Source: Eledone cirrhosa
Taxonomy: Eukaryota
Length of the DNA stretch: 64,000 bases
Direction: 5' to 3'
Assembly (NCBI GenBank): GCA_964016885.1
Contig: OZ024744.1
Span: 38,564,001-38,628,000, forward strand
Every line of letters starts with the position of its first letter. Position 1 is the stretch's first letter. Of this stretch, positions 1 through 64,000 are shown one piece after another. Below the pieces are notes generated by a model. That model saw nothing but the letters and a program-made list of their open reading frames with translations. It ran no database searches and was not told the origin of the DNA. Position numbers and translations under genes: made by a program.

Positions 1-851
1 AGTCTGTAAAGGTTGCTGGTTTTGTATTCAAAATGTGTTAAATAATCGCGTTCCTTTTTAGTTAAGTCTTCCTGGTATCGACAAATGAATGTATTTAATC
101 TGGTCGTCGTTTTTGATTGCTGGTACTTTTTTACTCTTTCATAGTAGCGATAGGATTCTGGCTAGAGAAATATCCCAATAACCACATTCACAATGGAATA
201 CAGCCAAGATCAACTCCCATTTCTGGACATCTTAATCTTAATAAAAGACACAAATATTGAAACTGACATACACTACAAACCAAGAGATTCCAAACATTAC
301 CTGCTATTCACCTCCAACCATCCAAAGCACATGAAGACGAACATCCCTTTTAACCTAGCAAAAAGAATTTGCACAATTGTCCCCAATTATGAAACGCGAA
401 ATAAAAGACTTTAAGAATTAAAGGAAATTCTACTCGAAAGACAGTACCCACCATTACTAATAAATAATGGAATAGAAAGGGCTAACGCAATAGGCATTGA
501 TGAATTACGAAAACAGAAACAAATTCAAGGTACGTCCTATATTCTATCATATATCTCAACACACAACCCAAGAAATGCGGAAGCTTACAACACCATTCAC
601 AAGAACATCCCACTATTGAAACAAGACCCAAGAATGAAAAAGGACCTTGAAACACACAAAATAATCAAAAGCAAAAGACAACCGAAATCACTGAAAACAT
701 TACTCATCAATGCCAAATTACCTACCACAAACCCACAACAACTGTCAAAAAATGTGGTCGCTCTAACTGTGGAACCTGCACTCACCTCTTTGAAGGCAAC
801 ACGTATACATTTCAATCAGGACACAATTTTGCTGTAAAAAAATCACTTCAT

Positions 852-1140
852 TTGCTCATCAAAAAATCTACCATTAAATGTAAAGGATGCTATAAAGATT
901 ATATAGGACAAACTAAACTCACACTCAGAAACAGAATGATAGTTCATCGACAACAATTACGAGATCCAACCACGAGACAGATACCACTAAGTGCATATCT
1001 AGACATATGCGCAAGTAATAAGACACCCAAATTCCAAGTTTTCCCATGTTATCTTTGTGCTGACAATACAACAGAATGAATACGAATAAATAAGGAAAAT
1101 ATGTTTATTCAAAAATATAGACCAGCATTAGATATAGTTT
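852..1140 (+). pseudogene. GIY-YIG endonuclease domain remnant of the Penelope-like element
   Basis: IKCKGCYKDYIGQT...RNRMIVHRQQ motif, interrupted by a stop at 1079. Confidence 0.8.
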
Positions 1141-1261
1141 AATACACATTATGTTAACACCATAACATGCTAACCATCCAAACAGACACATACACACACA
1201 CACACATAACACCTTCTACTTTAGAAAATAAAATCTAGAACTAAACAACATACGTTAATAC

Positions 1262-1660
1262 ACCTTAACATACTAACCACACACCCACACACACATAACT
1301 CCCTCCCCCATTTCTACTAACCGAAGCATTTTCCGACACACACACACAAAAATATATATATATATTCTCTCCATCTTAACATACTAACCATACTCCCACA
1401 CACACATACACACACACACAAAACACCTATACACACACACACATAACTCCCGCCCCATTTCTACTAACGGAATCATTTTCCTACACACACGCACACACAA
1501 AATATATATATTCTTTCCATCTTAAAATAATAACCATACTCTCACACACACATACACACACACATAACACCCATACACACACAGCTCCCTCCCCCATTTC
1601 TACTAATAGAATCATCTACCTATACACACACTCACACACACACACACACAAGTACACAAA
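1262..1660 (+). repeat. About 3 imperfect tandem units of ~110-140 bp in the PLE 3' region
   Basis: Recurring TAACATACTAACC...CCCCATTTCTACTAA blocks with CA runs. Confidence 0.7.
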
Positions 1661-2252
1661 TAAACATACATATCTCTAGTTTCTTTATTTCAATAGAAAG
1701 TCTGAATTCTGACACCCTAGCGCACCAGCCATATTCACTGAACCAGAACAATTCTCCCATCCCATTTTTCTTGACCATTTTCTTTTGTTTGACAGAAAAT
1801 TCTCTAAATGGCTAAAAATAAATTCCAAAATACGGGCGCGAAATTTAATGTACTTGTTCACGTGACAGTCATAATTTCATTTATAACCAATAAAATTACA
1901 TTTATTTTAAAAAAAGCCTTGGTGAGCCAACTTTTTTAAGGAAAAAGAAATTCAAACACTAACTGGTGCGAAAGCTGATGTGCTTATTCACGTGACTGCA
2001 TCAACCAACCAAACTTCACTCATATATGAAAAAACAACCTGAGCCTCCCCTTTGTTTGAAAGCAAATATAATAAGAACTTTTAACGCGAACTGGCGCAAA
2101 ATTTATTATACTTATTCACCAACCAACCAACCAACCAAAATACTTCTCTAAAAACCTGGCATTTCGAGCCACTTTGTTCCATATAAAACAGAAGTAACAT
2201 TCAAAGACCAACCAGATGTGAGAAAAACCACAAACCCTCCATCTCAATTCTA

Positions 2253-2288
2253 CTTTTGAAAAGCAGAAGAACTGCGAAACCGGTAAAG
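2253..2288 (+). ncRNA. Minimal hammerhead ribozyme motif (PLE type, U3-A8 variant)
   Basis: ctt-TTGAAAA-gcag(aagaa)ctgc-GAAA-ccgg-TA-aag: stem I, core, stem II and palindromic stem III (ACCGGT). Confidence 0.6.
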
Positions 2289-2528
2289 GAACCAAATAAA
2301 TATATATTTTAAAAAATAATACTCCAGTTGCATTTTCGATTTCATCTTTTTTCCTTATATATATATATTAATATATATAACCAAAGTTTTGTCACCCTGT
2401 CTTCCTCCGGTTGCAATGTTTTTTGAAATATTTACTTCTGCGTTCACAGATTGACTTTTTTAGTTTCAGAAGATCCCGTTAAGGGTGAAAGCAGCGATTC
2501 TTTGCGTAAGCTTTAATCTGTTATTTTA

Positions 2529-2532
<4 letters not shown>

Positions 2533-2598
<66 letters not shown>
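2533..2598. repeat. (TA)n microsatellite
   Basis: Direct observation. Confidence 0.95.
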
Positions 2599-2600
<2 letters not shown>

Positions 2601-2859
2601 GAAGTTTGTCAGGAAAGTAACAGTTAACTAGTGTGTTGTGGGAGCTGTGAGTGGGATATTAAGCTGCATATTATCTGGGGATTATATAACTGCGATCTCA
2701 GCTCTTTGCAATCATTGAATGTTTTTTTTCGCGTACTTTTGTTAGCAGTTCGTCAAGTTTAAGCCGTCGAGCGATGGGAAAGGGGCAACGAACCAACCTG
2801 AAGTTTCTGGTCTGGCTGGGGAAAACTCCGTCAGTAGCACTTGGAATACTGCAGCAAGT

Positions 2860-4903
2860 ATACGAACTTGAGACGATATAAGCTCACATATCAATGAGTG
2901 CCACAAAGCGACACAAAACGGTTCACAGAGGCACGATAGAGCAGGAGTACGGCCCCAGGCCTTAAACAAGCAGAACTTCTTCCAACGTAGTGATGATGTC
3001 AGGGATATTACACTGGTCCGTGTATTGCGAGGCACCGAATGTTGGACTGACCATCGTCTGGTGCACGCCAAGTTTCAATATATTGTGATGCCTAAAGTTA
3101 GGGGGAAGAAAGATGCCCTTCCAAAACGACTAAACGTGGCTCGTCTGAAGACAGAAGTCAGGGCTGAAGTCTCTTGAGTCCATGGAATGTGAAAACATAT
3201 GGGAATCATTGAAGAAAACTGTCTATGATATTAGTGTTGGAGCTTTAGGTCATACCAATAGAAAGCATAAGGACTCATTGCTGTGTGAGACACGTTCTGA
3301 CACAAGTGACCTCAGCTTCAACAGATCAGGGACGGTAAGGAATTGCTCAGAGATCCGAAGAAAATCCTGATCAGGTGTCATGACCACTTTAATGAGCTCC
3401 TCAACAGACCATCAGAAATCGATAATGAGTTCATCTGGTCGATTCTATCCAGACCTACAAAGCTGGCAATGGCTGATCCTCCTTCATTTGAGGAGGTAGC
3501 AAAGGACATTGCCAAATTAAACAGTGGCAAATCACTTGTAATGGATGGACTGAATGCCAATATCTTCAAGTGTGCTGGTGATATGAAGAAGAGGTACTGC
3601 AGGACTGGAAAGATGCAGTGATGCAAAGGAAATGGAGGTAAACTGTCTGAGCCAATCTCGGTTGAAAATGGTGTCAAGCAGCTTTGCCATGGACTTCGCA
3701 ATGGTGTTCTTCATGGCCTTCAAGGATTGTCAACACGGTATCTATCTCAGATATCGCATTTTCAGCAAGCTGTTTAACCTCAGGCGTCTCACTGTTACCA
3801 CTAAGGTACTGAGTACCTTGATCAGAGAATTTATGTATGCAGATGGTTGTGATCTTTTTGCACACACCCAGAGTGACATGCAACACCTTATTAATTCTTT
3901 TTCAAATGCATGCAGTGTTTTGGGACTGACAATCATGCTGAAGAAACTGTCGTCATGTACCAACCTGTTCCGAATAAAGTTTGCAATGGACCTTCCATGT
4001 ATGCATATGATCAAAAGCTGAAGGTTGCTGACAGATTTATGTATTTGGGGAGTACTCTGAATGTGACCTGCTCTCTGGATGCAGAATTTGGTCTGCGCGT
4101 TAGCAAAGCAAGTGAGTCATTTGGAAGGCTCAGCGACCGTCTTTGGTGCGGGTGAGGAATCACAATGAAGACCAAGGTGAAAGTGTATCCTGCATGTGTA
4201 CTGTCAGCATTGCTCTATACGTGCGGCATATCAAAAGACTGGAACGATTTCACCAGCCAGCAGTGTCTCAGCAAGAAGCTCGGTATCAAGTGGCAGATGC
4301 ATGTGAGTGGTGTTGAAGTCTTTGAGAGAAGTGAGTGTCGGATTATTGAAAGTATCATCCATCAACGACGTTTGCGATGGACCGGACACCTCTGCAGAAT
4401 GGAGGACGATCGAATCACGAAACAACTTTTGTATGGAGAGCTTTATAAAGGTAAGAGACCACCCCACAAACCAAAGCTCCGATTCGTAAAGATTGTGTAA
4501 AGGACTCATTGGAAAAAAAACTGATTTGATGGTGGCTGATTGGGAGATAGAGGCTCTTGAAAGAGAAACTTGGCTTGGAATGGTGAATGATGGGGTCCAT
4601 AATTTTGAGGACAGATGCATAGAGCACGAGAAGATCAAACAGAATGTGCGTAAGCAATGCCCTGGTGTATCTCTCGAAACGATCGGTGTCTCCATTAAAT
4701 TGGTGTGGCCTGAGTGTGGAAAAATTTGCTAGAGAAAATCTAGTCTCAAGAGCCACAGTCACAGCTATGTTCAGAGAGAACCAGGTAAGTATGATCTCCA
4801 GGGTGCGAAGGAGTGCAAGTCTCTAGCAGGCTTCAAAAGCCATATCCAAGCGGCACACATTTGACAAGCCGTTGCAATACTCTTAGCAGAACTTGCAGCC
4901 ATC
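2860..4903 (+). mobile_element. Degenerate, internally deleted RTE-clade LINE
   Basis: Fragments: EN end WTDHRLV, RT YADGC (YADD-like), KTKVKVYPACVLSALLY, RLRWTGHLCRMEDDRITKQLLYGEL, C-terminal PECGKIC zinc-finger remnant. 3' end GCAGCCATC followed by (ATGT)n. 5' boundary approximate. Confidence 0.85.
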
Positions 4904-4917
4904 ATGTATGTATGTAT

Positions 4918-5250
<333 letters not shown>

Positions 5251-5923
5251 TTGGAATATATATGAGACATAGAAACAGGGTGACAGGTAATATTGTGCAT
5301 ATTTGTACGTGCATATATGAGTGTAAGCATCTGTCTGCGCCTTTGTATACAAATGTGTTAAAACTAATTTTATAGCCATATTCTCATATTTATTTACTAG
5401 TTTCAATGATTAGACTTGTGGCTTTGCTGGGGCAACGCTTTGATTTACTCCACCACATTGATTCCAATACGATAAGTTAAGGGGGTCAACATTGTCATAC
5501 ACTGTGTCACACAGTGTTTCCCCTAGAACTACGTTAACGATGCGCATGTCTATGGAATATTCAGCCATTTGATTTTTAATTTCAAGAGCAAGATATTCCA
5601 TGGTTAAAACTACTGGAACGCTTGTTGTTGAAACCGATGACAATTCAACACACACACACTGCTGTCTTTCAACTCATAAAGGACTTACTTGTCAGACTCA
5701 GAATTGTATACAAAAAAGAGGGCCATTGATTTAACGAGCATCTTTCATCATAAAAGCATTACAATCAGAGCTAACCTTGGGTTAAATCACAACTACCACA
5801 ACAACAATAAAAGAAGAACATTTGTATTTTACAGTCTATCACGCCCATTTTATGTTTCTATATGTTTCCTATATCCCTTTTGTCAACGTTTCCGTTGTAT
5901 ATATCTTCTGCTTCGCGCACTTC

Positions 5924-5961
5924 TTTTATAGGTCTAGGTCTCTCTCTCTATATATATATAG

Positions 5962-5998
<37 letters not shown>

Positions 5999-6253
5999 CC
6001 TAGACCTATAAAACATATGTATATGTGTGTGTGTATATATATATCACACCTACTCTCTCACTTTCCTTCTTCACCTCACCTCTCTCTCTCTCTCGAGAGA
6101 GAGAGAGAGAGGGGGAGAGGGGGGAGAGAGAGGGGGGGTGAAGAAGGAAAGAGAGAGAGAGTAGGTGTGATATATATATAATATATAATATAAATTTTTT
6201 TAGCAATCTGTATATATATATAATATATAATATATATATACAGATTGCTAAAA
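5924..6253. repeat. Three adjacent fold-back palindromes
   Basis: 5924-6013 TTTTATAGGTCTAGGTC../..GACCTAGACCTATAAAA; 6034-6180 ATCACACCTACTCTCTC../..GAGAGAGTAGGTGTGAT; 6198-6253 TTTTAGCAATCTG../..CAGATTGCTAAAA. Confidence 0.9.
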
Positions 6254-6825
6254 TAATTTACTATGGAGATATAAAAGATACAGAAGCGAAAACCAACCCA
6301 AATTTTCTTTCAAATGCTATATATTTAACGAATTGCCCGAGTCGTTAGAGCGTAGAACTGAATACCTTCCGATATTCGTTCTGCCTCTGCTCTTTGACTT
6401 CAAATCCCATCGAGATGATCTTCAGTGCTTATTTTTTAAAAGTTTTAATAGAAGTGAATTTTGAAATAAGCAATAGATTTTATATATAACATTATTTATG
6501 TTTAATCAAGAGCTACGAAATTTAGTTGATAAATTACATAATATTCATTCATGATCTATTAAAAGTGATCCAATTTATTGATTAAAAGAAAACAAAATTG
6601 TCAGTTTCGCAGTTCTCCAATCATTGCATTTAATATTATTAGCACAAATTAAAAGTTTAAGCAAATAATCTCTAGAATGAAAGCAGAAATTATTTGCTTA
6701 AATTTTGGATCCCTGCTAATAATAAACATTTGCTCTACAGGTTTATATATATATACTTTTATATATATATACAACCCCTATCGAGACCTCTCTGGATTTT
6801 TGTGTTTGAATTTATTATTACTACA

Positions 6826-6834
<9 letters not shown>

Positions 6835-6921
<87 letters not shown>

Positions 6922-6945
6922 GTGTGTGATGTGTGTGTGTGTGTG
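6835..6945. repeat. (TG)n microsatellite
   Basis: Direct observation. Confidence 0.95.
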
Positions 6946-7031
6946 CAAAAAATAATCTGAAACAATAAATCAAGCTACACAATATGATGGAAAAATATAT
7001 TAGTTTAACAACTGATATAGTAGGAAAAAAG

Positions 7032-7068
7032 TATTTACGTTTCGAACACTAGACCTTCATCAGAAATA
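7032..7068 (-). ncRNA. Minimal hammerhead motif in a probable PLE 3'/pLTR remnant (~6950-7200)
   Basis: Minus strand tattt-CTGATGA-aggtctagtgttc-GAAA-cg-TA-aata. Canonical core boxes and palindromic stem III (ACGT); stem II is decayed. Confidence 0.6.
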
Positions 7069-7219
7069 GAATGAGAATTAAAATATGAAATAGAAAGATA
7101 AAGAGTAAGAGGAAGGAACGGTAAAAATGTTTTTGAGAAAACCCACGTTTGTTCAGTCAGCCTATGGGAGAGAGGGGTATATGTATGAGCTTGTATGTTG
7201 GTTTATGTGCTCGCCTGTG

Positions 7220-7357
7220 CATTTATCTATTTATTTATCACTCAATCTATCTATCTATTTATCTATCCATTTTTCTATAAATCTAATTATCCATTTATCT
7301 ATCTATACATCTATCTATTTATCTATCTAGACATTTATCTATCTATCTATCTATATA
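7220..7357. repeat. Imperfect (TCTA)n microsatellite, target of Tx1 copy 1
   Basis: Direct observation. The tract resumes at 11641. Confidence 0.9.
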
Positions 7358-10300
7358 CATTTCTGTTGAGTGTAGGAGGCCTTCATGTTACCACTGTTTA
7401 AGCAGTGGTCACCTGCGGGCTTCCTGTCCTCAATTAACTACCCTGAAAAAAAAGGCACTGCAGCCAACACCTGGAACAGCAGCACAACCATCACCACCAC
7501 CACCACCACAACAACAACAACAACACACAAACATAACCAAAACAAGCACATTCCCACCCAAACCATCCCCACCTAAAACAACTCCAAAAACACCCACATG
7601 CATAATAGCTCCCCAAAACGTACCCCTCCCCAATCACACAGATGCCACAACGGACGAGTCCCCCTCATCATCACCTAATGATGATGATGGAGAACCCCTC
7701 CGCGCCAAAAGAAACAAAAAAAGACATAACACGAACAAAAAGCCAACAAACACACAAACAAAAATCCCCCCTCCTGAAAACAAAACAACGACAACACTCC
7801 AAACACAAACACCTACAACAAAAAGAAAACACACACAAGAACAACAAACAAAAACCAACACAACACAACAAGAACATTGCACATACACATATATAAACAC
7901 TGAAAACAAAACTCTAATGGAGGTTATCTCCAACAACCTTTCGGTGAAAACCGAAGGGAAAACTTTTTCGTACTATCTGGAAAGGCCTAATTTTAAAATG
8001 ATTAGAGTCCCAATGGACACATACAAATCTTTAAAAGAAAACTTTCCTAAGGAAGTGGGTAATTTCTGCGTGAAACACTATAACCGCGTCCTTTTGAAAT
8101 GTTTCCCCAGACACTCCCACCCCACACACCCCCACCCCTCCCCACCAACCATCTCCGTCCCCACCCCGCCAGAAACCACCACCCCCACCAAACAACCCCT
8201 CCAACACCCCATGGAAATTGTGCAGCCTGGTCCCCAGGAGACGAATAGGTAAGGTGATTTCTTTTCCTCTTCTTTTAACTTTTCAGCACCAACATGGCCA
8301 ATATAAGAGTTGGATGTGTGAATGTACGCGGCCTGGGATGTCCTGGAAACAGAGCAAACTCTTAAATGACCTCAGGTCGCACAGTATGGATGTAGTAGCC
8401 ATTTGCGAGTCAGGATTCACAGCGAGCGACAACTGGCTCCCATCTTCGACGACTTTGAGATCTACGCATCTCTCTGACAGCCGGGAGGTGGCATTGAGGT
8501 TGCCGTTTTGCAGCTGAAACACCTGGACCTTGTAACACAGACGGTACATCTGGACCCGCAGGGTCGACTCGTGGTCCTAGACGTTGACGGTAGAGAAGGT
8601 GGAGCCTTCAGGCTGGTGGCCACATATGCCCCATCCGAGACACCGCGGCCAGACTTCTTCAAACGTCTAGAGATTATCTGGGAACGTCTCGATCCCTGCT
8701 GTTAGTGGTGGACTGGAATGGAATCCTAGATGCACGTTTGGTCTATGTGGAAGCATGTCCCGATAGATGGGCGTGTAACAGCCTCAAACAGTTAATCGGC
8801 CGATTTCAACTGGCCGATAGATATCGACTAGATTTTCCAACTGTGCCACTGTGGACGTGGACCAACCATAGCGGAACATTTGGATCGCACCTAGATAGCT
8901 TTCTAGTTAGAGTTAGTGATAAGGACATGTTAAGCTGTCAACAAATGTTCCTGGTTGCCTATTCAGATCACAAACTAGTGACCTGCTTAATCAACCTTGA
9001 CAAAACCCATAGGCAGGGACCTGGCTACTGGAAACTGAACTTGTCGTTACCGACATGCAAAGCTTACAGTAGACGGATTAGCACGTTAGTTAAGCAGCAC
9101 TTGACGGGGGCCATTGTCAACAACAGATGGTGGTACTCTCTCAAGATGGCAGTTAGATTAGACTCGATAGGTTTTAGTAAAGAATTAGTGTTAGATAGAA
9201 ATAAGACCGAAAGGGTACTGGTAGATAAAGTAGAAGATGCACTTAGGAGTGGCAACGTAGCCAGCGTGCTAGCGACGAGAACGGCCTTGGAGCAGTTCTT
9301 CGACGCAAAGCATGAAGGCTGCGTTGTCAGGAGCCAAATACGTGCTCTGGGAAACGAGGGAGCCAAAACTGTTAGCTGGGCCCGAGTGACGGAGGTGAAA
9401 AGTGGCAACACGTCCACGATTCGGTCTTTGAAGGACCAAGACGGACGCGTGATACGTAGAGCCGAAGCAGATGTGCGCGGCCTTTCAGCGGCACTTTGCT
9501 CAACTGTTCGGGTAGGGTGGCGCACCGGGAAGGGCTATGGATTTCGGTCCATACCTCGACGGCCTGCCGCGACTCTCGGACAGCGAGGCGAAGTTCTGCG
9601 AGGCCGATTTCGGCCGATGAGATAGGGGACGCGCTGAGCCAATGCGGCAAACGCTAATCTCCAGGTCTCAACGGTCTACCCTACGAATTTTACGTAGCAA
9701 TGCCGGACTTGTTCTCCGGTCTCCTGGAAGCGGTCTACTCCAACTGGCAGCAGAACGGGAGAATTCCCAGTTTCTGTGACCAAGGGCGTAGTCACGTTAG
9801 TCAGGAAGGATGAGAATAAGGTTGATGACATAGGCAACTTCCGGCCCATAACTCTGCTAAAAACAGAGTTACAGATTTTGGCCAAGGTGTTGGCAAAGAG
9901 GCTGGCGCTTGTCGCAAAAAACCTGGTGGGAGAAGCTCTCCTCCCTTCTGTACGTGCTGACTCTCGAGCCACTACTGCGGAAGTTGGAGCTATTGCAGGG
10001 CATCCCTTTGGAACCGGGACTGCGAAAAGCGACGACGTGACAGTAATGGTGTCGAGCACCTCGCAAATCGGGGAGGTCGGCACCTTACTGAAGGAATACG
10101 AAAGGTTCACAGGAGCGAAGCTGAACCGGGACAAATCCGTCGGTTTGCAACTCGGAACGTGGAGAGGCAAACAGATGATTTCCGATGGCGTCGTCGGACG
10201 CTGAACGGAAGGATCGGTAAAGCTGCTCGGGGTCTGGTTTGGTCCGGACCTCCAAGTGGAGAAAAACTGGAACAAGGTGACGGCCAAGGTGTTTGCGCTA

Positions 10301-11640
10301 CACAGAAGACGGCCGAGTGCAAACTATCCTTCAAAGGTCGAGAGGAGGTGGCGAACACTTTTATAGCGTCCGTCATCTACTACCGCTTGACCGTCGTGCC
10401 TTGTCCAGCCAAAACGCTCACCAAAATGGAGCGCGCGCTCTTCCAATTCCTTTGGAAGAAACGGGCTCATTTGGTGCGAAGAGCCATCTGCGAAGAGCCA
10501 TCTGCTTCAACGGAGGACTAGGGGTGCCGTGGCTGACGATGCGCAAACACGCGCTCAGGCTGCGGCACGTCCACATATTCCTCACCGGACAACCGCTGTG
10601 GGCCCCGTTCGTGAGGCGAGCCTTCCGACGACTCGTCTCGCTGACCGAGCTGCAGTCCTGGGTCAAGCAAAACCGAGGAAAATGGGCGACTGGCACATCG
10701 AATGTGCTCAGGCGCTCACAGTCCTCTGACAAACGGACCCGGCGATCAGTGGAGACTCCACTTCGTCATTCTATAGAGGGTTGGTCTGTAGCATGTATGA
10801 TAACGCACTCGGAGAAACTCTAGGCGTCGAGGAGGACGAACTGGCCAGTCTGTTCGGTAGGACCATCTGCCCGGGACCGATGGACAACTTCCAAAAGTCC
10901 CTGGCCTGGCAGTACCACCGAGGAGCTCTACCAGTTCGAAACAAGCTCTACAGACATTGGCACCCGGGCAAGGACCCTTCGGAAAAGATCTGTCCGAGAT
11001 GCGTGCGCGACGAGGAAACCGTCGCGCACGCATTTGTACACTGCCCGGGCGTTACCGACCTGTGGGGCTATGTAGAACGACTTTTGTCGCGGGTGGGACC
11101 AATCCAGTTGACCACCGTGTCCATCGTCATGATGAAACCGCCACCCTCCTTCAAAAAACGAAGGAGAGGCGGTTTTCCTATGTGTTATGGCTATGGTGAA
11201 AGAGGTTTTATGGTGGACGAGGTAAAAAGGGCTGAGGTCAGACACCTTTCTCTTCGGCGAGCAACTGATTCGTTTTTTCTAATATCATTTTGGAAGAAGA
11301 ATCAGGATGGAGAGAGAGGTGATGTACCCCAGCAAATTTTATAAAAGGTGGGTGAATGTGGCAAAGATGGCCCGAGTAGTTGGGCCTTCTCTCTATATAA
11401 GCCTGTAGGTTGAGGAAAAAGAGGAAGAGAGGAAGGGAGTACTAACTCTTGGTGCTCCTGGAGATGAAGGTTGTACATTTTTTCGGGGTGTGTACAACCC
11501 TGTCTAACGCCTCCTCCCTATTGGGGATTTCAATTGTTATTTGTTATTTTATTAATAGTTTTATTTTCATATACCTGTATGTAAACTCCCCATTTGTATT
11601 TGTCCCCTTCTTTTGTGCCCTTGTGACTAATAACGAAAAT
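7357..11640 (+). mobile_element. Tx1-like (L1 clade) non-LTR retrotransposon copy 1, 5'-truncated and degenerate
   Basis: ORF1 3' part, APE endonuclease (VDWNG, YSDHKLV, GPGYWKLN), RT with a deletion at ~9935, CPRC..ETVAHAF.HC zinc knuckle, 3' UTR. Approximate TSD TATCTATCTATATA at 7344-7357 and 11641-11654. Confidence 0.93.
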
Positions 11641-11949
11641 TATCTATCTATATATATATCTATCCATCCATTTATCCATCTATCTATTTATCTATCTAAC
11701 TACTCATATCTTCTCTTTCTCCATGTCAATTCAATTTTCATTCATCCCATTTCAATCCGTTTATCTCCCACCCCCCACCGCCTCAAAATTACAACAAATT
11801 ACAATGTATAAACAGACAAGGTAGAGAGCAAAATTTTACGGTCGAGGCTCCGTGACAAAGGCTAAATTGGCGACAGGGCGTCAAATTTATTTGCCCCCTC
11901 CTTTATATTACAGTAAGGAATTCCCTCTAATCCTATTCATTGTGCTTAG

Positions 11950-12330
11950 TAACACCACTAACATCATCATCATTATCATCATCATCACCATAATAATAAT
12001 AATAATCATCATTATCAACACCACCACTTCCATCATCTTCGCCACCCCAACCAACACCACAACCACCACCACCACCACTAATACAACAACAGCACACTTC
12101 AACAATTACGCACATACACCAGCACCTTCTCCGACACTACAAACACTATGTCCACAACTATAGCCATCACCAATTCCATCACCTTCACAATTATAGTCAC
12201 ATCTACACACAGACCTGGATTACAACCACCAAAACCACGTGTTTAAATCCCTCCCCTAATAGTACAACCACAACTATATCCACCATCATAACCATAACTA
12301 CTGCTTCACTTTCATCACTATTACAACCAA
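11950..12330. repeat. Low-complexity (CAT/CAC/AAT)n trinucleotide region
   Basis: Direct observation. Confidence 0.8.
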
Positions 12331-12335
12331 CACAA

Positions 12336-12529
12336 GGTTGTGGATTGGCAGTATCGGTAGAGGGTAGGACGCCATGCTTTGACGCATAGAGTTACGGCCC
12401 TTTATGATATGAGTTCAAATCTCGCCGTGGTTAACTTTGCCTTTCATCCTTACGGGGTTGATAAAATAAAGTACCAGTAATGCACTGGGATAATTGCTGG
12501 CCTTGTGCCAAAATTAGAAACAACTATTA
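12336..12529 (+). mobile_element. tRNA-derived SINE (octopus OK-like)
   Basis: A-box TGGCAGTATCGG, B-box GAGTTCAAATC, body CTTTGCCTTTCATCC..GATAAAATAAAGTACCAG, tail GGCCTTGTGCCAAAA.TAGAAACAA. Several copies in the window. Confidence 0.85.
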
Positions 12530-12890
12530 CAACCAACACAACCAGAAATGTGACCACCACATCTACTACAACCACCACCGCCGCCGCCACCACTATCACA
12601 ACTATGTCCTATACACACCACAATTGTAACCAACACAAAAAGGATTCTGGCCACCACCAACACCACCGTTATTGGTTAATACTCTTCCCGCTAACATCAA
12701 AACCACATCATAAACATGAACAAGCGTGGAAATTCCTACGTGGTTCCATGACAAGCGTAAAATAAGAGCTGCATCTCCCTCCGCAACACTCATAAAGGGA
12801 AACGATTACATTAGATCAAGAATCAAAAACATATTTTCCATTTTTTTTTCTTTGATTTTACTTTTTTCAGTTTTGCTCATGGCCTGCATA

Positions 12891-13160
12891 CAAGGGCCTT
12901 GTTTCAGGGGTGTACCAGGGGACAAGCCCCCCCCCCCCCTCCCCTTCACTTTTTCAAACGTCTATATTCTATATTTTATTTAATTGATATAATAAATTCT
13001 TTCTAAACCTATTCTTTTATATCTGAACTTCATTTGAATATATAAAATTTTACTTATGTGATAGGGTCCAGGAAACACAGCATAAGCAATTTATGTTCCT
13101 TTAAGGATCAACAAATATTGATTTGACCCCCTCACATTTTTAAGGCAAACGAGGCCCCTG
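12891..13160. mobile_element. hAT-type MITE (270 bp)
   Basis: TIRs CAAGGGCCTTGTTT / AAACGAGGCCCCTG and a perfect 8-bp TSD CCTGCATA (12883-12890, 13161-13168). Confidence 0.85.
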
Positions 13161-13481
13161 CCTGCATATATTTGATATATTTCACGAGGGCCACAAAGAA
13201 CACGTCAATGGCTCATTTGTAGTTTGTTTTTTTTTTAGATTTCCCCATCGCTCACGTGTATATTAGTATATTATGTTATATTTTACAGAAGAAAAAAATT
13301 AAATATATCCATGACACCCCAGGGAACCCCTTACATGTAAACATTTGAAAAGGTCTGAGGTTCACAGAGAACAACCTAAAAGCCAACCGTTGCCGACACC
13401 TGCATTCGATAATGCAGTTCACGATTCACTATACCTAGAAATGTTTGTACACACACACACACATTATATATATATATATAT

Positions 13482-13622
13482 ATAAAGAAAAAAAGATGAA
13501 ATCGAAAATGCAACTGGAGTCTTATTTTAAAAAAAATATATATATTTATTTGGTTCCCTTACCGGTTTCGCAGTTCTTCTGCTTTTCAAAAGTAGAGTTG
13601 AGATGGAGGGTCTGTGGTTTTT

Positions 13623-13627
<5 letters not shown>
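13482..13627 (-). mobile_element. Solo PLE terminal (pLTR) fragment with hammerhead motif (13557-13592)
   Basis: Near-identical reverse complement of ~2216-2360, lying between (TA)n and (CA)n. Confidence 0.85.

Positions 13628-13714
<87 letters not shown>
13626..13714. repeat. (CA)n microsatellite
   Basis: Direct observation. Confidence 0.95.
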
Positions 13715-13720
<6 letters not shown>

Positions 13721-14739
13721 GGTTTAATGAATTGCAATTATTGCAGGCGTAAAAGCATATTCATTAGCGTCGACCCAAGGAATTATTATTTGTTTCTTCT
13801 GTGACTTGATACAGCAGATGACTGCTACCTCATACCTGGTTCTTCCGTTGTGCACAAATATTTGTTACCTAAGGAGTGGGACCGTACTGTTACGTAATGT
13901 TACATCATCGAGTATGATGCGCGTGACGGAATAAAAATGTTCAACGGATCTCTTTCTCTCTCCCTGTCTCTCCCTCGCTTTCTCTCTCACTTACGGGAAG
14001 CATTCGTCCGAAAGAATTGCTAAGCTATATGTGTTCGTAATCTGGCAGGGAATGTTGGATTATTTCAGAAAACATTACGAGTTCGATTTCTTCTAACATT
14101 ATTAATGATATTAGATACAGATCCTTCTAACTACGTTAGAAGGATCTGTTATTTATTTATTTTATTTTTTTTTTGTTTCCTATGTTGACTTCTTTTCACA
14201 TTCGCTAGGTCGACAGTGTCCGGCGGTTTGTATAATCATAGCTTGTTGGATTCCAATTCTTTTTTGGCTTGTTGGGAGTTAGGTACGTTTGTGCGAGTGC
14301 TCATGATATTACTAATGTGTGTGCGGTGGTGGGAGGTGGTTAAGCGTGCTGTATGTTAATCCATCCAGATAGTTTCGTTGTTCTGCATATGCATGTAGTT
14401 TGTGTATATAACGTATCTGTGTCTGGTGGCCGTTGCTTCTTCATGGCGGTTTTGTCTGGTAGTAGTTTATTTTGGCTATCTCGTGTTACTATTTGGAATG
14501 TCCATTTATGTTTCCCCAACATTCCATGCTACCTATGACTATTCATACATTGATCGTTTACGCTTTGTATTGTAGAGGTGGACTCTGACCGTTCTGTTGC
14601 TGCTTGGTAGTCTCTATTATTCCTAGTCTGGATAACATTCTGATTTCTAAAGATAGTATTAATTCTCGCCTTCCTCTGTCAGCTAGAGGATTGGAACGTG
14701 TGATTGGTAGCGTAGCTCTATACATTTTTTTTTTTTTTT

Positions 14740-15070
14740 TTTTTTTGCGGGGCAGATTTTCTTAATTTTATTCCCAGCCACTTTACCATTGATAATATTC
14801 CTAATGTATTTTGCTATGGATTTTATCCTCTCCTTGTAACCTGTTCTAGCCAAGTCACTGTTATAATAATCACCATTATTGTCAAATCTCTTGGTTTTCT
14901 GACAGAGTCAATATCTTTATGGTGGTGCTCCTAACTATGGCCTTAGTCACCAACCTAGGATGGTTTGAGTTGAGATTTACAGTGAATTCTTTACGTACTT
15001 CAAGTCTACACAGGTAACGGAGACCGGATTCCAAGCTAAGGGTTACATCTATGAAATTGACTCTTTCTAT
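14740..15070 (-). mobile_element. Old Penelope-like (Neptune-like) RT-thumb fragment
   Basis: Minus strand VNFIDVTLSLESG..VNLNSNHPRLVTKAIV..ILTLSENQEI resembles the PLE VNFLDVTL..SNHPP..RISxLSSN motif. Confidence 0.7.
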
Positions 15071-15271
15071 TCTGCCCCCGCCACAACCTCAAATACTTAG
15101 ACATCTTAGCTGTAGAAGAAACCAACCTATTAATAAAAAATTAAATCTCCCTTAGCAAAAAATACAATTGCCGTAACCATGACATACACGCTCTGCCTAA
15201 GGAAAAATATTGTATATGAATGTAATGTTAATGGCCGTAAGAGAACATATATATATATATATATATACATA

Positions 15272-15530
15272 GGAGCGTCTGAGACAAGGTTCAATGGCAT
15301 ATAGTATAAAACATACAGAACTATCGGAATTAGCATGGAGACTAAAACTAAAGAATGAGGAATACTCGTCGTCGTGCTCAAAGATTAGATCTGCACAACC
15401 ATACAAAAGTGGTTCTGATATCTGTAATGTATACATAACAGAAGCTATAGATAGAACTAGAAGCGGGACATTAACAGAACTGAAATGCTTAGTACATGCC
15501 CATCGTTAAACGAATATCTGCTAGCCATAA
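15272..15530 (+). mobile_element. Old Penelope-like GIY-YIG C-terminal fragment
   Basis: TELSELAWRLKLKNEEYS..AQPYKSGSDICNVYITE resembles TxLSxxIWxLK..AxPY..CNLCLxE. Confidence 0.65.
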
Positions 15531-18500
15531 CGCCTAAATACTAAGACTGCAGTACATTAGACGACGTAAACTATGATTTAAATTATAAAACAACTGTGAT
15601 CATGTTGAGACAATCCATATTACAAAATAATCATACAGATCTAATAGATGAAAACACAATAACCACAATTTGTCTCTACACCAATCAATATAAACTGAAC
15701 TTAAAAATATCGTCAAATAATAAATAAAATTCAACTGAAAAAACATAGATGCGGTGATATCGATATCGACACGAACCTGATATCACGAACGGCAGATAAA
15801 TTGAATCCACCTACAACCAAAACTTACCCACGAGTTAAATAACCAATTGGAACTGTATGTACCAAATAACGCCCTTAGGATAATCTTCTTGGGTAACCTT
15901 CCTATGTGTCGGCTACAACTTACATGCATTCGGGGACTGGTACTCGGTGAGTATAAAAATATCCTATTTACATGTAATTCATAAACAGAGAATGGCCGAA
16001 AGCACTGAATAAACTCTCTCTGCTTAAGTCATAGTATATAAGGTTTTCAATTGTGTTTTTTATTCCTTGTGGTCCAGTCACGAGTTTCGGATTTTTTTTC
16101 TTCTGTTCTTTAATCATACACTTATTCTCATCTTTGTTCTTTATTCCTATAATTTCTGGGGGGGTTTTAATATGTATTATAATAATTGAAAATTGTAATG
16201 TTCTGTGTATATATGGATGTATTTAACCCACGAGAATTGCTTTTATGTGTATGGATATTATGAGCTACTTCATTATTATATTTTAAAACTTTCTTTTAAA
16301 TGCTCTTTAGATATGTTTTTAGGGCCAAGATACTTTTCAGGGCCACCAAAATTGAAAGGGTGGAAGCCGGGAGGAAAGTATCTTCAAACCGGTATCCTGC
16401 TCCGAATGCTTGCATCAGAGGGAACTCCGCTAAAGGAATCCAGTTAGTGGCGTTAAAACTGATTATGTCTACCACCCAAATTGCAAAAAGATATATTTAT
16501 AAACATCAAGAGTAAACGAAATATATCTCACTAAATTATTTTTAATAATAAAAAATATATATTTCTGTACAAATTCTGAAGCTTTAATATTTAAAACATA
16601 AAAATCCTTCCTTTTTCTTTTCTTTTTTTTATTTGCCCAGTTTTTATGATTTATATATTTCATGTTTTGCTAAATACAAAACTCCTACCCTAAATTTTAT
16701 TTTTCCAAAGGAGATTACCTCCGATTTGAAAACGACATTTTGATGACTCTAACGGATAAAGAATCTAGAGTGTTCTAGGAAATGATTCTCTGATTTGGGT
16801 TACCATTTTCTGTTTTAGACCATTCAGTTGCTAGAACCTAATAAAACATTTGAGAACTCTATATACACTGTTACATTTCCTTATAATAACGAGCTGGACA
16901 TAGACAAAGTAACATTATTGGTTGATCTCTGCAACAAGAATTAAAAACTTTAAGCGTTAATACAGCTCAATGTGCAAACAGTTGTCAGTCCTGAAATTAT
17001 GAAACCCCAATTACAAACTTACCAGAATTTTAGTTCATCAGTTTGATGCGTGGAACAATTTACTAATAAACAGCTCTTCTGTTCCATCTCTACTTCATCT
17101 GCACGGACTAGTTGTTTCGAAAAAATTCACAAATACGAATACGGTGGAGCATCATTAATTCTGACGTTATCTAATATATAGTGATTGGAGGACTACGGTA
17201 CTGTGCCAGGGATAATTTTTCTGAACACGTTATTAAAATAAGTTGGATTACTTTTAATAAATCATGAATGAATATTATGTAATGTATCTACTAAATTTCC
17301 TAGTTCTTGATTAAACATAAATATTCTTATATATAAATAATGTATAGCTTATTTTAAGATTTACTTCTTTCCTATTAGCGTCCGTTATATCATAACTCTT
17401 ATAGCCGTACGTTCATATATTTGCATCATAACGTTTATATTTTCGTCGCTAATTTTCTCCTTTCTCGTAATCATAACATTTCACCGTAATGTAGTTTATA
17501 TATAATATCGTCTTTTTTAAATGGATCATGGATTACTTTACTGATTACGGAAGAGTGTGTAACAGTCTCTCTTCAATGCATATTGTCAATTACGATTTTA
17601 TTTGACGTATCATATCTACATGCATGAAAAACCTTCGGGTCGTTTTTCTGTTAGTAAATATAAATACAAAGTTGATTATTTGTAAAAGATCAATAAATTC
17701 GCAGGGTAGGGGTGGGGAAACTTTCACCAGTGCCCCAAACAAAATTCTCTATTATGTTCACGTATAACCACAATTTGATCGTGAACCTCGTTTTAATACT
17801 GTTTGTATTCACAAAACTGTTTTACTCTCATGGCCGAAATAAAAAAAATAAAAAATATGGACACATTATTATTAACCAATGCACTGTATTTATTTGACTG
17901 AAATAGAAGATGAGTGTTCAACCTACACGTGAAATTAAAGTGTAAGTGGCTGAGTATTCCACAGATATGTGTCCTCTCGGGGAGATTCTGTGTAAAAGCT
18001 TTTAGAATAAGGCAGGTCATTTGAATTAGACACAGTCCACTCCAAACAGTTACTGTTTACCCAATTTTACTCGCATAGCGTGAGTCCCACGATATGACAT
18101 AGGGAGACAGAAACTGGGAGCTAATGATTGCGAAGGGAACTTCTAAATTATTCGACCATGCTGTAGCATCTATATTTACTTGATCACAATCAAAGCGACA
18201 TCACTTTCTTTTTCTTATCAGGACGGAAGTGTTTCTGAAAGGTTAAATTTATTCTATGAATTTCACACCTTTAAGGATAGACATGAGAATTTCACGTAGC
18301 CCTAAGAGTGAAGTGCAATTCTATGCATTCCGAAGGGAATCAACATCATGACCCTCATATCCAGTATTGTCCACGGTTTAGTTCAAGGAAGTTTCATAAT
18401 CGCACAAATCTTCGAGGAAGGTGCTATTAGCTGCTGTTTGATATTCTCTTATTCTGAGAAGTATTTTTAACGGCTACTTAAACATTTTTTATGAACGTTT

Positions 18501-19595
18501 TAAATATTTTAACCTTCATTTACCATGTGAGTGCATGCAGTAATTGATGCACACTGTAAATTTACTGCAGGAATCAGTTTCACGCTAAAATACAATTCCC
18601 ATTATCAATTCTCCTGGTTGTTTTTGTTTTTTTAATTTTGTGTCTCACCTTACTCAATATTCCAATTATCCATCCTCTGCAAAGTGGTAATAGTTGTCCG
18701 CCATATTTCTCATTCACCCAAGGAAATTTATGCCATTTTCGACTATTGAAATGTTTTCGAATATTGACAATTATTTCCGTCCACCTGTGGACCGAAATTA
18801 ACATTAACACTACATCAACACAAGAAGGTGACATATACAATAGAGTTGAAAATATTGCAAACTTGCCAACCTCTAAAGACTCAAACGGGGAGTACCATGA
18901 AAAAAAGGGTCCCAAGGCGGAGAGAATGAGGCAAAGTGGAGAGATTTTATATAATGAAAGCTATACCAATTTGCACAAGAGAAGACGTCTCTCACCCACC
19001 ACATGGGGGCAGGAGATCTCCCCGTCGAACGAGGAGAGTTGAAAGGTCTGATATTAGGAGATAGATAGCCAGCCAACGAAAATTACTCCAGATACAATAT
19101 ATTGAGTTTGAACCCATTTCTATTAGACCGCACCAGTATTGTTGTTATTATACTGCATTAACTGGTATCTTTTACGGCGGAAATACAACACAACTAAAGT
19201 TTTAAGACTATTCCTCTCCCTAAAATAGAGATAAACTCGCGATCCCCATAACAGGCTTTATGTTCACCATAAAGTCCTTTTTGAATAAATTTTTACAGTT
19301 GGATGTCCTTCAATTTTGTCGCCTTTTACGACATGCAGGGATAGTGCGTATCCAATCTAAACACACAAGACTTTTATCATCAAAATATTTTAGGAAACAA
19401 TAATAGACTTCTTTTTTTATTATTTTAATGATTGCAAACTTCCTGATCGATTAGATATTTCAGTGGTAGGAACTTTCTCTCCTCGCTCTGTAGAGTAAAG
19501 TCATTAATAATTACAAGTGGTTTGTTTAAACGCTCGTTACATTTAGTTTTGTATTATCACTTTCCGATACGGAAGATTAAATAGATATGTTTGGT

Positions 19596-20080
19596 AATAA
19601 TAATTGTTTATACTTTAGGCACAAGGCTAGTAATTTGAGAGGAAGGGAAAAGTCGATAAAATCAAACCCAGTGCGTACCTGGTACTTTATTTTATCGACC
19701 CAGTGAGGATGAAAGGCAAAGATAAATAATAATTGTTTCTACTTTTGGCACAAGGCCAGCAATTACCCAGTGTATTACTGGTACTTTATTTTATCGACCC
19801 CATAAGGATGAAAATCAAAGTTAACCTCGGCGGGATTTGAACTCAGAATGGCAAGGGCCGTAACTCTATGCGGCAAAGCTAAATAATAATTGTCTCTACT
19901 TTAGGCACAAGGCCAGCAATTACCCAGTGCATTACTGGTACTTTATTTTATCGACCCCGTAAGGATGAAAGGCAAAGTCAACCTCGGCGGGATTTGAACT
20001 CAGATCGTAAAGGGACGTAACTATGCTGGAAAGCATGGTGTCCGACCCTCTACCGATACTGCCAATCCACCGCCCTAAAT
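19596..20080 (-). mobile_element. Tandem trimer of SINE copies (two 5'-truncated, one full-length)
   Basis: Three consecutive reverse-complement SINE tails starting ~19600, ~19727 and ~19885. Only the last has the A-box end (CCGATACTGCCAATCC). Confidence 0.85.
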
Positions 20081-20815
20081 AATAATAACAGCTAATGCTA
20101 TTTCCTAAATTCTTCAAATCTGCAAAAGAGTGAATGAAAGACGTATTGGTATATACAAATTCTTCATTTGCTTTTTTTTTTTTTTTTTTTTTTAAACAAT
20201 GTTTATTTCTGTTTAAATCTAAGGAGAAAAGGGCTAGGATATGAATAAGTAAAATTATTTCGGCACCTATTTGATTGACAGCTTCTGTTTACCAGAATGC
20301 CCATGATTTTTTTTTTTTCCTTTTTCAGCAATTGATTTCACCGAAATTCGTCGATCAAGGAAGATTATGTCATATACTTGATCAACAATTTCTGTTTTTT
20401 AAACCGTTAATGGGCCGGAGACCCTGCTGTATACTCCGTTTTAAATTGCCCATCCTGTACGTTGCTGCACCACGTTTTCACCGTTTAGTAAAATGGGCAT
20501 TTGTCAACCAATGTTTGCATAAAACAAATAAATTCTATATTTAACGCTTTAAAAAAGTAAATTGAAGAAAATTACTGCAAGTTCGCAGTTTACACCATAA
20601 AAAAACGATCATTCCAGCTACGATGACGAAAATACAAACAGGTTTTGGGAAACTGGTTAAACTGAGAATTTCTCAGTACCCGTTCCTACAGCCATTCACC
20701 CATCCAACTATACATACATACATAAATAGATACACACGTACGTACGTACATACATACATACATACATACATACATACATACATACATACATACATACATA
20801 GATACATACATACAT

Positions 20816-21348
20816 AGTGGCTGCCAACTCGTTTTCGAGTACGGCCACTACTTTATATCCATGTAGGAGAACTCCCAACGATGCGGTGAACGAGTGGGAC
20901 TTTTTAGCCCAGCCAGCGACTTGAAAACTCTGGAACAAACACTACACCTGTGACAATTATTGACACATAGTGCTGGGCTCATGGTACCACGTGACGACAA
21001 GTGCAGAGAGATCTCCAGATATAAAGCAATGCCTGTGCCGTGAAGCTTTTATAGTGAGATAAGGCACTGCACAAAGCCAGTCCCACTCTCTTAACCAAGA
21101 TGATATTTACCAAAAAGAAGAACATGTCAACATCATTGGATACCATCAGTGTTGCAGGTGTTATATCAGAGTTTTCCTTCTCCTAGAATTCTGCCTTGAC
21201 AAAGGCCAAGGGGTCATCACTCCCGGTGATTTTGGATGGCCATTGACTCTTAAGAGCTCCTTTGCCCTTTGACAGGTTTTGTTTTTAGTCCTGCAGGATG
21301 TCCAAAGTCACCCAAGTCACATACATACACACAGGATGTCCAAGTCAC
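20816..21348 (-). mobile_element. Non-autonomous bipartite RTE-derived element within (CATA)n
   Basis: Minus-strand 3' end TACTC..GAGTTGGCAGCCACT(ATGT)n resembles the RTE 3' end at 4875-4915. Contains CAGAGTTTTCCTTCTCCTAG (21167-21186), which I recall as an RTE 5'-region motif. No ORF. Confidence 0.65.
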
Positions 21349-22104
21349 ATACATACATACATACATACATACATACATACATACATACATACATACATAC
21401 ATACATACATACATACATACATAGCTGATGCATTTTCGTTAGGCATTTAATGGGAGTATGGCAATGTGGAACAAAGTAAGAAATATAACAAATAAAGATG
21501 ACCATATTAAGACCGATAGATTAAAACATTATTGGTCGAATCTAAAAAAAATAAACTGAACTGGCCTTGTTTTCAGAACCACAAAGTAAAAATATGATCT
21601 CGTATACAAATCTGTTGCTCATTTGACATCATTGTGGTCAGGAAAATACGCGACAAAGAACACATCTATGGATCACTGATGATTCTGAAAGCCTGCATAT
21701 CCCAAATACACTTTCAGCTTTATACACATTATTATTAAAACGATAGGAAGTGTACCAAACCAATTAGGTCCAAGTATGACTAAATTTAGAATCTTGCACA
21801 AAGAACGCAACTCCGTATGTCATGCACTATAGATAATCAGATATCTAGAACAATAAAAATGTGTAAGTTAAAGGGAGATGGTTGCACAATGACGAGAGGA
21901 ACAAGACACATTTTTTTTTTTTAAAGTCGTTATTTATAAGCTTGCCACAGAGCAAGCGGTCCGAGAAAATAAACTCTAATCAGGGATAGACAACAAGTAT
22001 TTGTATGTATGTATGTATTTTTATGTATACACATAAACATACATACATGCATGCATGCATGCATACATACATACATACATACATACATACATACATACAT
22101 ACAT

Positions 22105-23977
22105 ACGATTCTGTTCCCCACCCTTGGATGATAAAGGCCCTCCATCTTGCTAAAGTCCCAGACATTATTGTCAGAGCCATAGAGAGGCTGTCTTCTTCTT
22201 GGGCTACTATCCTAAGGTTAAAGACAGAGAGGGAGGACTCTATTTTCACTGATAAAATAAAATATTGCAGGGGTATATTTCAGGGGGACAGTCTCTCTGT
22301 GATATTGTTCATCTTGTCATTAAACCCCTTGTCCTTTCTGCTCAAGAAATGTGAGTGATACATCATTGGCTCATAGGAGGACAAAAATACGAACCTAACC
22401 CATAATTTCTTTGTGGACGATCTGAAACTCTATGCCAAGAACATGGATGGGATGAAGAAAAACCTTGACCTGGTTACAACGTTCTCAAAAGATATAGGAA
22501 TGGAGTTTGGCCAAGATAAATGCTCATACATGACTATAAAGCGGGGAAAAATAACAACCCAATCTAGCAACATTGTCATCAATGGTCTAACTGTTTCACC
22601 AATATCTGATGAGGACTGCTACATATACCTGGGGATAGATGAGAACATATCCTATAATGGTATCTGTAATAAAGAACGCGTAACCAGGGAATACTACACC
22701 CGATTAAGAAAGATCTGGTCATCGGAACTCTCTGCCCAAAACAAATCAGTGGCTCACAATGTGTTTGCTGTGCCTGTCCTAACACCAATATTTGGAATAG
22801 TCAATTGGACGATAGACGAAATCAGAGCAGTTGATGTTGGAACTCGAAAGACACTAAACAACACCGGAAATTTCCACATCAACAGTGACATAACCCACCT
22901 TTACTTGAAACGTAAGCAGGGAGGCAGAGGCCTAACATCAATCCAGACAACATTTGAATATCGCATCATATCACTCCGACAACGTCTACGAACCTCGAAG
23001 CGTAGGAGCCCGCTTATCGAGCAAGTCTATCTACATGAAACAGATAAGATCATCAGAGTTGGGAAGGAACTCCTTGAGAGATATTCCCTGTGTGATAATC
23101 AAAAACTCACACCCAGGGATGTCGCTCAGCAGTATCGCAGTGAATCCATGGATGAAAAACTGCATGCCTATCAACAAAAAATCATGCATGGATATGTTGC
23201 CAGGAAACTCGAGGGGGAGAGTAATATAGAGAAGGAAAGTAGTCTATCTAAGACCAACAACCGCTATATTGGCTCCCACTTTGAAGCATACGCTTTTGCA
23301 ATCCAAGAACATGGGATTAGCACGAAATACCTGATTCACAAAACAGATAGGGATGCAGGCAAAACACCTAGATGTGATAACAAGTGCAGACTCTGCAGAA
23401 CTAACATCGAAGATATCACCCATGTCATAAGCAGCTCTCCAAAGATGTCATCGCAGTACTATCTACCTATGTGGCATGATGTAGTGGCCAAAACACTGTA
23501 CAATGCAGTTCGTATAAAGATAGCCCCGATAATAAACACATTAAAAGCTACAACAATGTAGAAGACATCCATGTACATAATATGAAAGAGTACTGGTGGA
23601 ATGTTCCAGTAAAAACCCCAATAAAATGCAGACATAACAGACCAGATATTTTGATATGGGACAGGGAGATGAAAACATGCACAGTAGTGGAAATTAGCTG
23701 CCCAGCAGATGCCAATATAATATCAAAGATTAGTGAAAAGGAGAATATTTATGCAGAACTGATGAGAAATCTGCAGATACTCCACCCTGATTACACCTTC
23801 AGATTTATGCCTGTGATTATTGGGGCACTGGGATATGTTAGTAACTGCCTCAATACAAATCTTGTGAAGCTAGGCTTCACAGGAACAGAAAGAACACAAC
23901 TAGTTAGGAAATTACAAGTACAATCCATTAATGGAACAGTAAAAATATGTAAAACATTCCAAAAATGTTGCATCTAA
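22105..23977 (+). pseudogene. RT-CCHC-RLE ORF with a stop (~22358) and a frameshift (~23530-23580)
   Basis: ORF pieces 22005-22358, 22413-23561 and 23582-23977. Confidence 0.85.
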
Positions 23978-24204
23978 TAATTGCATATACACATGTACAG
24001 ATACAAAGCATATACACTTGCACACATACAACTCAAAACATTCACATCCACACATACAATAACATCCATATCTACACATGCATGCATACATACATATCTA
24101 CCTAGTTGATGTTGTCTAAATTCCAATGAGAGAGTCTTGTGTCTATGTTAGAAACCGACTCTCCCTCTATTGGTAAAACTTTGTGAAATTATAAAACCAG
24201 AAGA
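22105..24204 (+). mobile_element. R4/Dong-like RLE non-LTR retrotransposon, 5'-truncated, inserted in (CATA)n
   Basis: [26 protein letters not shown] (RT); CRLC..EDITHVIS knuckle; RPDILIWD..VVEISCP (RLE nuclease). CATA repeats on both sides. Confidence 0.92.
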
Positions 24205-24750
24205 ACATACATACATATATACATACCATCATACATATGCCACACGAGGGTAAAAAATATCGACTAATAATATAAACGAGAAGAAAAACATTACTTTATT
24301 TGCCACAAGGGAAACACAATGGCAAGAGGAGTGGTCATTAAAAGATTTAAATAACATAAGTAAATAAATAATGTACTTACATACATACCTACAAAAACAG
24401 ACTGACAAACACATGAAGGTAAAGGGTGAACAAAACAAACAAAACAAACACTTTGCAATAGTTAGATTTTAATAGGAGAGGTAAGTTGTCAGAATTATCA
24501 AGAAATGAAAGAAGATTCTTTACTGCATTTTTTTTATTTTGTTTTTTTCTCTTCTTGTCGGTTTCGTTTATCATTTGTTTTATTTTGTCCTATTTTTTTT
24601 CCTTCTTTTTGTTTATTCAATTATTCACTTAATGTCGCATAGGAATAATAAGAAAACGGACTCTGAAAGACATTCCAACAGAAGGTGGATTAAATAGCTT
24701 CCCCGTATATACATTTATATATATACACATACATACATACGCAGACATAC

Positions 24751-24864
<114 letters not shown>

Positions 24865-25768
24865 GTAGCATATATATAGTTATATACTCATAGACAGCAA
24901 GTGTATGTATGTATATATATATATATAGGTATCTATTTGTGTGTGTGTAAGTGTGTGTGTGCCTGTGTGTTTCTGAAAGCTTACGTTCAACTAATTTCAC
25001 GTCTAACTATTACAAGAGCCTCTCCTTACTATTTCAAAAGAAAACCATTCATATGTACGGCCCGCATCCATACCTTGTACACATATACATGTTTAAAAGC
25101 ACACTGTATACACATTTCTATATACATAACCCTACATAAATACGTACAGAGAGAGAGAGGGAGAGACAGAGAGATAGAGAGAGAGAGGGGGTGATAATAA
25201 AGAGTGAGAGAGATGGATGGTGAAAGTGAAGCATATATCGAACTCATTTAGAATACACGCATACATGTACATATAAATGTTATATGCATATATTACATTT
25301 ATACATATATACATACATGAATGCATACATACATACATATATGTACATATATACACATATTCATACCCACATTCGTACACACATACACACATACATACAT
25401 ACATACATACATACATACATACATACATACATACATACATACATACAGGCAGACAAACATGCATACATCATACATATATCCATAGATCCACACATACATA
25501 CAGATACATGGATATATATATATATGTATTATATATACATATATCTTGCATCCAACCAACTATGACTCGCTACAACCCAGTCTATTCTTCTTATTCGTCA
25601 ACACGCCAGCTCTTTTCCTATAGACATCAGTTCAACGTATAAATCTTACCAGTTTTCGTCGAGCTCTTGAATGTCATGTGGGCACTCATCAAATCCGGAA
25701 ATCTATATGAGCTACGAGGACTGCAGGCTAGGCTTTCATAATTTTGAGGCCTCCCCACTTCGTTTTAA

Positions 25769-26169
25769 ATATCTCGGGTACCAAATAATAGGGTGCTTTA
25801 GAATAAGCGGGGTCTTTAGGAATAAGTGCGTCGGGAGGGGGGGTATGGAATAAGCGTGGGTGTGGGTGGAAAATCAGTAATTTATTTTGTTTGCCTCCGT
25901 TGATTTAAAAAAAAAAAAACCATAATTAGTAATTTAGTTTATACATTGGGACCCGAACCCATCCTATTTATTTTATAACGCATTGGATTTCTAGTAATGT
26001 GCTTTTTTTGCCATGTATCATGGTTTTATTTAATGTCTAAAGAAAATTAATTATCGCAAGAATGGCTACCACTAAAAATTTCACCTGAGATAGATTAGCC
26101 AAATTTAATAAGCGGGGTGGTTGGAATAAGCGGATGTGGGAGGGGGCGATTATTCAAGACCCAAGAGTA
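25769..26169. mobile_element. Probable Tc1/mariner-pogo-type MITE
   Basis: Imperfect TIRs TATCTCGGGTACCAAATAAT / ATTATTCAAGACCCAAGAGTA, with internal repeated AATAAGCGGGG motifs. Confidence 0.55.
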
Positions 26170-26719
26170 TTTAAACATATATTAAAATATTGCCATGAAA
26201 CACATTTTTGTCAAAATTTAGACTATTATAATTATTATATATATTTCCTTTTCTTCGGGTGTTGTCTCTGTTTTAGAGGTCAGCATCGATCAATACTGGA
26301 ATTTTGTCATCGGTCTGTGTGTAGGACTATATTCCTTTACTTTTAATTTTTAATAAATTTCTTGTATGCAGGTGATTGTATGTAGTGATGGTGGTGGTGG
26401 GGTGCAATGTTCTATGGTCACAGGTCTTCTTTTTTTTTTTTTTGCTTTGTTATCTTGGCAGTTTACTATAGCAAGCTAGCCAATTCTTTATGAAACGGTG
26501 CCTGTCATTCTCATGTGAATAGCATCAACCAGACGCAGATCGACCGAGTGAGTCTGAGTGTCATAAAGAGAGCGAAGAGAGAGGAGAGAGAGAAAGAAGG
26601 GCTAATAACAAAAAAAAGAAAGAGAAAAAGAGAGAAAGTGAGAGAGAGAGAGGAAGAAAGAGAGAGAAAGAAAGGAAGAGAGAAAGAAAAAAAGAGAAAG
26701 AGAGAGAGATATCAAAATA

Positions 26720-26805
26720 AATATTTGACTGGTACCTTATTTTTTTTATCAACTCCTGCCTGAATGAAAGGCAAAGTTGACTTTTGTGGGATTCAAACTC
26801 AAAGG
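26720..26805 (-). mobile_element. Degenerate SINE fragment
   Basis: ACTGGTACCTTATTTT..GAATGAAAGGCAAAGTTGAC..GGATTCAAACTC. Confidence 0.7.
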
Positions 26806-27560
26806 GCAAAAGAAAAAAATAACAGCCAGAAAAATTTACAGCACTAACAATAAACCACCATCATTTTATGACGACGCCATAAACATGGATGCCTACGCAC
26901 AACAATAAAGACAAATCGTGTTAATGAAGGTCGTTCGACGAGCTAGAAATAAAAGTGACACCACGTCTTATTGTTAACAAAAAGGAATAGTTGGCCCAAG
27001 GGTAATGCTGGTCCTGAATCTAATCCTTAAACCGGTGAGAAATTTTCATTTCAAACGGCTCAAATATATTTTTAGGATAAAATTACATGAAAATAATAAT
27101 ACAGAATTTAATATTTAGTTAAACATTCAGAAAAAGAAAGTAGCATTGGAAAGGACTATACATTCTATAAATAAGAGGAAAAAGAGGGAAAAGGCAAGGA
27201 TTATTAGGCAACGAAAGAAAGGGGAAGGGGAGAGTGATATAGACTCTACACTTAAGTCAGAGCGGTGTTTCGGCTGCATCCCGTGGACAATATGGCGAAG
27301 CCATTTCCGCAAACAATGGTCAGAATCACCTGCTGCGACAACCACCCCACCTCGTGGAGCTTCTTTCTCAAATGAGCTGCTGTCATTCACAACGATGATA
27401 TGAAGCGCTTGACAAATAACGAATGTACATATGTATACATATGAGACAGCGTGTAGGATTTGCGTCTAGAAATGACTCTTTGAAACATGCAAATATCATA
27501 AACATCCTTGTCTTACATGCATGTATAATATAGACAGGCTACAGACCGACAGACAGACAG

Positions 27561-27593
<33 letters not shown>

Positions 27594-28261
27594 CTCACAC
27601 ACGCATGCACATTCATTCCACTCATATACACGCTCGTTCATATACATATGCTAACACAGCCATATACGTATATGTATGTATACACAAAAATCCCAACGGA
27701 CAATCCTTTTTGTTTTGAGTAACTGGCAGAATCACCGGATTGATATTAATGTCTAAAATATTTGAATCGGTGTAATTGTATTTTTACACGTGGCTTGAGA
27801 AATGGCTGTCTTCCCGTTCTATGGAATATAATATTTTTTCTGGAATTATTAGATGCCTACTGATGATTGCTAGTTCTTGTCTCGACATTTACCGATGATA
27901 ATCAACAGTGAATGTTGATGATATTTGCTGGCATAAAATGGCCTTTTAAAAACTTTATAGTTATGTAAATATAATACTTATTATGACCGTTTTTTTTATT
28001 TGTTTTGTTAGCCTGATTATATTGTTCTCTGCAAAATATTAGATATCTGGTTCCCTATGATATTGGTAGGGTGTTCTTGGATTTTTAGCTTCAATTCTCT
28101 CATATATATATATATATAGTTGTACTGAAATACAGCAATAAAAAAAAACTTTCGTTAACAACCACTTCATCATGAGTATAAAATTGAGAAGGTTTAGAAA
28201 CATTGATAAACGTGAGAATGATAGACTTTTCTAACTAAACATAAAGAAATATGAAAAATAG

Positions 28262-28412
28262 TAATAATTGTTTCTACTTTTGGCACAAGGCCAGCAATTA
28301 CTGGTACTTTATTTTATCAACCCTGTAAGGATGAAAGGCAAAGTTAACCTCGGCGGGATTTGAACTCAGATCATAAAGGGACGTAACTCTATGCTTCAAA
28401 GCATGGTGTCCG
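28262..28412 (-). mobile_element. SINE copy truncated at its head by the inverted-repeat arm
   Basis: Matches 19885-20045 up to GGTGTCCGA. Confidence 0.85.
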
Positions 28413-28413
28413 A

Positions 28414-29145
28414 GTGACGTGAATATGATTGCGGTCTCTTTAATTCTTCAGTGCTTTCTTGTCTGAGGAAACCGGGGCGCGCCGGAGAAACTCTAAAATA
28501 ACAGGATACTGGATCAGCCATATTTGACCATATATATATATTTAGGTTTGTGTATATAAAAGTGTATGTGCGTGTTTATATAAATATAATTATATATAAC
28601 TAACAAATAGTTTATCGCTCTACATGGCTTAATACAATAAATGCAATCTGAGTTTTTCGAATATTAATAATAATAGTCGATTCGTTTGTATTATCAGTAG
28701 ACCTCGCCATTCTTGCTCTTGTGTTGACATTTTGCATGGGCTTAAAGAGGCTGTTTGCATAATTGCAAACAAATCGAATATAATTATTAAGCCGAGGTTA
28801 ACTTTGCTTTCATCCTTACGGGGTCGATAAAATAAAGTACCAGTAATACAGTGGGTAATTGCTGGCCTTGTGCCAAAAGTAGAAACAATTATTAATATTC
28901 GAAAAACTCAGATTGCATTTATTGCATTAAGCCATGTAGAGCGATAAACTATTTGTTAGTTATATATAATTATATTTATATAAACACGCACATACACTTT
29001 TATATACACACACCTAAATATATATATATGGTCAAATATGGCTGATCCAGTATCCTGTTATTTTGGAGTTTCTCCGGCGTGCCCCGGTTTCCTCAGACAA
29101 GAAAGCACTGAAGAATTAAAGAGACCGCAATCATATTCACGTCAC
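28414..29145. repeat. ~260-bp inverted repeat (arms 28414-28673 and 28888-29145) containing a PLE-like end with a hammerhead-like motif
   Basis: Arms are reverse complements with few mismatches. CTGAGGA-aaccgg..ccgga-GAAA at 28463-28490. Confidence 0.9.
28791..28890 (+). mobile_element. 5'-truncated SINE in the inverted-repeat spacer, candidate TSD AATTATTAA
   Basis: SINE 3' half, with AATTATTAA at 28782-28790 and 28887-28895. Confidence 0.8.
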
Positions 29146-29599
29146 ATGGACGAGAATAGATCATTGGCCAGACGTTGTGAAGGTAGATACGGAACTCCTG
29201 TAATAGGGGAGTGGTCATGAAAAGAGCTGGGACGCACTTGTAGCAGCGCGTAGTGTCACGTGAGATGTATTGTTGGTTTTTTGGATTTTGGGGAAAGGAA
29301 ACCGATTTTAAAAATTCGATGAGTCGGGGGATATAGAATGAGATTGATAATGATAGGGGGAGGAGATGAGTTGACGGACAGCGGAGGACTGGAACTGCTT
29401 ATTGTGAGATGTTGGATCGGATAGTAAGAGACGAAAGAAGACATAATTCTGAAGCATCTGAAGCTACTACGATATACAGTAGTCCGCACTCCATACCACC
29501 AATGATCCATCCTTGTCAGTCGGTGTTATTAAATGCCATCCTTGTGTCGCAGGTTGTTGAGTGCAAAGAACTTGGCCAGGGTGGATGTTGAGGCGTTGA

Positions 29600-30200
29600 G
29601 TCATGTTTCTGAAAGTTAAAATCGTTCACTTCATTAGTGCACACGTTAACAAAATATCTCGAGGCTCCGGCGACGGCGTCCATTTAGAAAGATGTTCCGT
29701 GAAGATAAGCTTTTCATGCGGCCCATCTAATGTGTCAAAGATAATTGCAAAGAACAAACCCGACGAAAATCCAGGATCCTCTTGTATGATATAAGGGGAC
29801 TGCCCCTTACAACAGAGTTGTAATATAAAATCCACCGTACGTGAGGCATAATTACACCTACCGCCACTCACCATGCAGTGACCAGTGAAAAATATGTTAA
29901 TATTGTCTAAGATCGTATTAAACTCACATCTCTCCCCATTTAAGTACCTGGATATGAAGAGCAGCTCGGCCCTGGTGAAAAGAGCCTGGCAGTTAAAAGA
30001 TACAGGGGTCCCTCATAAGATAATATAGAGAAGACTAGAGTGGTCCAGATCATACATCAATGGAACAAAGTGGTGTCCTCTCTGCTTTAGTGAAAAATTT
30101 AGGATTTTATTAGGCTTGTCCTCATCGATACAATGCCTGAACTCTAAAACTGACCTGTTTAAAGGTTGCTTACATCTTATAAGTCAGCTACTTTTAATTT
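29600..30200 (+). mobile_element. Old Penelope-like (Neptune-like) linker + GIY-YIG remnant
   Basis: VKISFSCGPSNVSKII..DCPLQQSC and SSALVKRAWQLKDTG..SYINGTKWCPLCFSEKFRIL..LNSKTDL. Confidence 0.7.
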
Positions 30201-31125
30201 GGAAGAGCCCGCAAACTATCCAGTTTACTGATATACTACACCTATCGTGATCCTGATACTTTTCCTTTGTACATAACCGTTACTGTCTTCCATACCCACA
30301 TAGAACCACACGTTTCCGATACCGGGCACACAGATACACAAACACAAACCTCAAGTGCCATCTTTATCAGTCATACATACCCATCATATAATCACATTTA
30401 ATTACATATTTCTACACCCCTATAGCCTACACCAAACACATCCAATACGGAAAACACAAACACAAATACACAAGCATATAATGTTTCCATTCTGAACAGG
30501 AGTTAACTTCCTTAGTAAACACATTGGAGGCGAAAATGATCGTCGTTACGACAAACGAGAGGTTTTAACTGTTTTTCTTGCAAACTTGTAATTGTACCAG
30601 ATAAATGAGGTCGGAGTTTCGATCACACCGCCATGCATTCTACAATATGCAGAGTGGCCGTAACTAAAGTATAACATTAAAACCTAAAGTAGCGCAATAC
30701 TTGTTACATATAAGCATATTTTCAAGACCATTCGCTCTGAGTTTGTCTAAAACTCTCGGAAGAAGCGAAGGGGTGAGTAGTCTAAATAAACGCTAATGAG
30801 CGAGAAACAGGACTGTCGACCACTCTCCTTTGCTTTTGCCGAGAATAAGTAAGTGACATACTCACTAGTTTAAAACTCATAGCGAATGGTCTATAAATTT
30901 GTTTAAATTAAACATACAGTTTATTGGCAAATATACTATACATACATTCATATATACATATATATATAGGTTTCGGTCAGTATTGGCTCGGCTCAGGCCA
31001 TGCCTAACTTAATAGCACCACCAATACAAATATTTCTCTTTCTGTCTATTTAGCCATCTGGATGTCTCTGTTTATTCATCTATCGTTCCCTCTCTCTCTG
31101 TCCTTTTATTTCTCTCTCTCACACA

Positions 31126-31179
<54 letters not shown>

Positions 31180-31280
31180 ATCCATCTGCCTATCTGTATA
31201 ACTATGTAGCTTTCTAGCTAGCTAGCTCGATAACTGAATTTTTGTTTATCTATCTATCTGTCTATCTATCTATCTATATC

Positions 31281-34200
31281 AGATAGTCTAGACGTGTACC
31301 ACTTTGTTGGTAAGTTTTTTGTTAATTTTGTATGCAAAAAACAGAAACGTTTTGTTAAAAAATACATTGTTTCGTAGATTAACCCCCAGGCTGAATTGTC
31401 AACTGGGCGGTAATCTCATGTTTCGCCCCACGGGGCCGGAAATTTTATTTGAAAACATTTTCAAAAGCTAAAATATTTTGCTATCGATAATGGCTAGCTC
31501 AGTGGAAGGAACGCTAGCGAACGCCGATGGAAAAAATAGAGAAAGACAGACAGACAGTAACGTTGCTACAAGCTCTGCCTGTATAGACGTCACTATGGTG
31601 ACAACTAGTGAAAACAAAGATTTGTTTCGCAATGAAAGCGAAAAATGCAACTCACAATTTGGACCACACAGCTCAAAACTGACATAAAAAACCACAGAAA
31701 ATGAAACAATTTACACAACTACAAACGAAAAAAGTGACAACCACAACAACAACAACACCAAAAAAATAACATTTGCACAAACAGTTACAAACAAACAAGA
31801 CTTCAAGGATCTGGATATCTCCAATGCGAGACATGCTTTCTGAAGCAAAGAAATTTACTATTTTCGGAGAAAACGATGGGTTTAAAATAACACACCCCAG
31901 AAATTCGTCTTGAAACACTTCGAAGGATAGTTACAAATGAAATAAAAAAGCCGGCATTCCTCAGTGAAGGGGAAATAGAAGCAACCTTGAAGGAGGTTTT
32001 GCCGGATATAGACTTTATGCAGAGGGCAGTATGGAAGCATTTCGGTGATTCTCAAAAGCGAGGCCCTTGCACAGAAATATTCAGTGGTACTAATAATTTC
32101 GAAGAAATACACCCTCTTCCCTACTTACCTGGAGAAAGGGACCCAAAAGATTTAAATTTCCAACATACCACCAAGTATTAATATTTGGTGGATTTGGGCA
32201 TGATTTTTAGGGGAGGGACAGGACACCATCCACTCCATCAAGAAATCATCCAGGCACACGTGGTCTGGTACAAATTTATAAATTCTGGTTCAAATGAGGC
32301 CGGAGAGAATCTACAAAATACCTGAAAAAGTGCTGGTGGAAAACAACAGCCATAAACATTTCAGCTGAAGGAGTGAGACCACACTGCTTTCGATGTAACA
32401 GTACATCGCATCTATTTACAGACAAAATATAAAAAAAAACAATTTAAAAAAATACTGTTTCCAACACCAACACCAAAACCACTACCACAACAACAACAAC
32501 AACAACAGCACCACACAAGACAAGCACTCACACCAAAACAGACAGCCACTCGATCTACAATAACAGAAAAAACACAGAAAACTCCCCTGAAGAACACAGT
32601 CCCACCCCATCCCTCTCCATCCAACACTACTACAAACACACACACAAAAACACCATCACCACACAACATACCCCTACCGCACGCTCCTGATGACGATTCA
32701 TCGTCAGATGTGGCTACTCCTCCATCTTCAAGTGAAGATGGAGGAGAGCCTCGGAAATTTAAAAAAAAAAAGAAACACCGTAAAGCCACAAAAACACCAA
32801 CACAAACACAAACACACAACCGCCGACACAAACAACAACACAATCAAACCTCCCCTACCAGCAAAACAAACACCAACACCATCCCAAACACAAACACTCA
32901 CCATAAAAAGAAAACTCCCAAACAACAGTACGCATACATCAACACCAACAACAAAAACCTGATGAGGATCATCTCCAAAGACCCCAAAGTGGAGACCGAG
33001 GGGAAAACTTTGGTGAAATCAGGATCAGCACCACACCTGAAATTGATAAGAGTTCCTATGGAGAGTTATAACAAAATGAAAAATGAATTTTCGCAGGACG
33101 TCGGAAACCCCTGCCAAAATCCCATAAACCGCGTCCTATTAAAATGTTTCCCCACCCCAACCAACACCGCCACCAACACCCAAATATAGATTGAACAATC
33201 CGATCTCCAGGAAACCAAAAGGTAAGTGCATCTTTTCGTCCTTTTACGCCAACTCTCCTTCACCAACATGGCTAATTTACGAGTCGGAAGTGTGAATGTG
33301 CGTGGCCTAGGGATGTCCTGGAAACAGGGCCAACTTTTAAACGACCTTAGGTCACACGGTATGGATGTGATAGCCATCACCGAGTCCAGGATCCACAACA
33401 GGTAGCAACTAACCCCCATCTTCCATGACTTTGTGATCTACGCATCTCTCTGTCGGCCGGGAGTTGGAGGGGGAGTGACTGTCATGTTTCGGAAAAACCT
33501 GGATCTCGAAGTACAGCAAGTACACTTGGACCCGGAAGGTAGACTGGTAGTCCTAGACGTGAGCAGTATTGGAGGTGGAGCCTTCAGACTGGTGGCCGTT
33601 TATGCCCCGACCGGGCAATCGCGGCCAGACATCTTTAAGCGTCTAGAGTCTTTTATGGGAACGTCTCGCTCCTTACTTTTAGTGGGGGACTGGAATGGTA
33701 TACTAGACGCACGATGGCTCTATGTAAGAGCATGTCCCAGTAGAGGGGGGGTGCAACAGCCTCAAAAATTTAATCGGCCAATTCCAACTGGCCGATAGAT
33801 ATCGACTAGATTTGCCGACTGCACCACAGTGGACGTGGCCAAACCGCAGTGGGACATCTACATTGTATTTAGATAGGTTCTTTATTAGTGAGAGATACCA
33901 GAAGATGTTAAGCTGTCCACAAATGCACATGGTTGCCTGTTCAGACCAAAAACTAGTCATCTGCATAGCCAACCGTGATAGAACGCATAGACAAGGACCC
34001 AGATACTGGAAGCTGAACATGTCGTTACCAACACGTAAAGCCTACAGTGAACGGATAAGTAGATTAGTTAAGCAAGAGTTGACGGGAACCATCTCAACAA
34101 TAGATGGTGATACTCTCTCAAGAGAGCAATTAGAGTAGAGTCAATAAACTTTAGCAGAGAGTTAGCCTTAGAGAAAAATAAAACAGAAACAGTACTAGTA

Positions 34201-35748
34201 GCCAAGGTAGAGGAGGCGCTTAGGAGTGGCAACGTAGCTAGAGTGCTAGCAACAAGAACAGCACGGGACCAGTACTTCGACGCGAAACACGAAGGCTGCG
34301 CGAACCACGAAGTCTTTGAAAGACCAAAACGAACGCGTGCTACGTGACCCCAAGCGGATGTGCGCGGCCTTTCAGCGGCACTTTGCGCAACTGTTCGAGC
34401 AGAGCGGCGGTGCGCCGAACGGGGCAATGGACTTCGGTTCATACCTCGACGGCCTGCCGCGTCTCTCGAGCATGGACGCCTAGTTCTACGAAAGATCGAT
34501 CACAGCCACTGAGATACGGGAAGCTCTGGGCCGCTGCGGGAAACGCAAATCGTCCGGTCTAGATGGTCTACCCTATGAGTTTTACATAGGGTTTTACATA
34601 GGTTTTACGGACTTGTTCTCTGGCGTCCTCGAAGGCGTCTACTGCAAATGGCAGCAGAACGGGAGAATTCCCAGTTCTGCAGGTAGGGGCGTAGTAACGC
34701 TGATCAGGAAAGACGAGAACTAGGGCGACGAACTAAGCAACTTTAGGCCCATAACTCTGCTCAACACAGAGTTAAAGACCAAAGAAGATGGGCGACTGGC
34801 ACATTGAATGCGCTCAGGCGCTCATAGTCCTCTGTCAAGCGGGCACAGCAATCAGTGAAGACTCCACTACGACATTCTATAGAGGGTTAGTATGTCACAA
34901 GGGCGACGACGTGCTCGGAGAGACTCTGGGCGTCGAAGACGACGAGCTCACCAGTCTATCTGGTGGGACTTTCCGCCCGGGACCTATGGACAACGTCCAG
35001 TGGTCCCTGGCCTGGCAGTGCTACCGAGAAGCTCTACCAGTTCGAGACAAGATCTACAGGCACGGACGCCCCGGTAGGGATCCTTCCAAGAGGACGTGTG
35101 CAAAGTACGAGCAGGACATTGAAACCGTCTTGCACACAATTGTACACTGTCCGGGCGTAACTGACCTGTGGAACTACGCAGAACAACTGCTGTCGCGTAT
35201 GGGACAAATCTAGTTGACTGCCGGGTCCATAGTAAGGGTCAAACCGCCAACCTCCTTCAAAATCGAAAGAGAGGCGGTTTTCCTCTGTATAGTGGCTATG
35301 GTGAAAGAGGTTATATGGTGGACGAGATTGAGAGGACTGAAGACAGATGCCTTTCTCTCCGGACAACCACTCATTCGCTTCTTTAGGTTCCACTTTAGAA
35401 GGAGAATCAGAGTGGAGAGAGAGGCACTGCACCCCAGTAAATTTACTGAAAGGTGGGTGAATGTAGTAAAAATGGCCCGAGTGATTGGGCCTTCTCTGCA
35501 TATAAACCTGTAGGTTGAAGAAGAGAGCAAAATGAAGAAAGGAGCACTTGCACAACAGGCGCCTGGATTTAGGGTTTGTTCTATCGACGTGGTATTAAGC
35601 AACCCATTTGTAACGCCTCCCCCCTATTGGGGATTTCGATTGGTAAATTTGTTTGTTTTAATATTTTTACACGACTGTATGTAAAATCCCCGGCATGAGT
35701 CTTTGTATTGTCCCCTTTTCTTGTGCGCCCTTGAGGCAAATAAAGAAA
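31281..35748 (+). mobile_element. Tx1-like copy 2, full-length ends, degenerate, RT core deleted (~34775)
   Basis: 5' leader, broken ORF1 (~31490-33225), APE (VGDWNG), jump from ITLLNTEL to the C-terminal region, 3' AATAAAGAAA + (TCTA)n. Confidence 0.92.
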
Positions 35749-35817
35749 TCTATCTATCTATCTACCTATCTACCTATCTATCTATCTATCTATCTTGATA
35801 GATAGATAGATAGATAG

Positions 35818-37737
35818 GTTACCTGGATGGTTACCTGGATGCGGTGCTAGCGGCGGCAGGCTTCGGACCCGTTTTCAGGGGCTGGATCACTGCTATGCAC
35901 AGCAGCCGCATCTGCTCTAGGGTCAAGGTGAACGGCTACCTCTCGGAGCCGTTCAAAATCGAGCGGTCCATCCGACAAGGGTGCCCTCTCTCCTCCCTTC
36001 TGTATGTGTTGACTCTCGAGCCACTACTGCGGAAGTTGGAGTTGTTGCAGGGCATCCCTTTGGAACCGGGATTGCGGAAAGCGGTGTCGGCCTACGCCGA
36101 TGACGTGACAGTAATGGTGTCGACGGCCTCCGAAATCGAGGCGGTCGGCACCTTACTGGAGGAGTACGAAAAGTTCACAGGGGCTAAGCTGAACCGGGAC
36201 AAGTCGATCGGTTTGCAACTCGGCACGTGGAGGGGCAGACCGATGCCCTCCGATAGCGTCGTCGGACGCTGGACGGAGGGCCCGGTGAAGTTGCTCGGGG
36301 TCTGGTTCGGACCGGACCTCCAGGTGGAGAAAAACTGGGCGGAGGTTACGAACAGGGTGCTTGCACTGACCCAGAAGTGGGCCAGTTGCAAACTATCCCT
36401 GAAAGGTCGGGCGGAGGTGGCGAACACCTACATAGCGTCCGTCATCTACTACCGCCTGACCGTAGTGCCCTGCCCAAGGGAAACCCTCACCAAGATGGAG
36501 CGCGCGCTCTTCCAATTCCTTTGGAAGAGGCGGGCTCCTATGGTGAGGAGATCCATCTGCTGTCAACACCCTTCGAAAGGAGGGCTGGGGATGCCGTGGC
36601 TAATGATGCGTAAACACGCATTAAGGCTACGGCACCTCTACGTATTCCTCACCGGACAACCGGTGTGGGCCTCGTTTGTGAGACGAACCTTTCCCAGACT
36701 CGTCTCACTCACCGAGCTGCAATCCTGGGTCAAGCAAAGACCGAGAAAACTGGGCGCCTGGCACACTGAGTGTGCCCAGGCGCTCACCGCCCTCTGGCAG
36801 GCGGATCCGGTTATCAGTGGAGACTCCACCGCAACATTCTATAGAGGGCTGGTACGCAGCAGGTGCGACGACGCCCTCGGAGAAGCCCTAGACATGGAGG
36901 AGGACGAACTGGCCAGCCTGTTCGGTAGGACATTCAGCCCGGGACCTATGGACAACTTCCAGAAGTCCCTGGCCTGGCAGTGCTACCGAGGGGCTTTACC
37001 CGTTCGAGAAAGGCTCTACAGACACGGGCGCCCGGGTAGGGACCCCGCCAAAAAGATCTGTCCCAGATGCGTGTGCGACGAGGAAACCGTTGCACACGCA
37101 TTAGTACACTGCTCGGGCGTAGCCGATCTGTGGGGCTATGTCGAACAACTGCTGTCAAGGGTGGGACCGATCCGGTTGACCACCGAGTCGATTGTAATGA
37201 TCAAGCCGCCTCCCCCCTTCAAAGATGAAGCAGAGGCGGTGTTTCTGTGCGTAATAGCCATGGCGAAAGAGGTTGTATGGTGGACGCGTCTGAAAGGACT
37301 GAGGTCGGGCACCTTTCTCTCTGGCCAACAACTGGTCCGTTTCTTCCGATATCATTTCGGAAGAAGGATCAGGATGGAGAGAGAGGTGCTGCACCCCAGC
37401 CGTTTCTATGAAAGATGGGTGAAAGTGGCGAGAATGGCCCGTGTGAATGGGCCTTCACTCTACATCAGACTATAGGTGAGGAAGATAAAAGACCAAGGGA
37501 GCACCCCTTCTCTGTGCTCCTGAGGAGAAGGGTTGCACCCTTTTTTCGGGGGTGTGTGCGACCCCCCAAGGCGCCTCCTCTCTATTGAGGATTTTGTTAA
37601 AAATTTTATTTTTTGTTATATCTTATTTTATTTTTATATTTTGTTATTGCCTTCTCCTTATTGAGGACGCCTTTTTGTGTAAACTCCCCCCTTTGTACTT
37701 GTCCCACTTTTGATGCCCTAGTGGCAAATAAAAGAAA
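35818..37737 (+). mobile_element. Tx1-like copy 3, 5'-truncated within RT
   Basis: Uninterrupted C-terminal ORF2. 3' UTR nearly identical to copy 8. Confidence 0.95.
35844..37475 (+). pseudogene. Open C-terminal 543 aa of Tx1 ORF2 (RT + CCHC), no N-terminus
   Basis: SIRQGCPLS, AYADDVT, VKLLGV, CPRC..ETVAHAL.HC. Confidence 0.9.
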
Positions 37738-40700
37738 TATATCTATCTTGATAGAGTGAGACACGCTTCACATCGGCTCTGCTATTCTATCGGAATTTAC
37801 CATTACTATAGTAAGTACCAGTGAATTTTTTCAGTGCAACACATTTGGAACACTTACCCCTGTTATTTAGGGAAACATTTTTACATTTACCCCCTTTTTA
37901 GGGGGGTAAAATAAATAACTATTTTTCTGTAAAACTTCTTTCTTGGACGCATGGCGGGAAAGATGGCAGACATGTCTGCCATTAGCTCTGCCACGCCCCC
38001 CAAGTCTGAAGAACAAAAAATGGATACAACAAAACTAGACAACGAAACAAACAAGAAAAATGAAAAAACAAATGTTACGGAAAATGAGCAAACGGAAAAC
38101 AAACAAACAGAAAATAAGAATACAAAAAACAACAAGGCAACTTTCGCCCAGACAACAAAAAAATCTTTAATATATACACCTATTGACTTGACTGCCGCCA
38201 GAGAAAAACTGGCAGAAGCAAAAAAGCACATAGTCTTGGGGGAGAACGGAATGTTTTCCATTAATCGCCCCCCCCCCCTCCCCAGAATTCAAGAAAACGA
38301 GACTAGAAAACACTGTTCTGTTTAGAACAATTCTAAACCACACGAGAAAGCCAGCACAGCCCAGCCAAAGGGAGATAGAGTTGGTCCTAAAAGACTATAT
38401 GAAGAATATTCTCTTCATACGAAAGGACCGACTCTATGGCAGCATTTCTGCCCACAATGGACTTCTCGTGGGCTATTGCTGGCTTCATAGACATGGGCGA
38501 GGACACAGTGCTGTCAATGGGGAAGGCATCTGGAGATGCGTTCCTGGGAATGGGCCTCGACCTACTAGTCCAAATGAGGCCCGAAAGAATAGCGCAAATC
38601 CCGGATCGCATCTGGCTGGATGACCTCACCCCAATATATATAATTGTAGAGGGGAGAAGACCAGCATGCTATTCATGCATGGAAAGGGGACACGTTAAGG
38701 CTAACTGCCCGATCGTATCCCCCAAAAAGGACTATTGCCCACACCCACCACAAACAGTACACCAACACCACCCACCTCCAAAAATACACTAATACCACAC
38801 ACAGCAAACAAAATACAGACACCATCAACCACAAGCACAACACAAACATCACCACCACCAGCACCAAACACAAGCACGACACAAAAATCACCACCACCAT
38901 CACCAACCACAAGCACGACACAAACATCACCACCACCACCACAAAACCCATTCCAAACTAATAATAAAAAAAACAGCAACAAATCTACCCCTCCCGCAAA
39001 AAAAAACAACCAGACACCACGTCCCTCCCACCTAGCGCTGAAGAGTTTCCCCCAACTTCTGAAGAAGAAGGAGGAGAAGCCTTCAGACAAGTTAAAAGAA
39101 AAAAACGAAAGCACACACCCAGCACACCACAACAACAAATAACCCACACACAAACACCAACTCCAATCAAAAACACCCCACCCTCGACAAACAAAAATAA
39201 ATCTGCGCCTCCCCTCTTCGAAACATTGACAGCATCACAAAAAAAAACTTTGCAATACACATATATAAATAAAGAAAACAAAAAACTGTTTAAATTAATA
39301 AACAATAGCCCTTTGGTGCAGACCGAAGGGCCAAACTTTATCTCAACAGAGAACTTCACACATTTAAAAATGATAAAGGTCCCTCTGGACCTTTATCGTT
39401 CCTTAAAAGAACAATTTAAACAGGACGTGAGCCCCCACCCCCTGTTTAAAACCGTTAAATCGCGTCCTCTTGAAAGATTTCCCCATAACCTCCCCTCTCC
39501 CTGACACAACTCCAAATACCCCAACCCCACCACACTCGGATACCCCCACACCACCACAAAACATCCCTCCACCCAACACACCCGACCCCATGGAAATTAC
39601 ACAACCCGGAGAGGTAGGTGCTTTTCTTTCTTCACTTTCAACACCAAAATAGATCAATTGAGAGTTGGCTGTTTGCATGCGCGTGGCCTGGGCTCAGCTT
39701 GGAAGCAAGCAAAGCTTCTAAGTGACCTCAGGTCACGAAGTATAGATGTGATGGTTGTTTGCAAGAGTCGGATCAGCAGCGTGCGACAGCTGGCACCCGC
39801 CTTCGATGACTTTGAGATGCACGCATATCTCTGTCAACCGGGAGGCGGGGTGGGGTTGCCGTACTGCTGGATAAACGTCTGCCTCTCGACATACAGATTG
39901 TTCACTCGGACCCGGGGTGTCGATTATTGGTGTTGGATGTCGGAGGCGGTGAAGGCGGGGCTTTCAGACTGGTCGGTCTTTATGCCCCCTTCGGGGCTGA
40001 AAGAGCCGACTTCTTCCAGCGTCTGGAGACTTTTCTAGGAACGTCGCGTTCCCTGCTTTTAGTGGGGCACTGGAATGGAATCCTAGATGCGCGTTGGGAC
40101 TATGCAGGGTATGTCCCGATAGAGGGTGGTGTAGCAGCCTCAAGGGGTTACTCCATCGATTCGACCTGGTCGATAGATTTCGACTAGTGCCAACCTGGAC
40201 CTGGGCAAACCGCAGTGGTCAATCTAGATCGTACCTAGATAGGTTTTTGGTTAGGAGTAAGGATAGGGACGTATTTAGTTGTCCAGAATTGCTCATGGTT
40301 GGCTATTCAGATCACAAATTAGTGACCTGCGTGGTCAACCTTGATAGAACGCATAGACAGGGTCCCGGTTACTGGAAGATGAACTTGTCCTTGCCGGCAA
40401 AGGAAGCTTACAGGAACCGGATTAGTAGTTAAGTTAAGATGCGGTTGACGGGAGCGATCGTCAACAGCAGGTGGTGGGTATCTCTAAAGAGAGAGATTAA
40501 AGTAAGTTCGATAGGTTACAGTAAGGAACTAGCGATGAATAGAAATAGGAGGGAAAGGGAGTTAACAGATAAACTAGAAGAGGCGATTAGGAGCGGAGAC
40601 GTGGCCAGAGTGTTAGCGTCGAGAACGGCGTTGAGCCAGTTCTTTGACGCGAAGCACGAAGGCTGCGTTGTCCGAAGTAAAATGCGTGCTTTAGGAAACG

Positions 40701-41402
40701 AGGGGACCAAAGCTATTAGCTGGGCCCGCGTGACAGAAGCCAAGAGTGGGATTAAATCCACCATTCGGTCTTTGCGAGACCAGGATGGACGCGTGATCCT
40801 TGAACCTGAGCGGATGTGCGAGGCCTTTCAAAGGCACTTTGCTCGACTGTTCGGAGGGGGCGGGGGGCCGGACGGGGATATGGACCTCGGTCCATACCTC
40901 GACGGTCTACCGCGTCTTTCGAGCGGCGAAGCGGAGTGCTGCGAAATGCCAATCACAGCCACTGAAATCGGTGAAGCGCTCAGCCAATGCAGCAGACGCA
41001 AATCTCCGGGTCTCGATGGTCTACCATACGAACTTTATTTAGCTATGCCGGTCTTGTTCTCCGAACTCCTCGAGGCTGTCTATTGCAACTGGCAACAGAA
41101 CGGGAGAATTCCCTGTTCTGTGACCAAGGGCGTAGTCTCGCTAGTGAGGAAGGACGAGAGCAAGGGGGACGACTTAAGTAACTTTAGGCCCATAACTCTG
41201 CTGAATGCAGAGTTACAGATTTTGGCCAAGGTGTTGGCGAAGAGGTTGGCGATTGTGGTGGGTGGTTTGGTGGGGGAGACGCGCAGACATGCGCTATCCC
41301 GTCCAGATCCATTCACGACAACCTCCACCTCATGCGATACATCGTAGAGAGTGTTGGGAACGAACCCGGCTTTGGTGGGGCCCTAATCAACTTGGATCAA
41401 TC

Positions 41403-41628
41403 TTTAGCAGTATTAGTTGTAGATGTTATCGAGATGCAAGTGACATAATAACAGCAGAAATTAGAGATGAAATATACGTTTATTTGTTGTTGTAGCACAA
41501 ACAATGGTGTTGTACAGAGGCTGGTATCTGGCGTGTGATCCGTCGGCTTTCCAGTGGCTGTCTGTCTTTTCTTTCTGGCGTTCTCAACCGGCGTTGTTCT
41601 ATCAAGGAGCGTGAGGCGTCTTACTACA
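41403..41628 (-). repeat. 3' LTR
   Basis: Direct repeat of 46596-46821, about 4 mismatches by eye. Confidence 0.95.
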
Positions 41629-41855
41629 GTACCTCGAGCCAGATTTTCAAACTATTGAAAATCGATGTCATTACTCACATGTGGAGTAAGATGGCGAACA
41701 ATGCAACAAGGGGGAGCTATCCGCTCTAGCAAAAATTGAATCCAGAATAAGGATTTGAAAATTGTTTAAAAAAAACGACATGCATGCATAAAAAAAACAA
41801 GGCAAAGGAAAAGCAGAAACACAGAGGCAAAAAAAAAAGGTGCAGCTAACATAGT

Positions 41856-44800
41856 CTAAATATAGAAGGTGCTGCAAAGTTTTTTGGGCCAGTGGACCCT
41901 ACGACCTGAACGGGTCGTGGTCTTGTAACGTGGCGATGGTGGTGGTGTAGGGACAGGCGATGATGGTGGATCAGGAATAGTCGTTCGCTCAACAGGCAAA
42001 TACGAAGGGGTTCGTGGATCAGGAACCACAGCGTCCGTATCGAGGTGCGCCTGCTTAAGCCTGTCTAATGTAACTGTCACCCTGGACCCCTTAATATCTA
42101 ACGTGAAATGCTTAGCCGAGCGCGCTAAGACACGGTAAGGTCCAGTGTAAGGCTGTGTGAGCGGGGGCTTCACCGTATCATTCCTTACAAAGACATGCGT
42201 CCACGAGGCAATATCCCTCGGGACAGCAGTCTTGACAGATTGTTTCCTAGTGTCCATTGGCGGCAAATCCTGGAAATAGGAGCGCAAACGAGACACGTAG
42301 GAAGCGTGATCTTGGGCATCAAGATCGATAGGGGCAAGCATTTGCCCGGGCAACGTCAGAGGGGCACCGTACAGTACTTCGGCCGGTGAAAATCCAAAGT
42401 CAACCTTCACCGTTGACCGAATCCCTAGTAGCACAATAGGGAGGTACTCGCTCCAATGCGCCGAGTCCATTGAGGCCATTAAGGAGGCCTTCAGTTGGCG
42501 GTGAAAACGCTCCACCATACCATTCGAAGCGGGATGGTATGCCGTAGTTCGAATGCGTTTAGCACCAATTAATTTTGACAGCTCGAGGAAAAGGCTCGAC
42601 TCGAACTGTCGTCCACGGTCGGTAGTTATTGTGGATGGAACTCCATAACGAGAGATCCATCCAGACACAAGAGCACGTGCTGTTGTCTCCGCGGTGATGT
42701 TTTTCAAGGGGATGGCCTCAGGCCATCTCGAAAAACGGTCAATGACGGTAAGTAGATAAGAAAAAACCATCGCTGACAGGCCAAGGTCCCTCTATGTCAA
42801 TATGAATATGCGAAAAACGCGCATCTGGGTTAGCAAAGGTACCCATGGGAGCCTTGACGTGTCGATGGACCTTTGATCTCTGGCAAGCGACGCAGGAACG
42901 GCACCAAGCAGCAATTTCACGCCTCATATTTGGCCAGAAAAATTTAGCTGATATGAGCTTTGCTGTGGCAGAAGATCCTGGATGCGAGATACAATGTAAT
43001 CCCAGAAACACGGTCCGACGATGATTCTCTGGAACGAAGGGCCTAGGCACGTCCAACGAGACGTCGCAGAGAATTTGGCCAATTGCAGTCGACAGAGGCA
43101 AGTATTTCATCTCGCAATTCGCAAACTCGGGCGTTGTGACATCCAATGACTCAAGGGGAGGCTGATCCCCAGCCAAACGAGTCAGATCTATGTCAGAGGA
43201 TGACGATATCGCTGTCACGGGCAAGCGGGACAAAGCATCGGCCGCTGTATTTAGTGAACCCGGAATGTGCTGGATATCACTCGTATATTGCGAGATGAAA
43301 TCAAGGTGTCTCGTCTCTCTGGGCGAGTATTTATCAGCCTTCGCTTCTCAAAGCAAAAGTCAATGGTTTATGGTCAGTGAGGATAGTAAATTGTCTACCC
43401 TCTAGCACATGTGAAAAATGTTTCACGGCCAAATAGATGGCTAAAAGCTCTCTTCCAAAGGTGCTGTAGCGCGTCTCAGCAGGATTTAGCTTTTTGGAAA
43501 AAAACTCCAGCGGTTGCTGGTAACCATTGATGTTTTGCTGTAGTACTGCGCCCACAGCGATATCCGATGCATCAACACAAAGCGTTAGCTTTGCACCGGG
43601 TACCGGGTGAGTCAGTAACGAAGCATTAGCCAAAACAGTTTTGGCGTGCTGAAAATCAGCAAGTTGAGTGTCTGTCAAAGAAATATCTTTGTTCTTCCTC
43701 CGACAATTTTTCAAAATTTCTGTCAGGGAGAAAAGCAACTTGGCACAATTTGGCACGAAACGCCTATAAAAGTTAACCAGACCTAAGAACTGGCGTAACT
43801 GACGTAGTGAGGTCGGTGGAGGCAAATCCTCTATGACCTTAACTCGCTCAGGCCGGGGTCGAATTCCGTCAGCATCGATGACGTGACCCAAGAAAGTCAG
43901 TGACTCAGCACCAAAAACACATTTGGGTGCATTAAGCTGCACGTTATACGCCTTCAATCGGCGGAAAAGAAGATTCAAATGGTGCGTATGCTGCTCTGGA
44001 GAAGAACTAGCAATGAGCAGATCGTCAATATAGGTATAGACGAAATCGAGGCCGCGAGTAACCTCATCCATAAACCGCTGAAAAGTACTAGCGGCATTCC
44101 TTAATCCGAACGGCATAGTCAAAAACTCGAAAGACTCAAATGGCGTAACTATAGCCGTTTTTGGAATGTCATTTTTATGGACAGGAATTTGATGGTACGC
44201 ACGAATTAAATCCAGTTTGGAGAATATCTTGCATCCCTGCAACGAAGACGCAAAGTCTTGCAGATGAGGGATAGGATAACGGTCCGGTACCGTTATCGAA
44301 TTCAGGCGTCGATAATCTCCAGTAGGTCTCCAATCGCCATTCGCTTTCGGTACCATGTGTAATGGGGACGCCCACGGGCTCGTGGACGGACGAATAATCC
44401 CCATTTGCAGCATATGATCAAATTCTGATCGTGCTGCTTTGAGTTTGTCCGGAGGCAAGCGACGAGGACGAGAGAAAACGGGAGCACCAGTCGTAGATAT
44501 GAAGTGCTCCGTGGTATGAGTAGGTTCATCAAATCGAAAATTCCCCTGTGTCAGTTGCGGGAACGAGTTCAACAACGCATGGAAAGGATCACCGGTGTTA
44601 GCAAGAAAAAATATCGGGCTAACCGTTGGAACTCCTGCTGCCTTGCCAACAACAGTTAATCCCGTGATGCCATCAATTAGGCGTTTACCACGAAGGTCCA
44701 CCGTCAATGAAAAATGGTGGAGAAAATCCGCGCCTAGAATCGGATACGGCAAGGCAGCGACAGTAAATATCCATTTAAACTCGCGCCGCAGATTACGAAA

Positions 44801-45052
44801 CTGCAAAGGTAACGAGATTTGTTCGAAAGTTCGAATCGGCGAACAATTTACTGCCTGCAACTCAATAGGCGTCTCGGGGGGAGTCTCCTTCATACAACAC
44901 ACAGGCCATACGGAACAAGCTGCACCTGTGTCAACCAGAAAAGCTCTACCTGACAGCAGGTCCTCAATGAAAAAGTGGCGGTTAGATGTTGTTTCGCAGA
45001 GCGCACTATCCGCCGTTAGTGACTCTGGTCGTCTTTTCCCTCGTAAGTACAA
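41856..45052 (-). pseudogene. pol: Gypsy pol (protease, RT, RNase H, integrase) with two frameshifts
   Basis: [39 protein letters not shown] (HCISHPG..CVAC), [22 protein letters not shown]. Confidence 0.93.
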
Positions 45053-45729
45053 GGAGGCCTACAACGGGCTACGGTGGCGAGAAGTTGCATAACGTCGTGA
45101 GCGGCTCCTCTGCCGTCCAAAGGACCTGAATTCCGTGCACAACTCCGCCATTTGACGAGTCATGGCTTCCATAGTGGTGATTAATTTGTCATCAGACGCT
45201 GATGAGCGTGATTGAGGAAGAGGAAGCAACGTACTTTGGCTTCGAAGTGTCTCTCTTCGTCACCTCTACAATTTTGTCAGCAGAGACAGCAATGTGATCC
45301 AGGGTATTCACCTCTAGCATATGGGCTAGGATCGCCTGTACCTCTTGAGGTAGGCGAGAGAAGAACAATTGCTTCAGGAAAGGGCTATCCTGATCTTGGG
45401 AATCGCTCAAAGCCCGCAAATGCCGGAGAAAAGCGGTAGGGGTCCTGTCACCTAATCGTTCGTCCTCGATCAGTGACCGAAAACGACTCTCTACCGACTT
45501 ACAATTCCTCCTCAAAATCTCGCCCTTCAAAAACTCATACGTCAAGTCAGAGGGGGGGGGGGTCTGTAATTAGGTCTTGGACCGAATCTGCTAGATTAGG
45601 GGGAAGGCCGCTAATCAGTACAGCGAGGCGCTGGTCAGATTCGGTCTTACAGACCGTAAAATACGCCTGTAACTGGGCAAACCACATCTTAGGTTTTCCA
45701 GTAAAGGCGGGCAAATGTGGTACATTCAT
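45050..45729 (-). pseudogene. gag: Gypsy gag, frameshifted
   Basis: PAFTGKPKMWFAQLQAYF and LGDRTPTAFLRHLRAL; frameshift at the poly-C (~45550) and a break at ~45192. Confidence 0.85.
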
Positions 45730-46580
45730 GTCAACTTTTAAAATTAAAACAAATATATATACCTATATATCGAAAGAGCAATTAATGCACCCTTGTACAG
45801 TGAAAAGAGAACAGCCAATATTGAGAAAAAGTTAAAGGGCAAAAAGAAACAGACATTCAAAACATAAGGAAATATGCAAAATACATAAAATATAGATATA
45901 TATCTTTAAAAAAAAATTTTTCCTTCAACGTCTGTCCCGTCGCGTTGCCTCAACGAACCAGCCAAATCAAATAAGGTAAAAAAAGAGGAAGAAAAAAATG
46001 TTGTTTTTTTTTTAAATATGGATATCAACAAAGGTAGCCAGTGGCTAAAAATCCCTTATAAAAAGGTAAGGCATGTATATCCCCATGCGGGGCAGTTATG
46101 TTCACAATAAAAGTTTAGTCTCTTCTCTCTTGATCAGTCATGGAACACATACGCAATTCAAAAAATGTGTCCGTTACAAAACTGGGAAGGAACGCAACGC
46201 CACCTTGGAAAAATACACTTTTTTCTTTTTTCTTCTGTAAGTTGCGAAAAAGTTGGCAACGGAAATGGAATATTCAAGTGAATAAAAAAATTATCGACAC
46301 GAATGAATCGTTTTGATATTTCCGATGTGTGGTGGTTTGCGTCGGTAAGGCTAAGAAGCTGCCACTCACTATTCCCTGTTTTGGTCAGTGGTTAAACAAT
46401 GTTGTCGCTGATGCTGCTGTCGTTGTTGTTCTCGAGTGTAGCAAAAAGTTTTTGAAATACTACTAATTTTTCGATAATTTTAAAAGGATGATTTTTTATT
46501 TTCGCAAGATGCGAAAAAAAGGGCCGACAATGTGGCAATAAAAGGTCAATTGATGAAAAAGAAGGGCTGCGTTAAATTCT

Positions 46581-46594
46581 TACGTCGGTCACCA
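46581..46594 (-). promoter_or_regulatory. Primer-binding site, tRNA-Trp-like
   Basis: TGGTGACCGACGT just inside the 5' LTR. The tRNA-Trp 3' complement is TGGTGACCCCGACGT, so this copy is 2 nt shorter. Confidence 0.65.
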
Positions 46595-46595
46595 C

Positions 46596-46821
46596 TTTAG
46601 CAGTATTAGTTGTAGGTGTTATCGAGATGCAAGTGACATAATAACAGCAGAAATTAGAGATGAAATATACGTTTATTTTTTGATGTAGCACAAACAATGG
46701 TGTTGTACAGAGGCTGGTATCTGGAGTGTGATCCGTCGGCTTTCCAGTGGCTGTCTGTCTTTTCTTTCTGGCGTTCTCAACCGGCGTTGTTCTATCAAGG
46801 AGCGTGAGGCGTCTTACTACA
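46596..46821 (-). repeat. 5' LTR
   Basis: Element strand TGTAGTAAG...CTGCTAAA. Confidence 0.95.
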
Positions 46822-48739
46822 AATCTAAGGCGTTCGATAGGGTCGACCATGGTTACCTGGATGCGGTGCTAGCGGCGGCGGGCTTCGGACCCATTTTCAG
46901 GGGCTGGATTTCTGCCATGCACAGTGGCAACGTCTGCTCTAGGGTTAAAGTAAACGGCTACTTCTCGGAGCTGTTTCAAATCACCCGGTCCATCAGGCAG
47001 GGGTGCCCCCTCTCCTCCCTTCTGTACGTATTGGCTCTCGAGCCACTGCTGCGGAAGTTGGAGTTGATGCGGGGCATACCCCTGGAACCGGGATTGCACA
47101 AAGCGGTCTATGCCGACGACGTAACAGTAATGGTGGCGGACGCCTCGGAAATCGGAGCGATCGCCACCCTACTGGAGGAATACGAAAGGCTGACGGGGCT
47201 AGGCTGAACCGGGACAAATCAGTCGGTTTGCAACTCGGAACGTGGAGGGGAAAACCGATGCCGTTAGACGGTGTCGTCGGGCGGTGGACGGAGGGCCCGG
47301 TGAAGCTGCTCGGGGTCTGGTTCGGACCGGACCTCCAGGTGGAGAAGAATTGGGTCGAGGTGACGAGCAGGGTGTTTGCGCTGACCCAGAAGTGGGCCAA
47401 GTTCAAACTATCACTGAAAGGTCGGGCGGAGGTGACGAACGTTTACATAGCGTCCGTCATCTACTACCGCCTGACCGTCGTGCCTTGCCCCAAGGAAACG
47501 TTCACCATCATGGAGCGCATGCTCTTCCAGTTCCTCTGGAAGAAGCGGCCTCCCATGGTGAGGAGATCCATCTGCTGCCAGCACCCTTCGAAAGGAGGGC
47601 TGGGTATGCCGTGGCTGTTGATGCGTAGGCACGCATTGAGGCTACGGCATCTACAGGTATTCCTCACCGGTCAGCCGGTGTGGGCCCCGTTTGTGAGGTG
47701 AGCCTTCCCACAGCTCGTCTCGCTCACCGAGCTGCAATCCTGGGTGAAGCAAAGACCGAGAAAACTGGACAACTGGCACACCGAGTGTGCCCAGGCGCTC
47801 ACAGCTCTCTGGCAAGCGGACCCGACTATCAGTGGAGAATCCACCTCGACATTCTATAGAGGGCTGGTGGCTAGCAGGGGCGACGACACCCTTGGAGAGT
47901 CGCTAGGCATGGAGGAAGACGAACTGGCCAGCCTGTTCGGTAGAACTTTCGGCCCGGGACCCATGGACAACTTCCAGAGGTCCCTAACCTGGCAGTGCTA
48001 CCGGGGGGCTCTGCCCGTTCGAGAAAAGCTCTACAGACACGGGCGCCCGGGCAGGGATCCCGCGAAAAAGATCTGTCCCAGATGCGTGCGCGACGAGGAA
48101 ACAGTTGCGCACGCACTGGTACACTGCCCGGTCGTTGCCGATCTGTGGGGCTACGTCGACCGACTGCTGTCGCGTGTGGCACCGATTCGATTAACCGCCG
48201 AGTCTGTGGTGAACATCAAGCCGCCTCCTCCCTTCAGAAATGAAGCAGAGGCGGTCTTTCTGTGCGTAATAGCCATGATGAAAGAGGTTGTGTGGTGGAC
48301 GCGCCTGAAAGGTCTGAGGTCGGGTGACTTTCTCTCCGGCCAACACCTGGTTTACTTCTTCCGATACCACTTTGGAAGAAGGATCAGGATGGAGAGAGAA
48401 GTGCTTGGCCCCAGACAGTTTTATGAAAGGTGGGTGAAAAAAGCGAGAATGGCTCGTGTAAATGGGCCTTCTCTCTACATTGTTCTGTAGGTGAAGAATT
48501 GAAGAGGAAAGGGGGAGCGCCTCCTCTCTGGGCTTCCCCCGCGAAAAGGGTTGCACACTTTTCAGGGGTATGTGCAATCCCCAACACGCCCCCTCCCTTT
48601 TGAGGACTTTTTATTATTATATTATTCTTATTGTTATGCCTTTTTCTTTACTCGCATTTATGTAAACTCCCCCCTCTGTATTTGTCCCTTTCTCTTGTGC
48701 CCTAGTGGCAAATAAAGAAATATATCTATCTATCTATCT

Positions 48740-51700
48740 CCGGATGTTCTTCATATCGGCTCCTCGATTATTGGAGATATTACGTGTTAACAGTAAGTGT
48801 TTGTCTGTATTCTTGCGTTATTGTGTTAATTAACCCCCTTGCCTGAGTCTTCGGACATTAGGGTTAATTTATTTCACCCCTTTTTGGGGTGAATTTTTTC
48901 ATCCTAAAAATCTTGTGATTGTCTCTACACTAGTGGTAATGGAAGCCATTACCACAGGTAACGATGACACGCCCACTAAACAAACTGAAGGAGAGGGGGT
49001 AGCGGAGGCAACAAGCCTCCCTACTGCAAGAATAATGATTATTAGAAACATTGAAAAAATGGAGCCTAACCCTAATGAAAAAAATGTGAAAAAAATTGAC
49101 TCGGAGAAATTGCCAACATTAATGGATGCCGTTTCGACTTTTCACGCCCACCAGCAAAGGTGAAAGAGAAGTAGTAGCTGTGACTAAAAGTCTCTCGGAT
49201 ACTGAAAATATATGTGAACATTTTGAAGAAATGGAGTCTAACCACAACAGGGAAAAAATGTGAACGCATACACCAACACAAACACAACAACAAAAAATTG
49301 TAACAACAAAAACCAAGAAAACAACCACATTTCGACAAATGTAAACAAAGAGGGGCCGAACAAAATGACGTTCGCTCAAACTACCAAAAAAAACCATTGT
49401 GTGTGAACCTATTGACATTTCGAACATGGCCCAGCAAATGGAAAATGCACGGAAGTATATAACTTTGGAGGAGAATGGTCTATTTCCTTTAAATTCTCCC
49501 CCAGAGCTAAAAAAGGAAAATAGCTTAAAAACTATTATTTATAGGACAATATCCAACAAAACCCGTAAGCCAGTACAACTCACACAGATAGAGATTGAAC
49601 TGGCGTTAAAAGATCATCTGAAAAACATTGTATTCATTTGGAAGGATAGACTCTACGGTAGTCTATTCATCCAAATGAAAGATAAATTGACGGCCGAAAA
49701 ACATTCCCTGGCCCCAATTGTGTCCCCCTTATTTACCTTCTTCCCCATTTATTTGGGAAGAAGAACGCAAAGATTGGCCATACACAGTATCGATCCAGAT
49801 ATTGATTTCTGGGCGGTACTGTGTGGCCTCCTCGACTTGAAAGAGGAGGCAGTAATTTCGGTACGTAAGTCTTCCAGCAACGTGTTCGGTGGAACTAGCC
49901 TGCAAGTTCTGGTGCTAATGCAGGATCCCCAACCGCATATTGCTGGATGGGCTTACCTATTTACACATCACATTGGAGGGTAGACGACCCGCTTGTTACC
50001 TCTGTGGTGACAGAGGTCACCTGAGGGCTGCCTGTTCCCAAGCAAACAAAACAACACCGATTTTGCCCATACCAACAACTACAACACTACCAAAACAACC
50101 TCCACCACCTCCACAAAAAAGACTGACACCACAAGTTAAAACACATCTGAACCCCCCCCCCCGAAAACAAATACAATAACACCCACACCACAAACAAGAG
50201 CCAAAAATGTACCCCTCCCCTCGAATACGGAAGACGACCCCCTTTCGTCGTCAGACGAGGGGCCGGGACACTTTCATAAAGTTAAAAGAAAAAAAAAACA
50301 CACCACAGGAACACAAATACAAACAACCCCTCCCCAATACATAACACAGACATCAACACAAAAAAACACAACAGCAAACAAAAAACTTCACATAAAAGGA
50401 AAAATATGCATATACTTACATAAGTACAATAAACAAAAAACTGTTAAACGTTATTTATAACAACTTAATAAAAACCGAAGGTTCGGATTTCGCACAAGCA
50501 ACGGGGCTTCCCCATCTAAAAATGATAAAAGCCCCAATGGACATTTACAAAACGTTAAGACACTTTTAAAGAGGACGTGGGTCCCCCCTGCGTCAGACCC
50601 ATTAATCGTGTCCTCCTAAAAAATCCCCCCCCAGACACCCACACAACTCCAAACACCACAACCCCACCACACACTGATGCCCCTACACTTCCACAAACCA
50701 CCACCCCACCCAACAACCCATCCTCCACCCCCATGGAAATTGTGCGGTTCGGTCCCCGGGACGCAGAGAGGTAAGTGCCTTTTCTCTTTACCACCAACAT
50801 AGCTGTGTTGAGAGTAAGTTGTCTAAATGCGCGTGGCCTGGGCTCACCTTGGAAGCAAGCAATGCTTCTAAATGACCTGAGGTCACGATGTATATATGTG
50901 ATGGTTATTTGCGAGGCCCGGATCAGCAGTGTGCGACAGCTGGCCCCCACCTTTGATGACTATGAGATGCACGCATCTCTTTGTCAGCCCGGAGGTGAGC
51001 GTGGGGTTGTCGTTCTGCTGCAAAAACATCTGGGTCTCGCTACACAGACGGTACACTTGGACCCAGAGGGTCGACTAGTGTTTCTGGACCTTGGCATTGG
51101 TGAAGGCGGAGCTTTTAGGCTGGTCGCCGTCTACGGCCCTTTTGGGTCAACGCGGCCGGACTTCTTCCATCGTCTGGAGACTTTTCTAGGGACGTCCCGC
51201 TCCTTGCTTTTAGTGGGGGACTGGAATGGTATCCTAGATGCACGTTGGGACTATGTAGGGGCATGTCCTGATAGAGGGGGTTGTAACAGCCTCAAGGGTT
51301 AATCGGCCGATTCGACCTGGCCGATAGATATCGACTAGATTTTCCGACTGTGCCACTGTGGACTTGGACAAACGATAACGGTCAATCTAGATCGTACCTA
51401 GATAGGTTCTTAGTTAGAAATAAGGATAGGGACATTTTAAGTTGTCCAGAAATGCTCATGGTTGGCTATTCAGACCAAAAGTTAGTGACCTTCATGGTCA
51501 ACCTTGATAGAACGCATAGACAGGGACCCGATTACTGGAAGCTCAACTTGTCCTTACCGGCAAGTAAAGCTTACAGGGACCGGATTAGTACTTTAGTTAA
51601 GGAGCGGTTGACGGGCGCCATCGTCATCAGCAGGTGGTGGGGCTCTCTCAAAAGAGAGATTAGAGTAGCTTCAATAGGAGTTAGTAAGGAGTTAGCCTCA

Positions 51701-53903
51701 GATAGAAATAGGAAGGAAAGGGAGTTGGTAGATAGTGTAGAAGAGGCAATTAGAAGCGGCGACGTGGCCAGAGTACTAGCGTCGAGAACGGCCTTGGGCC
51801 AGTTCTTCGACGCGAAACACGAAGGCTGCGTTGTCCGAAGCAAAATACGTGCTCTGGGAAATGAGGGGACCAAAGCTGTTAGCTGGGCCCGCGTGATAGA
51901 AGCCAAAAGTGGGATTAGATCCACTATCCGGTCTTTGCGAGACCAGGATGGACGGGTGATCCTTGAACCTAAGCAGATGAGCGAGGCCTTTCAAAGGCAC
52001 TTTACCCGATTGTTCGGAAGGGGCGAGGGGCCGGATGGGGATGTGGACCTCGGTCCATACCTTGACGGCCTGCCGTATCTTTCGGACGAGGAGGCGAAGT
52101 CCTGCGAGAGGCCGATCTCAGCTGCTGAAATAGGGGACGTGCTGAGCCAATGCGGCAGACGCAAATCTCCGGGCCTCGATGGTCTTCCATACGAACTGTA
52201 TTTAAGTATGCCGGACTTGTTCTTCGATCTCCTCTAGGCGGTCTACTGCAACTGGCAACAGAACAGGAGAATTCCCTGTTCTGTGACTAAGGGCGTAGTC
52301 TCGCTAGTGAGGAAAGACGAGAACAAGGGGGATGAAATAAGTAATTTTTTGGCCCATAACTCTGCTAAATGCAGAGCTAAAGATTTTGGCCAAGGTGTTA
52401 GCAAAGATGTTGGCGCTTGTCGTGGGCAACCTGGTAGGAGATGCGCAGACATGCGCCATCCCGTCCAGGTCCATTCATGACAACCTCCATCTCATGCGAT
52501 ACATCATAGAGAGGGTTGGGAACGAACCCGGCTTTGGTTGGGCCCTGATCAACTTTGATCAATCTAAGGCGTTCGATAGGGTCGACCATCGTTACCTGGA
52601 TGCGGTGTTCGCTGCAGGTTTCGGACCCGTTTTCAGTGGCTGGATCACTGCCAGGCACAACAGCTTCATCTGTTCTAGGGTCAAGGTGAATGGCTACCTC
52701 TGGGAGCCGTTCGAAATCACGCGGTCCATCCGACAGGGATGCCCTCTCTCCACCCTTCTGTATGTATTGGCCCTAGAGCCACTGCTGCGGAAGTTGGAGT
52801 TGTTACAGGGCAGGAGATCCATCTGTTGTCAACACCCTTCGAAAGGAGGGCTGGGAATGCCGTGGCTGCTGATGCGTAAACACGCATTAAGGCTACGGCA
52901 CCTCCAGGTATTCCTCACCGGTCAACCGGTGTGTGCCCCGTTTATGAGGCGAGCCTTTCGAGACTCGTTTCGCTCACCGAGCTGCAGTCCTGGGGCAAGC
53001 AAAGACCGAGAAAACAGGGCGCCTGGTACACCGCGTGTGCCCAGGCGCTCACGGCTCTCTGGCAGGCGGACCCGGCTATCGGTGGAGACTCCACTTCGTC
53101 ATTCTATAAAGGGGTGGTGGTTAGTAGGTGCGACGACGCCCTCGGACAAGCCCTAGGAATGGAAGAAGACGAACTGGCCAGCCTATTCGGGAGGACATTT
53201 GGCCCGGGACCTATGGAAAACTGGGTCTCGCCCGGGACCCCTCGAAAAAGATCTGTCCCAGATGCGTGCGCCACGAGGAAACCGTTGCGCACGCATTGGT
53301 ACACTGCTCGGGCGTTGCCGATCTCTGGGGCTATGTCGAACGACTACTGTTACGGGTGGGACCATTCCGGTTGACCACCGAGTCCATTGTAACGATCAGC
53401 CCCCCCCCCCCCCACACCTTTCAAAAATGAAGGAGAGGCGGTGTTCCTCTGTGTAATAGCCACGGTGAAAGAGGTGGTATGGTGGACACGTTTGAAAGGG
53501 CTGAGGTCGGACACCTTTCTCTCTGGCTAACAACTGGTCCTTTTCTTTAAATACCATTTTAAGAGAAGGATCAGAATGGAGAGAGAGGTGCTCTACCCCA
53601 GCAAGTTTTATGAAAGGTGGGTGAAAGTAGCGAGAATGGCCCATGTAAATGGGCCTTCTCTCTTTATCAGCCTGTAGGTGGAAAGGTATAAGTTCAAAGG
53701 AGCACCCCCTCCCTGTGCTCCCAAGGAAAAGGGTTGCACACTCTTTCGGGGGGGGGGGGGTAACCTCCAAAACGCCTCCTCCCTATTGAGGACTGTATTG
53801 TTAATTTTATATTTGTTATTTGTTTTTTACTCGTTCTTTTATGTACCCCCCCCCCCCTGTATTTGTCCCCTTCTTTTGTGCCCTCGTGGCAAATAAATAG
53901 AAA
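48740..53903 (+). mobile_element. Tx1-like copy 5, full-length degenerate with internal deletions
   Basis: ORF1 (48939-50774) with CYLCGDRGHLRAAC, APE GDWN, RT deletion at ~52811, 3' UTR + TCTA. Confidence 0.93.
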
Positions 53904-53938
53904 CTTATCTATCTATCTATATATTTATCTATCTATCT

Positions 53939-56900
53939 TCGGAGAATATAGACATGATTTTGCTTCGCTCCTGAAGTTTGTTGGATATTTGTTACGAACA
54001 ACTGTAAGTTTGTTAATTAATTTGTTATTTGTTTAATTTAACCCCTCGTCTGGGCTTGAGAACGGTTGGTTAACAAACTTTCGCCCCTTTTAGGAGTGAA
54101 ATTTATAATTTGTTATTTTGAAAAGTCGTTTGACTAGAGTAATGGACGCCATTACTACGTCGCTTACGAACGAAAATGCCACACCCACCAAGAAAAGTGA
54201 TAGAGAGAAGGTAGGAGCACAACGCTCTAAGCCTTCCCTCCTCACTCTCTCTAAAGATATTATGGAAACGAATTTACCTAAAAAATTTGTGAAAATGGGT
54301 GCAAACCCAAACAGTTACAATAACACAAACAAGAACAACAATGACAACAACACCACAACCAGCAACAGCAATAACGACAACACCAACAAAGAAAAAAGTG
54401 AAGACAACAGGAAAAACAACAACAACAATGATAACAATATCAAAGTAAACGGACCCACAGCCGGAGTCTCTTTTGCACAGGCCGTCCGAGAGACTTACAC
54501 ATTATTGGACATATCAAATGCAAAAAACTTGCTAAAGGAAGCAAGAAAGTATGTAACTCTCGGGGAAGGTGGCGAATTTTCAATTACCTCCCCCCCCAAG
54601 AAATTCGAAGGGATACAGTACTAAGGACTATAACCTTCAGGACAATTTCGAACACTACTAGGAAACCGGCTCAATTATCTCAAACCGAAATTGAGCTGGT
54701 CCTAAGAAATGCGATGGAAGATATTTCTTTCATTCAGAAAGGAAGACTATACGGAAGTCTGTCAATTTTAATGAAAGACCAATTGACGACACAGAAATAT
54801 TGTGTGTCGCCAATTGTGTCCAAGCAATACACCTTTTTCCCCACATACTTGGGGAAACGCACACAAAAAATAAGAATCTCGAGCACCCGGCCAAATGCGA
54901 GCATTTGGTGGGTGATCACTGGATTCCTAGAAGGCAAATCCACCAGGGACGTATTCGGCAGTAATAGCGTTGAAGTTCTGGTCCAAATGAGACCAGAACG
55001 GATAGCTAAAATACCACAGCGTGTGTCCCTGGATGGAGTTGCCTTCATAAACATTTCTGTTGAGGGTAGGCGGCCTTCATGCTGCCACTTTTCAAGCAGT
55101 GGTCAGCTGAGGGCGTCCTGTCCTCAGTTGAATGCTCTGAAAAAAGGGGCACTATTTCCCACACCTAGAACAGTAGCACAACCACCACCACCACCACAAC
55201 AACAACAACAACAACACGAAAAAATAACAACACAAAATGTACCCCTCCCCAACAACACGACCATCACAACGGACGAGGCCCCATCATCACCCAGTGACGA
55301 TGAGGGGGAGCATTTCCGTCCGATAAAAAGAAAAAAGAAGAGACACCACACAGACAAAAATACAATAAACACACAACCACTAACACAAACAACACAAACA
55401 TCCCAGACAAAAAAAACCCTCCCGAAAACAAAGCAACAACACTCCAAACACCTAAAACAAAGCGAAAACATACACAAGAAACAGACAAAAACTAACACTA
55501 CACATGCATAAACTCAAACAATAAAACACTAATGAAGGCCATCGCCAAAAACCCTTCGGTGGAAACCGAGGGGAAACAATTCACAGAATATTCAAATAGA
55601 CCAAACTTAATGATGATCAGGGTCCCAACGGACACTGACAAATCGCTAAAAGAAAATTGTAAGGAGGACGTAGGGAACACCTGTATTAAACCTATGAACC
55701 TTATCCTTTTAAATTAAAATGTTTCACCACCTCCACCCCAGACACCCCCACTCCACCAGACATCGACGTTCCCACCCCGCCAGAAACCACCATCCTACCA
55801 AACAACCCCTCCAACACCCCATGGAAATTGTGCAGCCAGGTCCCCAGCAGACGAGGAGGTAGGTGTTTTCTTTCTTCTACTTTTAACTCTTCACCACCAA
55901 CATGGCTGATATAAGAGTTGGGTGCGTACATGTACGCGGCCTGGGGATGCCCTGGAAACAGGGCAAACTCTTAAATGACCTCAGGTCGCACAGTATAGAA
56001 GTAGTAGCCATTAGCGAGTCCAGGATCCACAGCAAGCGACAACTGACCCCCATCTTCGACGACTTTGAGATCTACGCATCTCTCTGTCAGCCGGAGGTGG
56101 AGGTGGAGTTGCCGTTTTGCTGCGGAAATACCTGGGCCTCGCAATACAGAAGGTACACTTGGACCCGGAGGGTCGAGTGGTGGTCCTAGACGTCGACAGT
56201 AGTGAAGGTGGAGCCTTCAGGCTGGTGGCCGCATATTCCCCATCCGGGACACCGCGGCCGGACTTCTTCAAACATCTAGAGACTTTTAGTGGGGGACTGG
56301 AATGGAATCCTAGATGCACGTTGGGACTATATAGGGCCATGTCCCGATAGAGGGGGGTGTAACAGCTTCAAACAGTTAATCGGCCGATTTGAACTGGCCG
56401 ATAGATACCGACTAGATTTTCCGACTGTGCCACTGTGGACGTGGACCAAATGTGCGAAACATCTAGATCGTGCCTAGATAGGTTTCTAGTTAGAAATAAG
56501 GATAGGGACATGTTAAAGCTGTCCACAAATGTTCATGGTTGACTATTCAGATCACAAATTAGTAACCTGCTTAATCAACCTTGATAGAATCCATAGAAAG
56601 GAACCCGACTACTGGAAGCTGAACTTGTCGTTACCAACAACCAAAGCGTACATTAGTCGAATTAGCACATTAGTTAAGCAACAGTTGACGGGGGAAATAG
56701 TCAACAACAGGTGGTGAGGCTCTCTCAACAGAGCAATTAGATTAGAATCAATAGGATTTAGCAAGGAAGTAGCGCTAGATAGAGTTAAAACGGAAAAAGA
56801 ATTAGTAGATAGAGTAGAAGAGGCGCTTACGAGTGGCAACGTGACCAGCGTGCTGGCGTCAAGAACGGCGTTAGACCTGTTCTTTGACGCGAAGCACGAG

Positions 56901-59121
56901 GGCTGCGTTGTCAGGAATAAAACACGTGCTCTAGGAAAAGAGGGAGCCAAAGCTGTTAGCTGGGCCCGAGTGACAGAGGCAAAAAGTGGAAACAAGTCCA
57001 CGATTCGGTCTTTGAAGGACCAGGATGGATGTGTGATCTTTGAACCGGAGCGGATGTGCGCGGTATTTCAGCGGCACTTTGCACGACTGTTCGGGAAGGG
57101 CGGCGCGCCAGGAGAGACTATGGATTTCGGTCCATACCTCGACGGTCTGCCGCGACTCTCGGACGGGGTGGCGAAGTCCTGCGAAGGGCCGATTTCAGCC
57201 GCTGAAATAGGGGACGCGCTGAGCCAATGCGGCAAACGTGAATCTCCGGGTCTTGATGGTCTACCATACGAACTTTACGTAGCTATATCGTGCTTGTTCT
57301 CCGATCTCCTCAAGGCGGTCTACTGCAACTGGCAACAGAACGAGAGAATTCCCAGCTCTGCGACCAAGGGTGTAGTCACGCTAGTGAGGAAGGACGAAAA
57401 CAAGGGGGACCACATAGGAAACTTCAGGCCCATAACTCTGCTAAATGCAGAGTCAAAGATTTTGGCCAAGGTGTTAGCGAAGAGGTTGGCGCTTGTCGTC
57501 GGGAACCTGGTGGGAGAAGCGCAGACATGCGCAATCCCGTCCAGGTTCATACACGACAACCTCCACCTCATGCGATACATCGTAAAGAGAGTAGGGAGTG
57601 AACCCGGCTTCGGTGGGGCCCTGATCAACTTGATTCAATCTAAGGCGTTCAGTAGGGTCGACCATCGTTACCTGGATGCGGTGTACGCTGCAGCAGGCTT
57701 CGAACCGGTTTTCAGGAGCTGGATTGCTGCTATGCACAGCTACAACATCTGCTCAAGGGTCAAAGTGAACGGCTACCTCTCGGAGCGGTTCCAAATCACA
57801 CGATCCATCTGACAGGGATGCCCTCTATCCTCCCTTCTGTATGTACTGGCTCTTGAGCCACTACTGTGGAAGTTGGAGCTGTTGCAGGGCATCCCTTTAG
57901 TACCGGCATTGCGGAAAGCGGTGTCGGCCTACGCCGAAGACGTGACAGTAATGGTGTCGAGCGCCTCGCAAATCGGGGAGATCGGCACCTTACTGGAGGA
58001 ATACGAAAGGTTTACCGGAGCGAAGCTGAACCGGGACGATGCGCAAACACGCGCTCAGGTTGCGGCACGTCCACGTATTCCTCACCGGACAACCGGTGTT
58101 GGCCCCGTTCGTGAGGCGAGCCTTCCCACGACTCGTCTCGCTGACCGAGCTGCAATCCTGGGTCAAGCAAAGACTGAGAAAAGTGGACGACTGGCACATT
58201 GAATGTGCCCAGGAGCTCACGGCCCTCTGACAAGCGGACCCGACAATCAGTGGAGACTCCACCTCGACATTTTATAGAGGGTTGGTTCACAGCAAGTGCA
58301 ACGACGCTCTCGGAGAAACTCTGGGCATGGAGGAGGACGAACTAGCCAGTCTGTTCGGTAGGACGTTCGGCCCGGGACCGATAGACAACTTCCAAAAGTA
58401 CCTGGCTTGGCAGTGCTACCGAGGAGCTGCATCCGTTCTGGACAAGCTCTACTGACACGGGCGTGCGGGCAGGGACCCTTCGAAAAAGATCTGTCCGAGA
58501 TGCATGCGCGATGAGGAAACCATCGCACACGCATTCGTACACTTCCCGGGCGTTACCGACCTGTGGGACTATGTAGAACGACTATCGTCACGGGTGGGAC
58601 CAATCCGGTTGACCACCGAGTCCATTGTCACGATCAAACCGCCACCCCTCTTCCAAAACGAAGGAGAGGCGGTCTTCCTCTGTGTTATGGCTATGGCAAA
58701 AGAGGTTATATGGTGGACGAGATTGAAAGGGCTGAGGTCAGACAACTTTCTCTCCGGTCAACAACTGATTCTTTTTTTCAAATATCATTTTGGAAGAAGA
58801 ATCAGGATGGAGAGAGAGGTGCTGTACCCCAGCAAGTTTTACGAAAGGTGGGTGAATGTGGCAAAGATGGCCATAGTGGTTGGGCCTTTTCTTTATATAA
58901 GCCTGTAGGACGAGGAAGAAGAGGAAGAGAGGAGAGGAGTGTTCGCCCTTCGTGCTACTGGAGATGAGGGTTGTACATTTTATTTCGGGGTGTGTGCAAC
59001 CCTATTGGAGATTTTGTTTGTTTTATTGATCATTTTTGTTATACATTTTTACATGCCTTATATGTAAACTCCTCAATTGTATTTGTCCCCATCTTTTCCG
59101 TCCTTGTGGCAAGTAAAGAAA
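53939..59121 (+). mobile_element. Tx1-like copy 6, full-length degenerate
   Basis: ORF1 (54142-55862), APE, RT with a deletion at ~58036, 3' UTR + TCTA. Confidence 0.93.
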
Positions 59122-59151
59122 TATATCTATCTATCTATTTATCTATCTATC

Positions 59152-59362
59152 TGAGGAAAAAGAGGAAGAGAGGAAGGGAGTAGTCACTCTTGGTACTCCT
59201 GGAGATGAGGGTTGTACATTTTTTCGGGGTGTGTACAGCCCCTATTGGGGATTTCAATTGTTATTTGTTATTGTATTAATAGTTTTATTTTCATATACCT
59301 GTATGTAAACTCGCCATTTGTATTTGTCTCCTTCTTTTGTGCCCTTGTGGCTAATAAAGAAA
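59152..59362 (+). mobile_element. Tx1-like copy 7, 3' UTR only
   Basis: Highly similar to 11411-11640; flanked by (TCTA)n. Confidence 0.9.
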
Positions 59363-59653
59363 TTTATCTATCTATCTCTCAATCAATCTCTCTTTCGCTC
59401 TCTATCTATCTATCTCTCAATCAATCTCTCTTTCGCTCTCTATCTATCTATCTCTCAATCAATCTCTCTTTCGCTCTCTATCTATCTATCTCTCAATCAA
59501 TCTCTCTTTCGTTCTCTATCTATCTATCTATCAATCAATCTCTCTCTCGCTCTCTATCTATCTATCTAATCATCCATCTATCTATCTATCTATTTATCTA
59601 TCTCTCAATCAATCTCTCTCTCGCTCTCTATCTATCTATCTATCTAATCATCC

Positions 59654-59709
<56 letters not shown>

Positions 59710-59792
59710 CTCAATCAATCTCTCTTTCGCTCTCTATCTATCTATCTATCAATCAATCTCTCTCTCGCTCTCTATCTATCTATCTAATCATC
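59363..59792. repeat. TCTA-derived minisatellite (~38-bp unit)
   Basis: Repeats of TCTATCTATCTATCTCTCAATCAATCTCTCTTTCGCTC with variants. Confidence 0.9.
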
Positions 59793-62700
59793 ACTGACAC
59801 CAACACAAAAGAGCTCACAACAGCAAACAAAAAACACCACACAAAAACAAAAACATGCATACACATACATAAACACAAGAAACAAAAAACTGTTAAACAT
59901 TGTGTACAACAACAATCTAATAAAAACACAAGGGCCTAACTTCACCCAGGCAAAGAATTTCCCCCACCTCAAAATGATTAAGGCCCCACAGGACACCTAT
60001 AAAACTTTAAAAAACAATTTTAAAGAGGACGTGGGTCCCCCCTGCGTCGGGCCCATTAACCGCGTACTCCTAAAAAACTATCCCACCCCCTCCCCAAACA
60101 CCCACACAACTCCAAGCTCCCCAACCACACAACACACTGATGCCCCCACACTTCCACAAACCACCACCCCACCCAACAACCCATCCCCCACCCTAATGGA
60201 AATTGTGCAGCCCGATACCCGGGACGCAGAGAGGTAAGTGCCTTTTCTCTTCACCACCAACATGGCTATGCTAAGAGTAGGCTGTTTAAATGCGCGTGGC
60301 CTGGGCTCAACTTGGAAGCAAGCAATGCTTCTAAATGACCTCAGGTCACAACGTATAGATGTGATGGTTATTTGCGAGGCCCGGATCAGCAACGTGCGAC
60401 AGCTGGCCCCCACCTTTGATGACTTTGAGATGCACGCATCTCTCTGTCAGCCCGGAGGTGGGGGTGGAGTTGTCGTTCTGCTGCAAAAACATCTGGGTCT
60501 CGCAACACAGATGGTACATTTGGACCCGGAGGGTCGACTAGTGGTTCTGGACCTTGGCAGTGGTAAAGGCGGAGCGTTTAGGTTGGTAGCCGCCTACGGC
60601 CCTTTCGCCAATGCGGCCGGACTTCTTCCATCGTCTGGAGACTTTTCTAGGGACGTCCCGCTCCTTGCTATTAGTGGGGGACTGGAATGGTATCCTAGAT
60701 GCACGCTGGGACTACGTAGGGCCTGCCCCGATAGAGAGGGATGTAATAGCCTCAAAGGGTTAATCGGTCGATTTGACCTGGCCGATAGATATCGACTAGA
60801 TTTTCCGACTGCGCCAACCTGGACTTGGGCAAATCGCAGCGGATCATCTAGGTCGTACCTAGATAGGTTCTTAGTTAGAATTAAGGATAAGGACTTTTTA
60901 AGTTGTCCAAAAATGCGCATGGTTGGCTATTCAGACCACAAATTAGTGACCTGCATGCTCAACCTTGACAGAACTCATAGACAGGGACCCGGTTACTGGA
61001 AGCTCAACTTGTCCTTACCGGCAAGTAAGGCTTACAGGAACCGGATTAGCACTTTAGTTAAGGAGCGGTTGACGGGCGCCATCGTCAACAGCAGGTGGTG
61101 GGGATCTCTCAAAAGAGAGATTAGAGTAGTCTCTATAGAATTTAGTAAGGAGTTAGCCTCAAATAGAAATAGGAAGGAAAGGGAGTTGATAGATAGTGTA
61201 GAAGAGGCAATTAGAAGCGGCGACGTGGCCAGAGTGCTAGCGTCGAGAACGGCCCTGGGCCAGTTCTTCGAGGCGAAACACGAAGGCTGCATCGTCCGAA
61301 GCAAAATACGTGCTCTGGGAAACGAGGGGACCAAAGCTGTTAGCTGGGCCCGCGTGACAGAAGCCAAAAGAGGGAGCAGATCCACTATCCGGTCTTTGCG
61401 AGACCAGGATGGACGGGTGATCCTTGAACCTAAGCAGATGTGCGAGGCTTTTCAAAAGCACTTTGCCAGATTGTTCGGAAGGGGCGGGGGGCCGGTTGGG
61501 GACGTGGACTTCGGTCCATACCTCGACGGCCTGCCGCGTCTCTCGGACAGGGAGGCGAAGTCCTGCGAGGAGCCGATTTCAGCCGCTGAGATAGAGGACG
61601 TGCTGAGCCAATGCGGCAAACGCAAATCCCCGGGTCTCGATGGTCTTCCATACGAACTATATCTAGTTATGCCGGACTTGTTCCCCGAACTCCTTGAGGC
61701 GGTCTACTGCAACTGGCAACAGAACGGGAGAATTCCCTGTGCTGTGACCAAGGGCGTAGTCACGCTAGTGAGGAAGGACGAGAACAAGGGGGACGATACA
61801 AATAATTTCAGGCCCATAACTCTGCTAAATACAGAGTTACAGATTTTGGCCAAGGTGCTAGCAAAGAGGTTGGCGCTTGTCGTGGGCAACCTGGTGGGAG
61901 ATGCGCAGACATGTGCTATCTCGTCCAGGTCCATCCACGATAACCTCCACCTCATGCGATACATCATAGAGAGGGTTGGGAACGAACCCGGCTTTGGTGG
62001 GGCCCTGATCAACTTGGATCAATCTAAGGCATTCGATAGGGTCGACCATCGTTACCTGGATGCGGTGCTAGCGGCGGCAGGCTTCGGACCCGTTTTCAGG
62101 GGCTGGATCAATGCCATGCACAGCAGCCGCATCTGCTCTAGGGTCAAGGTGAACGGCTACCTCTCGGAGCCATTCGAAATCGCGCGGTCCATCCGACAGG
62201 GGTGCCATCTCTCCTCCCTTCTGTATGTAATGACTCTAGAGCCACTGCTGCGGAAGTTGGAGTTGTTGCAGGGCATCCCGTTGGAACCGGGATTGCGGAA
62301 AGCGGTGTCAGCCTACGCCGATGACGTAACAGTAATGGTGTCGACGGCCTCGGAAATCAGGGCGATCGGCACCTTACTGGAGGAGTACGAAAGGTTTACA
62401 GGGGCTAAGCTGAACCGGGACAAGTCGATCGGTTTGCAACTCGGCACGTGGAGGGGCAGATCGATGCCCTCCGATGGCGTCGTCGGGCGCTGGACGGAGG
62501 GCCCGGTGAAGTTGCTCGGGGTCTGGTTCGGACCAAACCTCCAGGTGGAGAAGAACTGGGGTGAGGTGACGAACAGGGTATTTGCACTGACCCAGAAGTG
62601 GGCCGAGTGCAAACTGTCCCTGAAAGGACGGGCGGAGGTGGCGAACACTTATATAGCGTCCGTCATCTACTACCGCCTGACCGTTGTGCCTTGCCCAAGG

Positions 62701-63960
62701 GAAACGCTCGCCAAAATGGAGCGCGCACTCTTCCAATTCCTTTGGAAGAAGCGGGCTCCTTTGGTGAGGAGATCCATCTGCTGTCAACACCCTTCGAAAG
62801 GAGGGCTGGGGATGACGTGGCTAATGATACGTAAACACGCATTAAGGCTACGGCACCTTCAGGTATTCCTCTCCGGTCAACCGGTGTGGGCCCCGTTTGT
62901 GAGGCGAGCCTTTCCCAGACTCGTCTCACTCACCGAGCTGCAATCCTGGGTCAAGCAAAGACCGAGAAAACTGGGCGCCTGGCACACCGAGTGTGCCCAG
63001 GCACTCACGGCTCTCTGGCAGGCGGACCCGGCTGTCAGTGGAGAATCCACCTCGTCATTCTATAGAGGGCTGGTGGTTAGCAGGTGCGACGACGCCCTTG
63101 GAGAAGCCCTAGGCATGGAGGAAGACGAACTGGCCAACCTGTTCGGTAGGACATTCAGTCCGGGACCCATGGATAACTTCCAGAGGTCCCTGGCCTGGCA
63201 ATGCTACAGAAGGGCTCTGCCCGTTCGAGAAAGGCTCTACAGACACGGGCGCCCGGGTAGGGACCCATCGAAAAAGATATGTCCCAGATGCGTGTGCGAC
63301 GAGGAAACCGTTGCACACGCATTGGTACACTGCTCGGGCATTGCCGATCTGTGGGGTTATGTCGAACAACTGCTGTCAAGGGTGGGACCAATCCGGTTGA
63401 CCACCGAGTCTATTGTAACGATCAAGCCGCCTCCCCTCTTCAAAAACGAAGGAGAGGCGGTATTTCTGTGCGTAATAGCCATGGCGAAAGAGGTTGTATG
63501 GTGGACGCGTCTGAAAGGACTGAGGTCAGACACCTTTCTCTCTGGCCAACAACTGGTCCGTTTCTTCCGATATCATTTCGGAAGAAGGATCAGGATGGAG
63601 AGAGAGGTGCTGCACCCCAGCCGTTTCTATGAAAGATGGGTGAAAGTGGCGAGAATGGCCCGTGTGAATGGACCTTCACTCTACATCAGACTATAGGTGA
63701 GGAAGATGAAAGACCAAGGGAGCACCCCTTCTCTGTGCTCCTGAGGAGAAGGGTTGCACACTTTTTTCGGGGGTGTGTGCGACCCCCCAAGGCGCCTCCT
63801 CTCTATTGAGGACTTTGTTATAAATTTTATTTTTTGTTATATTTTATTTTATTTTTATATATTGTTATTGCCTCCTCCTTATTAAGGACGCCTTGTTTTG
63901 TAAACTCCCCCCATTGTACTTGTCCCACTTTTGATGCCCTGGTGGCAAATAAAAGAAACA
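59793..63960 (+). mobile_element. Tx1-like copy 8, truncated in ORF1, open ORF2, ~20-bp TSD
   Basis: TSD TATCTAT[C/G]TATCTAATCATC at 59773-59792 and 63961-63980. Confidence 0.95.
60262..63696 (+). CDS. Tx1-like ORF2: APE endonuclease, reverse transcriptase, CCHC (1144 aa from the Kozak ATG)
   Basis: LNARGL, CE, LDRF, SDH, SPGLDG, FRPITLLN, DQSKAFDRV, YADD, CPRC..H..HC. About 37 aa of EN are out of frame between compensating deletions. Confidence 0.88.
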   Translation: MAMLRVGCLNARGLGSTWKQAMLLNDLRSQRIDVMVICEARISNVRQLAPTFDDFEMHASLCQPGGGGGVVVLLQKHLGLATQMVHLDPEGRLVVLDLGSGKGGAFRLVAAYGPFANAAGLLPSSGDFSRDVPLLAISGGLEWYPRCTLGLRRACPDREGCNSLKGLIGRFDLADRYRLDFPTAPTWTWANRSGSSRSYLDRFLVRIKDKDFLSCPKMRMVGYSDHKLVTCMLNLDRTHRQGPGYWKLNLSLPASKAYRNRISTLVKERLTGAIVNSRWWGSLKREIRVVSIEFSKELASNRNRKERELIDSVEEAIRSGDVARVLASRTALGQFFEAKHEGCIVRSKIRALGNEGTKAVSWARVTEAKRGSRSTIRSLRDQDGRVILEPKQMCEAFQKHFARLFGRGGGPVGDVDFGPYLDGLPRLSDREAKSCEEPISAAEIEDVLSQCGKRKSPGLDGLPYELYLVMPDLFPELLEAVYCNWQQNGRIPCAVTKGVVTLVRKDENKGDDTNNFRPITLLNTELQILAKVLAKRLALVVGNLVGDAQTCAISSRSIHDNLHLMRYIIERVGNEPGFGGALINLDQSKAFDRVDHRYLDAVLAAAGFGPVFRGWINAMHSSRICSRVKVNGYLSEPFEIARSIRQGCHLSSLLYVMTLEPLLRKLELLQGIPLEPGLRKAVSAYADDVTVMVSTASEIRAIGTLLEEYERFTGAKLNRDKSIGLQLGTWRGRSMPSDGVVGRWTEGPVKLLGVWFGPNLQVEKNWGEVTNRVFALTQKWAECKLSLKGRAEVANTYIASVIYYRLTVVPCPRETLAKMERALFQFLWKKRAPLVRRSICCQHPSKGGLGMTWLMIRKHALRLRHLQVFLSGQPVWAPFVRRAFPRLVSLTELQSWVKQRPRKLGAWHTECAQALTALWQADPAVSGESTSSFYRGLVVSRCDDALGEALGMEEDELANLFGRTFSPGPMDNFQRSLAWQCYRRALPVRERLYRHGRPGRDPSKKICPRCVCDEETVAHALVHCSGIADLWGYVEQLLSRVGPIRLTTESIVTIKPPPLFKNEGEAVFLCVIAMAKEVVWWTRLKGLRSDTFLSGQQLVRFFRYHFGRRIRMEREVLHPSRFYERWVKVARMARVNGPSLYIRL

Positions 63961-64000
63961 TATCTATGTATCTAATCATCCATCTATCTATCTATCTATC

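Follow-up and report, generated by a model that had tools for sequence, protein, structure and literature searches.

A conserved splice-donor motif at the ORF1 end of a Tx1/L1-type LINE from Eledone cirrhosa and the possible splicing of its ORF2

Introduction

LINEs make an excess of ORF1p over ORF2p, which is ascribed to inefficient reinitiation on one unspliced RNA. A stretch of 64,000 nucleotides from the Eledone cirrhosa genome (contig OZ024744.1, here called the window) includes several LINE copies in which the end of ORF1 reads as a splice donor and the end of ORF2 as a possible acceptor. The locus raises the question of whether a LINE could remove its ORF2 from part of its transcripts by splicing. 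The original prediction was that the entire ORF2 is a spliceosomal intron bounded by the two stop codons. A comparable arrangement is described for Drosophila copia, where pol lies in an intron of about 3 kb and the spliced mRNA terminates at the 3' end of the element itself (PMC5580714).

Results

The element family and its copies in the window

To judge from its domains, its ORF1 knuckle and its targets, the family is a young, microsatellite-targeting LINE of the Tx1/L1 type. The ORF2 of intact copies matched Pfam Exo_endo_phos, RVT_1 and zf-RVT, and its best PDB match was human L1 ORF2p (E 1.7e-56). Intact ORF1s, of about 580-640 aa, include a CCHC knuckle (C-x2-C-x4-H-x4-C) that was read directly and had no Pfam match. 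The targets flanking clade I elements were (TATC)n, and those flanking elements of clades II and III were (ATT)n. Named database matches were hypothetical proteins of Argonauta and Octopus, with no named Tx1 reference among them. The family is abundant, with more than 10,000 3' ends in one clade and many intact copies of ORF1. The Tx1-clade elements Kibi and Koshi also combine an ORF2 with APE, RT and zinc finger, a CCHC ORF1 and insertion into microsatellites; the targets of the present family, (TATC)n and (ATT)n, differ from theirs, and splice signals in Tx1 elements go unmentioned in the available portion of that paper (PMC4494074). In Octopus vulgaris, 13 recently active L1-Tx1 families have been described in a report whose main text does not mention splicing (PMC13282606).

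The features of the window are listed in Table 1. Of the copies numbered 1 to 8, copies 4 and 5 form a single element interrupted by a Gypsy insertion, so that the window contains seven elements. Copy 8 is 94.8% identical to the full-length copy L130 across 4.2 kb. It is a dead member of a live family: truncation at 59792 left it without a promoter and most of ORF1, and about 36 of its endonuclease codons are shifted out of frame by small deletions at two places, near 60608 and 60718.

Table 1. Copies of the LINE in the window and features of copy 8 (a slash within a motif marks the putative splice site)
Feature	Position	Strand	Remarks
Copy 1	7357..11700	+	Donor 8249, acceptor 11408; internal deletion
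Copy 2	32377..35750	+	Donor 33222, acceptor 35513; internal deletion
Copy 3	35827..37748	+	5'-truncated; acceptor 37475 only
Copy 4/5	38299..48739	+	Donor 39614, acceptor 48490; Gypsy insertion ~41404-46821 inside
Copy 6	49369..53938	+	Donor 50771, acceptor 53677
Copy 7	54109..59152	+	Donor 55859, acceptor 58908
Copy 8	59792..63960	+	5'-truncated Tx1/L1-type LINE: ORF1 tail, linker, ORF2, 3'UTR; within (TATC)n
5' splice-donor motif AG/GTAAGT over ORF1 AGG TAA	60232..60239	+	Putative intron start 60234
Putative intron	60234-63696	+	3463 nt; spans ORF2 of copy 8
Inter-ORF linker	60240..60264	+	Pyrimidine-rich, ends in Kozak-like CCAAC ATG; ORF2 start 60262
ORF2	60262..63696	+	APE endonuclease, RT, C-terminal zinc finger; Pfam RVT_1 and zf-RVT in copy 8; endonuclease locally out of frame
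Predicted hairpin	63657..63674	+	Inside putative intron, ~25-40 nt upstream of putative acceptor
Putative 3' splice acceptor	63673..63697	+	Weak coding pyrimidine tract and CTATAG/G; TAG is the ORF2 stop
3'UTR	63697..63960	+	Purine-rich head, predicted stem-loop, U-rich tract, AATAAA 63948, then (TATC)n

A donor motif conserved across clades and reading frames

The six donors of the window were all in place, and in all six copies the motif overlaps the ORF1 stop as AGG TAR, as had been proposed. The claim that it persists in spite of ORF1 divergence also held, since the ORF1 proteins compared are 28-49% identical and the donor is invariant. Copy 1 has TAG/GTAAGG, but of its 30 nearest relatives in the genome most have GAG/GTGAGT. 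Across 6/6 multi-copy lineages of this one genome, AG/GTRRGT was invariant at 8/8 columns (offsets -2 to +6), compared to 12/120 columns in the ORF1 tail, 3/16 in the linker and 57/256 in the 3'UTR; DNA identity between the three clades is 65-70%. GTRRG was present in 50 of 53 junctions. The motif matches AG/GTRAGT, the consensus for U2-type 5' splice sites, and in two full-length clade I copies it is the only word that agrees with the donor at 7 or more of 8 positions. A metagenome scan for relatives returned three short distant fragments, none with a junction.

The motif could be a by-product of a terminal Arg codon, a stop codon and shared ancestry. The copies in the window do have a common ancestry, and the clade I sequence AGG TAR G holds the donor core by construction. 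However, the donor lies in phase 2 in L130 (585 open codons), phase 1 in L161 (658 open codons) and phase 0 in L167 (480 open codons), and it persists with each of the ORF1 stops TAA, TGA and TAG; therefore, neither the protein nor the stop context explains it. The motif survives where it encodes G-K-stop or V-S-K, Arg codons were invariant in just 12 of 55 cases, and invariance at 8/8 columns, when four-fold synonymous sites are invariant in 97/299 cases, has, by our own arithmetic, a probability of about 1e-4. An origin by chance is largely refuted and we regard it as very improbable.

The position of the motif suggests another function, in which the resemblance to a donor would be incidental. 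It lies 27-47 nt ahead of the ORF2 start, which has a Kozak-like context and follows a conserved linker rich in pyrimidines in all lineages, and could serve translational coupling of ORF1 and ORF2 by termination-reinitiation, a mechanism used by L1 and SART1 (PMC5972666), or bind some other RNA- or DNA-binding factor. Against this, the ORF1 stop shifts relative to the fixed motif (+1, +5 and +27), the only variable positions are the purines at +3 and +4, which are degenerate in the donor consensus as well, and the motif does not resemble the UGGGA core of the TURBS described in PMC5972666. Such a function is improbable, though less so than chance. Three further candidates were rejected: a micro-intron within the linker, as an AG precedes the ORF2 ATG in some lineages only; a recursive splice site, as the pyrimidine tract is on the wrong side; and a second conserved donor at the ORF2 end, which is absent in lineages IIa and IIIb.

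The comparison of lineages strongly supports the donor half of the intron reading, in which the motif would act as a 5' splice site. The motif never lies 3' of the ORF1 stop, and a spliced ORF1 would therefore terminate in the last exon.

A weaker candidate acceptor at the ORF2 end

All seven ORF2 ends of the window read CT(G/A)TAG/G, in agreement with the original prediction. Among 91 distinct ends, in a tally that admitted TAG and TAA only (the unfiltered list had no TGA), the stop was TAG in 82 and TAA in 9, all of one clade; the codon changed once on the tree. This is a neutral level of conservation, as two-fold purine sites were invariant in 32 of 66 cases. In lineage IIIa the TAG has become TAA and the AG is lost, yet the donor is perfect; an AAG/GT, which might compensate, is present 7 nt farther downstream. 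The mean pyrimidine fraction at -22 to -5 was 0.69, the tract being poorer in clades II and III, and no conserved branch-point motif was seen by eye at -18 to -40. Among the conserved YAGs (137 conserved AG columns) the ORF2 end is one of the two most pyrimidine-rich, tied with a TTAG in the endonuclease region (60674); a conserved YAG at 63065 also scores equally in pyrimidine content. The acceptor half of the intron reading is possible but unproven. Of 9 natural representatives, 7 fold completely into the predicted hairpin near the ORF2 end and one more does so partly; the hairpin is a lead only.

These results divide the original prediction. Its donor side stands in three clades and three phases, and its acceptor side does not go beyond neutral expectation and fails in lineage IIIa. 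The description of an intron bounded by two stop codons applies to clade I and lineage IIIa only; in clade II and lineage IIIb the donor comes before the ORF1 stop, which falls 5 or 27 nt within the putative intron. Free variation of the stop codon and the GT/AG context, which had been named as evidence against splicing, was found at the acceptor and not at the donor.

The imbalance between the two sites is consistent with a different role, in which U1 snRNP would bind the motif functionally without the ORF2 stop as a partner site. Such binding could suppress polyadenylation nearby or stabilize the bicistronic RNA, or the donor could be joined to another acceptor, such as the TTAG at 60674 or a downstream host exon. 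The persistence of the donor in lineage IIIa, the neutral conservation of the acceptor and the equally pyrimidine-rich YAGs all agree with this possibility. In addition, 5 of 6 elements have an AWTAAA that precedes the donor by 279-435 nt, and anti-termination by U1 has been described for Arabidopsis EVD (PMC5580714). The upstream AWTAAA may, however, merely mirror the A-richness of ORF1, and ORF2, with 0-2 AWTAAA per element and 23-25% A, would leave little downstream for U1 to protect. We consider a U1 site of this kind a tentative but substantial possibility, somewhat short of even.

Predicted ends of a spliced ORF1

Joining the two candidate sites reproduced the ORF1 ends that had been predicted: R-stop in copy 8, RLRKKRKRGREY-stop in copy 1 and RLKKRAK-stop in copy 2. 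The predicted tails have 36 residues in copy 6 and about 40 in copy 7. Past the AG, the frame dictated by the donor runs into a stop within three codons in 10 of 15 lineages, compared to 3 of 29 unused frames; this was a hand tally, and its naive Fisher p of 0.0002 has to be discounted, as related lineages are not independent. For a lineage with TAG/ACTGA at the ORF2 end, phase 1 was predicted before retrieval and then found. The early in-frame stops of clades II and IIIb are left unexplained if the motif is a U1 site unconnected to the ORF2 end. Five of the 15 lineages have no such early stop, and their tails would have 6 to about 78 residues; moreover, within clade I the stop after the AG toggles between TGA and TGG, and lineages that would not use phase 1 retain the phase-1 stop. 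A search among proteins with ORF1 words for spliced tails gave no match, and no tail encoded by the 3'UTR was present among the ORF1 relatives listed by HMMER (150 of 227). The protein endings DQGK-stop, PAR-stop and PEG-stop are compatible with spliced and unspliced forms alike.

Search for copies lacking ORF2

Retrotransposition of the spliced RNA would leave copies precisely lacking ORF2, for which the original prediction had suggested a search. In one subfamily, none was found among 2432 heads of the 3'UTR; the bases typical of ORF2 were missing upstream of 2 of 2434 heads, both of them small deletions in normal ORF2 ends. Spliced-junction probes of three clades gave no match against 1631, 1493 and 343 unspliced junctions, where the clade I probe requires a 3'UTR word that is absent from copy 1 of the window, the probes covered lineages other than IIIa, and the count of 343 is narrowed by a terminal V. 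ORF1 was joined to the 3'UTR in none of 60 retrieved ORF1 ends, and no family of the HAL1 or SpIRE type, with ORF1 joined precisely to the 3'UTR, was found. L061/L062, L221/L222 and L243 were considered as spliced copies and rejected, as they contain small indels. Any retrocopy longer than about 270 nt would show the junction. Its absence in these searches, which the original prediction had named as a sign against splicing, counts against the splicing reading. The absence of spliced genomic copies in the probed clades is also in favor of a U1 site that does not pair with the ORF2 end.

When contigs of four of six runs, of unspecified kind, were compared to copy 8, the joint from 60233 to 63697 was absent among the 15 joints listed (there were 183 further joints). 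One run, X4, had relatively more depth over ORF1 and the 3'UTR, although contig depth cannot rank the parts of an element.

A GT..AG segment of 60-70 nt, rich in AT, was observed in several unrelated 5'UTRs. It was precisely removed in none of the 100 listed.

Discussion

Any explanation has to account for the motif itself, its conservation independent of frame and stop codon, the AG that most lineages have where ORF2 ends, and the lack of copies without ORF2. A strong donor combined with a weak acceptor is the retroviral arrangement for balanced splicing. It is also that of copia, and the candidate sites of the present LINE have the same form. On this sequence evidence, we give an even chance to balanced, copia-like splicing that would produce an ORF1-only mRNA that is not retrotransposed. 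U1 would bind the conserved donor at the ORF1 end, and part of the transcripts would be spliced to an acceptor, probably the weak AG at the ORF2 stop, giving the ORF1-only mRNA. The unspliced RNA would be translated into ORF2p and would be the one copied into the genome. The purpose may be an excess of ORF1p or a damping of ORF2p. The lack of ORF2-less retrocopies would follow from a strict cis preference or from the loss of an RT-recognition hairpin located in the intron. The chances are likewise even that the EN-RT gene is a retained intron over its whole 3.4 kb, possibly with a second one in the 5'UTR.

Among known systems, copia and the Arabidopsis Ty1/Copia element EVD also have a donor where the structural-protein ORF ends and a structural-only mRNA beside the full-length RNA, although splicing is putative in the present case (PMC5580714). 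Copia and EVD belong to the LTR class, have one gag-pol ORF and depend on splicing to obtain a gag stop (PMC5580714), whereas the element described here is a LINE whose ORF1 has its own stop. Human L1 also has splice sites within its bicistronic RNA, and its spliced RNAs are detectable as genomic copies, the SpIREs (PMC5860796). The SpIRE sites lie in the 5'UTR or the start of ORF1, and the products, about 1.8% of full-length copies, are regarded as dead ends (PMC5860796); the present donor, in contrast, lies at the ORF1 end, has been under long-term selection and has no spliced copy that could be found. HAL1s, ORF1-only derivatives, have the look expected of a retrotransposed spliced RNA, but they are genomic non-autonomous families (PMC5753468), of which none was found in the three clades here. 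Introns of TART, as described in PMC1636488, are antisense only.

Our literature search found no report of such ORF2-removing splicing for a LINE. Nor did it yield a precedent for the main alternative, a U1 site maintained by selection where the ORF1 of a LINE ends. Selection on the donor across three clades and three frames indicates that the family depends on the spliceosome or U1. If the splicing hypothesis is correct, LINEs would have a means of setting the ratio of ORF1p to ORF2p that is new for such elements. Removal of ORF2 by splicing would represent convergence of a LINE on the strategy of copia and retroviruses, and host splicing regulators could then toggle the element between harmless and mobile states.

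The LINE Family

Seven elements of one LINE family occupy the window (contig C28, 3.0-Gb assembly), all on the + strand and stacked inside one another's tails. Copies 4 and 5, which the original prediction had counted separately, are a single element divided by a Gypsy insertion. Intact relatives encode an APE endonuclease, a reverse transcriptase (RT) and a zinc finger, the best solved-structure match of ORF2 is human L1 ORF2p, and the named protein relatives come from Argonauta hians and Octopus, which makes an octopod host probable. Insertion targets are (TATC)n or (ATT)n. By domains and targets, the family appears to work like Kibi and Koshi, the microsatellite-targeting Tx1 elements described in PMC4494074. 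Copy 8 is truncated at its 5′ end (59792) and its endonuclease frame is locally shifted; the splicing question therefore concerns the family and not this copy. The regular spacing of lineage IIb copies at two loci reflects head-to-tail arrays of full-length elements, and this lineage is very young. In Octopus bimaculoides, the RhoGEF10-like gene model P0003 opens with ~40 residues of ORF2 of this family, either by exonisation or as an annotation artefact.

Coordinates of features in the window and in other genomic copies of the LINE family
Feature	Location	Strand	Remarks
Gypsy-type LTR element	41404-46821	-	RT, RNase H and integrase-like frames; in ORF2 of copy 4/5
Piece of another RT	22377-23561	+	Weak RVT_1 match; outside this LINE family
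Bare 3′UTR	59155-59364		Copy 1 type; in TATC tract directly 3′ of copy 7
Dispersed short repeat, likely SINE	19597-20073, 12340-12529, 28262-28894		Also adjoins other genomic LINE copies
Intact lineage IIb ORF1 copies	G000:C4:276745348-276758741; C12:26453510-26466917		Every 5.84 kb
GT..AG segment	First 30-110 nt of full-length elements L130 (G000:C1:73284000-73291000), L161, L204, L216, L177	- (L130)	Read by eye

The Donor at the End of ORF1

All of ORF2 had been proposed to be an intron running from a donor at the ORF1 end to the AG of the ORF2 stop codon. The six donors and seven acceptors listed in that proposal are all present at the positions it gave, and its predicted spliced ORF1 tails were reproduced. 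Conservation was assessed in 47 elements with both ends, belonging to three clades with 65-70% DNA identity; three ORF1 proteins compared share 28-49% identity. Positions -2 to +6 of the donor were invariant (8/8 columns) across the six multi-copy lineages, as compared to 12/120 in the ORF1 tail, 3/16 in the linker and 57/256 in the 3′UTR. The synonymous baseline in ORF2 was 97/299 invariant four-fold sites and 12/55 Arg codons. GTRRG was present in 50 of 53 junctions, the other three being single copies.

The donor phase, set from long open ORF1s, is 2 in clade I (585 open codons) and lineage IIIa (200), 1 in lineages IIb (658) and IIIb (299), and 0 in part of lineage IIa (480). The stop that the clade I donor overlaps is TAA, TGA or TAG depending on the subfamily, and the distance from the donor to the ORF1 stop downstream is 1, 5 or 27 nt depending on the lineage, so the description of the intron as bounded by two stop codons does not hold generally. 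Since the motif outlasts changes in frame, amino acid and stop, varying only at the +3/+4 purines, it is selected as an RNA or DNA sequence. The conserved ORF1-end donor is established, and its origin by chance is scarcely credible. The motif matches the 5′ end of U1, which gives the simplest reading. A reinitiation signal, of the kind treated in PMC5972666, is unlikely and fits poorly because the ORF1 stop shifts while the motif stays fixed.

The Putative Acceptor at the End of ORF2

Conservation across the family, proposed as a check of both sites, exceeded the baseline at the donor but not at the putative acceptor, where 9/21 columns upstream of the ORF2-end AG are invariant, below the ORF2 average (1963/3432). 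Of 91 distinct ORF2 ends, 82 have the stop TAG and nine, all from a single clade, have TAA, under a filter that admitted only these two codons; among 100 listed clade I ends, unfiltered, 97 have TAG and none TAA or TGA. As two-fold purine sites of ORF2 are invariant in only 32/66 cases, a single TAG/TAA change on the tree is unremarkable. The ORF2-end AG and the conserved TTAG at 60674 in the endonuclease region of copy 8 share the highest pyrimidine content (0.69) of any YAG among the 137 conserved AG columns. No conserved branch point was seen by eye upstream of the ORF2-end AG. Lineage IIIa has TAA at the ORF2 end, AG|GT 7 nt downstream and a perfect donor. In a single copy, L123 (~5757), CAG|G occupies the acceptor position and the ORF2 stop follows two codons further on. 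The ORF2-spanning intron is putative and unproven. A hairpin predicted just upstream of the AG folds in 7/9 representatives; splicing to this AG would remove it, and its relevance to RT recognition is speculation.

In a hand tally, the frame set by the donor reaches a stop within three codons past the ORF2-end AG in 10/15 lineages versus 3/29 unused frames, and in the lineage with TAG|ACTGA phase 1 was predicted beforehand and then found. These early stops hint at use of the AG. The hint carries modest weight, because the lineages are related, clade I alternates TGA and TGG, five of the 15 lineages would have tails of 6 to ~78 residues, and the phase-1 stop is also retained where it would go unused.

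Genomic, Protein and 5′UTR Evidence

Copies precisely lacking ORF2, for which a genome scan had been suggested, were not found in clades I and II or lineage IIIb. Spliced-junction probes gave 0 versus 1631 unspliced junctions in clade I (this probe misses some 3′UTR types), 0 versus 1493 in clade II and 0 versus 343 in lineage IIIb, lineage IIIa being outside the probe set, and fetched ORF1 ends were joined to 3′UTR in 0/30 and 0/30 cases. In the copy 8 subfamily, 2432 3′UTR heads had ORF2-type upstream bases; in the two that did not, an otherwise normal ORF2 end carries a small deletion. Probing for any sequence other than the linker 3′ of the donor in copy 8 yielded two short indels. Because the putative junction is only ~270 nt from the 3′ end, the failure to find spliced copies counts as a genuine negative, meaning that ORF1-only RNA is scarce in the germ line, is not mobilised, or is not produced at all. 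One of 30 copies, L024, has its 5′ end almost exactly at the putative acceptor (1498-1500) with an AT-rich flank, probably a chance truncation. Human SpIREs make up ~1.8% of full-length L1s but still encode ORF2p, according to PMC5860796, which also describes cis preference.

Among relatives listed from protein libraries, none has an ORF1 tail encoded by the 3′UTR. P0005 is a complete 603-aa ORF1 whose longest contig (2209 nt) is about the size expected of an ORF1-only transcript.

Lineages Ia, IIa, IIb, IIc and IIIa have unrelated 5′UTRs, each with a ~60-70 nt AT-rich GT..AG segment near the 5′ end. In Ia it is intact in 100/100 listed copies (of 392), one with an internal deletion at the segment's 3′ end, and a search of genomic copies for its precise removal found none. 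Intact segments agree with a division of the RNA into one fully spliced and one fully unspliced pool, and equally well with no splicing.

Proposed Mechanism and Significance

In the most likely mechanism, to which we give an even chance, U1 would bind the donor, and in a fraction of the RNA splicing would join it to the weak ORF2-end AG, producing an ORF1-only mRNA with the native 3′UTR and AATAAA, while unspliced RNA would supply ORF2p and transpose in cis. By the NMD rule, a donor no further 3′ than the ORF1 stop would leave that stop in the last exon, with no 3.7-kb 3′UTR. The main rival, a U1 site that functions without the ORF2-end acceptor, is a tentative but substantial possibility. It has a precedent in EVD, where U1 blocks premature termination (PMC5580714), and 5/6 elements have an AWTAAA 279-435 nt 5′ of the donor, although there are few AWTAAA within ORF2.

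For L1, both cryptic splicing and HAL1 families with ORF1 alone have been described (PMC5753468). In the literature searched (main texts, mostly without subscription journals and Repbase reports), neither a selected donor at the ORF1 end nor an intron spanning ORF2 was described for a LINE. Splicing of this kind is a strategy already known for copia-type LTR elements.
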